Source of the DNA: Squalus acanthias
Lineage: Eukaryota
Length of the DNA stretch: 64,000 nucleotides
NCBI GenBank assembly: GCA_030390025.1
Contig: CM059432.1
Coordinates: forward strand, 33,048,001 to 33,112,000
Direction: 5' to 3'
In this document: positions 1 through 64,000 of the stretch, piece after piece
How positions within the stretch are numbered: the stretch's first letter is position 1
Layout: each line of letters begins with the position of its first letter
Position numbers and translations under genes: made by a program
The notes under the pieces: generated by a model
The model's input: the letters and a program-made list of their open reading frames with translations, nothing else
What the model was told of the DNA's origin: nothing
Database searches by the model: none

Positions 1-1100
1 CAGTCTTAAATTCAGTTTGTTCATGTGGCCCATGGTATCAACAGCGAGTCCGTTTTGTTCAACTGTGGGGGGGGAAAATGCCAAATTTTTTCTTTTTTAA
101 AAACAAACCAATCTCTGTTCACAGTTCCCACACTCTTTTTTTCAAAGCTTTACCCAAACTAAACCACTTACGTTGCTATGATATAGAACAACCATCAGCT
201 CGGATTCCGATTCCTCAAGCAGAGTTACAAATTGCCTGTAGTTTAATCCTTTTGCTCAAATGCAGTTGACCACTTTTGTAACTGTGTCCATGTCATTTCT
301 TAGTTTTAGAATGCTTTTACAGAGGACCTCCTTGATGGTTAATGCAATGTAGAAAAGTAATTTTCTGTTCTGGATTTGTTGCTGTGACTTGGTTTTGAAT
401 TCTTTTCAGTAATCCAACACGTTTGCCTGTCGGATTTGGGCTTCCATTGGTGGTCACATTTGCCAATATTTTCCATTCCACTCCTAATTTTGACATGCAA
501 TGATTTACAGCCTCCCAATAAATCTTTTTCGATTGTCATATCTTCCATTGACTGCATTGATGCCAATTCTTAATCTCAATTTTCAGTGATAGCACGAATG
601 AAAATCAATAACTGGCTGTCGTTGATATCAACTCCCATCGAGTGCCAATTTCGAAATAGGCCAAATGGTTTACCTCACTTTAACTACAGATCCAGGTTCT
701 TTCAGCCTCGACACGCCTCAATCGTTCGACTTCGCGGCAGATTCAATCATACATTCCTTAATAAATTCTCCTTCAGAGAACGGTTTGCTGTTCGTGGGTG
801 ATTCTTGTCTGCAATCATGCAGCTCATTCTCGTAATTTCATCCTGTGCCGTTGATGGTCCTGTGGGGGGAAAAAAGTTTGTTCTTTATATGCGCAGCCAT
901 GTCATCAGCTTTTTTGCAGCAGACAAGTTTTTATATTTGGATGCTTGCTTACACTCAAAAAGCCGATTCACATTGTATTCTTTGAGCATTGCCACACTTG
1001 GCAAATTAAGCACACAGCTTTACCACTTGCATCGATAAAATATTTAGAAGTCTATTCTTGAACATTGGCATTCAGCGTCTTTATTTCTTTTGAGCTGATT
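1..1100 (-). pseudogene. Degenerate hAT (SPIN/Charlie, GTF2IRD2-like) transposase relic
   Basis: Minus-strand translation across frameshifts gives fragments resembling F-IDASGKAVCLIC..VAMLKEYNVNRLFE and DINDSQLLIFIRA..ELASMQSM (ORF 339..566), matching BED-finger and catalytic-region motifs of Charlie/SPIN transposases. Many stops; ends approximate. Confidence 0.7.
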
Positions 1101-1618
1101 TCCGAATATCGGTTAGGGTTCAAGCGTATTTTTCTGGTCGGATCTGGTAACGTAGTCACATAAAAATCAATGAACCCCAGTGAGACCCAAATCGCTAAAC
1201 ACTTAGGGGGAGAAATTCAGTATCACCCCATTTGGGGCGCAATTATCGGCCGGGCGCAAAGATTAGCGCCTGGCGCTAATTATCGCCTCTGACTGCAAAC
1301 TTGACTTTTATCGCCCCCTGGAGGTGATTGGAGCGCTAAATCAGGCGCTACACATCTGTCTTAAGGCGCAAAGGCCGAGGAGCGAGGCGTTAACTCAGAG
1401 CGCGGGCGCAGCGCAGGTGCAGTCAGTTAGCGATGGAACACAGACACACTGGCGCTGGACAGTTCTTAAAGGGGAGGGTCGATCTTGCACTCCAGCCACA
1501 CCCTGCTCATTGGAGCCTTGAATCTCGGCCTGGAGAGACCTGTGCCTAAATCTTCCAGCCAAGGACTATGGAGAGGGTGAGAGAACGAGCTCAGCGCTTC
1601 AGCGAGTGGGCCTTGGAT

Positions 1619-4600
1619 AGAACATAAAAACATAAGAAATAGGAGCAGGAGTAGGCCAATTGGCCCCTCGAGCCTGCTCCGCCATTCAATAAGATCATGG
1701 CTGATCTGATCCTAACCGCCAATCTACTATCACAGAACCATCTCCTGAACCTAACAGAATTGGACACACAAAATAGCAGCAGGATCAGGCTACACGGCCC
1801 CTGGGCCCGCTACGCTACCCACAGGGCCATGACTGATCCGAACCGAGACTCATGTCCAAATTCCTGCCTGCTCCCCGTAACCCTTAATTCCCTTTACTTC
1901 GAGGAAATTGTCTATTTCTGTTTTAAATTTATGTAATGATATAGCTTCTACAGCTTTTTGGGGCAGCATATTCCATGGACCTACCACCCTGAGTGAAGTA
2001 GTTCCTTCTCATCTCAGTTTTGAAAGAGCAGCCCCTTTATTCTAAGACTATGCCCCCTAGTTCTAGTTTCACCCATCATCGGGAACATCCTCCCCGCATC
2101 CACCCGATCCAACCTGTAAGGGGTGACACGCCTGTGGCTCTGTGCTTAGCCTGGGTGCTAGTGCGAGGTTAGGCCTTGTTGCCTGTTCTGGTCTCCAGCC
2201 AGCCTGGGAGCACTAGACACCTGTGAGTGGTTCGACCCACTCGCCCTTACGGTTCTGACACTGGACTTCGGTGCGAGAGCAATAATGAAGAGAAAACTCG
2301 GGTAGACCCGGTTGAATAGTGCGAAATGGAAAATCTTTATTGCATATTATTCAAGATTACGAAATACATGTCATAAGCACAGATTAATGACAGTACAATC
2401 TTACACTCAGTTATGTAACTAATTTTAGGGAAACGAAGAGCGCACGACACATCGAAAAAGGGGGCACACATTACAATTATCCTTAAAACTTAAACCCTCC
2501 CCTATCAATACCTGTCCTAAACTAGATTTGTAGGATCGAGACTCATGCTCACCACTCGTGATAACTCGGAGAATTCCGAAAACTCTGCTCGGATGTTTTT
2601 ACCGCAGCACCTGACCACCCACGTGTTGATCAGGGGTCTCTGTACCCCACTTGTTTACTCGTTTCTGCTCCGGCTAGCAGGCTGGACCGTCTGCTGTCAT
2701 GAAGATCTGTGTTGTCCTCGGAGTTCCGACCCGACTCAAAAAATAGTCTTCCTGTGCCCTCGCACCGATGCGATAAAACTCGAAGAATGGTCTTCCTGTG
2801 CCCTCACGCCAGTTTGTAAAACTCAAAGAATAGTCTTCCTGGGCAAGGAAAGTGTTTATTCGACCTACAGGCGCGGTCGGGGCTTACTGACCGTGGCGAT
2901 ACGTATGGTCGTCTTCTTCTCTTCTCATCTCATCTCATCTCATCTCGGGCCTTCGGTTCCAACACCGTTTACCGACTTCTCGGGATGGTGTGCCCGTTTC
3001 AAGGCTTCACAGCCCAGTTCTACACAGATCTTCGCGGCAAGCCACGAGGCTGATCCTGGCGGATCAGAAAGTTCAATAGTCTTTCAGCAAGTCGAGCAGC
3101 AAGAGTCAAGAGCAAGAGTCAAGAGAAAGATGGACGGTTGTACCTTACAATTATAGTGCTGAAATTCCTCTTTTCCCGCCCAATCTTAATGTCTTTTCTT
3201 TTGTCAGAGTTTTGGCGCTCAAACTTCTTGTATAGGGTGATCTCCGTTTAATGGGTTTCGGTGATACTTGTAACTGTCTGAGTACCCGTTAATACTCCTC
3301 CCATTGTGTAACCGGTCAGTATTCTCCCTGGAGGGGTTTTGGGGCTTCCAAATGTTTCTGTAACTACCCGCAAACGGCTCTCTCATCGTAGAGTCGTGGG
3401 GATTTTGCATATTAATGTCTTTGGATGGGTTCTTGATCGCTCGGTACAATAGCTCTTATTCGCACCTGGGAGACCGATTCCAGTATTTATGTGTAAAATG
3501 CAAACCCATTATGTCTTGTGAATTATCTCAAATGTGCTGAGTCTTGTCCGATCTCGCACAAATGTTTATTGGAACGCCATCTTGTCTGCTCATTGAAAAG
3601 TCCAGAACGTTCTGCCACGAGGCGTGGCGGCCATTTTACAGGCTGCTTGTGTCCACTTTGAAAACCTGACAGCATTCTGCTGAAATAAAACTGTTTGTAC
3701 GAAACTATGTGTCTCCTCCTTATTTATAAAATCGCGATAATATTGCGAATTCTACAAACCCCTTCACAATCTTATATGTTTCAATAAGATCGTCTCTCAT
3801 TCTTCTGAACTCCAATGAGTAGAGTCCCAATCTACCCAGCCTCTCCTCATATGTCCATCCCCTCATCCCCAGGATTAACCGAGTGAACCTTCTTTGTACT
3901 GACTCGAGAGCAAGTATGTCTTTTCTTAAGTATGGACACCAAAACTGTATGCAGTATTCCAGGTGCGGTCTCACCAATACCTTGTACAACTGAAACATTG
4001 CCTCCCTATTTTTATATTCTCTCCCCCTAGCAATGAAAGCCAACATTCTGTTGGCCTTCTTAATCACTTGCTGCACCTGCATACTAACCTTTTGAGTTTC
4101 GTGCACCAGGACCCCCAGATCACTTTGTACTTCAGTACTTTCCAGTTTCTTGCCATTAAGATAATAACTTGCTCTACTATTTTTCCTGCCAAAGTGCATA
4201 ACCTCACACTTTCCAGTATTGTATTCCATCTGCCAAATCTCTGCCCACTTACTTAGCCTGTCTATGTCCCTTGCAGATTTTTTATGTCCTCCTCACTCAC
4301 TACTTTCCCTCCCATCTTAGTATCATCTGCAAACTTTGATATGTTACACTCGGTCCCCTCCTCCAAATCGTTAATATAGATTGTAAAGAGTTGGGGACCC
4401 AGCACTGACCCCTGCGGAACACCACTAGTTACTGATTGCCAGTCTGAGAATGAACCATTTAGCCCAACTCTCTGCCTTCTGTTAGATAGCCAATCCTCTA
4501 TCCATGCCAGAATATTACCCCCAATCCTGTGATTTTTTATCTTAAGCAATAATCTTTTGTGTGGCACCTTGTCAAATGCCTTTTGGAAGTCTAAATACAC

Positions 4601-7600
4601 CACATCCACTGGTTCCCCTTTATCCACCCTGTATGTTACTTCCTCAAAGAACTCCAGCAAATTTGTCAAACATGACTTCCCCTTCATAAAACCATACTGA
4701 CTTTGTCCTATTAAATTATAATTATCCAAATGTCCTGTTACTGTCTCCTTAATAATGGACTCCAAAATTTTACCTACCACAGATGTTAGGCTAACCGATC
4801 TATAGTTTCCAGCCTTCTGTCTACTGCCCTTTTTAAATAAGGGTGTTACATTAGCAGTTTTCCAGTCTGCCGGGATCTTTGCTGAGTCCAGGGAGTTTTG
4901 GAAAATTATTACCAATGCATCCACAATCCCTACCGTCACTTCCCTCAAGACCCTAGGATGTAAGCCATCAGGTCCAGGTGATTTATCCGCCTTGAGTCCC
5001 ATTATTTTACCGAGTACCACTTCCTTAGTGATTTTGATCGTGTTTAGCTCCTCCCCCCCCCCCCCCCCCCTGTTTGCCCAGTGTTGGGATATTCTTAGTG
5101 TCCTCTACTGTAAAGACTGATACAAAATATTCATTCAGTGTATTTGCCATCTCCATATTTCCCACCATTAATTTCCCGGTCTCATCCTCTAAGGGACCAA
5201 CATTTACTTTAGCCACCCTTTTTTCTTTTTATATAACTATAAAAACTCTTACTATCTGTTTTTATATTTTTTGCTAATTTACTTTCATAATCTATCTTCC
5301 CTTTCTTAATCAATCTTTTCGTTATTTTTTGCTGTCTTTTAAAGTTTTCCCAATCCTCGATCCTCCCACTAGATTTGGCTACCTTTATAAGCCCTTGTTT
5401 TTAGTCGAATACTATCCTTAATTTCTTTACTTAGCCACGGATGACTGTCTTTTCTTTTACACCCTTTTCTTCTCAGTGGAATATTTTTTTTGGAAGTTGT
5501 AAAATAACTCCTTAAATGTACACCACTGATCATGTATCGTCTTACCCTTTAATCTATTTTCCCAATCCACTCTACTAAATTCCACTCGCATACCTTCATA
5601 GTCTCCTTTATTCAAGCTTAGCACGCTTGTTTGAGATCCAACCTTCTCACCCTCTAATTGAATATGGAATTCAACCATGTTATGGTCACTCATTCCAAGG
5701 GGATCCTTTACTAAGACATTTTTAATTAATCCTGTCTCGTTACACAGGACCAGATCTAAGGTTGCTTGCCCCCTGGTCAGTTCAGTTACATACTGCTCAA
5801 GAAACCCATCCCTAATATACTCAATGAACTCATCCTCAAGGCAGCCCTGCCCAATTTGATTTGTCCAATTAATATGATCGTTAAAATCCCCCATAATTAT
5901 AGATGTTCCCTTATTACAAGCCTCAACTATTTCCTGATTGATACTCCGTCCAACAGAGTTGCAACTGTTTGGAGGCCTATAGACTACGCCCACTAGCGTT
6001 TTTTTCCCCTTATTATTCCTTATCTCCACCCAAACTGTTTCATTATCCTGATCTTTTGACCCAATATCATTTCTCTGTATTAGTGATTCCTTCCTTTATT
6101 AACATAGCCACCCCACCTCCCCTTCCTTTCCTGCCTGTCCTTCCTGATCGTTAAATAACCTGGTATGTTTAATTCCCAGGCATTGTCACCCTGCAGCCAT
6201 GTTTCTGTAATGGCCACAAGATCATACCCATATGTAGTTATTTGTGCCATTAACTCATCTATTTTGTTACGAATGCTACGTGCATTCAGATAGAGAACTT
6301 TCAAATATGTTTTGTGACACTTAGTTCCTGCTTTTGCCCTTTTTATTGCTTTATCTTTTACTCCATACCTTCTGCCCCTTCCTGACACACTCTGGTTTTT
6401 AATTTCCCCACTGCTACCTAAGTCTATGACCTTCTCTGTTGTCAGTTTTATTATTTGCTCTCTAGGAACCTTCCCCCCACTAGTTAGTTTAAAGCCCTCG
6501 CTAGAGCTCTAGTTATATGATCCGCCAGGACTCTAGTTCCAGCACTGGCCAAGTGAAGCCCGTCCCAACGGAACAGCTCCCTCCTGCCCCAGTACTGGTG
6601 CCAGTGTCCCAGGAAGCAAAACCCATTTCTCCCACACCAGTCTTTGAACACTCATTTAACTCTCTAATTTTATTTGTCCTAGCCAAATTCGCTCGTGGCT
6701 CCGGTAATAATCCAGAGATTATTACCCTTGAGGTTCTGTTTTTTAATTTGACCCCTAGCTGCTCATACTCCTTTAACAGAACCGGCTTCTTTGTACTATC
6801 TACGTCGTTTGTACCAACATGGACCATGACAACTGGATCCACCCCCTCCCACTGCAAGTTTCTTTCCAGCCCAGAGGAGATGTCCTTAACCCTGGCACCA
6901 GGCAGGCAACACAGCCTACGGGACTCTCGCTCTCAGCTGCAGAGAACTCTATCTATCCCCCTAATAATACTATCCCCTACCACTACAACATTTCGATTTA
7001 CTGCCCCCCATTCCACGGTGCTGTGGCCAGGTTGCTTATCCTCCCTGCAGTCCCTGCTCCAGTCCCCATGGAGTAAGAACCTCGAACCTGTTGGACAAGA
7101 GCAAGGGCTGCGGCTCCTCCAACACTACCTCCTGGATCCCCGTACCTGCCTCACTCGTAGTCACACTGTCCTGTCCCTGACCATGGGCTACATCTGAATT
7201 AATTAACTTCATAGGTGTGACCACCTCCTGAAACAGAGTCCAGGTACTTCTCCCCCTCCCTGATGTGTCGCAGTGTCTGAAGCTCAGACTCCAGCTCATC
7301 AACACGGAGCTGGAGTTCCTGTAGCAGCAGACACTTGTCACAGACGTAATCACAGTGAGCCTCAATGGGGTCCACTGGCTCCCACATCTCGCAATAGTAA
7401 CACATCACCTGCTCCATTCTATGTAATTAATTAAATTTTTTATTGTTAGTTATGGACACTCTCTGCCCGATTATAGATGCTAGTATCCCCTCTAATTAAT
7501 TGGATTTAAATTAAATCAATCCCTCTAAATTACACCAGTTAAATGGTTTACCAACAGTCACTCTGCACCAGAAAGGCCTTATTAACTGCAACCCAGAGTT

Positions 7601-7990
7601 AAAGTTTGAAAAGAGCGCCCTACACCCCACTCACCCGAATTCTCTCTTACCCAAACTCACTGCACTCTCTGCTGACTCGCACCATGCTCAAAGGTCCTGA
7701 TGAATCGAGTGACTCTGTCAGATTTGAAGTGATGTTTTGGTTTGAGTTTCCCGTCTGCAAATCCTCCACTTCTAACACCTGAATCAAGATGGCGGCCGTT
7801 ATCCTGGCCTGTGACCAGGAGAAGCCCCGAAGCTGCAAACACGCGACCTTCAGGTTATTATTCGGGGTTTCCGGCCTACAGCAGTGGTTTATGAAAGCTC
7901 CCCGCCCACCCGCCGGTCTATTACTCCCGCTTCTTGCAGATTGAATCGGAACTCGTGTCACAGCCACGCTCGGCGATGACACGCACCGCG
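1619..7990 (-). mobile_element. Full-length CR1 LINE (ORF1 zinc-finger/esterase; ORF2 APE + RT), decayed
   Basis: 3' tail (TTCTTATG-like)n at about 1619-1640; RT fragments 3720-5020 ([14 protein letters not shown]); APE 5457-6388 (LNARS, ITETWL, GDFN, SDHN); ORF1 6490-7417 (CxxC..CxxC, VHVGTND); 5' UTR to about 7990. Interrupts the Myb exon at GGAT|GCTCTGG. Confidence 0.92.
2115..3756 (-). mobile_element. Solo LTR (1642 bp), related subfamily of the provirus at 38656-51995
   Basis: TGTAAG...CTACA termini; 4-bp TSD AACC at 2111-2114 and 3757-3760; colinear with the provirus LTRs; inserted into the CR1 ORF2 3' region. Confidence 0.95.
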
Positions 7991-10053
7991 CATGCTCTGG
8001 TTGGCGCGGTGGAGCGCAGAAGATCTATGCTCCTCCCTGAGAGTGGCAGGAGGCCTTTGCCGCGCGAGTACAGAAGAGTGTGGAGGGAGGTGGCTCAGAG
8101 CGTCTCCTCCAGCAGCATGGTGCCCAGGACCCATATACAATGTTGAAAAAAGTTCAACGACCTCACTCAGATCGTCAGGGTGAGTGGCTTTTTTTCAATA
8201 CCTCTCCATCCCTCCATCTCAACCTCACTCTATGGCCAGAGGGTCTTAAAACTCCAATGCACAACACTCATCCAACACCTATGGCCCTCTCATGAAACAC
8301 ACATGCACATTCCACACTTTGCATACAGTAAGGGCTATTCACCTATGGGAGGCACATCAGGCAAGACCATGGCTGCATACAGTAAGGGCTAGTCACCTAT
8401 GGGAGGCACATCAGGCAAGACCATGGCTGTATTTACTCAGATGCCATCCTTTTTCTTGCAGGCCAAGCTATCTCATAATAGGAGACAGCAGCAACGGACG
8501 GGTGGAGGGCGGCCTCAGCTGCAACCCCTCAGCGATCTTGAGGCGCGCGTCCACAGGATTGTGGCAAGCCAGGTGATCGGTCCCGTCGCCACTGGAGACG
8601 CTGACCCCGTTCTGGACAGCAATGGTAAGGTCATCACCTTTTTGTCCTCTGTCCTTCCACTTGTCCCTCAACACCAGCCTTTGACACTTTCAATCCAACT
8701 TACTAAATCGCTGCACTCATTCCTCCCTTACTGCCCCCCTGTCCTCATGCTAAAGCCACTCTTGTACCTCCCTGCTTTCAGATGGTGATTTACCAGCTGA
8801 GGAGACGGGCCCTCAAGCTGCCAGTGGGAGTGAAGCTGCAGCCGAGGAGGAAGATGAAGGCGGAGCATCAGCGCCGCCCTCTCCCGAGGAAGCCCATGTC
8901 CACACTGGTAACACGCCTTCCCTGGAGGGGAGCAGGGGGGGAAGGGTCTGATGAGGGTGAAGCTCCAGGACCCAGCGGGCTGCAGCAATGCAATGTGGGT
9001 AGGGAAGCTCAGGGACCTTCTCCCCGGAGGGAGAGTATGCCAGCGAGTCCTACTGCACTGGATGCAGAGGAGGAGCGGCTCATCGCTGAAATGAACACCC
9101 AGGCAGTGGACATGCACACTGAGCTCATGGGTGCAGTGGGAAGGATGCCCGAATGCATTGAATCACTGGCAAGGAGTGTGGAGCACTTCGCTGTAGCGCA
9201 GGCGGATGCCATGCAAATGTTTAGTGCTGCAATTCAGTCAATGGCTGCCATGAACCCATCTCTGACTGCTCTCCTGCAGACTCAGATTGAGGCCACGCGA
9301 GCACTGACTGCTGCCATCCTCGATAGTTCGTATACATTTCCCCGGGGCTCTCACCGTGCCACAGCAGGCCAGCAATCTGTGCTCCAGCAGATTGCTCCGG
9401 ATGCTGAAGTGCTGCCCCGTGGGAGTGCCAGTGTGTCGGTCGAGCAGGGAGTCACTGTCACTTCTCCACTGCACTTGCCACCGCCTGTAGGACAGACTGC
9501 TGCCGCCCATGCAGAGTTGGTGTAGTCGGGCCCTCCAGGCCCAGAGCTGGTTGAGGCCATCCTTCAAGGGCATCTGCCGTCTCAGGTTCTGATAATCAGC
9601 AGCCTTCCACCAGCCTTGCTGCAGCCATTGAGGTCCCATTACGGAGGAGCAGTAGGGTGTGGGAAGGGGGGAAGTGCGCAAGGGAAGGAGATCACCCTCG
9701 AAGGGCAAAAAGTAGGAGGTGTGACAAAATGTCGGTCATTTTTTTTATTAAAGGCCGAGGTCACACTTTTGAACATTATATCCAGGTTATGAGAACCAAT
9801 TATGTTAATGACTGTGTTTTTGTGTTTCTTTCTATTAGTTTGTCATGAGGAAATGACACACAGAGTTTGTGAAATAAATAAGTGTTTGTATTCAAAATGT
9901 ACATGTTTGGTCTTTGGAATCATTGCTGCCTTGGCCGGCTTAGGGGTTGCGGGTTGGTTTCATTCATGTTGTTCTCAATGGCAGAAGCCATTTCCTCAGC
10001 AGGGGCCTAGAAGCGGCTTGCTATCAGCCGTTGACTGACGGCCCTTCCAGTTT

Positions 10054-11166
10054 CTACATTGTGATCCTCCCTCCCGCCTTTGTGCTGCTGATAATCATCA
10101 TCTCCTCTTCCTTTTCCTCCTCCTCTGGTGGTGCTCCAAGGCCTGGTGGCATTGGCTGGGTTCTGAGGATTGCCAGGTTATGCAGCATGCAGCACACAAC
10201 TACGAAGTGGGAAACTCGCTCAGGCGAGTACTGCAGGGCTCCTCCAGAATGGTCCAGACAGCGGAACCGTTGCTTGAGCACGCCGATTGTGTGCTCAACG
10301 GTGTTCCTGGTAGCTTGATGGCTCTCGTTGTACCGCAGCTCAGCAGGGGTGTTGGGCGTACGGAGTGGTGTCATCAGCCAGGTGCTCAGTGGATATCCCT
10401 TGTCCCCGAGAAGCCAACCAACTGGCTGATGCGGTGCCTGGAAAAGTTCTGCCACAGTAGTCTGGCGCAGGATGAATGCATCGTGGCAGCTGCCAGGATA
10501 GTGGGCATTGACAGCAAATATCAGCTGTCTGTGGTCACAGACCAACTGAACATTTAAGGAATGGAACCCCTTTCTGTTGCGGAAATCCTCGGCATTCTCA
10601 TGCGGAGCACGCAAAGCCACATGCATGCAGTCAATGGCGCCCTGCACCATGGGGAAGCCCGCTATCCTAGCAAAGCCCATTGCGCGTTCTTGCTGCTTGT
10701 CTGTGGTCATGGGGAAAGAGATGTACTCTCGTCTCCTTTTAAAGAGGGCATTTGTGACCTGACGGATGCAGCAATGCACCGCGAACTGGGAGATATTGGC
10801 GATGTCCCCAGAAGTTGATTGAAATGAGCCAGTGGCATAAAAGTTCAGAGCCACTGTGATCTTCACTGCCACCAACCGAGACGTCCTGGACCTCAGTTGA
10901 GGCTGCAGATCTGGCTGCAGCAGGTGGCAGAGCTCAGTGACCACCTCCTTGCTGAAGAGCAGCCTTAGCAAACACTGTTCCTCAGACATATTAATATATG
11001 TGAATTGTTGGTGATATACCCTGGGAGGGTAAGGTCTCCTGTACAGAGGCTTGTTGGCCCTCCTCCGTCTGGCCATGATTGCCACTCTCTCTGCGTCTGT
11101 GTACTCTGATTCTGGTGGCGCAGGACGACGCCCCCAATCAGTGCAGCCCCCACAGTCTCTTGGCAA
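10054..11166 (-). CDS. HARBI1-like DDE transposase (family A copy 1); catalytic core open, frameshifts near both termini
   Basis: 370-aa ORF with [56 protein letters not shown] and CCMLHN motifs. Confidence 0.88.
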   Translation of the reverse strand: MPRDCGGCTDWGRRPAPPESEYTDAERVAIMARRRRANKPLYRRPYPPRVYHQQFTYINMSEEQCLLRLLFSKEVVTELCHLLQPDLQPQLRSRTSRLVAVKITVALNFYATGSFQSTSGDIANISQFAVHCCIRQVTNALFKRRREYISFPMTTDKQQERAMGFARIAGFPMVQGAIDCMHVALRAPHENAEDFRNRKGFHSLNVQLVCDHRQLIFAVNAHYPGSCHDAFILRQTTVAELFQAPHQPVGWLLGDKGYPLSTWLMTPLRTPNTPAELRYNESHQATRNTVEHTIGVLKQRFRCLDHSGGALQYSPERVSHFVVVCCMLHNLAILRTQPMPPGLGAPPEEEEKEEEMMIISSTKAGGRITM

Positions 11167-11253
11167 TCAAAGTTATGAAGGTCAAAAACCAAAGTACCTG
11201 CAAAGTTATGATCAGTAGCCAAAACTACCTCTCACAGCGTTGACTCAATGCAG

Positions 11254-11256
<3 letters not shown>

Positions 11257-11294
<38 letters not shown>
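11257..11294. repeat. (CT)n microsatellite upstream of the family A transposase (also at about 37109-37183 and 44365-44407)
   Basis: Visible dinucleotide run at the homologous position in all three family A copies, with variable length. Confidence 0.95.
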
Positions 11295-11297
<3 letters not shown>

Positions 11298-11829
11298 ACG
11301 AGTGGTGTAAAAATGTCAACCACAGAGAAAGACAGGAAGAGGCCCCCTTTAAATAGTGCCCCCACAGCGACTGGGGAGCGTTCCAGTCTTCTGGTCGTTG
11401 GTTGCGCCAGGCGGAAACGATGGGGGCGCCACTCAATTTCCGCTCCGGGGCGCCACAAGGGCGTTGCACCCTCATATGACGTCAAGATCTGCGTGCGCAG
11501 GAGATCGCGGCGGTAAAGTTTAGCGCCGCCGCAAAATGTCTAGTTAATTTCGTGAGCGGCGCAAACATCGCTGTGCCCGGGCGCTAGTTGCTTTGCTCCC
11601 CATTAGCGCCCTCTTAAGGCGCTAACGGGAGGTGCAACCAACTGAATTTTTCCCCCTTACAGTTTAATGAGGTGGCACAGACAAGGGTAAGGGCACCTTT
11701 ATTGTACAGAAATGGTGGTGAGAGTGCAAGGATTGAACAGTTCATTGTAGAGATGCTTTATGGTGTTGCAGTGGGGTGATGCCAACCTTCATGTCTATGT
11801 GGCAGCCACATGTCTGTGCTGCATAAAGT

Positions 11830-13970
11830 TACGTGAATCTGGCATTGATTAGGCTATCACGGGTCGCACTGGGTCAGCCGCCACCTCCAGATCTTCCTCT
11901 TGCTGAACCTCCTCCTCTGAAGAGGCTGTGCGCCTGCTTCCTCCTGCAGCGCTAATCCTCGCTGCAGTGCGATGTTGTGCAGGGCGCCGCAGACAAGGAC
12001 GATTCTGGAGACCCTGGCTGGTGTGTACTGAAGGGCTGCACCAGATCTGTCAAGGCATCTGGAGTGCATTTTGAGCAACCCTATTATTTGCTCTGAGACT
12101 TCTGGTGGAAATATGGCTTTGATTGTAACGCTCCTCAGACTCATTTGATGGCCTCCTCAATGGTGTGATTAGCCATTTCTTCAGGGGATAGCCCTTGTCT
12201 CCAAGGAGCCAGCCGGAAAGTTCGTTTGGCGGTGCGACCAGCTGAGCGACAGTGGACTGGCGCAGGATGCAAGAGTCATGGCAGCTGCCAGGGAATCTCG
12301 CGCACACATGTATGATGCTCTTCCTATGGTTGCCGACCAGCTGCACGTTAAGGGAATGGAAGCCCTTGTGGTTTACAAATGCTGCTGGGTTCTGATGGGG
12401 TGCCCCGATGGCCACGTGTGCAGTCGATGCCACCCTGCACCCGTGGGAAGCCAGCAAGAGCGGCAAAGCGCCCGCTTGGTAACATTGGCTTCATCAGTGG
12501 AAAAGTGGATGTAATTTGCGGACTTGTCAAAGAGGGCATCGGTGACCTGCGTGATGCATCTGTGGGCGGCCGCCTGGGAGATGCTGCTCATGTCTGTGGG
12601 CGGCCGCCTGGGAGATGCTGCTCATGTCTGTTGCTGGAAGGAACCTGATGCAAAGAAGTTGAGGGCGGTGGTGACTTTGACAGCCACTGGTAAAGCATGT
12701 CCACCCACTCTTCTTGGCTGCAGGTCTTGATCGAACATTGCAAATGTCTGTGACTACCTGTTGCGAAAGTCTCTGACTCCTTTGGCACTGCTGCTCATGA
12801 GGAAGCTCATCTGTAAGGGGTTTTCTCTGATACTGGTCCCCCGTTACACACAGTTCTTGGACGTCAGGATTTATAAGAACAAAATACACACGGCACAGGG
12901 TTTTGGCTCAACCTTTGATTCATTCGTTTATTGAACACAACACAATTACCTCCCCAGTATAAATCCCTATGATTTATATTAGACTAACAACCCCAAAATA
13001 CAAACCCCTACGCAAGGGTCATTTGTATCGACACAATATGACGGTTAAACCCATCCGCAATTTGACTGTTACCCAGACTCAATCACAAAACCCTTATTGT
13101 GATCTGACAAACTTACAAACTTACTCAGACTCAATCACAAAAGCCCCCTCTATGATTTGACTGAAACATACAATCACCACTCCAGATGGGCTGTCTCCTG
13201 GAGTTGATTATAGGCCCGAATCCTTCTGCTTGCTGTTCTTGCGTTAGCTTCCGATGCCGACACTCTTCGAAGTGCCTTTTCTTTAAACTAAACCAAACCA
13301 ACTTGCAGTATCTTGAAACACATATCCTGGCCCCTCCTGTGCACACGATGGCCATATCAAATGTGTGAATGTCTCTCGCAGTGAACTCTTGATGGCTAAT
13401 TGTCTCTCGTATTGTCCATTGATTACTTGGGCTCTGACTGTCTGTATTGAGGTCCTTTCTGACAATGCAACCTTCCCAAGGTGACTGCATATGCTAATTG
13501 TTGATTTCTGTTAGCATTCGAGTTCAAATGGTTCAGGGCCCGGCCCATTGTCTAGGCCTTGCACTGATACCAGCTTTCTGGAGCCATGGTCCAAGGTGAA
13601 CAATGTAACCCCTTAAGGTAAATGAGCGTAACTGTTCCTTTTCAGAAGCATTTGCATTTTAGATTGTCTGTGAAAATTGATATTCAGTCGCTTGATGGTT
13701 CATGGCTTCGGCTGCAATGTTTGAATTAACCCTTTATTGCCAAGCCCTTTTTGCGGATTGTGCAGTTCTGGGTTTTTATATTTCATAGTCCTTTTTTTAC
13801 CGTTGGAGGGGGGTGAGGAACGGATCCTGCACATCCTCTGCCTGTAAACCCTGTTCTCCTGTGGCCCTGTGCAGCATAAAGTGGTTGAGGAGAAGGTTGG
13901 CGCTGCTGCTGGTGTGCCTGGTTCTGCTGCTGCTGTGGATGATCATCTTCTGATTCTGAGGACTAGGGTT
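11830..13970 (-). pseudogene. Harbinger transposase, family C, degenerate and split by a solo LTR
   Basis: Fragments [45 protein letters not shown] across ORFs 11857-12788; N-terminal RVYRQRM resumes at 13832; internal 34-bp tandem duplication at about 12561-12628. Confidence 0.85.
12812..13831 (-). mobile_element. Solo LTR of a second family (1020 bp)
   Basis: TGTAAGGGG...CCTGCA termini; 4-bp TSD CATC at 12808-12811 and 13832-13835; cleanly splits the Harbinger transposase; minus-strand AATAAA near 12927. Confidence 0.85.
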
Positions 13971-14002
13971 AGTGTGTGTAAATCGTTCCTATTCTGCTGT
14001 AA

Positions 14003-16295
14003 TAAGAACATAAGAAATAGGAGCAGGAGTCGGCCATTTGGCCCTTCGAGCCTGCTCCGCCATTCAATAAGATCATGGCTGATCTTCTACCTCATCTCCA
14101 CTATCCCCATATCCCTTGATTCCCTTAATATTCAAAAATCTATCAATCTCTATCTTGAATATACTCAACGACTGACCCTCCACAGCCCTCTGATTCACCA
14201 CCCTCCGTGAAGAAATGTCTCCTCCTCTCAGTCCTAAATGGCTGACCCCTTATTCTGAGAATGTGACCCCTGGTTCTAGACTCCCCAGCCAGGAGGAACA
14301 TCCTCCTTGCATCTACCCTGTCAAGCCCTGTATATTAAAAAAAAACATTAGTATGTTTCAATGAGATCACCTCTCATTCTTCTAAACTCTAGCGAATATA
14401 GGCCTAGTCTACTCAATCTGTCCTCATAGGACAATCACCCCATCCCAGGAATCAGTCTGGTGAACCTTCATTGCACTCCCTCTATGGCAAGTATATCCTT
14501 CCTTCGGTAAGGAGACCCAAACTGTATACAATACTCTAGGTGTGGTCTCACCAGGGCCCTATATAATTGCAGTAAGACGTCTTTACTCTTATACTCAAAT
14601 CCTCTTGGTAATAAAGACCAACATACCATTTGCTTTCCTAATTGCTTGCTGTACCTGCATGTTAACTTTCAGTGATTCATGTACGAGGACACCCAGGTCC
14701 CTCTGAACATTTCCCAGCTCACCATTTAAAAAATACTCTGCTTTTCTATTTTTCCTACCAAAGTGGATAACTTCACATTTCTCCACATTATGGGCCGAAA
14801 ATTGATCCCGGGACGCGAGAGTACGCACTGCATACTCTCGCGTATTCCCACTCCAATTGCCGGTTTTCTGCATGCCCTGCGCATGCGCTGAAAACCGGCA
14901 ATTGCTCTTCCGAAAAGGGGGCGGGGCCGGAGTGCATCGCGTGCGCGCTACAGGCTGCGCACACGCTGTGCACTTCATGCTTTGGACGCGCAGGTAAGTA
15001 CTGAAGATTTTGGAAATGTAAAAAGGAGGAGTAAGACCCGCTTTTAAGAAGGTAAGTAGTGAATTAAGTATTTTTTTGAATTTTTTTTTACAGGTATATC
15101 TTTTTTATAGACTTTAAAGACAGGTAAGTTTATTTTTATAACTTTTTAAAAGATTTTAAATTTTTTCAAAAATTTAATTTTTTATTTAAAATGGTTAATT
15201 TAATTAACTATACTTATTTTATTAATGTGATGGTTTTTTTTAAAAATTTAATTGAGGTTTAGCTGTTATTTTGGGGGGGTGCAAGATTCATAAGTCTCTC
15301 AGCCATGCTGTGAGACTTATGAATGGAAGATGGTGTGCTGCCATTGGCTCTAACTGAGTCACGTGATCCCACAGCTCGCACGAATTAACTACGCCGCTGG
15401 GATACGCAAGCCCAGCACAGCAGCTGTCCAGAACATCAATTTCGTGCGAGCTGGATCAGAAAAAGCATATATTTCATTTGCCATGGTCTTGCCCACTCAC
15501 TTAGCCCGTCTATATCCCCTTGAAGCCTCTTTGCATCCTCCTCACAATTTACATTCCCACCCAGCTTTGTATCATCAGCAAACTTGGATATATTACATTT
15601 GGTCCCCTCATCCAAATCATTGGTGTAGATTGTGAATAGCTGAGGTCCAAGCACTGATCCTTGCGGTACCCCACTAGTTACAGCCTGCCAACCCGAAAAT
15701 GACCCGTTTATTCCTACTCTCTGTTTTCTGTCCGTTAATCAATCCTCAATCCATGCTCGTATATTACCCCCAATCCCATGAGCCCTAATTTTGTTTAATA
15801 ACCTCTCGTGTGGCACCTTATCGAATGCCTTCTGAAAATCCAAATACACCACATCCACTGGCTCCCCCTTATCTATTCTGCTAGTTACAACCTCAATGCG
15901 AACAGATTTGTCAAACACGACTTCCCTTTCATAAATCCGTGTTGACTGCCCAATCCGCCTATTGTTTTTTACGTGCCCTGTTACCACATCCTTTAATAAT
16001 AGATTCTAGCATTTTCTCTACTACTGATATCAGGCTAACTGGTCTGTAGTTCCCCGTTTTCTCTCTTCCCTCCTTTCTTAAATAGTGGGGTTACATTTGC
16101 TACCTTCCAATCTGCGGGAACCATTCTTAAATCTATGGAATTTTGAATAATGACAACCAATGCATCCACTATCTCTACAGCCAACTCTTTCAAAACCCTA
16201 GGATGTAGGCCATCAGGTCCAGGGGATTTATTGGCGTTCAGTCCCATTAATTTCTCCAGTACTACTTTTTTATTAATGCTAATTTCTTTCAGTTC
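14003..16295 (-). mobile_element. 5'-truncated CR1 LINE (RT to 3' tail)
   Basis: AAGAACATAAGAAATAGG tail; ORF fragments [44 protein letters not shown]. Confidence 0.9.
14792..15467. mobile_element. Non-autonomous DNA-transposon-like insertion within the CR1
   Basis: Interrupts the CR1 at CCACATTAT|ATTTCATTTGCC; begins GGGCCGAAAATTG (Harbinger-like end); GC-rich palindromic subterminus and AT-rich core; no matching right TIR seen. Confidence 0.5.
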
Positions 16296-16301
16296 ATCTC
16301 T

Positions 16302-16712
16302 TTTATTTGTTTATGGTATGTAGGCGTCGCTCGCAAGGCCTGCATTTATTGCTCATCCCTAATTGCCCTTGAGAAGGTGGTGGTGAGCCGCCGCCTTGAA
16401 CCTCTGCAGTCCGTGTGGTGAAGGTACTCCCACATTGCTGTTTTGGTAGGGAGTTCCAGAATCTTGACCCAGTGATGATGAAGGATCGGCAATATACTTC
16501 TAAGTCAGGATGGTGTGTGACTTGGAGGGGAATGTGGAGGTGATGATGTTCCCATGCGCCTGCTGCCCTTGTCCTTCTAGGTTGAAGAGGTCGTGGGTTT
16601 GGGAGATGCTGCCTGAAGAAGCCTTGGCGAGTTGCTGCAGTGTATGCTGGTGGTGGAGGAAATGAATGTTTAAGGTGGATGGGGTGCCAATCAAGCGGGC
16701 TGCTTTGTCGTG
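16302..16712 (-). mobile_element. 3' end of a CR1/L2-clade LINE of a different family
   Basis: RTRAAGAWEHHHL..THHPDLE..SFIITGSRFWNSLP C-terminal motif followed by an A-rich tail on the minus strand. Confidence 0.7.
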
Positions 16713-16960
16713 GATGATGACGCGGTGCCTCTGGGTCCATCCAGAAAAACAGCGGAACTTCAGCAACAAGTGCAGGAGTCTCTGACAGGTTTTGCATCCA
16801 TGGTAACTGCGAGTGTGCAGAGAATGGAGGAGTCCATCTCAAACATCAGCACTGCCATGGTGGAGGCAATGACGCTTGAACGTACTGCCATGGAGAGGGT
16901 GGCAACCTCCATGGAGGAGATAACTCGCCAGACTCAACAGAGCATGGTGACTCTTCTAAA
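16713..16960 (+). pseudogene. Fragment of a family-B-like Harbinger Myb gene last exon
   Basis: PLGPSRKTAELQQQVQESLTGFAS..ERMEESISNIS is homologous to ORF 19367..20251. Confidence 0.75.
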
Positions 16961-16962
16961 TA

Positions 16963-19180
16963 CAGTAAACTCTTTCTTATCTGGCACCTATGGGACCAGG
17001 ATGGTGCCGGTTGATGAAAAATTCTCGATTAACAGAGGTATACCTGCCAAGGCAATTTTTAACACAAACAAAAATAAAAAATCAAGAAATGTACTGTATA
17101 ATTGGGTACTCACCTACAGAATGTTCCGTTAAATGTATGGTAGAAGATGCTTGATGAAGTACAGTACTGCCAGTTGAGGGTAATCCATTACAGTACTGTA
17201 CTTTACTGTAGATAACACTAATACTGTAACACTTCACCAAAACAAAAGTGCACTTAAACTTGCAAATACAGTAATGTAAACTTAAATTACTCTTAAATTA
17301 CTTGACACTAAAACTAAACTTATAAACTACTGTAGTTCACTGTATATTTATTCCAAGTCAGCTAGTTCATTAGGAATATGACCCATGCCAGCTAGGTGAT
17401 CAGGATCATGCACTTCCACCTCAACAGATTCATCAGGCACTTCCACTGCTTCAACTCTTTTGGAAGCTTGCTTAAACATGTCCCGGATGTCTGCTTGCTT
17501 AGTGGACTCTTGCCTTTTTTGTAGAAAGGTGGAATGAAAATATGGAGGTGCATAACTTCTTGGGCAGAGTAGCAAGGCTGCCTTTCAGCAAATTGGAGGG
17601 TTAAATCAAATCCATCTGCAGCTTTAGCCCAAGAAATCTTCTCTTCATAAATCGCATCCTCTTCACTTTCCATCTCACTTTCCTTTTCTTTCTTTGGATT
17701 CAAAACAGTCTCAATTATTTCATCACCATGCACAACGCCAACTTCTCTATCTGCATCAACCCACTGCTCAATATCACTTTCACCTGAGGTGATGTAGAGG
17801 GTTTGCTGGGCCTGCATTTTTCACCATGCCAGCCATTTCCATTATTGAACTCTTCTTGGGATGAACATTAAACCCATCAAATTCCTCATCTGAAGAACCA
17901 CCTTCGGCAAACATTACAGAAGGCCACAATTTGCACCAGGCTTGCCTCAGAGTGTGACCTTTCACCAAGTTCCACGAACATGCAACATTAAAGATGGCAT
18001 CTTTAAGATTGTATTCCTTCTGAAATGCTTGAATTTTGTCATCTTGGTTTATCAGTTTACGTAGGAAGTCTTTCTTGTAATGAATCTTGAGATTTTGGAT
18101 AATGCCCTAGTCCATGGATTGTATGAAAGAAGTTACATTTGCTGGCAAATAAATGGTGAAAATATTTCCCGAAACCAACTTGGATTCATGCAGATGGGCT
18201 CTACAATTATCAAGCAATAAAATGCATTTGCTATCTTCAGGTTTCCCTATTTTATGGAAATGTTCCTTCACAGATGGAACAAAAATATGATGGAACCAAT
18301 ACAAAAATATTTCCTTATCCATCCAAGCATTTTTTTGAGCTTTGTACTCAACAGGTAAGTGCCTCACATTGTTAAATGCACGGGGATTTTTATACTTCCC
18401 AATAACGAGAAGTTTAACCCGGTGTGATCCAGCAGCGTCGCACATGTTAGCACGGTTACACGATCTTTATTTTTCTTGTAACCTGAAGCACTAGCCCCAG
18501 CAAGTGTTGATTCTGGCAAAAACCTCCAAAATAAGCTAGTATCATCGGCATTGTATATCTGTTCTGGTGACAAATCCGATTGAAATAATCACTGTATTCT
18601 TCGGCGGCGGCGTGATCAGCTGATTTCTTCTCCCTGGAAATATCGAGTCGTCGTATCCCGTGTCGTAACTTGAAGCACATTAGCCATCCCTCGGAGAAAG
18701 CACACTTGTCAGTGAGCTCCATCTTTGCGTAGTAATCCTTAGCTTTCTCGATTTAGCATGGGTCCAGAAATCGGAACACCCTCTGAACGCTTAAGAGAAA
18801 ACCATTCATAAAGCACGGTATCCAGCTCTTCAAGCTTAGGCTTACGAAGTGTACGCCGTTTCTCTACACGCTTAGATGTCTCCGAGCTTGAATAAAACTT
18901 GAGCAGCTTATCCTTCTGCGATTTGATGCCGTAGGTTGTTGACGAACCGATTTTTAATTAATTCATAAGGTTCATACGATTCTCTCTCCTTTCTAGTCTT
19001 TGGCATATCTCGATTTTCTGTTTGTTTTAAAGTTAACACCACTTTCTTCCTTTTTTGCTTGGACCAACTTTTTGGAATTACACAATGTAAACAAACAGAA
19101 AAATGGCGGATCTGAAGAGACTACAGGCAGCGCCAAGATGCTGAGTAGTGGCGGTTTGGAAAACTACCCCCACGGACAAG
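16963..19180 (-). mobile_element. Tigger/pogo DNA transposon, frameshifted transposase, only one TIR visible
   Basis: TA followed by CAGTAAACTCTTTCTTATCTGGCA at 16963; CENP-B-type HTH ([15 protein letters not shown]) and DDD motifs [25 protein letters not shown]. Confidence 0.85.
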
Positions 19181-19184
19181 AACC

Positions 19185-21495
19185 TCCGGATTCCTATCAC
19201 TCTGACCACCATACTGACAATTGCAAGTCGCTCTAAGCCCTCAATGTGGAAGTCCCATTTGCAAAATGACAGGCCACAACTTCAACAATTTGCCATCAGA
19301 ATTTTTTATCACAACAAGCAACTGGTGGCATTTGAAAAATTAACACCCAAGTGACTACCCTTGTGACTACTTGTGCGTTATCTTCCTCTTACGCGTGCTC
19401 CTACGTGGTGCTTCCCCTGTGGCTTCAGCAGATGCAGAGGCCCCTTGCTCACTTTCTTGCTGCTCCTGTCTTGACAGCTTTGGCGGCCGTCCTCTGGGGT
19501 TGCAAACCTGTGAGGGCTCGGCAACAGTCTGCTGCTCCTGCGGCTGTGCAGGGGATGAGATGCCCATCTCAGTTGGGTGAGGACTCTGGTGGGGCTCTGA
19601 CCGAGGGCTTTGCAGTGGCATGGTTGTTTGAGCGCTTGGAGAGGAGCCCCCACTTCCTTGTTGTCTACCACCAACATCCCTCTCATGGGTCAGCCCCACT
19701 TCAGAGCTAGCAAGTGGCTTGACAGCACCTTGCTGCACTGCAGGGGGGCCATGAGGACCCATTTCTGCACTGGAAGTCCTACTCCAGAGGACTTCCATGA
19801 AGGTCTGGTTTCTATGCTCAGTAGCTGACCATCGCTCCTCAAGAGATGCCAGTCTGTTCTGAACAATGACCATGTTTTCTACACTCTGGCGACTAAGCTC
19901 CTGCATGGCTGTAGCCATCCTCTCCACGGAGGTTGCCATCCTTTCCATGGTGATGCGTTCATGCGCCAAGGACTCCACAAAGGCTCTGCTCATTTTCGCA
20001 ATGGACTCCTCCATTCGCTCCACATTCGCAGCGACCCTGGAGACAAAACCTGCCAGGGACTCCTGCACCTGTTCCTGGAGTTCCAGCACCGCTCTTGTTC
20101 TGGATGGACCCAGAGGCACAGGGTCGACATGAAACTGAGCCCTCCGACGAGGACTCTGCATTGTTGTCCCTGTCTCCACCATCTGCTGATGCTCACTTGT
20201 GAGCTGTGATACACCAGGTGCCAACACTACTCTATCTCGGGAAGGTCCCACCGAGGTGCGAGTGTCTGCGCTGGTGCTGGGTGCGCTGAATTCTGCTGAG
20301 GCTGCGCCCTGAGGTTGCAGCTTCCTCTGAGGAGTCTGGAAGCTCAGGCTCTTCCTCCTGGACAGTGGGGACAGGGGCTGTCAATGGTCCTGTGGGAGAG
20401 TAAAGGAAAGAGTTAGAGATGTGAGGTCAAGGTTATATGCATATTGAATAGTGCAGATGATCATAAGTCAATCTGTTATCAGTGACTCATGCAATGTCAA
20501 TGAGAGAGATGCCAAACTATTCTGTCACCAGCTTGCTGCGATGCACCCATCTGTCCGTCCCCCCTTGGGAATCCTCTTCCCAGGCGGTGAGCTGGGCTGC
20601 TGAGGGTGGCCCTCCTCCTGTCATGGCTCTTTCCCTCTTATTGTGGGCTCTCTTTTCCTGTAATGAGGGACACAAGTGGAGTTTGAGTGAGAATGAAGGA
20701 GTGAGTGTAGATAATCCATAGCATAGAGATGCTTAGAAGGATACAAAGGACCATCCCTGTGTGTTGAAAGTTGTTGTCATGGCATCACTGATAGGGAGTG
20801 TGAGGGCTGCATGGTCAAATAGTTAAGTGAATGTGACCTTCGAGAGAGAGGGAATGGGTAAGGGTGCAGGGATGTAAGTATCAAGTGGCATGTGGAGGAA
20901 GAGGTTGGCAAAGCAGAGTGCTGGTGAGGAGAGGCGATGGGGATCAGATTGAGGGTGATGGGAAAGTCATACTCACTTTTCCTGTGCGGAGAAGATCATG
21001 AAACCTCTTCCTGCATTGCAGCCAGGTTCTGCGGCTCAGCGAAATGGAGTTGACCTCCTCGGCCACTTGCAGCCCCACAGCTTTTGTCTGCTGGGGTGGC
21101 TTTTTTCTCCCTGAGGAAGGGAACAGCACCTCCTTATTACATCTGGCTCTGTGCTCCAGAGCTTGGAGGGATGGCTCATCAAACCGAGAGCACACTTTTT
21201 TGCTTGATCGTGGACAGTCGGGAAATCAACACCTTCATACAATTTGCAGAGCCTTTGCAGTCTCCAGAGGAAGCAAGGCTGCTTGCAGGTCTTAAATCCA
21301 GCAGCATTGATGACGTCATCAGAGGCGACTTTCTGTATGAAAAGACTCATTGGGCCAGGGGTTCCCACACGCAGGAAATCAATTGCCCAATTAGGGGAAA
21401 ATCCCACTTTTTCAGCACTTCACTTAGGAGTCGGGGTCCTGACACAATTTCCACCTGACACGCCCCAGCCCGCCCACACTGACAAAATCCAGCCC
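19185..21495 (-). mobile_element. Harbinger family B, right half (Myb-like gene and TIR)
   Basis: TIR AAAATCCAGCCC ends 21495; Myb exon RFDEPSLQAL..RRTWLQCRKRFHDLLR (20944-21195); last exon ORF 19367..20251; transposase half missing. Confidence 0.85.
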
Positions 21496-21839
21496 CAAGA
21501 GTCTAGGGATGAGGGTGGGATCACTCCCGGCTGTCATTTAGGCCAACAACGTTCATCCTGTCCAGACCTGTGGCACTTCCTTCATCACGTCCAGCGTGCT
21601 GTTTACTTCTTTCACCCTTGGGAAGGGAGTACCCATCATCACCCACTCGTGTGCATTAAGAGCTAGCTTGTCCTACTCGGACAAAGATAGGGACACCAGT
21701 GTGTCCAACAGTTGAAAACCTCAGCTAGATCTAAAAGAACTTCAAGCTGTTTCCCTTTGTCTGTTGTGCCTTTAGCAAGATTGCTAGGTTTTCATTGCAA
21801 CCCGCTGTTGCTGTGATGAACCCTTTGGAATTTTTTTGA

Positions 21840-22788
21840 TATACTCGGCAATGAACAGTTTTAAGCAAATACAGAGCCAGGAAAAGGGGGGCAGAGAAAG
21901 AACAAAAGTGATGGAGTGGAGGGCAGGATTGATTAAATGACAAAAGGGATGATGATGGTGCAAATCAAAAGGAGCTAATAATGGGACAAACATGTGAACA
22001 AAAGATGGGTCCAGAGGAGGTTGTAAGTGGTTACAGAATATCCGAGTCAATGGGAGCTGTGATTAAGATCTAAAGTTGCTAAACTCAATCTTCCAGAAGG
22101 CTGTGAAGTGCCAGATAAGGTGATAGTCTTTGAGCTTGCATTGAGCTTCACTGGAACAGTAAGGGGTCAGAGTGGGATGGCGAATTAAGGTGGCAAGCGA
22201 CGGGAAGCGCAGGGTTACACTTGCGGATTGAACGGAGGTGTTCAGAGAAGCAATCACCCAATCTGCGTTTGGTCTCCGCAGTTCATTGTGAGCAGCAAAT
22301 ATAGTATACTGAGCTGGAAGAATTACAAGCAAATAGCTGTTTAACCCAGAAGAAGTGTTTGGGGTCCTGGATGATGAGAAAGGAGGAAGTGAAAGGGCAG
22401 TTGTTCTCTTGTGCTTGCATAGGAAGGTGCTGGGGAAAGATGAGCAGGTGTTGGGATGATGGAAGACTGGACCAGGGTGTAGCTGAGCGAACAGTCCCTT
22501 CAGAATGTTGAAGGGGGCGGGCAGGGGAAGATGTGCTGGGTTCACGTTCAAGATCATCCTCTGCCATCTCCAGTGAGATGCCACCACCAGAGTGTGTCTG
22601 ATAAAGGGGACCCTTATCGTGGTTCTGGGAGTGAAAGGAGTAAGGGTGGAAGTGTGGGAAAGGGACTGACACAGTTGAGGGCCTGGTAAACTATGGTGGA
22701 GGGGAATCCTTGGCTGAAGAAACTAAGAAATTTTGGAAGAACTCGTGTTGGAATAGATGTAACAGAGGTAGAGAAACTGGAGAATGGA
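21840..22788 (-). mobile_element. Degenerate Penelope-like element fragment (GIY-YIG end)
   Basis: Frameshifted CNSSSSVYYICCSQ..ETKRRLGDCFSEHLRS resembles the PLE GIY-YIG endonuclease. Confidence 0.65.
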
Positions 22789-22789
22789 G

Positions 22790-23172
22790 TCATAGAATCA
22801 TAGAAATTTACAGCACAGAAGGAGGCCATTCAGCCCATCTTGTCCGTGCCGGCTGACAAAGCTATCCATGCTAATCCCACTTTCCAGCACTTGGTCCATA
22901 GCCTTGTAGGTTATGGCACTTCAAGTGCATAACAAAGTACTTTTTAAATGTGATGAGGGTCTCTGCCTCTACCACCCTTTCAGACAGTGAGTTCCAAACC
23001 CCCACCACCCTCCTGGGTGAAAAAATTTCTCCTCGAATCCCCTCCAAACCTCCGACCAATTACTTCAAATCTATGCCCCCTGGTTACGGACTCCTCTGCT
23101 AAGGGAAATAGGTCCTTCCTATCCACTCTATCGATGCCCCTCATAATTTTATACACCTCAATTAGGTCTCCT
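22790..23172 (-). mobile_element. CR1 3' fragment
   Basis: (ATAGAATC)n tail; VVGVWNSL..VVEAETLITFKKY..GYGPSAGKWD. Confidence 0.85.
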
Positions 23173-23176
23173 TAAT

Positions 23177-23565
23177 TGGTGAACCACACCTGGAGTACTG
23201 TGCACAGTTCTGGTCTCCTTATCTAAGGAAGGATATACTTGCCTTGGAGGCGGTGCAACAAAGGTTCACTGGATTAATTCCTGGGATGAGAGGGCTGTCC
23301 TATGATGAGAGATTGTGTCGAATGGGCCTATACTCTCTGGCGTTTAGCAGAATGAGAGGTGATCTCATTGAAACATTTAAGATTCTGAGGGGGATTGACA
23401 GGCTAGATGCTGAGAGGTTGTTTCCTCTGGCTGGAGTGTCCAGAACTAGGGGGCATCGTCTCAATCTCAGGATAAGGGGTCGGCCATTTAAGATGAGATG
23501 AGGAATTTCTTCACTCAGAGGGCTGTGAATCTTTGGAATTCTCTGCCCCAGAGGGCTGTGGATAC
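23177..23565 (+). mobile_element. CR1 ORF2 3' fragment, plus strand
   Basis: PHLEYCAQFWSPYLRKDI..EAVQQRFTGLIPGMRGLSYDERL..RGDLIETFKI. Confidence 0.85.
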
Positions 23566-24969
23566 TGAGGCCACGATCTTTATAGAGGAGGCGGGTTGAG
23601 GGCGGGCCCGCTGCTCGGCAGCTTTCGGACCCGCTCCCGGATGCCGCCGGCCCGCAGTTCTGATTTTTGCTTGATTGGCCTGGTTACAGCCGACGTGCGG
23701 GTCCCTCCAGGCAACTGCTTGGAGCATGTCAGTTTCTCGCATCTGATGACGCGTTGTTTGAATAAAAATTTAAACGGGCCATGTCCCCTTAAAAAATGTA
23801 AATGGAATGGTTTGGTGTTCTATTATCTAGAAAGGGGAGTTGACGGCGGCTGATCTGAACAAAATTTATTGAATGCAATTGCTGGTCATATTCCAGAAAG
23901 ACATTTCTGATTTTTTTTATCTTTCAATTTACTGTAGTATGTGACTAATAGTCATAGGGCTGGATTTTCATAGGGCCGTTGAGGTGGGATTGGAGGCGTG
24001 TGGGGGTGTTAAAATTGCAGAAACTGGCGGGCTGGGCCCAATCCCGCCTCCACGTAATTTTGATGAAATCGCGTCTACTGGTCCCGTCTCCGTCCCACCT
24101 CCAAGAGGTGGGAGAGGCCATTAATGCCCTTAACAAGCCCTGAATTGGCTTGTAATGCCATTTTTACAGTATTTTGCGAGTTTAACCCTTTTCCCACGTG
24201 AAGCACACCTGATCTGAAACCTGGCGGGAGCACAAGTGGATTGCTAACTATCAGCTGCAGCTCAACCATTAAATAGGAGATTTGATCAGCCATCATTTGC
24301 AGGTGGCAGGACTTTGTTGTCACAGGTCTGGGGGAACTTTTAGAAGGCATAACCACAGCTCTGGAAGTTTGGAGCCTGACACCCATCTCCAGTGTGACCT
24401 CCTGGGAAACCCCTCCCGCCACCCTCATTGAGCGCTTCCTCAACTGAGGCATATACCAGAGGCATGGGAGCCATTTATTTCCTTTCCCTCCTGGGCATCA
24501 GATGAGGACGAACACCAGCCGCGGCACCAGCAGAACCATGAACAACAGCAACAGCAGGAGCGTCAAGCTGCTGCTCACCCGCATGAAGCTGCACAGGCCA
24601 GAAGGGGCCAGCGCATGGAAGGCCGTCGGCGCAGGAGATACCCCCCAAACAGGGTCTACAGACAGAGGGTCAGCTACCTCAACATGTCTGAGTAGCAGTG
24701 CCAAAGGCGACTCCGACTTTCGCGAGAGGTAGTGGGTGACATCTGCGCAATGCTGCAACAAGACCTGGAGCCCAGAGGACCAGGTGGACACCCCTGACCA
24801 GTGGCCGTCAAAGTCACTACCGCACTCAACTTTTTTGCCTCAGGCTCATTCCAGGGATCAGCAGCAGACATCAGCGGCATCTCCCAGGCGGCCGCACACA
24901 CCTGCATCACGCAGGTAACCGATGCCCTCTTTGCCATCGCGCACAATCACATCCATTTCACCAAGGATC

Positions 24970-27900
24970 CATGATGTGGAGATGCCGGTATTGGACTGGG
25001 GTGGACAAATGTGAAAAGTCGCACAACACCAGGTTATAGTCCAACAGCTTTATTTGAAATCACAAGCTTTCGGAGCGCTGCTCCTTCATCAGGTGAAGTG
25101 AAGAGATGCATATAGGCACAGCATATATAGTCAGAACACTGCCAGATGATTACAGTTAATCTTTCTAACTGCCCTTTATCACACCTCGGCAGAGAGATAA
25201 TCACGGCAATCAAAGGTGTGGATGGTGTCCAAACAGGTCAGTCAGGAAAACATTACATCAAAGACAATGAGGTGAGGTCACAAGGGGTCAAATGTGGCAG
25301 ATGCTGGGGTCTGTATGGAAAACAAAAGACTTTTTTTGCTGGAAATCACAGCAGGTCCGGCCGCATCTGTGTAGAGAGAACAAGCCAACGACGACTCGAG
25401 TCTGGATGACTCTACGTCAGGTGGGGTTACATGTAGCGTGACATGAACCCAAGATCCCGGTTGAGGCCGTCCTCATGGGTGCGGAACTTGGCTATCAGTT
25501 TCTGCTCGGCGATTTTGCATTGTCGTGTGTCTCGAAGGCCGCCTTAGAGAACGCTTACCCGAAGATCGGAGGCTGAATGTCCTTGACTGCTGAAGTGTTC
25601 CCCGACTGGGAGGGAACACTCCTGCCTGGCGATTGTTGTGCGGTGTCCGTTCATACATTGTCGCAGTGTCTGCATGGTCTCGCCGATGTACCATGTTCTG
25701 GGGCATCCTTTCCTGCAACGTATGAGGTAGACAACGTTGGCCGAGTCACATGAGTATGTACCATGTACCTGGTGGGTGGTGTCCTCACGTGTGATGATGG
25801 TATCTGTGTTGATGATCTGGCATGTCTTGCAGAGGTTGCCGTGGCAGGGTTGTGTGGTGTTGTGGTCGCTGTTCTCCTGAAAGCTGGGTAATTTGTTGCG
25901 AACGATGGTCTGTTTGAAGGTGAGTAGTGGAGGCGTGGGGATGGCCTTAGCGAGGTGTTCGTCGTCATTGATGACATGTTGAAGGCTGTGAAGAACATGG
26001 CGTAGTTTCTCCGCTCCGGGGAAGTACTGGACGACGTAGGGTACTCTGTTGGTTGTGTCCCTTGTTTGTCTTCTGAGGAGGTCTATGCGATTTTTTGCTG
26101 TGGCCCGTCGGAACTGTCGATCGACGAGTCGAGCGTCATATCCCGTTCTTACGAGGGCGTCTTTCAGCGTCTGTAGGTGTCCATCGCGTTCCTCCTCGTC
26201 TGAACAGATCCTGTGTATTCGCAGGGCTTGCCCATAGGGGATGGCTTCTTTAACGTGGTTAGGGTGGAAGCTGGAGAAGTGGAGCATCGTGAGGTTGTCC
26301 GTGGGCTTGCGCTAGAGTGAAGTGCTGAAGTGTCCGTCTTTGATGGAGATTCGTGTGTCCAAGAATGAAACCGATTCTGAGTAGTCCATGGTGAGTCTGA
26401 TGGTGGGATGGAACTTGTTGATATCGTGTAGTCTTTTCAGTGATTCTTCGTCGTGGGTCCATAGGAAGAAAATGTCGTCTATGTATCTGGTGTATAGCGT
26501 TGGTTGGAGGTCCTTTGCAGTGAAGAAGTCTTGCTCGAACTTGTGCATGAAGATGTTGGCGTATTGGGGTGCGAATTTGGTCCCCATGGCTGTTCCGTGT
26601 GTTTGGGTAAAAAACTGGTTGTCGAAGGTGAAGACATTGTGGTCAAGGATGAAGCGGATGAGTTGTAGGATGGCGTCTGGAGATTGACTGTTGTTGGTGT
26701 TGAGTACTGAGGCTGTCGCAGCGATGCCGTCATCGTGGGGGATACTGGTGTAGAGTGCCGAGACGTCCATCGTGGCGAAGAGTGTTCCTGGTTCAACTGG
26801 CCTGTGGGTGCGGAGTTTCTGTAAGAAGTCTGTAGTGTCGCGACAGAAGCTGGGGGTTCCCTGTACGATGGGTTTCAGGATGCCGTCGACGTATCCAGCG
26901 AGGTTCTCACACAGGGTTCCGTTGCCTGATACGATAGGATGTCCGGGTGTGTTGGCTTTGTGTATCTTTGGGAGGCAGTAGAAGTACGTGGGGTGAGCGC
27001 GCGTAGGATGCTTTGAAGGTCTGGATCGAAGGTCTTGATCAGTCTATTGAGTTGGCGGGTGTGTTCTTTGGTCGGATCTGCGGGTAACTGTCTGTAGTGT
27101 TCCTGGTTGTCCAGTTGTCAGTGTGCTTCTTTGCAATAGTCCATTCTGTTCTGTATGACGATGGCTCCCCCTTTGTCTGCTGGTTTGATGACGATGTTGC
27201 GGTTGGTCTTGAGAGCGTGGATGGCGTTGCGTTGTGCTCGGGTGACATTCTGGACTGTCTTGTGAGTGCGGCCGATGAATCTGGCGTTGATGCATCTCCT
27301 GACAGCTTGAACATACATGTCAAGCTTAGGGCATCAACCCTCCGGAGGGGTCCAATTTGACTCTTTCTTCTTCGGTTGCTGCACTGCGGGTCCCTCTGTC
27401 TGCTGTTCCGGATCATTGATTGTCTCATTGGGTTCGCTGCTGACATGTTGGGATTTGTGGAAGAATTCCCGGAGCCTCATTCTCCTGATGAATTCCTCTG
27501 TCTGCCGCGAGACCAATGGGGTCCATTTTGGTGGTGGGGTAGAAATTGAGCTCTCGGCTGAGAACTTCGATTTCATCTGGTTGAAGGGTGTGGTCGGACA
27601 AGTTGACGATGGACTTCCCTGTGGTTGCAACCGTGGTACCGGTGGAGGCTTGGTTGCTGCTGGTGGTGATGCCGAGTTTCTCAAACTTCCTGTTCTTGGT
27701 GTGCATGTTGGCAGCATAGTTCCGTTGCCTCGTCTGTTTGGCGGTGTCTCGTAGCTGGTCTGTGTCCTGAGCACAGGCTGAGTACATGGACTCTATCTTG
27801 GTTTCGAGGTCGCGGCGTCTGCTGTAGAGCTGGTGTACGAGATGGTTGAGGGGTGTGCGAGAGGTACGACGGCAAAGTCTCTCCGTGTAGTCTGTGTTGT

Positions 27901-28003
27901 ATGTCGACTTGAGTGGGTTCGTGATCTGTAGTCCTTTCGGGATCTTGTCTGCTTTCTTGCATCTCTGTAGAAACTTGATGTCTGTGTCGATATGCGCGAT
28001 CTT
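24970..28003 (-). mobile_element. Penelope-like retroelement (RT + GIY-YIG), frameshifted
   Basis: 8-bp TSD CAAGGATC at 24962-24969 and 28004-28011; IKPADKGG, MDVSALYTSIP, GTAMG, YTRYIDDIF, NVVYLIRC..WYIGET motifs; terminal pLTR segment ending at CATCATG. Confidence 0.93.
25060..25096 (-). ncRNA. Minimal type I hammerhead ribozyme in the Penelope terminal repeat
   Basis: Minus strand reads TCAC-CTGATGA-AGGAGC-AGC-GCTCC-GAAA-GC-TT-GTGA: intact core, stem II GGAGC/GCTCC, stem I TCAC/GTGA, palindromic AAGCTT minimal stem III. Confidence 0.85.
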
Positions 28004-31000
28004 CAAGGATCGAGCAAGTGTCACGGCGCGTGTGGTTGGATTAGCTAATCTGGCAGGCTTTCCAAGGGTGCAGGGCGTCGTTGACTGCACACGTGGCCCT
28101 TAAGGCACCCCATCGCAATCCAGGTATTTTTGTCAACCGCAAGGGCTTCTACTCCCTCAACGTTCAGCTGGTGTGTGACCACAAGAAGGAAGTTTTGCAT
28201 GTTTGTGCCAAGTACCCTGGCAGTTGCCATGACTCCTTCATCCTGCGCCAGTCTAGTGTGCCTCCGCTATTCAGTCCGCCAGACCAACTTCACGGATGGC
28301 TACTTGGAGACAAGGGCTATCCCCTGAAGACTTAGCTAATGACACCGTTGAGGAGCCCATCCAACGCAGCTGAGGAGAGCTACTACTCCAGCCACATTTC
28401 CACCAGAGCCATAATCGAGCAAACCATCGGTATGCTGAAGATGCGCTTCAGATGCCTGGATGGATCAGGTGGAGCCCTGCAATACTCAGCAGCCAGGGTC
28501 TCCAGAATCGTCGTGGTTTGCTGTGCACTTCACAACATGGCACAGCGTCGTGGCTTACAGATGCTGGAGGACCAAGTGGCTCCTCACATAGCCTCCTCAG
28601 ATGAGGAGGAGGAGGAAGTGAGAGAGAACGAACAACTTGCAGAGGCCATCAACCAGCGGCAGCATTACGTGAGACCATAGCTGCCCGGAATGCAAGGGAC
28701 GCACTCATCTTGGCCAGATTTGCTTAGCCTAGACAATCAAGCACTTTTGCCTCGCAGCTTCTTACCAGAGCTACGACAATGGCCCAGACCCAGTGGATCC
28801 CTAACAATGTGACCACCATATTGACAATTGCAAGTTATCCTCAGGCCTCATTGTGGAAGTCCCATTAGCGAAATGACAGACACCACAACTGCAGCTGTAG
28901 CCATCAGAGTTTTTATTTACACTTTACATCTGATGCTTTTTTACATTAAACATCAAATTTCACCCAAGTGACTACCCTTGTGACTATTTGTGCAGTATCT
29001 TTCTCTTACGCATGCTCCTACATGGTGCTTCCCCTGTGGCTTCAGCAGAGGTGGCGGCCCCCTGCTCAGCTTGTTGCTGCTCCTGTCTCGACACCTTTGC
29101 GGGCGTCCTCTGGGGTTGCGAACCTACGAGGGCTCGGCAACAGTCTGCTGCTCCTGCAGCTGGGCAGGGGTTGAGACGCCGATCTCAGTTGGGTACGGAC
29201 TCTGGTGGGGCTCTGACCGAGGACTTGTCAGTGGCATAGTCGTGTGAGCGCTTGGAGAGGAGCCCCCACCACCTTGTTGTCTGCCACCAACATCCCTCTC
29301 ATGGGCCAGGTCCACCTCAGCGCTTGCAAGTGGATTGAGAGCACCTTGCTGCACATCAGGGGGGCCATGGGGACCCGTATCTGCACTGGCAGTCCTACTC
29401 AGAAGGACTTCCATGAAGGTCTGGTTTCTCTGTTCAATAGATGTCCATTGCTCCTCCAGAGTTGTCATTCTATTCAGAACACTCACCATGTTTTCAGCAC
29501 TCTGGCGACTTATCACCTCCATGGAGGTTGCCATCCTTTCCATGGTGATGCGTTCATGCGCCAATGACTCCACAAAGGCTCTGCTCATGTTCGCTATGGA
29601 CTCCTCCATTCGCTCCACACTCGCAGCGACCCTGGAGACAAAACCTGTCAGACTCCTGCATCTGTTCCTGGAGTCCCAGCACCACTGATCTTATGGATGG
29701 CCCCAGATGCAGAGGGTCAACATGCAGCTGAGCCGAGCTAGGAGAGTCCTGCGCCCTCCGACTAGGACTCTCCACTGCTGTCCCTGTCTCCACCATCTGC
29801 TGATGCTCACTTGTGAGCTGTGATACACCAGGTGACAACACTACTCTATGTCCTAAGGCTCCCACCGGGGTGTGAGTCTCGGTGCTGGGTGCGCTGAATT
29901 CTGCTGACGCTGCGCCCTCAGAGGTTGCAGCTTCCTCTGAGGAGTCTGGATGCTCAGGCTGGTCTTCCTGGCTAGTGGGGACGGGTGCTTGCGATGGTCC
30001 TGTGGGGGAGTAAAGGAAAGAGTCAGAGATGTGATGCCAAGGTTTCTTGCATATTGCAGATGATCATAAATTCATCTGTTAGAGCTTCAGATTCATTATC
30101 AGCGACTCATGCAATGTCAATGAGAGAGATGGAACACTATTCTGTCACCAGCTTGCTGTGATGCACCTGTCTGTCCGTCCCCCACTTGTGTATCGTCCTC
30201 CAGTCCCACGATCTCCAGGACCGCATCCTCCCAGGGGGTGAGCTGGGCTGATGAAGGTGGCCCTCCTCCTGTCCTGGCTTTTTCCCTTTTATTGTGAGCT
30301 CTCTTTTCCTGCAATGAGGGAGACAAGTGGAGTTTGAGTGAGATTGAAGGAGTGAGTGTAGAGAGTCCATAGCATAGATGCTTAGGAGACAAAGATGGAG
30401 TGAGGTGGCAAGACCAAGGGTCCCTCCCTGTGTGTTGTAAGTTGTTTTCATAGCATGACAGCGATAGGGAGTGTGAGGGCTGCATAGTCGAATAGTAAGG
30501 TGAATGTGACCATAGAGGGAGAGGGAATGGGTAAGGGTGCATATATGTCAGTGTCAAGTGGGATCTGGAGGAAGAGGTTTCTAAAGCTGAGTGCTGGTGA
30601 GGAGAGGCAATGGGGATCAGATTGAAGGTGAAGGGAAAGTCATACTCACTTTTGCAGTGCGTAGAAGGTCATGAAACCTCTTCCTGCACTGGAGCCAGGT
30701 TCTGCGGGTGATGGATAAGGAGTTGACCTCCTGGGCAACCTGGACCCACACAGTCTTGGTCTGCTGGGGAGGCTTCTTCCTCCCTGAGGAAGGGAAGAGC
30801 ACCTCTCTGTTGGCTCTTGCTCCCTCCACTAAAGCTTGCAGGGCAACGTCATCGAACCTGGGAGCAGACCTGGGTCTTTGGCTGGCCATTCCTCCTGCAG
30901 TTGCCTCTAAGATACAAGCCCAGAAGCTTGGCAGTCTGCAGAAGAAGCAAGGCTTGTTGCAGACCTTAAATGCAGCAGCAATGATGACTTCATCGGAGGC

Positions 31001-31171
31001 GACTTTCAGACTGGAATAACTCATTGGCCATGGGTTCCCACACGTTAGAACTCAATTGGCCAATTAAGTTAAAATCGCATCACTCTCCCACATCGATCTA
31101 GATTTGGGTGGGCAACACGAAAAGCGGATCTCACGACCCCAACCTGCCCCAGTATCAAAATCCAGCCCATA

Positions 31172-31327
31172 GAGTTATACAGCACAGAACGAGGCCCTTC
31201 GCCCCATCGTGTCCGCACCGGCCATCAAGCCCTGTCTATTCTAATCTAATTTTCCAGCACTTGGTCCGTGGCCTTGTATGCTATGGCGTTTCAAGTGCTC
31301 ATCTAAATGCTTCTTGAATGTTGTGAT
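31172..31327 (-). mobile_element. Short CR1 3' fragment
   Basis: GAGTTATACAGCACAGAA..GGCCCTTCG and CCAGCACTTGGTCC match the CR1 3' ends seen elsewhere in the window. Confidence 0.65.
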
Positions 31328-31424
31328 GAGAGATTGTGCAGAAGTGAGAAATATGCCAGATGTGTTCCAATCATTGGCATAGTAAAATTAATGCTTTTTT
31401 CTCAAAGTGCTGTCTGCTGCAGGA

Positions 31425-31655
31425 ATGGGAGCCCCCAAATCTAAGGCTGTAGCCAGGTTCAATGAGGGCTCCCTCCATGCTCTTGTGGAGGGAGTTAGAG
31501 GACATCAGGAGCTCCTCTACCCTGGAAATGGAAGGAGGAGGCCTCCTCAGCAAACCAAGGCAGCTTGGCTGCAAATTGCTGAGGTGAGTTCGAGGTGTGC
31601 AGACGCACATGGGTTCAGTGTCGAAAAAGGTTTAATGATCTGCTGAGATCACCTA
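31425..31655 (+). pseudogene. Isolated Harbinger Myb/SANT exon 1 relic
   Basis: MGAPKSKAVARFNEGSLHALVEGVRGHQELLYPGNGRRRPPQQTKAAWLQIAE..TWVQCRKRFNDLLR with a frameshift. Confidence 0.75.
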
Positions 31656-31829
31656 AAAGTGTGGCCTCTGTTCTGAGAAATGGAAGTTCAAGAGTGAGTT
31701 CTCAGAGCGAATGCCATGTAGAATGTTGGTGGTGACACTGAGCGCAAACCACCATTTATTAGACAGATGATGCCTGGGGTTTTGAGACATATATTTATCT
31801 CCATGTGCCAGCCACCTGTGTTGAAGTGT

Positions 31830-31995
31830 AAGCTTACGCGAATCTGGCATGGATGAGTGCATCCCTTGCTTGACGGCCAGCAATGTGGTTGCCTGCTGCT
31901 GGATTGGCCACATCCGGCGTCGCACCTCGTCCTCCGAGGAGGCTGTGTGCTGCGCCACTTGTTCATCCGGCAGCACTAAGCTGCGCTGCTGTGCG
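31830..31995 (-). pseudogene. Harbinger transposase C-terminal relic
   Basis: LAQQRSLVLPDEQVAQHTASSEDE..LIHARFA resembles the C-termini of the family B and C transposases. Confidence 0.55.
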
Positions 31996-32019
31996 AGTTA
32001 CATAATATTTCTGTTCTTC

Positions 32020-32997
32020 AGATGCGTTTTCAAATGACTGTTTTTAAAAACAATAAAAAATATTCAGTAAAGAGGCAATCGGCTGACTGTGACATGTTAA
32101 AGGAGGACCTTCAAACACGCTCGAAGACCCGCACTGCCTTGTCAGTGAACATGAAGGTAACCACAGCATTGAACTTCTTTGCAAGTGGGTCATTTCAGGC
32201 AGGCACCGGTGACATTTCAAACATCTCCCAGAGTGCTGCGTTGGCCTGCATTCACGAGGTCACAGATGCCATTTTCCGTAGGGCTTCAGAGTTCATAGAC
32301 TTTGACTCCACTCGCTATTAAAAGGAGAGGACCCTTGCATTTTATAGCATTGCTGGATTCCCCAAAGTGATTGGGGCTGTCGCTGGAACCCATGTTGCAT
32401 TGGATGCACCTGTGACATACATCAACAGGAAGGGGTTTCATTCATTGAATGTCATGATAGTCTGTGATGCGCACCTCAGGATCCTAAACATGAATGCAGA
32501 TCACTGGGGAAGTGCTGATGACTCCTTCGTCCTCCGTAACTCGGACTTATATGGCACCCTCAGCACATTTCCCTCCAGGATCCGCAAGGATATTGGGCGA
32601 CGAGGGCTACCTGGTAAGACCATGGCTGATGACTCCCTACCGCAGGACCAATAATGAGGCTCAGGAGAGATACAACCAGGCACACGTGTCCACACGGCAA
32701 GTGGTGGAGAGGACAATCGAGGTTCTGAAATCATGCTTCCGGTGCCTGGACAGGTCAGGGGGGACCTTGCAGTATTCTCCTCTGAAAGTGTCAAGGATTG
32801 TGGTGGCTTGTTGTGCTTTGCATAACTTTGCCCTGCGGGAAGGACTGACCCTTAACCCTGCAGAGGAGCTCCCTGCTGAAATGGAGGACATGGACGATGC
32901 CAATGTGCCTGTGGCCAGGCCTGATGGGGAGGAGCCAAGTGTTGCCGAAAGTAAGGCTGCTCGGGAACTGCTAGTAGCCAACACCTTCACGAGGTGA
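32020..32997 (+). pseudogene. Harbinger transposase, family D (stop and frameshifts)
   Basis: [71 protein letters not shown]. Confidence 0.85.
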
Positions 32998-33621
32998 TGA
33001 TAGTGTCGCCTTGTACCTCCCCCTCCCCCAGCAAGGCAAAGAAAGGAACGCACATTTTAAAGTGAAACAGTGAACTTTTATTGCAGCATCAAAGACTTTT
33101 GAGGCTCAGTTTTGAAGTTCTTGGTTTTTAAGTTTTAAATGTTAACTACCTATTTTCTACTTTGCAAACATTCGCAAAGATAATTTTTTTGAATAAAATT
33201 TACAAACAGTTTAAAGTGACTTTTTTCATTTCTTGGTGCAATAAAGACATTCAAGATGGAAACTAGGGGGTAGAAATTAGGTCGCGCCCCATTTGGGGCG
33301 CAAATATCGTCCGAGCGCAAATATTAGCGCCTGGCGCTAATTATCGGCACTGACAGGAAACTTCACTTTTACCGCCCCGGGAGGTGAGTGGAGCGCTAAA
33401 GCAGGCGCTGCACACCTCTCTTGGCGCAAAGGCCTAGGAGTGAGGCGCTACCTCAGCGCGCGAGCGCAGCGCAGCTGCTGCCAGTTAGCGAGGGAACACA
33501 GACACACTGGCGCCGGACACTTCTTAAAGCGGGGGGGGCCACTTGCTCCCCAGCCACACCCTGCTCATTGCAGCCTTGAATCTCAGCCTGGAGAGACCTG
33601 TAATCCATTTTGCTGCCAAGC

Positions 33622-35552
33622 ATGGAGAGGGTGAGAGAACGCGCTCATCGCTTCACCGAGCGGGCCTTGGATGCTCTGGTTGACGCAGTGGAGCGCAGAC
33701 GATGCATGCTGTTCCCGGAGAGTGGCAGGAGGCCTTTGCCACGCGAGTTCAGAAGAGTGTGGAGGGAGGTGGCTCAGAGCGTCTCCTCCAGGAGCATGGT
33801 GCCCAGGACCCATGTTCAGTGCCGCAAAAAATTCAACGACCTCACTCGGGTCGTCAGGGTGAGTGGCTTTTTCTCAATACCTCTCCATCCCTCCATCTCA
33901 ACCTCACTCTATGGCCAGAGGGTCTTACAACCCCAATGCACAACACTCATGCAACACCTATGGCCCTTTCATCAAACACACACACACATTCCACACTTTG
34001 CATACAGTAAGGGCTATTCACCTATGGGAGGCACATCAGGCAAGACCATGGCTGCATATTGTAAGGGCTATTCACCTATGGGAGGCACATCAGGCAAGAC
34101 CATGGCTGCATATTGTAAGGGCTATTCACCTATGGGAGGCACATCAGGCAAGACCATGGCTGCATATTGTAAGGGCTATTCACCTATGGGAGGCACATCA
34201 GGCAAGACCATGGCTGTATATTTACTCAGATGCTGTCCTTTTTCTTGTAGGCTAAGCTGGCTCATAATCGGAGACAGCAGCAACGGACGGGTGCAGGGCG
34301 GCTTCAGCTGCAACCCCTCAGCGATCTGGAGGAGCGCGTCCACAGGATTGTGGCAAGCCGGGTGATCGGTCCCGTCGCCACTGGGGACGCCGACCCCGTT
34401 CTGGACAGCAATGGTAAGGTCATCACCTTTTTGTCCTCTGTCCTTCCACTTGTCCCTCACAATACCAGCCTTTGACACTTTCAATCCAACTTGCTAACTC
34501 GCTGCACTTATTCCTCCCTTACTGCCACCCTGTCCTCACGCTAAAGCCACTCTTGTACCTCCCTGCTTTCAGATGGTGATTCACCAGCTGAGGAGACGGG
34601 CCCTGAAGCTGCCACTGGGAGTGATGCTGCAGCTGAGGAGGAAGAGGAAGCCAGAGCATCAGTGCCACCCTCTCCCGAGGAAGCCCATGGCCACACTGGG
34701 AACATGCCTTCCCCGGAGGGGAGCAGGGGGGAAGGGGCTGATGATGGTGAAGCTCCAGGACCCAGCGGGCTGCAGCAACACCATGGGGGGGGGAGGGAAG
34801 AACGGGAGCCTTCTCCCCAGAGGGAGAGTATGCCAGACACTCCTACTGCAATGGACGCAGAGGAGGAGCGGCTGATTGCAGAAATGAACAGCCAGGCGGT
34901 GGGCATGCACACTGAGCTCATGGGTGCAGTGGGAAGGGTGCCCGAATGCATTGAGGCACTGGCAAGGAGTGTGGAGCACTTCGCTGTAGCACAGGCGGAT
35001 GCCACACTAAAGCTTAGTGCTGCAATTCAGTCACTGGCTGCCAGGAACCCATCTGAGACTGCTCTCATGCAGACTCAGATTGAGGCCACGCGAGCACTGA
35101 CTGCTGCCATCCTCGATGGTTCGTGCACATGTCCCCGGGGCTGTCACCGCGCCGCAGCAGGCCAGCAATCTGTTCTCCAGCAAATTGCTCCGGATGCTGA
35201 AGTGCTGCCCCGTGGGAGTGCCAGTGTGTCGGGCGAGCAGGGAGTTGCTGTCCTCTCTCACGATGACAGCATTCCTGCTGCCAACACTGTCACTTCTCCA
35301 CTGCACTTGCCACCGCCTGTAGGACAGACTGCTGCCGCCCATGCAGAGTTGGTGCAGTCTGCAGCCGGGCCCTCCAGGCCCAGAACTGGTCGAGGCCGTC
35401 CTTCAGGGGCATCTGCAGTGTCAGGGTCTGACGAGCAGCAGCCTTCCACCAGCCTTGCTGCAGCCACTGAGGTCCCATTACGGAGGAGCAGTAGGGTTAG
35501 AAGGGGGGAAGTGCACAAGGGAAGGAGATCACCCTCGAAGGGCAAAAAGTAG
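33622..35552 (+). CDS. Intact three-exon Myb/SANT-like Harbinger protein (459 aa): exons 33622-33858, 34251-34413, 34573-35552
   Basis: GT-AG introns with compatible phases (0 and 1) give one open frame of 1380 nt; Myb/trihelix RFTERALDALV..W.EVA..QCRKKFNDL, then RTGAG motif, acidic, coiled-coil and basic tail. Confidence 0.85.
34007..34220. repeat. 54-bp tandem repeat x4 in Myb intron 1 (x2 in copies 1 and 3)
   Basis: Unit GTAAGGGCTATTCACCTATGGGAGGCACATCAGGCAAGACCATGGCTGCATATT at 34007, 34061, 34115 and 34169. Confidence 0.95.
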
Positions 35553-35846
35553 GAGGTGTGCCAAAATGCTGGTCATTTTTTTATTAAAGGCCGAGGTTCA
35601 TGGCCCAACTTTTGTTTAGTGTTTTGGACATTATCTCCAGGTTGTGAGAACCAGTTATGTTATTGACTGTTTTTTTGTGTTTATTTCTATGAGTTTGTCA
35701 GGAGGAATTGACACACACAGAGTTTGTAAAATAAATAAGTTTCTGTATTCAAAATATACATGGCTGGTGGTTGGAATTATTGGTGCCTTGGCCGGCTTAG
35801 GGGTTGCGTGCTGGGTTGATTCGTGTTTGTAGCAATGGCAGGGGCC

Positions 35847-37005
35847 CTAGAAGCGGCTTGCTATTAGTCGTTGACGGACGGCCCTTGCAGTTTGACCATT
35901 GTGGGCCGCCCTCCTGCATTGGTGCTGCTGATGATCATCGTCCTCGTCCTGTTCCTCCTCTTCCTCCTCCTCCTCTGGTGGTGCTACAAGGCCTGGTGGC
36001 ATTGGCTGGGTCCTGAGGATTGCCATGTTGTGCAACATGCAGCACACGACTACGAACTTCGAAACTTGCTCAGGCGAGTACTGCAGGGCTCCTCCGGAAT
36101 GGTCCAGACAGCGGAACCGTTGTTTCAGCACGCCGATTGTGCGCTCAATAATGTTCCTGGTTGCTTGATGGCTTTCCTGGTACCGCAGCTCAGCAGGGGT
36201 GTTTGGCGCACGGAGCGGTGTCATCAGCCAGGTGCTCAATGCGTACCCCTTGTCCCCCAGAAGCCAACCAACTGGCTGATGCGGTGCCTCAAAGTTCTGC
36301 CACAGTAGTCTGGCGCAGGATGAAAGCATCGTGGCAGCTGCCCGGATAGTGGGCATTGACAGCGAGAATCACCTGTCTGTGGTCACAGACCAACTGCACA
36401 TTCAAGGAATGGAACCCCTTTCTGTTCCTGAACTCCTCTGCATTCTCTCGCAGAGCACGCAAAGCCACATGCATGCAGTCAATGGCGCCCTGCACCATGG
36501 GGAAGCCCGCTACCCTCGCAAAGCCCATAGCACGGTCATGCTGCTTGTCTGGGGTCATAGGGAAAGAGATGAAGTCTCGTCTCCTTCTGAAGAGGGCATT
36601 GGTGACCTGCCGGATGCAGCGATGCACTGCAAACTGGGAGATATTGGCGAGGTCCCCAACAGCAGCTTGGAATGAGCCAGTGGCGTAGAAGTTCAAAGCC
36701 ACTGTGACCTTCACTGCCACCGACAGAGACGTCCTGGACCTCAGCTGAGGCTGCAGATCTGGCTGCAGCAGGTGGCAGAGCTCAGTGACCACCTCCTTGC
36801 TGAATCGCAGCCTTCGCAAACACAGCTCCTCGGACATATGGATGTAGGAGAGCTGTTCACGATATACCCTGGGAGGGTAAGCTCTCCTGTACATGCGCCT
36901 GATGGCCCTCCTCCGTCTGGCCATCATTGCCACTCTCTGTCTGCGTCTCACTATCCTCCGATTCAGCTGGAGCAGGACGACGCCCCCAATCATTGCAGCC
37001 CCCAT
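35847..37005 (-). pseudogene. HARBI1-like transposase, family A copy 2, single frameshift at about 36290
   Basis: ORF 36289..37005 (N-terminal half to TVAEL*) continues in ORF 35847..36356 ([26 protein letters not shown]). Confidence 0.9.
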
Positions 37006-37106
37006 ATTCTCTTTGCCAGAAAAGTAATGAGGTACAGCAACTAAAGTTGCAACAAAGTTAGGATGAACTAGGCCAAACTACCTCACAAAGCGTTGAGTCA
37101 ATGTAG

Positions 37107-37163
<57 letters not shown>

Positions 37164-37817
37164 AATCTCTCTCTCTCTCTCTCAGAACGAGTGGTGCATA
37201 AATGTCGACCACAGAAAAAGACAGGAAGAGGCCCCCTTTAAATAGCGCCCCCCCCAGCCCCACAGCGATTGATAACGTTCCAGTCTTCCGGTCGTTGGAA
37301 GCGCCAGGCGGTAAGGCAGGGGGCGCCACTCAATTTCCGCTCCGGGGCGCCCCAAGGGCGTTGCACCATGGAATGACGTCACAATCTGCGCGCGCAGGTG
37401 GTCGCAGCGGTAAGTTTTAGCGTCGCCGCACAATCTCAAGTTAAGTTCTCGAGCGGCGCAAACATCGCTGCGCCCGGGCGTTAGCGGCTTAACGCCCCAT
37501 TAGCGCCCTCTTAAGGCGCTAACGGGAGGCGCAACCAACTGAATTTTTACCCCTAGCTATTTTCTAATTTTCAAACCGTTGTAACGTTGAATTTTTTTGC
37601 AAATAAAGTTGAATTTTTTTTCAAAAAGTGACTCGAGGCTGTACTTTTTAAACGAAACGGTTGCATACACTTTCAGTCACAAATATATATTTCAATAAAA
37701 AAAGCAACGACAACATTTAACATTTAAATAAAATGAAACATTAAAGAATTGAACGATTTGCCCCCTCGCATCTGTGCCTGAGGGTCAAAGGCGGTGGATT
37801 GTGCAAATGGTGACATC

Positions 37818-38520
37818 CTAATGTCTCCTGCGCTTTCCCCTTCCCCGTGACCGGAGCCCTCTGCTGCCAAGTGAAAGGTCTCTGTGTACCATCTCTTGCC
37901 CTTCAGCAATTGCCTCGTGACAGGGTTGCTGCTGCTGAAAGGCAAGGTTTGCTTGCATCAGAATTGGCAGAGCTGCTGTCTCGAAGGCCTGCACTGTGTC
38001 TGCACTGGGAGCAGGCAAGGCCGGTTCTGCAGGAGTCAAAGTAATGGCAGCAGAAACTGTTTTAAGCAACTGTAAAATTTGAACGAGACTCGTTAATCTG
38101 ATTAAGTGCCATGCCAACATCATCAATTTCCTGCCTGATAGAGGCAAGAGTGTCAACTTTCTTCCCATGAAGAGTACACATCTCTTGCCTCAACCCTTCA
38201 ATCTGTTGAACCTGAGCTTCGATGTCATTCTGTTGCGTTGAACGTCTTTCTGCTTCTCCCACCTGCTCTGCAGTATCGGGTTGGTGTCTGGCTGTGGAAC
38301 GACAGTCATCTGTGCCTGGCCCAGAGCCAGAGGTGCCAGGAGATGGAGAGGTGCTGTGCAGCCACCCAGGGTCCATACTCTCCCCTTCCACCAGTTGACA
38401 CAGCGCAAATTCCTCCTCCTCCACCTCACTTACTGCTCCCACTGCATCAGTAACCCCTTCCCCAATGCCCTCTGCAGCCGCAGACTCAACGCACTGTTCA
38501 TCCCGTGTGAGAGAAGGATG
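37818..38520 (-). pseudogene. Last exon of the family D Harbinger Myb-partner gene; upstream exon at about 52002-52150 lies beyond the provirus
   Basis: Acidic and coiled-coil ORFs 38062..38442 and 37818..38168 ending in basic RSRGRGKRRR; 52002-52150 reads KIVNNARERALTGGGVVTLRDLSEHEERVEQL, homologous to exon 2 of the other Myb genes. Confidence 0.65.
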
Positions 38521-38655
38521 CTGTCCATGTGTGGGAAGGAAACAGTAAACATTTACAAAGGTGAAGCATGACCTGCCACATCACAGAAGCTGATATTCAG
38601 CACACACCCAACAGTTCTAAACATATAGCTGGCCAGACCAACTAACCTTTCCTTA

Positions 38656-40299
38656 TATAAGGGATTCGGACGGTGGCTCTGTGCTTAGCCTGGGTGCTAG
38701 TGCGGGGTTAGGCCTTGTCGCCTGTTCTGGTCTCCAGCCAGCCTGGTAACACTAGACACCTGTGAGTGGTTCGACCCACTCGCCCTTACGGTTCTGACAC
38801 TGGACTTAGGTGCGAGAGCAATAATGCAGAGAAAACTCAGGTAGACCCGGTTGAATAGTATGAAATGGAAAATCTTTATTGCATATTGTTCAAGATTACG
38901 AAATACATGTCATAAGCACAGATTAAATGACAGTACAAGCTTACATACATTTATGAAACTAGGTTTAGGGAAACGAGGAGTGCACGACACATCGTAAAAG
39001 GGGACACACATTATAATTATCCTTAAAACAAAAACCCTCCCCTAACAATACCTGTCCTAATCTAGATCTGTAGGATCGAGAATCATGCTCACCACTCGTG
39101 ATAACTCGGAGAATTCTAAAACGATGCTCGGATGTTTTCGCCACAACACCTGACTATTCACATGTTGATCAGGGGTCTCTGTACCCCACTTGTTTACTCG
39201 CTTCTGCTCCGGCTAGCAGGCTGGACCGTCTGCTGTCATGAAGATCTGTGTTGGTCTCGGATTTCTGATACTACTCAAAAAAAAAAAAAAAAAAAGTCTT
39301 CCTGTGCCCTACACCGGTTGTCGGTAGAACTCGAAGAAAAGTCTTCTGGTGCCAGTTGTGGAGTAGCCGATAGAATTCAAAGAAGTGGTTAATCGATTTT
39401 TCGGGCGCGGTCGGGGTTTACTGACCGCGGCGGCACATGTAGTCGTCTTCTTCTATTCTCATCTCATCTCATCTCATCTCCTCTCGGGCCTTCGGTTCCA
39501 ACACCGTTTACCGACTTCTCGGGATGGTGCGCCCGCTTGCAGGCCTTCGCAGACCAGCTCTCCACAGATCTTCGCGGCAAGCCACGAGGTTGACTCCCGA
39601 AAAATCAGCGGATCAGAGAATAAGAGTCAAGAGCTCGAGTCGGTGGTCGGTAAAGAATAAGAGAAAGATGGACGTTTGGACACTACAGTTATAGTACTGT
39701 AACCCCTTATCTCCCGCCCAATCTTAAGGGTCATGTTTTGGCGCTCAAACTTCTTGTATGGGGTGGTACTTGTCGTAAATGGGTTTCGGTGATACTTGTA
39801 ACTGTCTGAGTACCCGTTAACATTTCTCCCATTGTGGAACCGGCTAGGAGTCTCCCTGGAGGGGTTTTGGGGGCCTCCGAATTCTTGCTGTGAATACCCG
39901 CGAACGGCTCTCTCATCGTATAGCCACGGGGAATTTGCGTATCCATGTCTTTGGATGGGCCCTTGATTGCCCAGTACAATAGCCCTTGTCTGTGCATGGA
40001 AAAACCGATTCCAGCACTTATATTTCTTGCTTAGGTGTTAAAAAATGCAAAACGATCGCGTCTTGTCTTATATCAATATGCTGAGTGCTGTCCGATCTTG
40101 CTGAAATGTTTATTGAAACACCATCTTGTCTGCCCACTGAAAATCTAGAACCTTCTGCCACGAGGCGCGGCGGCCATTTTACAGGCTTCTTGTGTCCGTT
40201 TTTGAACCTGACAGCATTTTGCTGAAATAAAGCTGTTTATACGAAACTGTATGTCTCTATCTCGTTATTACGAAATCGCGATAATTTGCGAATTCTACA
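38656..40299 (-). repeat. 3' LTR (terminal CA mutated to TA)
   Basis: Direct repeat of 50349-51995; plus strand begins TATAAGGG instead of TGTAAGGG; minus-strand AATAAA at 38875-38880. Confidence 0.95.
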
Positions 40300-40312
40300 G
40301 TCCCTCCTGTTG
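40300..40312 (-). other. Polypurine tract
   Basis: Minus strand CAACAGGAGGGAC directly abuts TGTAGAATTC of the 3' LTR. Confidence 0.7.
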
Positions 40313-40642
40313 ATGCGAATAACTCCGCTTATCATATCAAAAAGTGGTGGTGAGCAATATTATCTTGATTCTCCATATCCAAATATTCCCATAACTTAAA
40401 ACTATCTAGGGTCTCCGTGTCGTCCTTATTTCCCAGGAAAAATTACATTTTAATAGAACCGTAGGCAGCATTTGCCTTTAACTTACACCGCGTGTATTTC
40501 TTCCAGGTGTAACAGGCCGATGCCTCTCGCACCACCTGCATATGCATATTTTTTATTATTCAGGAAAAAGAAAACAAAATAATCAAACAACCATTTTAAC
40601 AACACAAATGTAAAATGATCAAAACCAACTCTTGAACATACA

Positions 40643-43600
40643 GGGGTAGAAATTAGGTCGCGCCCCATTTGGGGCGCAAATATCGTCTGGACGCAAATAT
40701 TAGCGCCTAGCGCTAATTATCGGCACTGACTGGAAACTTCACTTTTACCGCCCCGGGAGGTGAGTGGAGCGCTAAAGCAGGCGCTGCACACCTGTCTTAA
40801 GGCGCAAAGGCCAAGGAGTGAGGCGCTAACTCAGCGCGCGAGCGCAGCGCAGCTGCTGCCAGTTAGCGAGGGAACACAGACACACTGGCGCCGGCCACTT
40901 CTTAAAGCGGGGGGGGGGGGGGGGGCAACTTGCTCCCCAGCCACACCCTGCTCATTGCAGCCTTGAATCTCGGCCTGGAGAGACCTGTGAATCCATTTTG
41001 CTGCCAAGCATGGAGAGGGTGAGAGAACGCGCTCATCGCTTCACCGAGCGGGCCTTGGATGCTCTGGTTGGCGCGGTGGAGCGCAGACGATGTATGCTCT
41101 TCCCTGAGAGTGGCAGGAGGCCTTTGCCACGCGAGTTCAGAAGAGTGTGGAGGGAGGTGGCTCAGAGCGTCTCCTCCAGGAGCATGGTGCCCAGGACCCA
41201 TACTCAATGCCGCAAAAAGTTCAACGACCTCACTCGGGTCGTCAGGGTGAGTGGCTTTTTCTCAATACCTCTCCATCCCTCCATCTCAACCTCACTCTAT
41301 GGCCAGAGGGTCTTAAAACCCCAATGCACAACACTCATCCAACACCTATGGCCCTTTCATCAAACACACACACACATTCCACACTTTGCATACAGTAAGG
41401 GCTATTCACCTATGGGAGGCACATCAGGCAAGACCATGGCTGCATACAGTAAGGGCTATTCACCTATGGGAGGCACATCAGGCAAGACCATGGCTGTATA
41501 TTTACTCAGATGCTGTCCTTTTTCTTGCAGGCCAAGCTGGCACATAATAGGAGACAGCAGCAACGGACAGGTGGAGGGCGGCCTCAGCTGCAACCCCTCA
41601 GCGATCTTGAGCGCGTCCACAGGATTGTGGGAAGCCGGGTGATCGGTCCCGTCGCCACTGGAGACGCCGACCCCGTTCTGGACAGCAATGGTAAGGTCAT
41701 CACCTTTTTGTCCTCTGTCCTTCCACTTGTCCCTCACGACACCAGCCTTTGACACTTTCAATCCAACTTGCTAACTCGCTGCACTTATTCCTCCCTTACT
41801 GCCACCCTGTCCTCACGCTAAAGCCACTCTTGTACCTCCCTGCTTTCAGATGGTGATTCACCAGCTGAGGAGACGGGCCCTGAAGCTGCCGTTGGGAGTG
41901 ATGCTGCAGCTGAGGAGGAAGAGGAAGCCGGAGCATCAGTGCCACCCTCTCCCGAGGAAGCCCATGCCCACACTGGGAACACGCCTTCCCTGGAGGGTAG
42001 CAGGGGGGAAGGGTCTGATGAGGGTGAAGCTCCAGGACCCAGCGGGCTGCAGCAACGCCATGGGGGCGGTAGGGAAGAACGGGGGCCTTCTCCCCAGAGG
42101 GAGAGTATGCCAGACACTCCTACTGCAATGGACGCAGAGGAGGAGCGGCTGATCGCAGAAATGAACACCCAGGTGGTGGGCATGCACACTGAGCTCATGG
42201 GTGCAGTGGGAAGGGTGCCCGAATGCATTGAGTCACTGGCAAGGAGTGTGGTGCACTTCGCTGTAGCACAGGCGGATGCCACACTAACGCTTAGTGCTGC
42301 AATTCAGTCACTGGCTGCCATGATCCCATCTCTGACTGCTCTCATACAGACTCAGATTGAGGTCACGCGAGCACAGACTGCTGCCAACCTCGATGGTTCA
42401 TGCACATGTCCCCGGGGCTGTCACCGCGCCGCAGCAGGCCAGCAATCTGTTCTCCGGCAGATTGCTCCGGATGCTGAAGTGCTGCCCCGTGGGAGTGCCA
42501 GTGTGTCGGGCGAGCAGGGAGTTGCTGTCCTCTCTCATGATGACAGCATTCCTGCTGCCAACACTGTCACTTCTCCACTGCACTTGCCACCGCCTGTAGG
42601 ACAGACTGCTGCCGCCCATGCAGAGTTGGTGCAGTCTGCAGCCGGGCCCTCCAGGCCCAGAACTGGTCGAGGCCGTCCTTCAGGGGCATCTGCAGTGTCA
42701 GGGTCTGACGAGCAGCAGCCTTCCACCAGCCTTGCTGCAGCCACTGAGGTCCCATTACGGAGGAGCAGTAGGGTTAGAAGGGGGGAAGTGCGCAAGGGAA
42801 GGAGATCACCCTCGAAGGGCAAAAAGTAGGAGGTGTGACAAAATGCTGGTCATTTTTTTATTAAAGGTCGAGGTTCATGGTCCAACTTTTGTTTAGTGTT
42901 TTGGACATTATCTCCAGGTTGTGAGAACCAGTTATGTTATTGACTTTTTTTGTGTTTATTTCTATGAGTTTGTCATGAGGAATTGACACACACAGAGTTT
43001 GTAAAATAAATAAGTTTCTGTATTCAAAATATACATGGTTGGTGGTTGGAATTATTGGTGCCTTGACCGGCTTAGGGGTTGCGTGCTGGGTTCATTAATG
43101 TTGTTAGAAGCGGCTTGCTATTAGCCGTTGACGGACGGCCCTTGCAGTTTGACCATTGTGGGCCGCCCTCCTGCCTTGGTGCTGCTGATGATCATCGTCC
43201 TCGTCCTCTTCCTCCTCTTCCTCCTCCTCCTCTGGTGGTGCTCCAAGGCCTGGTGGCATTGGCTGGGTCCTGAGGATTGCCATGTTATGCAACATGCAGC
43301 ACACGACTACGAAGTTCGATACTCGCTCAGGCGAGTACTGCAGGGCTCCTCCGGAATGGTCCAGACAGCGGAACCGTTGCTTCAGCACGCCGATTGTGCG
43401 CTCAATAATGTTCCTGGTAGCTTGATGGCTCTCATTGTACCACAGCTCAGCAGGGGTGTTGGGCGTACGGAGCGGTGTCATCAGCCAGGTGCTCAATGCA
43501 TACCCCTTGTCCCCGAGAAGCCAACCAACTGGCTGATGCGGTGCCTCAAAGTTCTGCCACAGTAGTCTGGCACAGGATAAAAGCATCGTGGCAGTTGCCA

Positions 43601-44772
43601 GGATACTGGGCATTGACAGCGAGTATCAGCTGTCTGTGGTCACAGACCAACTGGACATTCAAGGAATGGAACCCCTTTCTGTTCCTGAATTCCTCGGCAT
43701 TCTCACACGGAGCACGCAAAGCCACATGCGTGCAGTCAATGGCGCCCTGCACCATGGGGAAGCCCGCTACCCTCGCAAAGCCCAGAGCATGGTCACGCTG
43801 CTTGTCTGGGGTCATGGGGAAAGAGATGAACTCTCGTCTCCTTCTGAAGAGGGCATTTGTGACCAACGGATGCAGCAATGCACCGCGAACTGGGAGATAT
43901 TGGCGAGGTCCCCAGCAGCAGCTTGAAATGAGCCAGTAGCGTAAAAGTTCAAAGCCACTGTGACCTTCACTGCCACCGACAGAGACGTCCTGGACCTCAG
44001 TTGAGGCTGCAGATCTGGCTGCAGCAGGTGGCAGAGCTCAGTGACCACCTCCTTGCTGAATCGCAGCCTTCGCAAACACAGCTCCTCGGACATATGGATG
44101 TAGGAGAGCTGTTCACGATATACCCTGGGAGGGTAAGCTCTCCTGTACATACGCCTGATGGCCCTCCTCCGTCTGGCCATCATTGCCACTCTCTCTCTGC
44201 GTCTCTGTATCCTCCGATTCAGCTGGAGCAGGACGACGCCCCCAATCAGTGCAGCCCCCATATTCTCTTTGCAAGCAAGGTAATGAAGGACAGCAACTAA
44301 AGTAGCAGCAAAGTTAGGATCAATAGGCAAAACTACCTCACAAAGCGTTGAGTCAATGTAGAAGTCTCTCTTTCTCTCTCTCCGAATCTCTCTCTCTCTC
44401 TCTCTCAGAACGAGTGGTGCAAAAATGTCGACCACAGAAAAAGACAGGAAGAGGCCCCCTTTAAATAGCGCCCCAGCCCCACAGCGATTGATAGCGTTCC
44501 AGTCTTCCGGTCGTTGGAAGCGCCAGGCGGTAAGGCAGGAGGCGCCACTCAATTTCCGCTCCGGGGCGCCACAAGGGCGTTGCACCATGGAATGACGTCA
44601 TAATCTGCGCGCGCAGGTGGTCGCAGCGGTAAGTTTTAGCGCCGCCGCACAATGTCAAGTTAAGTTCCCGAGCGGCGCAAACATCGCTGCGCCCGGGCGT
44701 TAGCGGCTTTGCGCCCCATTAGCGCCCTCTTAAGGCACTAACGGGAGGCGCAACCAACTGAATTTTTACCCC
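40643..44772. mobile_element. Harbinger family A copy 3, inserted between env and the PPT of the provirus
   Basis: TIRs GGGGTAGAAATT / AATTTTTACCCC; TSD ACA at 40640-40642 and 44773-44775; Myb gene (+) about 41010-42829; transposase (-) about 43104-44262 with two frameshifts. Confidence 0.94.
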
Positions 44773-44874
44773 ACAGAGTTCCAAACTTTGTTATTTTTTT
44801 TAGAACCTGTAACTATCAATTAAAACAATTTCGAGGCGCACGTGGGAAAACTGGAGTGGCGCCACTCTGGCCGT

Positions 44875-47226
44875 TTACGCAGCGCTTTCTTCGTGCACGC
44901 GCACGTAACGCTCTCGCCACTCTCCTGTGTTTTCGTGCTTGGTAAGGCGTTTGCCTCTCTTACAGTGCACGACCAATAAGTATATCACAATTATCACCTG
45001 GCATGCAACTAAAATGTGGGAGGTTATTCTAATCCAGGAAGGCACTTCGATGTTGGTGAACAGATCCCACCACGGTGGGATTACTATGTCTAAAATCTCT
45101 GACCCTATCTCGACAGTTTTCTGCTCAAGGGTATAAAAATGCTTCTGCGAAACCTCAACGGCTTTCAAAAGTTTGGAGAGGTGTTCAGGGAGAGGGGGAA
45201 TGAGGTATCCGAAATGCGCGACGAATCGCTGCAAGTCGGTGAAGTTCTCCTTTACTGTTAGATGAACAGTGGATGGTTCAGGGATCGGGACAATTCGCTG
45301 CTGTGCCACTTGAACTTCAGCCCTGGGTTTAAAACAGAAACTGCTGTCACTCACCGGACACCGGCTACGGTTTCCATGCTGGTAGTGTTGCGCTGCAGTG
45401 GTAACACAATATGTTCCACCCCCTATGTATGCTACCTGCGGAGGCACATGATCTTGTGCCATTGCCTCCATGGTGCAATTCATGGGCTTGGCGCCAGCCG
45501 TTCTGAACCCGCACTGTGGCGATAAAAAGGCATTCAAGTGCTGGGGACACAGGATTATGTGTGCTCCCCTGCCACGACAACCAGAGAGATCTGTACCTGT
45601 CATCGTTTGCTCCCAGCGGATGACGTAAGGTGGGACCGCTGCATAGCGAATGTGGGCTCCCCCCTGAATGACACCAATGTTCTCTACCCGATACACCGGG
45701 GCGGGCTTTGCTGTGTCGCCGAAAACCGGCATACGCAACACTATACCCATAATGGTATGGTTTGACCGTCCGCAGTCCACGGGGACTGGGTATGCTTCTG
45801 AAGCTAGCCTGAGCTGGCACGGGCTTAATGCTTTCTGAAAAGGGTGGAGCGCCTGCAGGTGTTTGTTACTTATCCAGGACGGGACGAAACCTTGTTTTAA
45901 ATCCTCCAAATTACTGCGGCCCTCGCCCAGTAACCACGCCCCGTAAAGCACGCACACCTCATTCTGCGCAGCCTGATTGGACGCATTCCGATCTTCCCTG
46001 ATCAGGGCATTTACTGTATGCGCATGTTTCTCTAGTTCAGCTATGATTTCTTTTAAATGGAGAGTCATGGCCTCGTCCTCATGTAACCCAGACCCTACCA
46101 CCTTATTTTTGTCTGTAAGGATATTCTTTAATTGGGTTTTTAAACCATTAATCTGGGTCTGCAACTCCACGTTATCTAGAGTGTTGACCACAGATGTCCC
46201 TGTATTGAACGCAGTGAACATGTCGTTCACAACACCCCTTCTTTGTCTCCCCACCTGGCCCAAAACTTCATGTGGTGCGGTGTACAAACTTGTTTTATCA
46301 ATCTCCGCAAAATCGAATTCATAAAATTGTCTAAACATATTGGTCAACAGGACCTGATATAACTGTTCCGTCTCTTTGGGGCACCACTTTGGCAACTGCA
46401 CCTCGGTGAGGTTTAAAATCACCGAGGCCACCTCGTAATGTACCCCCTGAAATAGTATCTGGTCTGTAGGGACCAGTGCCAAACCATTCCCGGGTCCCTT
46501 ACTGGTTTTAGGGCACCCTTCTTCCTTAGCCAGAACCACCGGAATCGTGGGCGGGGCCTTGTGTGGGCGCATAATGAGTTCAGTGGCGTTTACCGGGATC
46601 GGAGAGTATGGGGCTCCGCACCCCCTGGTGCTAGCATCCCACCTCATCCCTTTCCCATAATCCTGCCACTGATTCACGAAAAATATGGAGATGCCTTTGG
46701 GGCAAACGTGCTTTGACCCCCACATACATACATAAATTCCCTCATCCAGTTCCCACCATTTGTCCCAACAGACTTTCAATTGTCCGTTAGTCCACGTAAT
46801 TGTCCGATGGGTATTATTTCCCAATCGCTCCCACTCGACCAAAGAATTCCTCATATTCCTGCTCGGCTTTCGTAGCCACCACCATCGGCTCAATGGGATA
46901 TTCCCATTACAAGTCAAACAAATCCGTTTGCCGACGGTGACGCTGACTCTGGGTGCGATGATCCTCACTTTGGGGCACATTAAAGAAGTCTCCTTGTAGG
47001 CAAAACCCGTTGTGCTGGAGTATTCAGTTGAGTTTGTTCCCAGCCATCCTGGCCACCTTCCCTTGTGGAACTAAGTGGCGGTCTCCTCAGCCTCTCGCCT
47101 CCCGGTCCCATCCACCGCGATGGGGGCCGTGTACCCGGAGCATCCAAACACCACGACATCCTTGGTGCGGCCTCGATAGGCCAGTCCACATCCGATTGCC
47201 GCGAGCACTACCAGAATCTGTTCCAT
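44875..47226 (-). CDS. env: Envelope glycoprotein: signal peptide, Ig-like domain, class I fusion protein; 783 codons with one in-frame TAG at 47071-47073
   Basis: ATG at 47226 in strong context (AGGATGG), MEQILVVLAAIGCGLA signal-like peptide in frame with the 701-aa ORF 44875..46980; furin site RQRR (46237-46248); heptad repeats; Cys-rich ectodomain; W-rich MPER; TM ILVACQVIIVIYLLVVHC; basic tail with YVRV. Confidence 0.88.
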
Positions 47227-47239
47227 CCTTCCTTGGTTT

Positions 47240-47258
47240 CTGTGATCAGATAAAATGA
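47240..47258 (-). promoter_or_regulatory. Putative env splice acceptor
   Basis: Minus strand TCATTTTATCTGATCACAG|AAACCAAGGAAGG-ATG, 13 nt upstream of the env ATG. Confidence 0.55.
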
Positions 47259-47499
47259 TGTAGCCAGCCTCCCAAGAGTCTCTGGCTTTTGTGAAGGGTG
47301 AGCGGGTCCCCTGACCTCGCCTCACGTAAAAAGACATGTGCACTGGATAGATCTTTTAACTAAACCTAATCTAAACTCCCATCATTATATCTTTTACTTA
47401 TCAAACTTACAAAACTACAAACTTACAAACTTACAAACTATAAAACTTCTAACTTATCTTATAAACTGTACAGCGCCGCCCGTTCCCAGGGCGGCCTAC

Positions 47500-48515
47500 T
47501 CAAATTCTGTGAAGGCGGCCACAAGCTTTTTCCAACGGTGGGAGGGCGCTGGCCCCTCCCTTTGATCTGCCGCAGCCTGTTGCTGCTGCGCTGGGACTGG
47601 GATCTCCCTGGGCTGCTTTAGCCTTGGACCTACGCCTGGGGACATACGGGGGACTTGACCATACCTTCCTGGGCTGGGGTGTCCGACTTGACCTACGGGG
47701 AGCTACCGGGGGCAAGAACTCCAGGGCCGACGGACCGGGTTTCGAGACTTCCACCGTTGCGACCTGTGGTCCCACCACAGCCGCTGGCTCCGCCTCCCTG
47801 AACTCGGGATCTGCAGTCTCTGGCACCGCCCTACTTGGCCCTGTAGGCGGCCCTTCACTCGCAGTCCCTACCTCCCGCGAGGGCAAGACTTCCAAGGCGG
47901 ACGGACTGGGCTCTGAGGCTTCCCTCGCCACGTCCTGTGGTCCCACCACAGCCGCTGGCTCCGCCTCCCCTAGCTCCGCCTCCCTGAGTTCGGGACCTGC
48001 AGCTTCTGCTTCCACCCTGTGTGGACCTCCATCTGCAGTCCCTATCTTCCTTTTACTTGAATCGGGGGCGACCCTTTCATCCTCCGATTCCAGCTCCTCT
48101 TCGCTCGGGTCACTATCTTGGTCGAGCTCCTCGAACTCTTCCTCATCTGACTCCCAACCCCAATAAAGGATCCTACATTTTGCTAGGATGTCCTCTCCCC
48201 TGATGCAAGCTGCTTTGCCAGCCTGCGTGCCCTGCGGTCCTACCCGGGGCTGCGAGTCCCCACTCGCAGGTTTGGCCCCTGGTTGGCCCTTGTGCACCCG
48301 GCTTATACAGCTTGCACTGGTTAAAATCCCTGCTTCTGGCTACCCTGTAGGCTGCTTTTATCTCTCTAAGCTGCCCTTCTAGCCCATCTATTTTCCCCAT
48401 TAAGCGGGCGTTCTCCTCCCGTAAGGCCTGCTCTTTTAACCTGGCCTCCTTACAGGAGACCCCCTCCTGTGCGTGTCTTTTTAAAAGGACACAGGTAGGC
48501 AGGCTGCGTGGGCTC
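47500..48515 (-). other. Region replacing pol: diverged Gag coiled-coil paralogue plus acidic/Pro-rich ORF (47500..48297)
   Basis: EARLKEQALREENARLMGKIDGLEGQLREIKAAYRVA aligns with Gag EAKLNEGRIRERCARLAAQIKAQEESLKGVRAAYKMA; 265-aa ORF with a duplicated EAEPAAVVGPQ..PSALE.LP unit; no PR, RT, RNase H or IN motifs. Confidence 0.6.
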
Positions 48516-48518
48516 TAG

Positions 48519-50344
48519 TCATTGGGTACTGGCGGACGGGGCTGCGGCATCTGCGGGGCCGGTAGCGACTGCCACCCTTCCTTGCGAAATCATGAGGGTC
48601 CGCATGGCTCCCAACATTGATTCTATCACATCGGGATGGATAGGCACACCAGCTCCCATTTCAGAGACAGGCGCCTGGGCTCGGGCTGCGGGATTTTTAT
48701 CCCTGGACTCCTTCCAGGGGTTCCTGCAGTTCTTGCGCCAGTGCCCTGTCTTTCCGCACCCGTAACAAGCACTACTGGCTTGTGGGCGCGATTTCCCTCC
48801 TGATGCCACTCCTTTTGAGCCGGGGCTGCGGGCCGTGCCTCATGCACCTTTCCCTCAAGGGGACGTGCCCCCGTACTCCTAGTATTACGGTACCCTACCG
48901 TGAGTTGGTTTAAGACCGACTCCTCAGTTGTGATGGGGTTAGTGGGATCAAACCATGCTTTGGCCTGCTCCCTGACGGTTGGCAAGCTGTTGGCTACTAC
49001 ACATCTGAGCCAGTGAGCTAAACCGACACCGTCTAAATCGACGCGCTCGGGCGCGCCTGGGCAGCTACGCTGATAGACAGGCCACAGCCTGTCGGCGAAA
49101 ACCTTCGGGGGTTCTCCCTCCATCTGCTTTGTCTGTCCCAATCTAACGAACGGACCTTCATCGTCCACCCCCAACACCTCTAGGACCTCATCCCTTAATT
49201 GCTCATAGGTCCTATTTCCCCTTTTGCTCGCGTCTGAGAGACACTGGAGGATCGAGCTGTCTAAAGAGAACAGCAGCATTTTTGCCCTTTCCCCATCGTC
49301 GCAGCCGTTAATGGCTGCGGTCTGCTCTACCTCCCTGAAATGTACGGAAGGGTCGTCTGATTCGGACAGCTTCCGTACGTGACTGATCATAGCCCTCAGC
49401 TGGTGTGCGTTGTGCGGCAACACAAGCTGGCTGAGGAGATCCCCAGCTGCCCCATTGGCTCCCACCGGGCCCCTTTTCTGGCCCGTGACCAGACACAACG
49501 GTCCCGGCTTCACTGCTACCTCAGGGGGCTGTACTACCTCGGGGACCTCTTCCTCCACTTCTACCACTTCCTCCTTTACCCAGGTTCCCGAATAGCTGGG
49601 TGGCGCGGAGGGCACAGTGGCAAATACCTCCTCTGCTTTGTTCGGTAGGGATTTTTGGAATTCCCCACCCACCGGTGGCTGGTGTGCTGACGGGCTGATA
49701 AGGCACGCCATGCCGTGCGCTTTATTGAGGGCCTCTTTAAGGTTCCCTATCTCTCTCTGGCAGACGCTGTGGTCGGCCCCCTCATGTTTATCCTCGAGGG
49801 CCATCTTATATGCCGCCCTAACTCCCTTTAAGCTCTCTTCCTGGGCTTTTATTTGAGCAGCTAGGCGGGCACATCGTTCCCTAATTCTGCCCTCATTTAA
49901 TTTTGCCTCAGTGACCTGGCACTCGAGGTAATCTATTTTCGCCTCATGGTGGTTGGCGACTAACTGGCGTTCCTGATGCAACGCATTTAAAGACGCGATG
50001 AGCTGCTGCCCCCCCCCCGCGACCTTTTCATCCATCTCCACCTCTAAACCCTTGATCTGAGCTGCCTGTGCTACGATGACCTGGTCCGAAATCTGGACTT
50101 GCCTTTTATAACACATCAGCCAAACCGCTTTCTCTACCGATCTTTTATGATCTTTGCTGCCTGTCCACCTGCTGGCTGTGTCTAGCGGACGCTTATCCAC
50201 CAGCAGGTCACTTATCCATCTCTTAGTCAAATTAACTTTCCCAAAAACATAATCGGCTATTCTCTCTTCCATAACATTTCGCCCATTCATACCAGGGTCA
50301 AACACATTATTTTCTCGCTGCCAGTGTCCTGCCGCGGTCGCCAT
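48519..50344 (-). CDS. gag: Gag (572-aa ORF; CCHC nucleocapsid knuckle in the -1 frame, ending at 48519)
   Basis: Coiled coil, PSAPPSY late domain, capsid-like region with MHR-like QMEGEPPKVFADRL; CYGCGKTGHWRKNC in ORF 48519..48809. Confidence 0.88.
50326..50343 (-). other. Primer-binding site, tRNA-Ser-like
   Basis: TGGCGACCGCGGCAGGAC begins 5 nt inside the 5' LTR end and resembles the complement of vertebrate tRNA-Ser 3' ends (TGGCGTAGTCGGCAGGA, TGGCGACGAGG). The tRNA identity is inferred. Confidence 0.7.
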
Positions 50345-50348
50345 TTTC

Positions 50349-51995
50349 TGTAAGGGATTCGGACGGTGGCTCTGTGCTTAGCCTGGGTGCTAGTGCGGGG
50401 TTAGGCCTTGTCGCCTGTTCTGGTCTCCAGCCAGCCTGGTAACACTAGACACCTGTGAGTGGTTCGACCCACTCGCCCTTACGGTTCTGACACTGGACTT
50501 AGGTGCGAGAGCAATAATGCAGAGAAAACTCAGGTAGACCCGGTTGAATAGTACGAAATGGAAAATCTTTATTGCATATTGTTCAAGATTACGAAATACA
50601 TGTCATAAGCACAGATTAAATGACAGTACAAGCTTACATACATTTATGAAACTAGGTTTAGGGAAACGAGGAGCGCACGACACATCGTAAAAGGGGACAC
50701 ACATTATAATTATCCTTAAAACAAAAACCCTCCCCTATCAATACCTGTCCTAATCTAGATCTGTAGGATCGAGAATCATGCTCACCACTCGTGATAACTC
50801 GGAGAATTCTAAAACGATGCTCGGATGTTTTCGCCACAACACCTGACTATTCACGTGTTGATCAGGGGTCTCTGTACCCCATTTGTTTACTCGCTTCTGC
50901 TCCGGCTAGCAGGCTGGACCGTCTGCTGTCATGAAGATCTGTGTTGGTCTCGGATTTCTGATACTACTCAAAAAAAAAAAAAGAGTCTTCCTGTGCCCTA
51001 CACTGGTTGTCGGTAGAACTCGAAGAAAAGTCTTCTGGTGCCAGTTGTGGAGTAGCCGATAGAATTCAAAGAAGTGGTTAATCGATTTTTCGGGCGCGGT
51101 CGGGGTTTACTGACCGCGGCGGCACATGTAGTCGTCTTCTTCTCTTCTCATCTCTTCTCATCTCATCTCCTCTCGGGCCTTCGGTTCCAACACCGTTTAC
51201 CGACTTCTCGGGATGGTGCGCCCGCTTGCAGGCCTTCGCAGACCAGCTCTCCACAGATCTTCGCGGCAAGCCACGAGGTTGACTCCCGGAAAATCAGCGG
51301 ATCAGAGAATAAGAGTCAAGAGCTCGAGTCGGTGGTCGGTAAAGAATAAGAGAAAGATGGACGTTTGGACACTACAGTTATAGTACTGTAATCCCTTATC
51401 TCCCGCCCAATCTTAAGGTTCATCTTTTGTCATGTTTTGGCGCTCAAACTTCTTGTATGGGGTGGTACTTGTCGTAAATGGGTTTCGGTGATACTTGTAA
51501 CTGTCTGAGTACCCGTTAACATTTCTCCCATTGTGGAACCGGCTAGGAGTCTCCCTGGAGGGGTTTTGGGAGCCTCCGAATTCTTGCTGTGAGTACCCGC
51601 GAACGGCTCTCTCATCGTAGAGCCTTGGGGAATTTGTGTATCAATGTCTTTGGATGGGCCCTTGATTGCCCAGTACAATAGCCCTCGTCTGTGCATGGAA
51701 AAACCGATTCCACCACTTATATTTCTTGCTTAGGTGTTAAAAAATGCAAAACGATCGCGTCTTGTCTTATATCAATATGCTGAGTGCTGTCTGATCTTGC
51801 TGAAATGTTTATTGAAACACCATCTTGTCTGCCCACTGAAAATCTAGAACCTTCTGCCACGAGGCGCGGCGGCCATTTTACAGGCTTCTTGTGTCCGTTT
51901 TTGAACCTGACAGCATTTTGCTGAAATAAAGCTGTTTATACGAAACTGTATGTCTCTATCTTATTACGAAATCGCGATAATTTGCGAATTCTACA
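50349..51995 (-). repeat. 5' LTR with putative promoter (CCAAT/GC box 51403-51411, TATAA 51378-51382)
   Basis: TG..CA termini; promoter motifs are conserved in all three LTR copies; AATAAA at 50568-50573. Confidence 0.93.
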
Positions 51996-52430
51996 CTTAT
52001 CCCAATGTCTGATTGGGCAGCAGGCACTGTACAGCCACTACTGATTACAAGCAGCTGCTCGACCCTTTCCTCATGCTCTGATAAATCCCTTAGCGTGACG
52101 ACACCACCACCTGTCAATGCACGCTCTCTGGCGTTGTTAACAATTTTACTCTAAAATGAAAAGAGAAAATATGAAACGTCATGAAACTGCAGTTTTTTCA
52201 GCAGAGACCACCCACCTGCCTTTGAGACAAGAACAGAAGCTGCTTTGGAGACAGGGTGTTTTTTCACTCACTAATTGAAATTTTACAACTCAAACCTGTA
52301 GAGTCAAGATAAGCGCACAATAGATGACCCTGAGCTGGCCCCAAAGCCATAAAATGTTATGACAAGCTCACATGCCTGGATAATGAAGTCACTTTGCAAC
52401 ACCCATGCATCCAAGAGCTTTTTAAAAATA

Positions 52431-54960
52431 GTTCAGTTTCCGATTGGACTACTTCACTTTCCATCTTAATGAAGAATTCTATCATGTTATGGTCACTCTT
52501 CCCTAAAGGACCCCGCACAACAAGATTATTAATTAACCCCTTCTCATTGCACAATACCCAATCTAGGATAGCCTGTTCCCTGGTTGGCTCTTCAACGTAC
52601 TGGTCTAAAAAACCATCTCGTACACACCCCAGGAATTCATCCTCCACAGTATTATTGCTAATTTGGTTTGGCCAGTCTATATGTAGATTAAAGACACCCA
52701 TGATTACTGTAGTACCCTTGTTACATGCATCTCTAATTTCTTGTTTGATGCCATCCCCTACATTACCATTACTGTTTGGAGGCCTATAGACAACTCCCAC
52801 CAATGTTTTCTGCCCCTTGGTGCTTCTTAGCTCCACCCAGACTGATTCTACATCTTGATTTTCCAAGCCAATATCCTTTCTCACTATTGCTCTGATTTCA
52901 TCCTTTACTAACAATGCCACCCCACCTCCTTGTCCTTTTTGCCTGTCCTTCCTAAATATCGAATATCCTTGGATATTCAGCTCCCAGCCTTGGTCACCCT
53001 GTAGCCATGTCTCCGTAATTGCAATTATATCGTATCCATTTACATCTATTTGCGCTGTTAATTCGTCTACCTTATTATGAATGCATCGTGCCTTTAGATT
53101 TGTCTCTAACATTTTTTGTACTATGGCCCTATTTGCCTTATTACCATTTTTTTCTTACCTGGACTCTATTTGTTAGTGCACTCTTGTTTGTCAGGAAGGG
53201 ACATAGCGTACAATCTGGTTATCGTTACCCCAATCACCTTTCCTGCACTGCTTCCTTGTCTTTTCTCTTTAGCATTCGGATTTCTCTCCACTGGGACCGC
53301 CCCCCCCCCTTATTTAGTTTAAAGCTCTATCTACCTCCCTAGTTATTTGATTTGCTCGAACTCTGGTCCCAGCATGGTTCAAGTGTAATCCGTCCCAGTG
53401 GAACAGCTCCTCTTTCGCCAGTACCCCGACGAATCGAAACCCACTTCTCCCACACCAATCTTTGAGCTACGCATCTCCCTGATCCTATTGATGCTCTGCC
53501 AATTTGCTCGTTGCTCAGGTAATAATCGAGATTATTACCTTTGTGGTTCTGCTTTTTACTTTAGTCCCTAGCTGCTCATACTCTCTCAGCAGAACCTTTT
53601 TCTTAGTCCTACCTATGCCGTTGGTACCTACGTGGACTACGACAACTGGATCCTCCCCCTCCCACTCCAAGTTCTTCTCCAGCCCGAGGAGATGTCCTTT
53701 ACCCTGGCACCGGGTAGGCAATATAGCCTTCGGGACTCATCCTCCTGGCTGCAGAGAACACTGTCTTTCTCCCCCCCTAACTACTGCCGCCTACTACAAC
53801 CACCTTCCTTTTTACTTCCCCCCACTTGAACGGCTTCCTGTACCACGGTGCCATGGTCAGTTTGCTCATCGTCCCCGCACTTGTCCACAAGGGTTGCGAG
53901 AACCTCTACTCTATTGGACAAGTGCAGGGACTGAGGCTCCTGCAATACTACCTCTTGGATCCCTGTACCTGTCTCACTCGCAGTCACACCCTCCTGACCA
54001 CGTGTCAATTCTGAAGTATTTAATCTAAGGGGTGTGGCTGCCTCCTGGAGCAAAAGGTCCAGGTAACTTTCTCCCTCCCTGATGCCTTGCAATGTCTGCA
54101 GCTCGGACTCCAGCTCCTCAACTCTGAGCCGAAGTTCCTCGAGCCGCAAACACTTACTGCAGATGTAGTCGCCCTGGACAAAAATTTCTACAAGCTCCCA
54201 CATGTGCAGCAGCAACACATCTCCTGTTCTCCCATTATTTTATTTATTTAATTAATTAGTTTAGTGTTAATCAAATTATTTACCTCGTTTAGTTTATTAA
54301 ATTAATTAAATTAAGTTTAATTTTTAAAATTTAGTTATATGCTATATGTTAACTTATAGCCCACAGTTACTACCACAGTCACTACCAATCACTTGCCTTC
54401 CTTACCTGTGACATCACACTGCAGTTTTCTCTTGTTGTTGCAGGTCTGCTGCTGCTTTTATCCCCGCTCTCGGGCCTCGGTCTGCTCCTGCTCAGGTCTG
54501 CCGCTGCTCCGCGGGAGAAGTTAGGAAAAGCAAGGCAAAGCAGCACCTCCTTCCCCCACTTCACCGAACTCCCACACTTATTAAACTCCCAAATTGTTCA
54601 CTCTGTGCCCGCTGCACTAGTGCCGGTTGCACTCACAGGCCCCTGTATTTATACTGTTTGTAACTCAGGTGAGTCTGCTATGCTCTGCTATTGTTTCAGT
54701 AACCAGTTTAATCTAGCTCGCTAATTAACGAACTACAGCAGCTCTCCAGTAGGAGAGCTTGCTTGTTTGTCTCTGCTTAAGCCTGAAAGAAACTTAAAAA
54801 TGTAAAGTTTAAAATTTAACTTAAACAGTTGATCTTACCCAAGAGCTACTAGCAATTAACACTAGATTTTAAGAGATTAACTCTTAAAACTCCCACACTT
54901 ACCAAACTCTCAAGTTGTTCACTCTATGCCTGCTGCACTCTTCTTTCTTGTTCCCTGGCG
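52431..54960 (-). mobile_element. CR1 LINE 5' portion (5' UTR, ORF1, APE), 3'-truncated
   Basis: ORF1 fragments 53515-54218 (CSKCLRLEELRLRV, VHVGTNG); APE 52431-53112 (ITETWLQ, VYRPP, SDHNMIEF). Confidence 0.88.
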
Positions 54961-54972
54961 CGTTCGAGTCTA

Positions 54973-55859
54973 TGTACCAGAATTTCTCAAAAGATCGGGG
55001 CAAAGTCCTCAAAAGGCATGGTTTCTCCCTCACAGGCTTCCTCTTTAAATAGATGCAGTACATATGGGGGAAAAAATGGAAAGAGTTTGTAACTTTCAAC
55101 CTTGCTTGATTAATTTGTCCGTGACTATAACAAATCACTTCGGGTACAGGTATATTGTGTATAAGTAAAACAGGTTTATTAAGTACTTTACATCCAGTCC
55201 AAAGACGTAATACTTAACAAGTTGATAGTTGCAGCCTGTTCCTCGAAACCCCGGCGTGCGCTCCGGGTGACTGGCGCGGCCTCTTTTAACTGTTGCTGTG
55301 TTCTGTTGACTGAAGCTTCTTGTCCTCTGGTTTCGTGCTGCTTTCGGTGATCAATTTTTACCCTTTTCTCCCTTTTGCCTACGTGGCAGTTAGTAACCAT
55401 CTGGTATCTGTTAATTATAACCACACCCCCCCCCCTCAATAGTCACCTTAATCATCCTCCCAGTCCTCCTCTTGCATACAAAGCTATCCTTATCTGATAA
55501 CTCTACAAAGGCAAGCTTCAAACTAAGTTCTTATGTTTTACTCTAAACAGTTCTAGACATCTTTAGTTGGTTCTGCAGTTTCAGGAGATATGGAATGGTG
55601 ACGGTCTCTGGCTCTTATCTTCCTTCGTAACATCACTGAATTCCATGTCTCCTACTATCTCCTGATTCACTCAGTGTAACAGAATATCTCATTACTTCAG
55701 CATATTTAACAGGGTTAACCCAGGTTGGCTTAATTTCCCATCCTGCTTTGCTTCTCAGCTGTTCGCCATTTTATACAGGCCTCAGGTTTTTAACCCACAT
55801 TGTCATACATTAAGATTTTAAGCCAGTGTTTAAATAACTAATGTTTACTAAATCCTACA
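54973..55859 (-). mobile_element. Possible solo LTR of a third family
   Basis: TGTACC...CCTACA ends, minus-strand AATAAA near 55176, and a GCCATTTT motif near the U3 end as in the other LTRs. No clean TSD, so the left boundary is uncertain. Confidence 0.35.
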
Positions 55860-56680
55860 GGTACGCTGTATCTTACAAGTTGTAAAAGTCATAATAAAGT
55901 GAGTGGGTACAAATTCTTGTCAGGTGGTATTGGATTGGCCGCCTGTTATATGCAGCACCTGATAAATATCACTGCCCGAGATGAATTTCTAGGACTCTTA
56001 ATTTTTTTTACAAAGTCATACATTTCCACTCCCCAGAATGTTGGATGCAAGTCCCAATGAGATTTGATTAAGCAGTATAATCAACATTAGCAAGTACCAT
56101 GTCTAAATACTCAGCAATGGGATGCACATTGGGAGTTGAATGACCACCTTGATGGCTTGTCTGGAGTTGAGTAACAGCCTCCCTCAGTCATCCTCAATTT
56201 ATATAATCTATGCCTACTAGGATATTCTATAGGAGATCCCCTGGGCCCATGTGCAGTGCTGTACTCAAAATGGAGCTCTGGAGGAAGTGAGCAGGTACTA
56301 AAGGAGATGGTGTATGTGGAATCAGGAGACAACCAGAGACAGGGGTAGGAATGGGGAAAGAGTCTATTGGTCTTTGCTGGTTCCTAAACAAAACAATTAA
56401 AATGCTCGTTAGAGAAGACCAGCGTGTGTTCAAAGTCTGCTTTTAATTCAAAGATACTTTATTCAAATTATTGGATGGTTCAATTTGTTGGCATAACAAT
56501 TGATTGAATTCCCAGGAGATTCCTTATATATGTATTATGTTTATACTCTAATGTGTCATGGAATTCTGACATATTGCAAAATTACAAAATAAATCGTTTC
56601 ATCTGATTTTCATATGCAGTGCAGCTCTCAACCAGTTTGAGTGGTTTATACACAGAATTTGGTTGGCACAAGTAAACTAT

Positions 56681-57525
56681 CATAGAATCATAGACATTTA
56701 CAGCACAGAAGGAGGCCTTTCAGCCCATCTTGTCCGTGCCGGCCAACAAAGAGCTATCCACCCTAATCCCATTTTCCAGCTCTTTGTCCATAGCCATGTA
56801 GGTTACAGTACTTCAAGTGCATATCCAAGTACTTTTTAAATGTGATGAGGGTCTCTGCCTCCACCACCCACTGGGTGAAAAAATTTCTCCTCAATTCCCC
56901 TCTAAACTTCTGACCAATTACTTTAAATCTATGCCCCCTGGTTATTGACCCTTCTGCTAAGGGAAATCGGTCCTTTCTATCCACTCTATCTCGGCCCCTC
57001 ATAACTTTATACACCTCAATTAGGTCTCCCCTCCGCCCCCTCTGTTCCAAATAAAACAGCCCCAGCCTATCCAATCTTTCCTCCTAGCTAAAATTTCCCA
57101 GCCCAGGCAACATCCTCATTAATAACCTCTGCACCCTCTCGAGTGACATCTTTCCTGCAATGTGGTGACCAGAACTGCACGCAGTATTCTAGCTGTGGCC
57201 TAGCTAGTGTTCTATACAGTTAAAGCATAACCTCCCTGCTCTTATATTCTATGCCTCGGCTAATAAAGGCAAGTATCCCGTATGCCTTCTTAGCCACCTT
57301 TATCTACCTGTCCTGCTACCTTCAGGGATCGGTAGACATGTACTCCAAGGTCCCTCTGATCTTCTGGACTTCAGTGTCCTACCATTTATAGTGTATTCCC
57401 TTGCCTTGTTGGCCCTCCCCAAATGCATTACCTCACACTTCTCCAGATTGAATTCCATTTGCCACTGTTCTGCCCATCTGACCAGTCCATTGATATCTTC
57501 CTGCAGTCTGCAGCTTTCTTACATC
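56681..57525 (-). mobile_element. CR1 3' fragment
   Basis: (ATAGAATC)n tail; RLGLFYLEQRGRRGDLIEVYK..RNFFTQWVV..AGKWD. Confidence 0.88.
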
Positions 57526-58217
57526 ATAACATAAGAAATAGGAGTAGGAGTAGGCCATTTGACCCCTCAAACCTGCTCCTCCATTCAATAAGATCATGGC
57601 TGATCTGGTCTTGGCCTCAACTCCACTTTACTGCCCGCTCCCCATAACCATTGACTCCCTTATCATTCGTTCAAAAATCTGTCTATCTCCACCTTAAATA
57701 TATTCACTGACTCAGCCTCCACAGCTCTCTGGGGTAGAGAATTCCAAAGATTCACGACCCTTAGAGAAGAAATTCCTCCTCATCTCCGTTTTAAATGGGC
57801 GACCCCTTATTCTGAAACTATGCCCCCTAGTTCTAGATTTCCCCCATGAGGGGAAAACATCCTCTCTGCATCTACCCTGTCAAGCCCCCTCAGAATCTTA
57901 TACGTTTCAATAAGATCACCTCTCATTCTTCTAAACTCCAATGAGTATAGGCCCAAACTGCTCAACCTTTATTCATAAGACAACCCCTTCATCTCAGGAA
58001 TCAACCTAGTGAACTTTCTCTGAACTGCCTCCAATGCAAGTATATCCCTCCTTTAAATGAGACCAAAACTGTACACAGTACTCCAGGTGTGGTCTCACCA
58101 ACGCCCTGTTCAGTTGTAGCAAGACTTCCCTACTTTAAAACTCCATCCCCTTTGCAATAAAGGTTAATATTCCATTTGCCTTCCTAATTACTTGCTGTAC
58201 CTGCATGCTAACTTTTT

Positions 58218-61200
58218 GGGCTCGATTTTCACCGGCCCATGGAGGCGGGATTGGGGGCGTGTGGGGAGTTAAAATAGCAAAAAATGGCGGGCGGGCCCAA
58301 ACCCGCCTCCGCCGAATTTTCCCAGTTGTGTTTTCAGATCCCGTTGCCGTCCTGCCTCCAAGAGGCGGGATAGGCCCTTAAGGCCATTGACAAGCTCTTA
58401 ATTGGCTCTAGAATGCCATTCTGATTTTTACAGGTTTCCCACGTGATGCACGCCTCCTCTGAAACACGACGGTGAAACCTGACGGTTACACATTTGGCTT
58501 GCTGGCTTTCAGCTGCAGCTCCACCATTAAAGAGTACTTTGGAGCAATCATCATTTGCAGGTGGCAGAACTTAGTTGTTTCAGGTCTGGGGAAACTTTAG
58601 CAGGCCTACTCATTGTTGTGGAAGTTTGGAGCCTGACACCCATCTCCAGTGTGAGCTCCTGGGAAGCCCCTCACCCCACCCTGACTCAGCGCTTCCTCAA
58701 CTGAGCCATTTGCCAGAAGAATGGGAACCATTCGGTTCCTTTGCCCCTAGACATCAGATGAGGACGAACACCAGCCGCAACTGCAGGAGCAACAACAGCA
58801 GCTCCAACATGCTGCTCAGCCACCTGTAGTTGCTCAAGGCAGAGGGCGCCAGCGCATGGATGAACATCGGCGCAGGCGATACCCCCAAAACAGGGTCTAC
58901 AGACAGAGGATCAGCTACCTCAACATGTCTGAGCAGCAGTGCCAAAGGCGGCTACGACTTTCGCGAGAGGTCGTGGGTGACATCTGCGCACTGGTGCAGC
59001 AAAACCTGGAACCCAGAGGAGCAGGTGAACATCCCTTACCAGTGGCCCTCAAAGTCACCACCGCACTCAACTTTTTTGTGTCAGGCTCATTCCAGGGATC
59101 AGCAGCAGACATCAGCGGCATCTCCCAGCCGGCCACACACACTTGCATCACACAGGTAACCGATGCCCTCTTTGCCATCGCGCACAATCACATCCATTTC
59201 TCCAAGGATCAAGCAAGTGTCACGGCGCGTGCGGTTGAATTAGCTAATCTGGCAGGCTTTCCAAGGGTGCAGGGTGTTGTTGACTGCACGCATGTGGCCT
59301 TTAAGGCACCCCATCACAATCCAGGTATTTTTGTCAACCGCAAGGGCTTCCACTCCCTCAACGTACAGCTGGTGTGTGACCACAAGAAGGAAATTTTGCA
59401 CGTTTGTGCCAAGTACCCTGGCAGTTGCCATGACTCCTTCATCCTGCGCCAGTCTAGTGTGCCTCCGCTCTTCAGTCCGCCAGACCAACTTCACGGATGG
59501 CTACTTGGAGACAAGGGCTATCCCCTGAAGAAATGGCTAATGACACCGTTGAGGAGCCCATCCAACGAGGCTGAGGAGCGCAACAACTTGAGCCACATTT
59601 CCACCAGATCCATCATCGAGCAAACCATCGGCTTGTTGAAGGTGCGCTTCAGATGCCTGGATAGATCAGGTGGAGCCCTGCAGTACGCGGCAGCCAGGGT
59701 CTCCAGAATCGTCGTAGTTTGCTGTGCGCTTCACAACATGGCACAGCGTCATGGCTTACAGATTGCTGACGTCCAAGAGGCTCCTCACATATCCTCCTCG
59801 GAGGAGGAGGGTGAAAATTAACATCTGACCGAGGCGCATTAACCAGCGACGGCAATACACGAGACCATTGCTGGCCGGGATGCAAGGAACGCACTCATCT
59901 TGGCCAGATTTGCCTAGCCTAGCCAAGCAACCACTTTTGCCTCGCAGCTTCTTGCCACAGCATCGTTAATAGCCAGGAACCATTGTCCACTCTGACCATC
60001 ATTGACAACTGCTATTCCTCCTAAGCCCGCAATGTTGAAGTCCCAATAGCGATATGACACAGGCCACAAATTTTTTAGTTATAAGAAGCTACTGATGGCT
60101 TATCAGAATTAAACATAACATTTCACCCAAGTGACAAACCTTGTGACTATTTGTGCAGTTTCTTTCTCTTACTCGTGCTTCTACGTGGTGGTTCCCCCTT
60201 GGCATCAGCAGATGTAGAGGCCCCTTGCTCACTCTGTTGCTGCTCCTGTCTCGACACCTTGGGCGGGCGTCCTCTGGGGTTGCGAGCCTATGAGGGCTCG
60301 CCAACAGTCTGCTGCTCTTGCAGCTGTGCAGGGGTTGAGACGCCGATCTCAGATGGGTGGGAACTCTGGTGGGGCTCTGACCGAGGACTTTGCAGTGTCA
60401 TGGTCGTGTGAGCGCTTGGGGAAGAGCCCCCACTTCCTTGTTCTCTGCCACCAACATCCCTCTCATGGGTCAGCCCCACCTCAGAGCTACCAAGTGGCTT
60501 GACAGCACCTTGCTGCACTTCAGGGGGGCCATGAGGACCCGTTTCTGGAAGTCCTACTGCCGAGGACTTGCCTGAAGGTCTGGCTTGATTGCTCAATAGC
60601 TGAACATCGCTCCTCAAGAGATGCCAGTCTATTCTGAACAAATACCATGTTTTCCATACCCTGGCGAATAAGCTTCTCCATGGCCGTTACCATCCTCCTG
60701 TACCGTTGCCATCCTCTCCTCTACAGTAGCCAGCCTTACCATGGAGGTAGACATAATTTCCACGGTGGTTGCCATCCTTTCCGTGGTGATGCGTTCATGC
60801 GCCACCGCCTCCACAAAGGCTCTACTCATGTTAGCGATGGACTCCTCCATTCGCTCTACACTCGCAGCGACCCTGGAGACAAAACCTGCCAGAGACTCCT
60901 GCACCTCTTCCTGGAGTTCTTCTGGATGGACCCAGAGGCAGAGGGTCGACATGCAGCTGAGCCGAGCTGGGAGAGTCCTGAGCCCTCTGACTAGGACTCT
61001 CCACTGCTTTCCCGGTGTCCACCATCTGCTGAGGCTCACTTGTGAGCTGTGATACACCAGGTGACAACACTACTCTATCTCGCGAAGGTCCCACCAAGGT
61101 GTGAGTGTCTGCACTGGAGCTGGGCTGGCTTAATTCTGCTGACGCTGCGCCCTCAGAGGTTTCAGCTTCCTCTGAGGAGTCTTGAGCCTCAGTCTGTTCC

Positions 61201-62397
61201 TCCTGGATAGTGGGGACGGGTGCTTGCGATGGTCCTGTGGGGGAGTAAAGGAAACAGTCAAATTTGAGGCCAAAGTGACATGCACAATGCATATTGCAGA
61301 TGATCATAAGTCCAACTGTTAGAGCTTCAGAATCATTATCAGTGACTCATGCAATGTCAAAGAGAGAGATGAACAACTATTCTGTCACTGGCTTGCTCTG
61401 CTGCGCCCGTCTGCCCGTCACCCACTTGCGCATCCTCATCGACTCCCACGATCTCCAGGGCCGCCTCCTCCCAAGGGGTGAGCTGGGCTACTGAGGGTGG
61501 CCCTCCTCCTGTCCTCGCTCTTTCCCTCTTATTGTGAGCTCTCTTTTCCTGCAATGAGGGAGACAAGTGGAGTTTGAGTGAGAATGAATGATTGAGTTCA
61601 TAGAATCCATCTCATAGATGCTTAGAAGGAGACAAAGATGGAGTGAGGTGGCAAGACCAAGGGCCCTCCCTGTGTGTTGTAAGTTGTAATTGCATCACAG
61701 TGATAGGGAGTGTGAGGGCTGCATAGTCGAATAGTTAGGTGAATGTGACCATAGAGAGGGAATGGGTGCAGGGATGTCAGTGTCAAGTGGGATGTGGAGG
61801 AAGAGGTTGCTAAAGCTGAGTGCTGGTGAGGAGAGGCAAAGGGCATCAGATTGAGGGTGATGGGAAAGTCATACTCACTTTTCCAGTGCGCAGAAGGTCA
61901 TGAAATCTTTTGCGGCATTGAAGCCAGGTTCTGCGGATCAAAGACAGAGAATTCACCTCCTGGCCCACCTGGAGCCACACAGCCTTCGTTTGCTGAGGAG
62001 GCTTCTTCCTCCCTGAAGAAGGGAAGAGCACCTCCTTATGAGCTCTTGCTCCATCTACCAGGGCTTGCAGGGCGACGTCCTCAAATCTTGGAGCAGACTT
62101 AGGTTTGCTGGTGCACATGATGCCTCCAGGTCAATGTAGGAACAAAGGCCAGAAGGTTGGCAGTCTGCAAAGGAAGCAAGTCCTCTTGCAGACCTTAAAA
62201 GCAGCAGCAATGATGATGTCATCGGAGGCGACTTTCAGACTGGAAAAGCTAATTGGGCCAGGGGTTCTCCACACAGGAACTCAATTGCCCAATCTCGGGA
62301 AAATCGCGTTTGTAACACACATCGCATGAGAGTCGGGTGGATAACACGGAAATCGGATGACACAACGCCAGTCCGCCCCCATGGGAAAATCGAGCCC
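58218..62397. mobile_element. Harbinger family B copy (4180 bp)
   Basis: Perfect 13-bp TIRs GGGCTCGATTTTC / GAAAATCGAGCCC; TSD TTT; transposase (+) and Myb gene (-, about 60140-62118, frameshifted). Confidence 0.94.
58856..59821 (+). CDS. HARBI1-like DDE transposase (family B), 321-aa open core
   Basis: [62 protein letters not shown]; the true N- and C-termini appear damaged. Confidence 0.88.
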
Positions 62398-64000
62398 TTT
62401 GTGTTTAATGTACAAGGACCCCCAGATCCCTCTGTACTACAGCATTTTGTAGTCTCCATTTAAATAATTTTTTTTATTTTTCTTACCAAAGTGGATAACC
62501 TCACATTTTCCCACATTATACTCCATCTGCCAAATTTTTGACCTCTCTCTTAACCTATCTATATCCCTTTGCAGATTCTTTGTGTCCTCTTCATAACTTG
62601 CTTCACCACCTATCTTTTGTATCATCAAATTTGGCTACATTATACTCGGTCCCTTCATCCAAGTCATTAATATAGATTGTAAACAGCTAGAGGCCCCAGC
62701 ACTGATCCCTGTGGCACCCCACTAATTATACTTTGCCAACCTGAAAATGACCCATTTATCCTGACTCTCTTTCCTGTTAGTTAGCCAATCCTCTATCCTT
62801 GCTAATATATATTACCCCCAACCCCATGAGATCTTATCTTGTGCAGTAACCTTTTATGTGGCACCTTATCGAATGCCTTCTGGAAATCCAAATACATGAC
62901 ATCTACTGGTTCCCCTTTATCCACCCTGCTTGTTACATCCTCAAAGAACTCCAGCAAATTTGTCAAACATTATTTCCCTTTCATAAAACCATGCTGACTC
63001 TGCTTGACTATATTCTGATTTTCTAAATGTCCTGCTATCACTTCCTTAATGATGATGGACTCCAGCATTTTCCCAATGACAGATGTTAGGCTAGGTCGAT
63101 GGTTACCTGCTTTCTGTGTCCCTCCTTTCTTAAATAGGGGTGTTACATTTGCGGTTTTCTAGTCCGCTGGGACCTCTCCAGAATCCAGGGATTTTGGTAG
63201 ATTACAACCAATGCATCCACTATCTCTGCAGCCACCTCTTTTAAGACTCTAGGATGCATGTCATTGGGCCCAGGGGACTTGTCCACCTTTAGTCCTATTA
63301 GTTTGCCTAGTACTTTCTCTCTAGTGATAGTGATTGTTTTAAGTTCCCATCCCGCCCCCCCCCCCCCCAAGCCCAATAGCCCCTTGATTATCTATTATTG
63401 GGATGCTTTTAGTGTCTACTACCGTGAAGACCGATACAAAATATTTGTTCAAGGTCTCTGCCATTTCCCTGTTTCCCATTATTAATTCCCCAGACTCATC
63501 CTCTAGGGGACCAATGTTTTCTTTCGCTACTCTCTTCCTTTTTATATACCTGTAGAAGCTCTTACTGTCTGTTTTTATATTTCTTGCTAGCTTACTCTCA
63601 TAAGCTATCTTCTCTCTTTTTTTTAGTCGTCCTTTGCTGGTTTTTAAAAAGTTACCAATCCTCTGGCCTTTCACTCTTCGTCGCAACATTGTATGCTTTT
63701 GTTTTCAATTTGATACCACCCTTTACTTCCTTAGTTAGCCACGGATGGTTCATCCTTCTCTTAGTCTTTCTTTCTCTCTGGAATATATCTTTGCTGAGTG
63801 TTATGAAATATCTCCTTAAATGTTTGCCACTGCTTTTCTACAGTCTTACCCTGTAATATATTTTCCCAGTCCACTTTAACCAAGTCTGCCTTCATACCTT
63901 TGTAATTACCTTTGTTTAAGTTCAGGACACTAGTTTGAGACCTAGCTTTCTCACCCTCAAACTGAATTTGAAATTCTGCCATGCTATGATCACTCTTCCC

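Follow-up and report, generated by a model that had tools for sequence, protein, structure and literature searches.

The window, i.e. the whole 64-kb stretch of shark DNA that was analysed, contains a provirus on the minus strand at 38656-51995; all its features given below lie on this strand unless stated otherwise. LTR-LTR alignment delimited two LTRs of 1.65 kb each, the 5' LTR at 50349-51995 (1647 nt, TG...CA) and the 3' LTR at 38656-40299 (1644 nt, TG...TA). Over 1640 aligned sites they differed by 15 transitions, 8 transversions and 3 indel events (K2P 0.0142); the 20-25 substitutions and 3 indels originally estimated by eye agree with this count of 23 and 3. The target-site duplication (TSD) TAAG was read directly at 51996-51999 and, identically, at 38652-38655. 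Five bases beyond the 5' LTR begins an 18-nt primer-binding site (PBS; 50326-50343) complementary to the 3' end plus CCA of the host tRNA-Arg(TCG). The T-loop plus acceptor pattern of this tRNA had 570 genomic matches (control 0), and ARAGORN assigned tRNA-Arg(tcg) to both loci examined for the PBS-matching pattern. The polypurine tract (PPT), AGGAGGGA, is located at 40301-40308, one base ahead of the 3' LTR, and is identical in another copy, L038. Between the gag and env frames of the window copy Pfam domains of protease (PR), RT, RNase H and integrase (IN) were absent. Thus, the pol-less gag-env architecture of the original prediction was found as described. The predicted solo LTR at 2115-3756 is also real; it belongs to a related subfamily (about 85-90% identity) and has TG...CA ends and its own TSD, GGTT.

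The gag gene is a 572-codon open frame (48626-50344), frameshifted near 48785 about 15 codons upstream of the CCHC knuckle of intact copies. Owing to the frameshift the window gag lacks this knuckle (zf-CCHC in intact copies) and the C-terminus of the 607-codon intact form. By eye, a coiled-coil-like N-terminal part is followed by a capsid-like part. As a lead only, ESM features of Gag appeared similar to the Retrotrans_gag/Ty3 capsid. The env gene (44875-47226) encodes a signal peptide, a furin-type RQRR site, a fusion subunit and a C-terminal membrane anchor. It is interrupted 51 codons past the ATG by an in-frame stop (47071-47073), after which 731 codons are open (47070-44875). The long open gag and nearly intact env of the original prediction therefore stand as far as open frames are concerned, but gag is frameshifted and env carries one stop. 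A nested PIF/Harbinger DNA transposon, foreign to the retroelement, occupies 4,130 bp of the provirus interior (40643-44772) between env and the 3' LTR. Pfam detected pieces of a DDE_Tnp_4 transposase on the minus strand and a Myb/SANT-like ORF on the plus strand. The transposon has terminal inverted repeats GGGGTA(A/G)AAATT and a 3-bp TSD, TGT; the corresponding site is empty in the copies L036 and L038, and two further copies of the transposon reside within the window.

The host genome also holds full-length gag-(in-frame stop)-pol-env relatives. Two of them, L033 and L031, carry RVP, RVT_1, RT_RNaseH_2, RNase_H, Integrase_H2C2, rve and SH3_Tf2-1. The pol-bearing relatives that the original prediction suggested looking for thus exist in the same genome, and a pattern for the intact gag/pol boundary matched 2,190 genomic sites (control 0). 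The full-length pol possesses the dual RNase H of vertebrate retroviruses and all of its close homologues are from vertebrates, the closest named ones being NYNRIN-like or GIN1-like. This speaks against the errantivirus affinity that had been considered.

Comparison with the full-length copies defined the deletion. In 6/6 of them homology ends 32 nt past the gag stop (stop at 48519-48521, last collinear stretch 48487-48521) and restarts at the end of the integrase SH3-like domain; in the L033 pol ORF SH3_Tf2-1 ends at residue 461. In place of 3,619 nt of pol there is a filler of 164 nt (48323-48486), unrelated to the full-length copies and common to the pol-less copies. Lost to it are PR, RT, tether, RNase H and the zinc, core and SH3 domains of IN. 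The remaining pol tail, the last ~270 codons (47500-48322), is collinear with L033 7639-8445 and with further full-length copies. What had been taken as a spacer between gag and env, a 279-codon ORF at 48339-47500, is hence this 3' tail of pol. In L038 the filler is in frame with both gag and the pol tail. The filler peptide is similar to gag residues 145-181 (38% over 37 aa).

Besides the window copy, L036, L037 and L038 show this junction and filler, as do 40/40 scored genome hits with 90-100% identity on many contigs. A 35-nt junction pattern (up to 3 mismatches) occurred at 1,268 genomic sites, not all of which are separate integrations because some apparently lie in tandem arrays; the reversed control gave 0. 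All large contigs have junction sites. The TSDs of pol-less copies differ, TAAG in the window and ATCC in L038, and so do the flanks. LTR-LTR K2P distances were 0.0142 (window), 0.0118 (L038) and 0.0031 (L036), compared to 0.0138 in one full-length copy; LTR pairs are thus 0.3-1.4% divergent vs 4-17% between different copies in gag. The common junction and filler together with separate flanks and TSDs demonstrated a multicopy, non-autonomous pol-less lineage; the deletion is not private to this locus.

Env is predicted to fold like an F-type class I fusion protein. Its fold resembled that of paramyxo-/pneumovirus F (Foldseek E 1.1e-10; VIA Z up to 11.7), which scored above foamy-virus Env (VIA Z 8.5, 275 residues aligned). 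Furthermore, foamy viruses are not known to possess three features of the shark family: the CCHC Gag, the in-frame gag-stop-pol arrangement and the tRNA-Arg PBS. The Pfam Fusion_gly model did not match the window Env at E <= 0.1. With an Env family profile the best PDB sequence matches, and the sole ones under E 0.01, were foamy Env gp130 (8RM0/8RM1; E 1.4e-3 and 2.8e-3). Because foamy-virus Env shares the paramyxovirus-F fold (PMC11468914), the designation 'non-retroviral-type', used in the original prediction, cannot be upheld. A likeness to mononegavirus fusion proteins was supported by the fold; according to Wang and Han lokiretrovirus Env is related to paramyxo-/pneumovirus F (PMC7947760). 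Lokiretroviruses share with the shark family gag-pol-env with tether plus RNase H, and an Env that comprises a signal peptide, a furin-type site, a fusion peptide, a coiled coil and a membrane anchor (PMC7947760). Their integrase is close to the GIN1/NYNRIN type (PMC7947760), reminiscent of the names of the shark pol homologues. The likeness is one of gene layout, Env features and pol homologue names. The available text of PMC7947760 contains 0 occurrences of shark or Chondrichthyes.

Selection was examined in 12 pol-less and 6-7 full-length copies by pairwise Nei-Gojobori dN/dS. For gag the ratio was 0.20 in the 12 pol-less copies (66 pairs), 0.19 in six full-length copies (15 pairs) and 0.19 across both forms (72 pairs); for env it was 0.11 (45 pairs). 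This indicated purifying selection on both genes, at about 0.2 and 0.1. Since dS (0.13-0.27) is far above LTR divergence, most change precedes integration. In the gag tree pol-less and full-length copies were interleaved. The segments flanking the deletion rejected each other's tree (AU p 5.6e-8 and 1.9e-64, 16 copies). Such conflict implies that pol-less and full-length lineages recombine; alternatively, it could stem from ectopic gene conversion among genomic copies.

With a probability of roughly 0.8 we consider that a pol-deleted, non-autonomous derivative of an abundant ERV family, spread by Pol supplied in trans, inserted at the locus and has since decayed. The autonomous form is LTR-gag-(in-frame stop)-pol-env-LTR; its Gag has a CCHC knuckle, its pol encodes PR-RT-tether-RNase H-IN, and its Env is an F-type class I protein. 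In a single event, probably template switching during reverse transcription, the 164-nt filler would have taken the place of 3.6 kb of pol, and LTRs, PBS, leader, all of gag, the last ~270 pol codons, env and PPT would have been retained. The short-form RNA may be co-packaged with full-length RNA, then reverse transcribed and integrated by Pol given in trans as helper Gag-Pol. Spread would proceed through Env-mediated reinfection of germline cells. The gag frameshift, the env stop and the Harbinger insertion would be post-integration damage.

Do pol-less elements use their own gag and env for capsids and envelope, with only the enzymes coming from the helper? The original prediction that the element makes enveloped particles fails for the window copy, which has neither gene intact and so cannot make them; for the family, purifying selection on both genes would fit it, as it would fit recombination with helpers. 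Selection would then be direct, and may also act on a Gag read-through product of filler and IN tail. Gag is open to the normal stop in 5 of the other 11 pol-less copies, and in L036 it runs to codon 599 with a shifted C-terminal tail. The 731-codon env stretch is stop-free in 7/10 pol-less copies. In a pol-less-only clade, defined within the sample and possibly including unsampled full-length relatives, dN/dS was 0.28 for gag and 0.12 for env (15 pairs each). The filler had a dN/dS of 0.20, albeit over just codons 1-76 and 55 non-independent pairs. Downstream of the gag stop, 3/8 evaluable copies keep the frame open over about 344 codons; it is broken in 5/8, and dN/dS of the IN tail was 0.54-0.68 in pol-less and full-length forms alike. 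It is from purifying selection only that we infer a use of their own Gag and Env; repeated recombination with helpers could wholly account for the low dN/dS and keep both genes clean without use by the pol-less genome. We consider self-packaging possible, yet rather doubtful.

Multiplication mainly as DNA, by segmental or tandem duplication or gene conversion, could explain why some junction sites are ~7.72 kb apart (C1:143657921/143665644/143673362; C2:133593989/133601708). This spacing equals the element minus one LTR and suggests tandem LTR-sharing arrays. As the main route we consider it highly improbable: sites are dispersed across all large contigs, the two complete copies examined have distinct TSDs and flanks, LTR pairs are far more similar than copies are to one another, and strong purifying selection on env would not be expected. 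We give equally little credence to a retention of gag and env, at this locus or in the family, for host use like Arc or syncytin. The low dN/dS would fit, and zebrafish BHIKHARI Gag is reported to be necessary for development (10.1101/2024.03.25.586437); however, both genes are broken here, and constraint across thousands of copies that are young and dispersed, and whose dS greatly exceeds LTR divergence, points to viral replication rather than to a single conserved host gene. A post-integration loss of pol from a normal provirus at this locus fits the bare structure only and was rejected as next to impossible, as the identical junction and filler recur genome-wide in copies with their own TSDs.

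A trans-mobilised deletion derivative has precedents. The bovine pair ERVK[2-1-LTR] C/D, MusD/ETn and KoRV-A/recKoRV display the same swap of a central segment, with LTRs and gag/env-side flanks kept, and competent and defective forms recombine in all three (PMC10924933). In cattle the defective form was amplified in trans to a high share, and pervasive recombination between competent and defective forms was taken as co-packaging (PMC10924933). Mobilisation was measured there, whereas for the shark element we infer it. The bovine D elements are without intact ORFs (PMC10924933), whereas the shark form retains complete gag and env frames under strong purifying selection; lineage and F-type Env also differ from the betaretroviral type of bovine ERVK. 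Zebrafish BHIKHARI (Bik-1, Bik-2) are likewise recently active, pol-less, multicopy LTR elements, non-autonomous relatives of endogenous lokiretroviruses (10.1101/2024.03.25.586437). Their Gag is similarly about 600 aa long with an N-terminal coiled coil and a capsid domain, yet they have gag only, with a glycine-rich C-terminus (10.1101/2024.03.25.586437), whereas the shark element has env and, in its intact form, a CCHC Gag. A sequence link between both Gags was not found; the relatives search returned only two, none from teleosts. In chickens, EAV-HP copies lack pol and have gag and env. This defective ERV, thought to spread via helper virus, is alpharetrovirus-related and present in tens of copies (PMC4607243), compared to >1,200 junction sites of the shark form; selection on both genes of the deleted chicken form is not noted in the available text. 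With gag-only loki relatives and C/D-type ERV pairs already in print, the predicted novelty does not hold in kind. As a presumptive helper-dependent deletion derivative the shark element resembles bovine ERVK C/D, MusD/ETn and BHIKHARI, yet it retains both gag and env. The pol-deleted form would thus be a 'parasite of a parasite' of a type already known; the virus lineage in which it occurs is unusual.

The provirus at 38656-51995 lies on the minus strand of the window and is delimited by direct repeats of ~1.65 kb. Read on this strand, the 5' LTR (51995-50349) starts with TG and ends with CA and is followed, five bases further on, by an 18-nt PBS (50343-50326). Then come a gag frame (50344-48626), a low-complexity frame of 279 codons (48339-47500), an env frame (47070-44875) and, after env, 4.1 kb with DDE_Tnp_4 and Myb/SANT domains (40643-44772). 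A PPT (40308-40301) precedes the 3' LTR (40299-38656). The TSD TAAG was read directly on the 5' side (51999-51996) and on the 3' side (38655-38652). All long frames between the LTRs which belong to the retroelement are on the minus strand. With paired TG...CA LTRs, a short TSD, PBS and PPT the element is an LTR-retroelement provirus. The original prediction had named these parts and the lack of pol, and each was found again; Pfam detected no pol domain in the window copy. Its estimate by eye of 20-25 substitutions and 3 indels between the LTRs was also borne out: over 1640 sites the alignment has 15 transitions, 8 transversions and 3 indel events (98.6% alike, K2P 0.0142). The related solo LTR at 2115-3756 was likewise confirmed, with GGTT as a TSD of its own. 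Further three-copy repeats in the window are unrelated to the provirus; their copies are 76-94% alike and in part inverted (19480-21155, 29096-30828 and 60260-62057; also 12101-12459, 28049-28407 and 59291-59608).

The PBS corresponds to the 3' end of the host tRNA-Arg(TCG) plus CCA. Its complement joined to the tRNA T-loop motif had 570 matches in the genome, the reversed control none, and ARAGORN called tRNA-Arg(tcg) at both loci examined. Therefore, the match is not due to chance. The matching tRNA-Arg(TCG) genes are tandemly repeated every ~1,623 bp in very long arrays (G000 C26 ~38.99-42.2 Mb, loci L050/L051, and C23, locus L049), in which at least one unit also carries tRNA-Ser(GCT).

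The 4.1-kb segment had been missed in the original prediction. It is a nested PIF/Harbinger DNA transposon with a transposase (DDE_Tnp_4, E 4.5e-20), a Myb/SANT-like second ORF (Myb_DNA-bind_5, E 6.6e-8; both Pfam), terminal inverted repeats and a 3-bp TGT duplication. The corresponding empty site is present in L038, a complete pol-less copy elsewhere in the genome. Minus the transposon, the window provirus is ~9.2 kb, the size of L038. Three copies of this one family are in the window (40643-44772, ~7900-11650 and ~33420-37551; 82-98% alike). Another pol-less provirus, L037 on C10, carries a Harbinger (L037 ~7-2609) at apparently the same post-env site in opposite orientation, which suggests that the retroelement contains a sequence preferred as a target.

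The window copy itself is dead, which the original prediction had also missed. Its gag has a frameshift near 48785, ~15 codons ahead of the CCHC knuckle, where intact copies reach 607 codons, and env is interrupted by a single in-frame stop, 51 codons past the ATG. The proposal that this element makes enveloped particles by itself thus went too far, as both genes are broken.

Are there pol-bearing relatives? Protein searches of the 3.7-Gb genome returned 11,564 gag and 12,912 env first-look candidates, which are not copy numbers. Among the scored matches 50 of 76 for gag and 48 of 61 for env were free of stops within the match, the best-scoring ones being biased to intact copies. Copies fell into two classes by their gag-to-env distance, ~5.1 kb and ~1.65 kb. 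The ~5.1-kb class is a complete retrovirus. Its gag, counted from the first ATG, is 607 codons long and encodes a CCHC knuckle. Beyond an in-frame stop, pol continues in the gag frame; then come an env of 783 codons, counted from its ATG, and an LTR. In pol, Pfam identified RVP, RVT_1, RT_RNaseH_2 (the tether), RNase_H, Integrase_H2C2, rve and SH3_Tf2-1. With a protease-RT-tether-RNase H-integrase pol, i.e. a dual RNase H, plus env, the full-length members are of Retroviridae grade.

Against all six full-length copies compared, collinearity of the window element ended 32 nt beyond the gag stop (window 48487) and returned where the SH3-like domain of the integrase ends (window 48322). With the full-length copy L033 as reference, 3,619 nt of pol are swapped for 164 nt which are absent from full-length copies. 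Because of the collinearity, the presumed spacer between gag and env is actually the retained 3' end of pol, its last ~270 codons.

Next, we asked how many copies share this junction. L036, L037 and L038, all pol-less, aligned across it without interruption. With a junction-spanning probe of 231 nt, 40 of 40 scored genome matches extended over the whole probe (90-100% identity), and they were spread over many contigs. A 35-nt junction pattern from L038 (18 nt from the gag/pol side and 17 nt from the 164-nt filler, up to 3 mismatches) had 605 + 663 = 1,268 matches; the reversed control had none. A deletion private to the window copy is therefore dismissed. A pattern for the intact gag/pol boundary had 1,104 + 1,086 = 2,190 matches (control 0), i.e. 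the pol-bearing relatives sought in the original prediction are in the same genome. From these counts the pol-less type makes up ~37% of the boundaries found by the two patterns (1,268/3,458). A 36-nt junction pattern from the window copy had only 2 genome sites, as this copy is one base off its relatives there. The sole other site with this variant, G000 C17:53896611-53896646, probably stems from a duplicate or sister copy of the same insertion lineage.

The pol-less copies are independent integrations, as judged from the TSDs and flanks of the two complete copies: L038 has flanks unlike those of the window copy and its own TSD, ATCC. LTR-LTR divergence (K2P) was 0.0142 in the window copy, 0.0118 in L038 and 0.0031 in L036; in a full-length copy on C24 it was 0.0138. 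If the LTRs diverge as slowly as has been assumed for a chimaera (2.2e-10 per site per year, PMC4422223), which may not hold for this host, the insertions are between ~32 and 7 million years old; under a mammal-like rate the ages are tenfold lower. Some junction sites are ~7.72-7.80 kb apart, which equals a pol-less element less one of its LTRs (G000 C1:143657921/143665644/143673362, C2:133593989/133601708 and C1:204985280/204993085). The spacing probably reflects tandem arrays of proviruses sharing LTRs, which may account for a minority of the junction sites. Contigs from 8 sequencing runs, whose RNA origin is a guess, cover the stretch, and one contig (X2, record 12) bridges the gag-side junction; they are uninformative on transcription. 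A shared junction, independent integrations and pol-bearing relatives in the same genome mark the family as a non-autonomous ERV derivative, predicted to depend on the Pol of a helper for its mobilisation. The core of the original prediction, a non-autonomous, multicopy element with a helper in the same genome, was right.

Have the retained genes been under selection? Trees and dN/dS were computed from 12 pol-less copies (the window copy and 11 others) and 6 or 7 full-length copies; L046 and L047, sampled pol-less copies with env missing from the retrieved stretch, were left out of env dN/dS and of the tree of pol tail plus env. Pairwise Nei-Gojobori dN/dS of gag was 0.20 among pol-less copies (66 pairs), 0.19 among full-length copies (15 pairs) and 0.19 between the two forms (72 pairs). 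Env had 0.11 among pol-less copies (45 pairs). In a clade which in this sample holds only pol-less copies, the values were 0.28 for gag and 0.12 for env (15 pairs each). Mean dS in the gag and env comparisons was 0.21-0.27, at least 10 times the LTR divergence. Therefore, most differences predate integration and go back to constrained lineages which were still replicating. A constrained env classically indicates that an ERV spreads by reinfection and not by intracellular retrotransposition. The pol tail had 0.54-0.68 in both forms; 76 codons including the filler had 0.20, a value from few sites and non-independent pairs.

In the gag tree, pol-less copies stood among full-length ones, although the deletion junction arose only once. 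The segment downstream of the deletion (pol tail and 5' part of env) gave a different tree, and each segment rejected the topology of the other (AU p 5.6e-8 and 1.9e-64, 16 copies). Most simply, these trees would be read as the outcome of pol-less RNAs being packaged together with full-length ones, with frequent template switches between the two. Gene conversion among copies in the genome may also be a source of the conflict between the gag tree and that of tail plus env. Recombination between the two forms would be indirect support for mobilisation by a helper Pol.

What remains between gag and env may itself be translated. In L038 (4135-5169) the gag stop is followed by 344 open in-frame codons, to which pol contributes 11 and the filler and integrase tail the rest. 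This read-through frame of ~344 codons was open in 3 of 8 evaluable pol-less copies; L036, L037 and L048, of which the extraction started past codon 1, and the partial L046 were left out. The peptide encoded by the filler is similar to residues 145-181 of gag, in the coiled-coil region (38% over 37 residues, E 1e-5 in a single comparison). It may thus be a piece of diverged gag picked up as the deletion arose. Read-through would give a putative Gag-X fusion of Gag, filler and integrase tail.

The affinities of Env were examined by profile and by fold. Gag, spacer and env of the window copy had no Pfam match, and a single Env sequence had none in the PDB at E <= 10 (phmmer). In 12 Env relatives, Pfam detected neither Fusion_gly nor foamy Env at E <= 0.1; there was one weak Baculo_F match (E 1.1e-3) on a chimeric protein. 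Residues 25-96 of the distant Env relative P0035, in the surface part, weakly matched an immunoglobulin V-set domain (Pfam E 0.045). A word-indexed protein search had yielded 3 Env and 2 Gag relatives, too few for placing the family; Gag and Env relatives bear skate and sawshark names. An Env profile from 16 relatives matched foamy Env gp130 in the PDB (8RM1, E 1.4e-3; 8RM0, E 2.8e-3), the sole matches below E 0.01. A single-sequence AlphaFold model was unusable (pLDDT 34.6), and a model from an alignment of 43 relatives was used instead (pLDDT 75.7). With this model Foldseek retrieved paramyxo-/pneumovirus F (1ztm_B, E 1.1e-10; 237 matches at E <= 1e-3). VIA-align superimposed it on post-fusion Nipah F with Z 11.7 (294 residues at 4.8 A); foamy Env was below paramyxovirus F (Z 8.5, 275 residues). 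By its modelled fold, Env is related to the F proteins of Mononegavirales. To call it non-retroviral was an overstatement, as foamy gp130 is matched by both profile and fold. An F-type Env is in print for lokiretroviruses (PMC7947760), as is an F-like fold for foamy-virus Env (PMC11468914).

For pol, compared with the PDB, RT-RNase H scored 233 bits with XMRV/MLV RT, 203 with foamy PR-RT and 145 with Ty3; integrase scored 123 bits with foamy integrase and 107 with Ty3. The RNase H domain alone was not discriminating (human RNase H1, foamy and MLV all at 34-41 bits). Is the full-length form a foamy virus proper? Its intact Gag has a CCHC knuckle and its pol lies in the same frame beyond the gag stop. 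Foamy viruses are not known to have a Cys-His knuckle in Gag, a pol read as a continuation of Gag or a tRNA-Arg PBS. These three traits of the family speak against a foamy virus proper; a loki and a foamy-like placement are both candidates. The closest named pol homologues were annotated as 'NYNRIN-like' or 'GIN1-like', from frogs and coelacanth (41-51% identity); judged by annotation and sequence likeness, they would agree with the reported link between loki and CGIN1 integrases. As to an errantivirus-like element, the alternative named in the original prediction, the first 35 matches of this search bore vertebrate names or none, and the first named non-vertebrates followed at ~170 bits, as compared with 233 bits for MLV RT in the PDB. 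A study of such elements reports no homologues of the invertebrate ones in vertebrates (10.1101/2023.10.26.564294), and in a screen most RT loci of cartilaginous fishes belonged to clade III (PMC11089739).

As a mechanism, the system is known in kind, and in this respect the original claim of novelty went beyond the evidence. According to PMC10924933, a defective bovine ERVK with a swapped central segment and retained gag/env flanks accounts for most new insertions and undergoes recombination with its competent counterpart; MusD/ETn and KoRV/recKoRV follow the same pattern, and defective ERVs outcompeting their helpers are proposed to drive the extinction of ERV families. Similarly, zebrafish BHIKHARI elements are described as non-autonomous relatives of loki which encode Gag alone (10.1101/2024.03.25.586437), and EAV-HP is thought to be helper-dependent (PMC4607243). 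The present element probably works like all of these. Unlike them, it keeps gag and env complete and strongly constrained, has a four-figure copy number and belongs to a lineage with F-type Env. It resides in a cartilaginous fish, a host group from which the accessible part of PMC7947760 does not report lokiretroviruses. A literature search, with most subscription journals outside its reach, brought up no element of this lineage that has gag and env without pol, and no lokiretroviruses of cartilaginous fishes.

A farther-reaching reading, to which we give a chance of about one in four, is that of a satellite retrovirus. The enzyme-less gag-env replicon would still be selected for its own capsid and F-type fusogen, would capture helper Gag-Pol by co-assembly, in which the conserved, in-frame Gag-X product may assist, and would swap segments with the helper via heterodimeric genomes. 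It would then be a long-lived hyperparasite of a cartilaginous-fish retrovirus which is possibly still active.

Defective ERVs described so far lack working genes; here both structural genes were kept under strong constraint. The deleted form, at four-figure copy number beside ~2,000 pol-bearing relatives, is a natural system for trans-complementation. It opens the questions whether use of Gag and Env in cis is favoured in trans-complemented retroviruses, how frequently co-packaged genomes recombine, and which parts of the genome are needed in cis, those retained here being leader and gag, the 3' tail of pol, and env. Finally, a retrovirus lineage with F-type Env, which is very abundant and includes young copies (LTRs as little as 0.3% divergent), is placed in a host class without reported lokiretroviruses.

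Follow-up and report, generated by a model that had tools for sequence, protein, structure and literature searches.

The envelope protein (Env) of a very abundant endogenous retrovirus (ERV) family of the shark Squalus acanthias is probably an F-type class I fusogen that bears an attachment head made of two modules, a small N-terminal one (D1) and an immunoglobulin (Ig) V/I-type domain (D2). The window analysed is a stretch of 64,000 nucleotides (contig CM059432.1, positions 33,048,001 to 33,112,000), and the env gene lies on its minus strand within a provirus whose features are listed in Table 1.

Table 1. Features of the env gene and of the provirus that carries it (positions in the window).
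Feature	Position	Strand	Description or basis
env gene	44875..47226	-	783 codons plus terminal stop; one in-frame TAG at 47071-47073
Signal-peptide-like segment, MEQILVVLAAIGCGLA	47179..47226	-	Read from sequence
D1, 68-residue module	46975..47178	-	Bracketed by Cys29 and Cys84; contains the TAG of the window copy
D2, predicted Ig V/I-type domain	46663..46974	-	Env residues 85-188; sequence matches, AlphaFold model, conservation
Pro-rich linker	46483..46662	-	Two conserved Cys and an N-glycosylation sequon; ends in conserved KGPGNG motif
F2-like segment, 82 residues	46237..46482	-	Ends in furin-type RQRR (46237-46248); read from sequence
F1-like fusion subunit	44878..46236	-	Layout read from sequence; Cys-rich head; 30-residue tail
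Putative fusion peptide and heptad region	45928-46236	-	Env 331-433; heptad-like stretch read from sequence
Membrane-proximal heptad region	45082-45189	-	Env 680-715; read from sequence
Putative transmembrane anchor	44968-45036	-	Env 731-753; read from sequence
Acidic, Pro-rich low-complexity tail	47500..48339	-	Fused to integrase C-terminus in full-length copies
Internal deletion junction	48322..48490	-	Protease, reverse transcriptase, RNase H and most of integrase removed
gag-like ORF	48626..50377	-	89% DNA identity to gag region of full-length copy L034
5' LTR of env-bearing provirus	50351..51995	-	97.7% identity with 38658-40299 across 1652 nt
3' LTR of same provirus	38658..40299	-	Identity to 5' LTR

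The sequence signature of D2 was that of an Ig superfamily (IgSF) V/I domain. With Env numbered from the Met at 47226, the B-strand Cys was Cys106 within ICLTC (Env 102-106), and Trp117 within RWWWLRK (Env 114-120) followed 11 residues later, IgSF domains having this Trp 10-15 residues after the B-strand Cys. The F-strand motif DEGIYVC (Env 161-167) ended in Cys167, 61 residues from Cys106 (about 55-75 in IgSF V/I domains), and GISIFFV occupied Env 178-184. Both Cys106 and Cys167 were invariant in 9 of 9 aligned family sequences, as was Trp117, which aligned with the Trp of CRTAM. The D-x-G-x-Y-x-C motif was complete in the window copy; its G, I and C were invariant among the 9 sequences, whereas some lineages had Glu or Lys for Asp and Gln for Glu, and one copy had Cys for Tyr. 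D2 carried in addition three extra invariant Cys, a WWW triplet, and a WDKWW stretch in the E-F region. The Ig strings quoted by the earlier note on this DNA were all found in the minus-strand frame of the window. That note had begun the ORF at 46980 and placed the domain at the N-terminus of Env; the Env start is instead the Met at 47226 with its signal-peptide-like segment, and with the 68-residue D1 also ahead, the Ig-like domain is the second module. It does lie in the N-terminal, surface-side part of Env, but not at the extreme N-terminus.

Independent tests for an Ig domain agreed, at moderate strength. D2 of the window matched positions 2-74 of the 78-position Pfam Ig_3 profile (PF13927; E = 0.046). 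The same family was matched by all nine family members (best E 0.0013), and by the whole proteins P0006 (E = 0.0085) and P0012 (E = 0.0027). Every member score (11.1-18.6 bits) was under the 30-bit gathering cut-off, and D2 is therefore classed as Ig-like and not as a curated Pfam Ig_3 member. The profile of the 9 members matched the CRTAM IgV domain in the PDB (4h5s_A, E = 0.0024; 3rbg_A, E = 0.0045), in an alignment that covered full D2 with both Cys, the Trp and DEG-Y-C in register. In the PDB profile search of D2, six of the nine matches at E ≤ 10 were IgSF proteins. ESM-Atlas neighbours of D2 with a named family were V-set, I-set and ig clusters (0.92-0.95), the ten best family-bearing matches all belonging to one family or clan. 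The proposal of an Ig V/I-type domain in Env was supported by these matches together with the Cys, Trp and DxGxYxC signature.

The AlphaFold2 model of D2 (pLDDT 58.9, pTM 0.54) had a strand at each of the positions B, C, D, E and F, and a pLDDT below 50 in the G-strand region. The predicted strand order A-B-C-C'-D-E-F agreed between this model and the first one, which comprised D1, D2 and the linker (206 residues, 9 rows; pLDDT 37). With the D2 model, the 50 PDB rows listed by Foldseek were, by entry titles, V-domain chains of antibody, TCR and VNAR complexes (probability 0.97-1.00), a result to be read against the great abundance of Ig V domains in the PDB, towards which a loose beta-sandwich model tends. 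Neither D2-containing model had a Foldseek match at E ≤ 0.001, and the Ig V domains matched by the 206-residue model (E of 0.14 or weaker) were given little weight. VIA-align also matched the D2 model with Ig V domains, at Z under 8, a range common for models without true relatives. Identity to cellular V-set domains (CRTAM IgV 4h5s/3rbg, TREM-1 1u9k, TREM2, NKp44, pIgR and FcmuR) was 9-18% in structural alignments; unlike them, D2 is rich in Trp in its C and E-F segments, carries the three additional invariant Cys, and is part of a viral fusion glycoprotein. Named matches in BFVD, a library of viral structures, were Ig-like proteins of large DNA viruses (E 0.09-0.4). Env 85-188 is modelled, with moderate confidence, as an Ig V/I-type beta-sandwich.

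D2 was conserved across the family, with 32 invariant columns, five Cys and the Trp included, among the 9 sequences (49-92% identity), and was kept in at least three divergent lineages of the Squalus acanthias genome and in skate and sawshark relatives. It is under purifying selection between lineages (dN/dS 0.07-0.10); within-family dN/dS values are biased downward, the copies having been chosen by protein similarity. Across seven lineages, conservation was 0.76-0.90 in the strands versus 0.53-0.71 in the BC, C-C', DE and FG segments. Between the window and L033, identity was 65% in D2 and 80% in the fusion module, D1-D2 being the more divergent part. The env frame was open across D1-D2 in 138 of 150 scored genomic matches. 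In other copies D2 lies within one continuous env ORF, open through the position of the window TAG; a sense codon other than Trp stood there in the aligned copies and relatives, and a former Trp codon at the in-frame stop is unsupported. The number of Ig domains, which might have differed among env copies, did not vary among the 300 best-scoring genomic matches.

A hydrophobic N-terminal segment preceded D1 in all lineages aligned, and D1 itself had 24 invariant columns across 9 sequences. The segment upstream of D2 had been regarded as a possible remnant of a second Ig domain; it is a conserved, Cys-bracketed module without an Ig signal. D1 had no Pfam match at E ≤ 10, its columns had no match in a profile search of the PDB, and its pLDDT was about 30 in the first AlphaFold model, so that a second Ig domain is unsupported. 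D1 could conceivably be a small degenerate beta domain.

Downstream of D2, the Pro-rich linker and the fusion module were both read as previously described, with a furin-type RQRR (Env 327-330) that was conserved as RQRR or RHRR in relatives and at which Env is predicted to be cleaved. Sequence reading gave the F-type class I layout of basic site, fusion peptide and heptad, second heptad and C-terminal anchor. The ESM-Atlas neighbours of the fusion module were Gypsy, Baculo_F and Fusion_gly clusters (0.93-0.96; 201-216 shared features); its nearest clusters were those of paramyxovirus and pneumovirus F (PF00523, present at 0.93), baculovirus F (PF12259) and errantivirus Gypsy Env (PF07253). 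The fusion module had no Pfam match at E ≤ 10, PF00523 included. A profile that included the chimeric gene model P0003 (a Niban fusion) found no viral match in the PDB, and a cleaner profile (A6) found cartilaginous-fish proteins only. Paramyxovirus, baculovirus and errantivirus F proteins, without a match to the fusion module at sequence level (Pfam, PDB), share with shark Env the order of parts, in which a short chain at the N-terminus is followed by a furin-type site, a fusion peptide with a heptad region, the head, a second heptad region and the anchor. The C-terminal part of Env appears, from layout and language-model neighbours, to be a class I fusion module with an F-type fold. We know of no paramyxovirus or pneumovirus F, baculovirus F or errantivirus Env with an N-terminal IgSF-type domain; in paramyxoviruses, F needs a separate attachment protein.

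The window copy is a fossil, with a premature TAG, pol lost, LTRs 2.3% apart, and a Harbinger-like DNA transposon inserted between env and the 3' LTR. Its 5' LTR matched the region upstream of gag in L034. The CCHC zinc-knuckle part of gag continued in another frame (48519-48839), where a CYGCGKTGHWRKNC knuckle was seen; Pfam zf-CCHC matched the homologous ORF of L034, and the gag-like ORF of the window itself matched no Pfam family. Positions 4859-8442 of L034 had no counterpart in the window, and of 19 other loci, 6 spanned the same deletion junction and a seventh did so in part. The acidic Pro-rich tail matched no Pfam family, contained internal 171-186-nt repeats, and was continuous with integrase in L021 and L034. 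Pol is retroviral in nature, with a dual RNase H: that of L034 comprised RVT_1, a tether RNase H-like domain (RT_RNaseH_2/RT_RNaseH), then RNase_H (PF00075) and rve, and the closest solved reverse transcriptases were gammaretroviral (1.8e-66) and spumaviral (2.3e-64), with Ty3 at 2.6e-39. The ERV family, with gag, dual-RNase H pol and env, numbers thousands of copies that diverge by a few per cent.

According to a published study (Wang and Han 2020, PMC7947760), lokiretroviruses have an Env that resembles Mononegavirales F proteins and not canonical retroviral Env, and have in common with the shark family gag, pol and env and a dual RNase H. The latter was found in L034 and is a feature that canonical retroviruses share. 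Lokiretrovirus Env has a signal peptide, a cleavage site of basic residues, coiled-coil regions and an anchor at its C-terminus (PMC7947760), and sequence reading gives the same parts for shark Env. Before RxKR, the published lokiretrovirus consensus Env proteins compared here have about 100-120 residues and no Ig-like domain, whereas shark Env has 314; the peptide past the cleavage site is less hydrophobic in shark Env; and PF00523 similarity reached 2.2e-7 in one lokiretrovirus but was absent from shark Env at E ≤ 10. The KGPGNG end of the linker is similar, by eye only, to the PGP..G(I/V)VL start of mature lokiretrovirus Env. The lokiretrovirus screen listed three Orectolobiformes (Chondrichthyes) genomes with no positives (PMC7947760).

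A literature search, with most subscription journals outside its coverage, found no Ig or V-set domain in retroviral or lokiretroviral Env, in line with the earlier note, which knew of no retroviral Env of this architecture. Gamma-type retroviral Env has, as predicted for shark Env, an N-terminal beta-sandwich head, a Pro-rich region and a fusion subunit, and the receptor-binding domain (RBD) of Friend MLV has an Ig-like beta-sandwich core. Gamma-type RBDs are without an IgSF sequence signature and stand on a different fusion subunit; no gamma-type motifs were found in shark Env in the Pfam search. Iridovirus Ig-like protein, CMV UL14/UL141, adenovirus E3, poxvirus CD200-like protein and chelonid herpesvirus gD, all weak matches, are Ig-like viral surface proteins, as D2 would be. 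The Ig-like glycoproteins of large DNA viruses are separate proteins, whereas D2 is built into the fusogen. Herpes simplex gD binds receptors through an IgV-like core.

D2 may have come from a host IgSF gene. Cellular homologues were found no closer than generic Ig similarity. Run exhaustively over 1.84 billion representatives, phmmer returned 9 matches and no donor, seven being family members and the others P0010 and P0011; a profile search among longer proteins gave family members only. P0010, an eight-domain IgSF protein, was rejected as donor since it matched only via repeated short A'-B-C stretches, the sole part of D2 that hhalign aligned with its Ig repeats (probability 2.6%). P0011, a non-Ig repeat protein, was rejected also, its match on a G..IC.TC.G repeat being taken as chance. 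Sequence and structure searches favoured different V-set subfamilies, so that the donor family cannot be named. It is conceivable, if somewhat doubtful, that this retrovirus lineage did not capture D2 from a host, and that D2 is an old part of an F-type glycoprotein or arrived with env from another virus; the distance from all cellular proteins would fit, as would the presence of D2 already in every lineage seen (skate, sawshark and the Squalus acanthias genome). To our knowledge, however, canonical Cys-Trp-DxGxYxC V domains are overwhelmingly metazoan. A large chordate F-like Atlas cluster has 545 aa versus 783 here, and the published lokiretrovirus Env consensus proteins compared here span about 100-120 residues by eye from signal peptide to RxKR (PMC7947760); these two lengths suggest that D1, D2 and the linker are an addition.

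D2, behind the signal peptide and D1, would sit at the surface-exposed N-terminal end of the F2-like subunit, and D1 and D2 together would most likely act in cis as the head for attachment (receptor binding), connected with the fusion machine by the Pro-rich linker. Furin cleavage at RQRR would leave the head on the F2-like chain, and receptor engagement by the head would release the F1-like spring. A retrovirus has one env product, and F-type fusion cores known to us are without an attachment domain of their own, so that binding must fall to an added part; D2 was most variable at the CDR-like BC, C-C' and FG loop positions, a pattern that fits a binding surface on which the host exerts pressure. 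Both points weigh against D2 being a real Ig domain that serves otherwise, whether by decoying the immune system or mimicking a ligand, by homophilic adhesion, or by capping the prefusion trimer so as to shield or stabilise it, with attachment left to D1, the linker or the F-like head. Such a role is unlikely, although the BFVD neighbours of D2 included the iridovirus Ig-like protein, CMV UL14/UL141, adenovirus E3 and the poxvirus CD200-like protein, several such proteins act in immune modulation, and D1, conserved as much as D2, could bind instead. A more specific and tentative form of the attachment-head reading is that an elasmobranch retrovirus lineage obtained its receptor-binding head by fusing an IgSF V domain of host origin with an F-type fusogen, so that entry would start when the head meets an adhesion or immune receptor of the host in an Ig-Ig type contact; if true, no earlier retroviral Env would be known to bind through a true IgSF V-set domain.

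That D2 has no Ig fold and is another Cys- and Trp-rich beta domain, its Ig-like motif due to chance or convergence, is improbable: the D2 scores were all sub-threshold, the WWW triplet, WDKWW stretch and three extra Cys are unusual for an Ig domain, the G strand was poorly modelled and the hhalign alignment to P0010 was weak, but Pfam, PDB profile and ESM-Atlas use sequence differently and yet indicated the same superfamily, the alignments spanned the full domain in register for Cys, Trp and DxGxYxC, both models had the same Ig strand order, and non-Ig folds were nearly absent among the top structural rows.

With a single env gene and an F-type fusogen, an added head of D1 and the Ig-like domain in front of the F2-like chain would be one solution to attachment. 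If D2 is host-derived, the virus would have turned a cell-recognition module into its own key, and an IgSF partner would be indicated as receptor. With this family, the range of F-type retroviral envelopes would come to include cartilaginous fishes. Many of its thousands of young copies have kept env frames that are long, open and under purifying selection, and the family may therefore have spread by reinfection until recently. Being so numerous and only a few per cent divergent, the copies are also a large natural data set on the evolution of a viral binding domain.

The second N-terminal domain of the Env protein of the window provirus (D2, Env residues 85-188) probably has an Ig-like fold. 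Pfam, PDB-profile and ESM Atlas signals agreed on it, each moderately, and confirmed the Ig V-like domain observed in the earlier note. All Ig strings quoted there were found in the minus-strand env translation, at Env positions 102-106 (ICLTC), 114-120 (RWWWLRK), 161-167 (DEGIYVC) and 178-184 (GISIFFV). Cys106 and Cys167 were 61 residues apart and Trp117 lay 11 residues past Cys106, by sequence a classical spacing for an Ig V/I-type domain. The frame start proposed at 46980 was an internal Met only, Env beginning at Met 47226.

Coordinates of features in the window and in related loci (L-numbers: other genomic loci of the ERV)
Feature	Position	Strand	Basis or remark
Env-type frame, 783 codons	44875-47226	minus	translation
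Env start Met, hydrophobic signal-peptide-like segment MEQILVVLAAIGCGLA	47226	minus	read from sequence
Single in-frame TAG interrupting env, within D1	47071-47073	minus	translation
D2, Ig-like domain	46663-46974	minus	
Pro-rich linker, 60 residues, two conserved Cys, KGPGNG at end	directly after D2	minus	read from sequence
82-residue segment with RQRR at end	after linker	minus	read from sequence
Weakly hydrophobic peptide with long heptad-like stretch, Cys-rich head, second heptad-like stretch, transmembrane anchor, 30-residue tail (in this order)	after RQRR	minus	read from sequence
Integrase tail	window 47500-48339; L021 7386-8843; L033 2-1135		ORF translation; L033 tail much shorter
Provirus holding env	38658-51995	minus	LTRs 97.7% identical over 1652 nt
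pol-deletion junction	48322-48490	minus	comparison with L034
Harbinger-like DNA transposon between env and 3' LTR	~40300-44800		ORF translations only
Further Harbinger/PIF-like copies	8707-11166; 33604-37077; 58751-59821		ORF translations only
Solo LTR or end of a related, older provirus (may be)	2140-3758		78.6% identity to L034 LTR/leader region
RT-domain ORFs, then GIY-YIG-nuclease-like segment, suggesting a Penelope-like element	25544-28099		translations only
LINE-type RT and endonuclease ORFs	4262-6095; 52357-53154		translations only

Pfam Ig_3 matched D2 of the window (E = 0.046-0.32; profile positions 2-74 of 78), all nine aligned family members (best E 0.0013) and two whole public proteins (P0006, E 0.0085; P0012, E 0.0027), with all scores (11-19 bits) under the 30-bit gathering cut-off. 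The top PDB match of the nine-member family profile was the IgV domain of CRTAM (4h5s_A, E = 0.0024; 3rbg_A, E = 0.0045), aligned over the entire domain with both Cys, the Trp and DEG-Y-C in register, and IgSF proteins made up six of the nine PDB profile matches at E ≤ 10. ESM Atlas neighbours of D2 with a family label were V-set, I-set and ig clusters (0.92-0.95), the ten best all belonging to one family or clan. The predicted structure of D1, D2 and linker together had a low pLDDT (37); that of D2 alone (28-row alignment) scored pLDDT 58.9 and pTM 0.54, and its strands fell at positions B, C, D, E and F. The 50 Foldseek rows listed for the D2 model against PDB were, by entry titles, chains with V domains from complexes of antibodies, TCRs and VNARs (E 5e-3 to 2e-2), with nothing at E ≤ 0.001.

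Upstream of D2, D1 (Env residues 17-84) was separately conserved, with 24 invariant columns, and was bracketed by Cys29 and Cys84. It had no Pfam match at E ≤ 10 and no match in the PDB profile search, and the residue at the TAG site was encoded by a sense codon, never for Trp, in every other aligned copy and relative. A remnant of a second Ig domain, with the stop as a former Trp codon (WFHKG), was therefore not supported, and was rejected in favour of a separate conserved module. Variation in Ig-domain number among env copies, also raised earlier, was not seen in the 300 best-scoring genomic matches, each of which spanned one D1 and one D2.

A search of the source genome (G000, 3.7 Gb) with the env N-terminus gave 5827 first-look candidates. 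The best 150, which were scored, all shared 91-100% identity with the window across D1 (part) and D2; the match was stop-free in 138 of them, and about 54 (hand count from the table of matches) sat in stop-to-stop frames of at least 800 codons. A sawshark-type relative as query recovered further lineages in the same genome; all 12 of their loci that were compared were 51-62% identical to the window across D1-D2. At least three env N-terminus lineages, mutually 51-62% identical, were present. The env-bearing ERV population of this genome is very large and young. Relatives in public protein sets, where named, were from cartilaginous fishes only (skate, sawshark, catshark). Three public cartilaginous-fish gene models (P0003, P0004, P0009) were chimeras of Env fragments and host genes (Niban 1-like, ZFP2-like zinc-finger protein, repeat protein), and probably arose as artefacts when ERV insertions were annotated.

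In a nine-sequence D2 alignment (49-92% identity), 32 columns were invariant, including Trp117 and all five D2 Cys (103, 106, 153, 167, 175). Nei-Gojobori dN/dS over D2 was 0.07-0.10 between lineages, with dS saturated, and 0.10-0.32 within lineages, a ratio biased downward because copies were chosen by protein similarity. Across seven lineages, predicted strands B, C, C', D and F were the most conserved (top-residue share 0.80-0.90), and C-C' (0.53), DE (0.64), FG (0.68) and BC (0.71) the most variable segments, a pattern that fits a V-type domain whose loop face varies. Window D2 positions 115, 122, 130 and 150 were unlike all other same-family copies compared.

The Pro-rich linker and fusion module reported after the Ig-like domain were seen in the Env translation. 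The fusion part had no match to Pfam or PDB sequences, and one chimeric gene model spoiled its PDB profile search. Its ESM Atlas neighbours were Gypsy/Baculo_F (0.94-0.96) and paramyxovirus Fusion_gly (0.93) clusters; because the recognition value (1842) was under the 2300 mark, this F-type neighbourhood was weighed as a lead. The 82 residues ahead of RQRR approximate an F2 chain in size, which makes D1, D2 and linker look like something added at the N-terminus.

The full-length copy (L034) carried gag with a CCHC knuckle, pol (protease, RVT_1, degenerate RNase H-like tether, true RNase_H, integrase) and env downstream. The closest solved RTs were those of XMRV/MLV (1.8e-66) and foamy virus (2.3e-64), with Ty3 far behind (2.6e-39). 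By this layout and RT proximity, the ERV is judged retrovirus-like. Dual RNase H and an F-type Env are named as the two lokiretrovirus genome features (Wang and Han 2020, PMC7947760); the present element has a dual RNase H and a putative F-type Env, and is a candidate member. In the supplement of that paper, lokiretrovirus consensus Envs, compared by eye with the window Env, have only about 100-120 residues from signal peptide to RxKR, and their mature start carries PGP..G(I/V)VL, which resembles KGPGNGLALV of the window Env. The supplement also lists three Orectolobiformes (Chondrichthyes) genomes as screened, with 0 positives. In this family the integrase ORF continued for about 280 residues as a low-complexity tail, acidic and rich in Pro/Ala, that contained internal repeats of 171-186 nt.

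The window provirus was without about 3.6 kb of pol relative to L034. The identical junction was spanned in six of 19 other loci (L013, L014, L015, L017, L019, L020), and partly in L008; it follows that the gag-env derivative itself was copied, a non-autonomous, env-keeping form amplified after the deletion, with pol presumably supplied in trans. Each Harbinger/PIF-like copy in the window held two ORFs, one of them for a HARBI1-like transposase.

No Ig or V-set domain was described in retroviral or lokiretroviral Env in the full-text literature searched, in line with the earlier note, which knew of no such architecture. Because canonical V domains are a hallmark of metazoans, capture of D2 from a host is plausible. 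Sequence and profile searches found no host donor; sequence searches favoured a CRTAM/nectin-like V domain, structure searches a TREM/pIgR-like one, and because these disagree no donor family can be named.

A retrovirus has one envelope gene only, and a binder must therefore sit on the fusogen. Identity between the window and the divergent lineage L033 was 65% for D2 and 80% for the fusion module, D1 and the Ig-like domain diverging faster. Because of this faster divergence, yet under purifying selection and with variability in loop-like segments, D1 and the Ig-like domain most likely form an attachment head. The Pro-rich linker would tether this head to the F2-like chain, and putative furin cleavage at RQRR would leave the F2-like chain, with the head, on the F1-like spring.

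What the first reader, a model, noticed from the sequence alone, without database searches (positions are those of the whole stretch)
44875..46500. Fusion module resembles paramyxo/pneumovirus F or errantivirus Env, not gamma-type TM
Seen: the post-cleavage subunit (after RQRR|GVVNDMFTAF) is about 453 aa, with HR1, a long Cys-rich beta region, HR2, a W-rich MPER and a TM helix. It lacks the immunosuppressive domain and CX6CC motif of gamma-type Env. The pre-cleavage F2-like part is short. Known: this layout is that of Mononegavirales F and baculovirus F/errantivirus Env. The family assignment is inference.
Basis: partly seen in the sequence, partly recalled or inferred. Interest (0 to 1): 0.7.

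Follow-up and report, generated by a model that had tools for sequence, protein, structure and literature searches.

The report
F-type envelope of shark-group provirus
A dead, enzyme-less endogenous retrovirus in what is probably a shark or ray genome carries an envelope protein built like the fusion protein of measles- and RSV-type viruses and of foamy viruses, with a probable antibody-like domain added at its front, a layout I did not find described in the papers searched.

Summary
Observation largely confirmed. The post-cleavage subunit is 453 aa, with HR1, a Cys-rich beta region, HR2, Trp-containing MPER and TM, and no CX6CC or ISD. An AlphaFold model matches paramyxo/pneumovirus F (Foldseek E 4e-12; VIA Z 13.2) and also baculovirus F, epsilonretrovirus Env and foamy Env. 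It is a class Ib F-like fusogen, not gamma-type. Two corrections. First, the pre-cleavage part is 330 codons: a 93-aa F2-like piece behind a probable Ig V-like domain. The gene lies in a pol-less LTR provirus (LTRs 1.3% diverged, 4-bp TSD), has one in-frame stop, and belongs to a multi-copy family with relatives in sharks, skates and frogs. Without pol the lineage is unresolved; a shark-frog foamy-like clade fits better than lokiretroviruses. F-type retroviral Env is known, so this is a new variant. This scan noted the same Env on other copies in this genome.

The parts
50349..51995 (-). 5' LTR (about 1.65 kb, TG...CA)
   Evidence: 97.7% identical to the 3' LTR, 21 mismatches and 3 gaps over 1652 columns
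38656..40299 (-). 3' LTR (terminal CA mutated)
   Evidence: K2P distance to the 5' LTR 0.013
51996..51999 (.). 4-bp target-site duplication, copy beside the 5' LTR
   Evidence: same 4 bases as 38652-38655
38652..38655 (.). 4-bp target-site duplication, copy beside the 3' LTR
50326..50343 (-). PBS-like 18-mer starting TGG, 5 nt after the LTR and overlapping the gag ATG; tRNA not identified
   Evidence: PBS role is inference
48519..50344 (-). gag: N-terminal coiled coil, Ty3/foamy-type capsid, CCHC knuckle; one frameshift near 48850
   Evidence: 60% identical to skate protein P0043, which has Pfam zf-CCHC; Atlas leads (0.85) to Retrotrans_gag, Ty3_capsid and Gag_spuma
47500..48514 (-). ORF X fragments in the place of pol: Gag-like coiled coil, then an acidic and Pro/Ala-rich repeat; no PR, RT, RH or IN hit
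   Evidence: 43% identity over 37 aa to the Gag coiled coil, pairwise E 5e-6
47074..47226 (-). env start: ATG, putative signal peptide and linker
   Evidence: colinear with skate proteins P0001 and P0049; signal peptide judged by eye
47071..47073 (-). in-frame stop that breaks env in this copy
46708..46974 (-). probable Ig V/I-set-like domain (Cys 46911, Trp 46878, DxGxYxC 46746)
   Evidence: Pfam Ig_3 E 0.34; light chains E 0.2-0.85; CD8a E 0.02; low-confidence model whose listed fold matches are almost all Ig-type, best Foldseek E 0.004, VIA Z 6.5
46516..46707 (-). linker and Pro/Thr-rich stalk
   Evidence: sequence; unmodelled
46237..46515 (-). F2-like part: conserved Cys-Pro, first long beta strand, HRC helix, furin site RQRR (46248-46237)
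   Evidence: alignments to F start at model residue 191-193 = F residues 23-38; pLDDT block means 76-91
46186..46236 (-). putative fusion peptide (polar, amphipathic)
   Evidence: position after the furin site; low pLDDT; role inferred
45895..46185 (-). HR1/HRA and central helix, with a conserved Cys at 45954
   Evidence: helices 281-322 and 331-392; Cys kept in 18 of 20
45271..45894 (-). beta-rich domains III, I and II, Cys-rich
45079..45195 (-). HR2/HRB
   Evidence: helix 627-660; heptad score 0.82
45028..45078 (-). MPER with 3 Trp
44968..45027 (-). transmembrane helix
   Evidence: hydropathy
44875..44967 (-). 30-aa cytoplasmic tail and stop
40643..44772 (.). Harbinger-type DNA transposon inserted in the provirus 3' UTR (terminal inverted repeats, 3-bp TSD, DDE_Tnp_4 and Myb/SANT ORFs)
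40300..40308 (-). short polypurine tract before the 3' LTR

Best explanation
The ORF is the env gene of an integrated, non-autonomous (gag, ORF X, env, no pol) LTR provirus of a cartilaginous fish. Its product is a class Ib, F-like viral fusogen. Shown by sequence or model: furin site, short F2-like piece contributing the first beta strand and HRC helix, HR1, domains I-III, HR2, MPER and TM. Inferred from established F biology: it trimerises, is cut at RQRR, the halves stay disulfide-linked (conserved Cys at 46383 with 45954), and a trigger makes HR1 extend, insert the fusion peptide and fold back on HR2 into a six-helix bundle. There is no separate attachment gene and no foamy-type RBD insertion, so attachment most likely falls to the N-terminal Ig-like domain on its stalk (fold about 0.75, receptor-binding role about 0.45). 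This copy is dead: env has a stop after codon 51 and gag is frameshifted. The family must be mobilised by pol supplied in trans (inference). Lineage odds without pol: shark-frog foamy-like clade about 0.4, lokiretrovirus 0.2, undescribed lineage 0.2, Gypsy 0.1, epsilon-like 0.1.
For: Foldseek PDB: 245 matches at E<=0.001, and all 38 listed rows are paramyxo/pneumovirus F, best hPIV3 F E 4.2e-12. VIA wide search of 48,161 chains: ranks 1-13 are all F or foamy Env (NDV F Z 12.3, rmsd 18.2, 340 aligned; foamy 8rm1 Z 8.6, rmsd 7.1, 265 aligned; 8rm0 Z 8.1, rmsd 5.7, 277 aligned). hPIV3 F reaches Z 13.2, rmsd 6.3, 323 aligned. BFVD: lispi/arlivirus G, baculovirus F, paramyxovirus F, walleye epsilonretrovirus Env (E 1.7e-9 and 4.6e-7), feline foamy Env (E 9e-5). 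ESM Atlas features: Gypsy/Baculo_F 0.95-0.96, Fusion_gly 0.93. The family profile hits foamy Env at E 0.003-0.017, with Cys in register. Proviral anatomy. All 15 distinct env relatives that carry a species name plus a further four from the same lists are chondrichthyans or frogs; none is named from another group. 10,024 and 5,914 contigs from two DNA runs lie on the internal region at >=85% identity, spread over all identity bands, as expected of a multi-copy family.
Against: Mean pLDDT is 58 and pTM 0.45, and residues 1-183 are unmodelled. TM-scores are about 0.3 by query length, and rmsd is high for many rows because the long helices are placed differently. Atlas recognition (1846) is below the 2300 level, so its scores are weak evidence. 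No Pfam fusion family hits the window protein or any of the 31 aligned members among the 25 of 34 families shown. The Ig evidence is sub-threshold in every single test (no Foldseek E<=0.001, VIA Z<8, model pLDDT 40 overall and 50-59 in the sandwich). Its tests are not fully independent, and the relative P0029 gave no PDB hit. The fusion peptide is polar. Trimer formation, cleavage, fusion and expression were not tested. The host species is inferred from relatives only.
Confidence: 0.87

Rival explanations
1. Lineage: a lokiretrovirus (lokiortervirus), like non-autonomous zebrafish BHIKHARI, now in a cartilaginous fish, with an Ig module added to its Env.
For: Loki Env is F-like with an RXKR site (PMC7947760). 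By eye, loki Env shares the Gly-Pro..Gly-Leu F2 start and the Cys spacing of the beta region. Bik-1 Gag has an N-terminal coiled coil, and Bik-2 lacks pol and env.
Against: Wang and Han marked none of the six chondrichthyan genomes shown as loki-positive (Orectolobiformes 0 of 3), although three of those species carry this env family. The 12 loki Env N-termini seen (13 of 23 entries viewed) start F2 right after the signal peptide. No loki Env surfaced among the named hits of a full phmmer search (40 hits, 20 looked up). This Gag has a CCHC knuckle, whereas Bik-1 Gag is described with a Gly-rich patch.
Confidence: 0.2
2. Lineage: a vertebrate env-bearing Ty3/Gypsy element (errantivirus-like) that took its F from a baculovirus-type source.
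For: Top Atlas rows are Gypsy/Baculo_F clusters. One relative, P0027, hits Baculo_F at E 0.0011, below the cutoff. Gag is Ty3-like with CCHC. Baculovirus F ranks 4th in BFVD.
Against: The errantivirus survey found no intact vertebrate elements homologous to invertebrate ones (10.1101/2023.10.26.564294, passage). The whale-shark gene model P0019 joins this env to a stand-alone RNase H (Pfam E 4e-5; weak MLV RNase H hits, E 0.5-0.9), which is more retrovirus-like.
Confidence: 0.1
3. Lineage: an epsilon-like retrovirus, because walleye retrovirus Env models also match this fold.
For: WEHV1 Env E 1.7e-9 and WDSV Env E 4.6e-7 in BFVD, better than foamy Env. Epsilon-like ERVs are known in elephant shark (PMC4422223).
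Against: Gag leads are Ty3/foamy-type, not orthoretroviral. Gag lacks Gly2. This Env is about 780 aa against 1159-1317 aa.
Confidence: 0.1
4. The N-terminal module is not an attachment domain but an immune decoy, or not Ig at all, and the F core binds receptor by itself as pneumovirus F can (recalled).
For: The module is exchangeable: P0012 and P0038 carry an unrelated Cys-rich N-terminus, and P0031 has none. The Ig scores are all weak.
Against: Ig-type F-strand motifs occur in front of F2 in members on both sides of the deepest split of the tree (window, P0011, P0018, P0029). Exchangeable N-terminal modules are what class Ib fusogens use for receptor binding (PMC11468914).
Confidence: 0.35
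5. It is a diverged gamma-type Env.
For: It has a CXXC (CLTC) in the N-subunit and lies in an LTR provirus.
Against: No CX6CC or ISD, a post-cleavage ectodomain of about 400 aa, no gamma-type row among the listed structure or profile matches, and the first Cys of CLTC is poorly conserved.
Confidence: 0.01

Closest known systems
Paramyxovirus and pneumovirus F (PF00523; PDB 1ztm, 3maw, 6apb)
   Same: Nested domains I-III, short F2, furin site then fusion peptide, HRA, HRB, TM; best structural scores
   Different: Encoded by an LTR provirus; 7-16% identity; no PF00523 hit; about 185 extra residues with an Ig-like module before F2; polar fusion peptide; no separate attachment gene
Foamy virus Env (PDB 8rm0, 8rm1, 8ozh; PMC11468914)
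   Same: Class Ib core in a retroviral Env; best sequence-profile hit (E 0.003); Gag with an N-terminal coiled coil; long LTRs (foamy comparison recalled)
   Different: No RBD of about 330 aa between HRC and the furin site (about 20 residues here); no long membrane-anchored leader; Gag has a CCHC knuckle
Lokiretrovirus Env and BHIKHARI (PMC7947760; 10.1101/2024.03.25.586437)
   Same: F-like Env in a vertebrate LTR element; similar F2 start and beta-region motifs by eye; pol-less family members
   Different: No N-terminal module in the 12 loki N-termini seen; more apolar fusion peptide; not reported in Chondrichthyes; RT not available here
Shark and frog foamy-like ERVs CmiFLERV and XtrFLERV (PMC5512871)
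   Same: Same odd host pairing (sharks plus frogs); frog Envs group with a bamboo-shark Env at 100/99 in the unrooted tree; those authors could detect only pol for this clade
   Different: No direct link shown: their pol could not be compared with this element
Errantivirus Env and baculovirus F (PF07253, PF12259)
   Same: Same fold clan; top Atlas rows; BFVD E 8e-13
   Different: Invertebrate Ty3/Gypsy or DNA-virus context; no Pfam hit for the window protein

Membership tests
Class Ib (F-like) fusion proteins | Domains I-III formed by both subunits | tested here: met
   Alignments span model residues 193-600 from the F2 strand on; Z 13.2, rmsd 6.3, 323 aligned
Class Ib (F-like) fusion proteins | Furin site, fusion peptide, HRA, HRB, TM | tested here: met
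   fusion peptide by position only
Class Ib (F-like) fusion proteins | Trimer and membrane fusion activity | not tested
   No trimer model was run (the whole core times three exceeds the size limit); activity cannot be tested with these tools
Gamma-type Env | CX6CC in TM | tested here: not met
   pattern absent
Gamma-type Env | Immunosuppressive domain | tested here: not met
   no match to a recalled ISD pattern; no TLV_coat hit
Gamma-type Env | Conserved CXXC in SU | tested here: not met
   CLTC present, but its first Cys is kept in 1 of 3 relatives and it lies in the Ig-like strand
Paramyxoviridae/Pneumoviridae F | Gene of a negative-strand RNA virus; PF00523 above cutoff | tested here: not met
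   lies between gag and LTR with TSD; no PF00523 hit
Foamy virus Env | RBD inserted between HRC and the furin site | tested here: not met
   HRC ends at residue 253 and the furin site starts at 275
Foamy virus Env | Long leader peptide with its own TM segment | tested here: not met
   only one segment above hydropathy 1.4 from the ATG on
Foamy-like ERVs (shark-frog clade) | RT/Pol groups with CmiFLERV and XtrFLERV | not testable with these tools
   no pol in this copy, no genome held, FLERV sequences not retrievable by name
Lokiretrovirus | RT in the loki clade; dual RNase H | not testable with these tools
   no pol; the P0019 RNase H motifs were mostly absent from the loki supplement (1 of 4 motifs found once), which is weak
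Lokiretrovirus | F-like Env with RXKR-type site | tested here: met
   comparison with loki Env by eye only
Lokiretrovirus | Signal peptide directly followed by F2 | tested here: not met
   about 235 codons precede F2 here; none in the 12 loki N-termini seen
Errantivirus | Ty3/Gypsy-type pol | not testable with these tools
   no pol in this copy
Errantivirus | Env matches PF07253 or PF12259 | tested here: inconclusive
   no hit for the window protein; P0027 E 0.0011 below cutoff; Atlas 0.95-0.96 with low recognition
Ig superfamily V/I-set | B-strand Cys, C-strand Trp, DxGxYxC | tested here: met
   positions 46911, 46878, 46746; Cys spacing 61
Ig superfamily V/I-set | Significant profile or confident structural match | tested here: inconclusive
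   E 0.02-0.34 by sequence, Foldseek E 0.004, VIA Z 6.5, rmsd 3.1, 80 aligned
Troyka/Kuafuortervirus | CG...CG termini, 3-bp TSD | tested here: not met
   TG...CA termini and 4-bp TSD against PMC12440569

The most novel reading that the evidence does not exclude
This env family, with its gag, is the so far undetected structural half of the shark-frog foamy-like retrovirus clade (CmiFLERV/XtrFLERV). It is a basal retroviral lineage that kept a minimal F scaffold without the foamy RBD and instead gained exchangeable N-terminal attachment modules, one of them a host-type Ig V domain. It would be a third architecture for class Ib retroviral Env (bare in loki, internal RBD in foamy, N-terminal module here) and would support an F-like Env as ancestral for retroviruses.
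Probability: 0.3. Interest if true: 0.75.

Novelty: new variant of a known kind. Interest (0 to 1): 0.55.

Why it matters
The origin of retroviral env is open. Wang and Han preferred independent acquisition by lokiretroviruses and canonical retroviruses (PMC9040795, passages), but foamy Env has since proved F-like. A further, abundant, young F-type Env lineage in cartilaginous fishes and frogs adds a sampled branch where none was reported. The BFVD matches to walleye epsilonretrovirus Env suggest the fold is wider in retroviruses still. It also shows a fusion scaffold with swappable N-terminal modules, which makes the modular model of class Ib fusogens testable. The F-like fold alone is not surprising after 2020-2024.

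Tried and rejected
No genome is held for this window, so copy number, pol-bearing relatives and dN/dS could not be examined.

Pfam gave no fusion-family hit for the window protein. phmmer against PDB gave only antibody light chains at E 0.2-0.85. Locus searches found nothing: alignment A1 was too diverse to search with; viral contigs had 3 pattern matches, none confirmed; metagenome contigs had 403, none confirmed.

The Niban hit is an artefact of the chimeric gene model P0003 in alignment A2. Chimeric models P0003, P0004, P0008, P0019 and P0027 were left out of A1, as were P0022 (replaced by the longer P0045), P0023, P0033, P0034, P0037 and P0039-P0042. The tree used the window plus 18 relatives and is unrooted.

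No RNA holder is listed as such. X12 and X16 are only guessed to be RNA, so expression is not claimed. No listed joint or loose end revealed a pol junction, but 565 loose ends were not shown.

Two RT-bearing ORFs elsewhere in the window (77 ORFs scanned) are a LINE and a Penelope-like element, not the missing pol. Troyka/Kuafu was rejected on termini and TSD. No complex prediction was run.

Literature: ten searches gave no paper describing an Ig-bearing F-type Env in sharks or frogs. The library lacks most subscription papers. The 2023 J Virol paper on cartilaginous-fish endogenous foamy virus (PMC9972966) is not held (title seen only in a reference list) and may bear directly on novelty, as may Repbase entries. 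The loki supplement was cut at 300 of 318 pages, and bioRxiv supplements could not be seen.

Full report
Observation. The minus-strand frame is open from 47070 to the stop at 44875-44877. The furin motif RQRR is at 46248-46237, and the subunit after it is 453 aa. It has two N-terminal heptad helices, ten ectodomain Cys, a second heptad helix, three Trp before a single hydrophobic segment, and a 30-aa tail. CX6CC and an ISD-type pattern are absent. The claim that the pre-cleavage part is short holds only for the F2-equivalent (93 aa from the conserved Cys-Pro at 46515). The gene starts at the ATG at 47226, 330 codons before the cleavage site, and is broken by one in-frame stop at 47071-47073. 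Skate proteins P0001 and P0049 are colinear over this region at 70-74% identity, so leader and body belong to one gene.

Context. The gene lies in a provirus with LTRs at 50349-51995 and 38656-40299, TG...CA ends (the last CA mutated), a 4-bp target-site duplication, a PBS-like site overlapping the gag ATG and a short polypurine tract. The LTRs differ by 14 transitions and 7 transversions in 1635 columns (K2P 0.013). That is about 3 Myr at the mammalian rate or about 30 Myr at the tenfold lower shark rate assumed in PMC4422223 (part 1 of 2 read); both rates are borrowed. Gag is 60% identical to a skate protein with a CCHC knuckle, is frameshifted near 48850, and gives only lead-level Atlas scores (0.85) to Ty3-type and foamy Gag. 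There is no pol. Its place holds ORF X fragments, whose start resembles the Gag coiled coil. Earlier notes of this scan (e1-7807165, e1-8036056) say the rest is an integrase tail and that pol-bearing relatives exist; I did not verify either. A Harbinger transposon sits in the 3' UTR. Thousands of contigs from two DNA runs lie on the internal region across all identity bands, and all 30 bins are covered in 4 of 4 runs, which fits a large family. Contigs give neither copy number nor expression.

Relatives. phmmer of the post-cleavage subunit over 1.84 billion representatives gave 40 hits at E<=0.001. Of the 20 looked up, 17 carry species names: 15 chondrichthyan (Pristiophorus, Chiloscyllium, Mustelus, Heterodontus, Heptranchias, Scyliorhinus, Rhincodon) and 2 frog (Pelodytes, Xenopus); 3 are unnamed Logan proteins. 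The host is therefore probably a shark or ray. In an unrooted tree of 19 rows, the frog proteins and two unnamed ones group with a bamboo-shark protein (100/99), and the window groups with sawshark proteins (100/100).

Fold. The AlphaFold model from a 31-sequence alignment has block-mean pLDDT mostly 76-96 over the F2 strand, HRC, the second HR1 helix and the beta domains, and is unresolved for residues 1-183. Foldseek on PDB lists only paramyxo- and pneumovirus F, best E 4.2e-12. The exhaustive VIA search ranks F proteins and foamy Env at positions 1-13; the prefusion F rows and foamy Env are tied within about one Z unit. The higher scores of postfusion F (Z 11-13) probably reflect the extended HR1 of the model. 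BFVD adds lispivirus G, baculovirus F, walleye epsilonretrovirus Env and feline foamy Env. By sequence profile, the only Env-type PDB hits are foamy Env, E 0.003-0.017. So the protein works like F. It is not shown to belong to any one family of the clan.

N-terminal module. Residues at 46974-46708 carry the V/I-set signature (Cys, Trp, DxGxYxC). Every test points to Ig, but each is weak: Pfam Ig_3 E 0.34, light chains E 0.2, CD8a E 0.02, and a low-confidence model whose listed matches are nearly all Ig domains. Similar motifs precede F2 in P0011, P0018 and P0029 (V-set E 0.045). P0012 and P0038 have an unrelated module and P0031 has none. I put the Ig fold at about 0.75 and an attachment role at about 0.45.

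Mechanism. Shown: architecture and fold. Inferred from established F biology: signal-peptide entry, trimer, furin cleavage, F2-F1 disulfides through the conserved Cys at 46515 and 46383, receptor or pH trigger, fusion-peptide insertion and six-helix-bundle collapse. This copy cannot make the protein, and the family needs pol in trans.

Comparison. Lokiretrovirus Env is F-like (PMC7947760; parts 1-3 of 4 and supplement searches read). The 12 N-termini seen have no module before F2, and the six chondrichthyan genomes listed were not marked positive, though three of those species carry this env. In PMC5512871 (passages) a frog foamy-like ERV clusters with shark ones and only pol could be detected for both, which mirrors the host pattern here. 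The link is untested. The errantivirus survey found no vertebrate homologues (10.1101/2023.10.26.564294, passages). Also consulted without finding this element: passages of 10.1101/2024.03.25.586437, PMC9040795, PMC12583693, PMC13709493, PMC11089739, PMC10699275 and PMC11521997, part 1 of 5 of PMC12440569, and parts 1-2 of 3 of PMC11673190. PMC9972966 could not be read. Statements on gamma-type motifs, foamy LTR length and Gag, and RSV-type disulfides are recalled.

Verdict. Real, F-like and not gamma-type. It is a new variant of the known F-type retroviral Env, notable for its host group and N-terminal module; the lineage is unresolved. The same Env was noted on other copies in this genome by earlier agents; I reached this reading before seeing those notes and do not count them as support. 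Interest 0.55.

Noticed in passing
window 2134-3756: A third, older LTR of the same family (82-83% identical, nearly full length), apparently solo; its TSD was not established.
   Followed up: partly
window 33267-37553, 7992-11664, 40643-44772: Three related Harbinger transposons (DDE_Tnp_4 plus Myb/SANT ORFs, 84-92% identical) with a 54-nt tandem repeat in the Myb ORF and a third long ORF of 335 aa without Pfam hit; a second, more distant Harbinger family occurs several times (e.g. 58751-59818, 28049-28609, 11908-12797).
   Followed up: partly
window 25547-28099 (-): Decayed Penelope-like element: RT (Pfam E 1e-10) followed by a GIY-YIG-like C-terminus judged by eye.
   Followed up: partly
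window 3723-6932 (-), 52360-54269, 62395-64000: LINE fragments with endonuclease, RT and a GDSL-esterase-type ORF1, CR1/L2-like by recall.
   Followed up: no
window 50326-50344: The gag start codon lies inside the PBS-like site, 5 nt after the 5' LTR, leaving almost no leader between U5 and gag.
   Followed up: no
window 39627-40037 (-): A 136-codon stop-free stretch inside the 3' LTR with no Pfam hit; the matching stretch of the 5' LTR is shorter (99 codons listed).
   Followed up: partly
(BFVD): Walleye epsilonretrovirus Env models (WEHV1, WDSV) and a fish filovirus glycoprotein match the F-like model well, suggesting that epsilon Env is class Ib; I did not find this stated in the passages read.
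   Followed up: no
proteins P0003, P0004, P0008, P0027: Public shark gene models splice pieces of this env onto host genes (Niban1, a zinc-finger protein, a cadherin-like protein, FBXO15): annotation artefacts or real exonisation.
   Followed up: no
proteins P0012, P0038: A subclade of this Env family carries a different Cys-rich N-terminal module (43% identical to each other, unrelated to the Ig-like one), fold unknown.
   Followed up: partly
window 18110-18466 (-): DDE_1 (Tc1/pogo-type) transposase fragment, Pfam E 6e-30.
   Followed up: no
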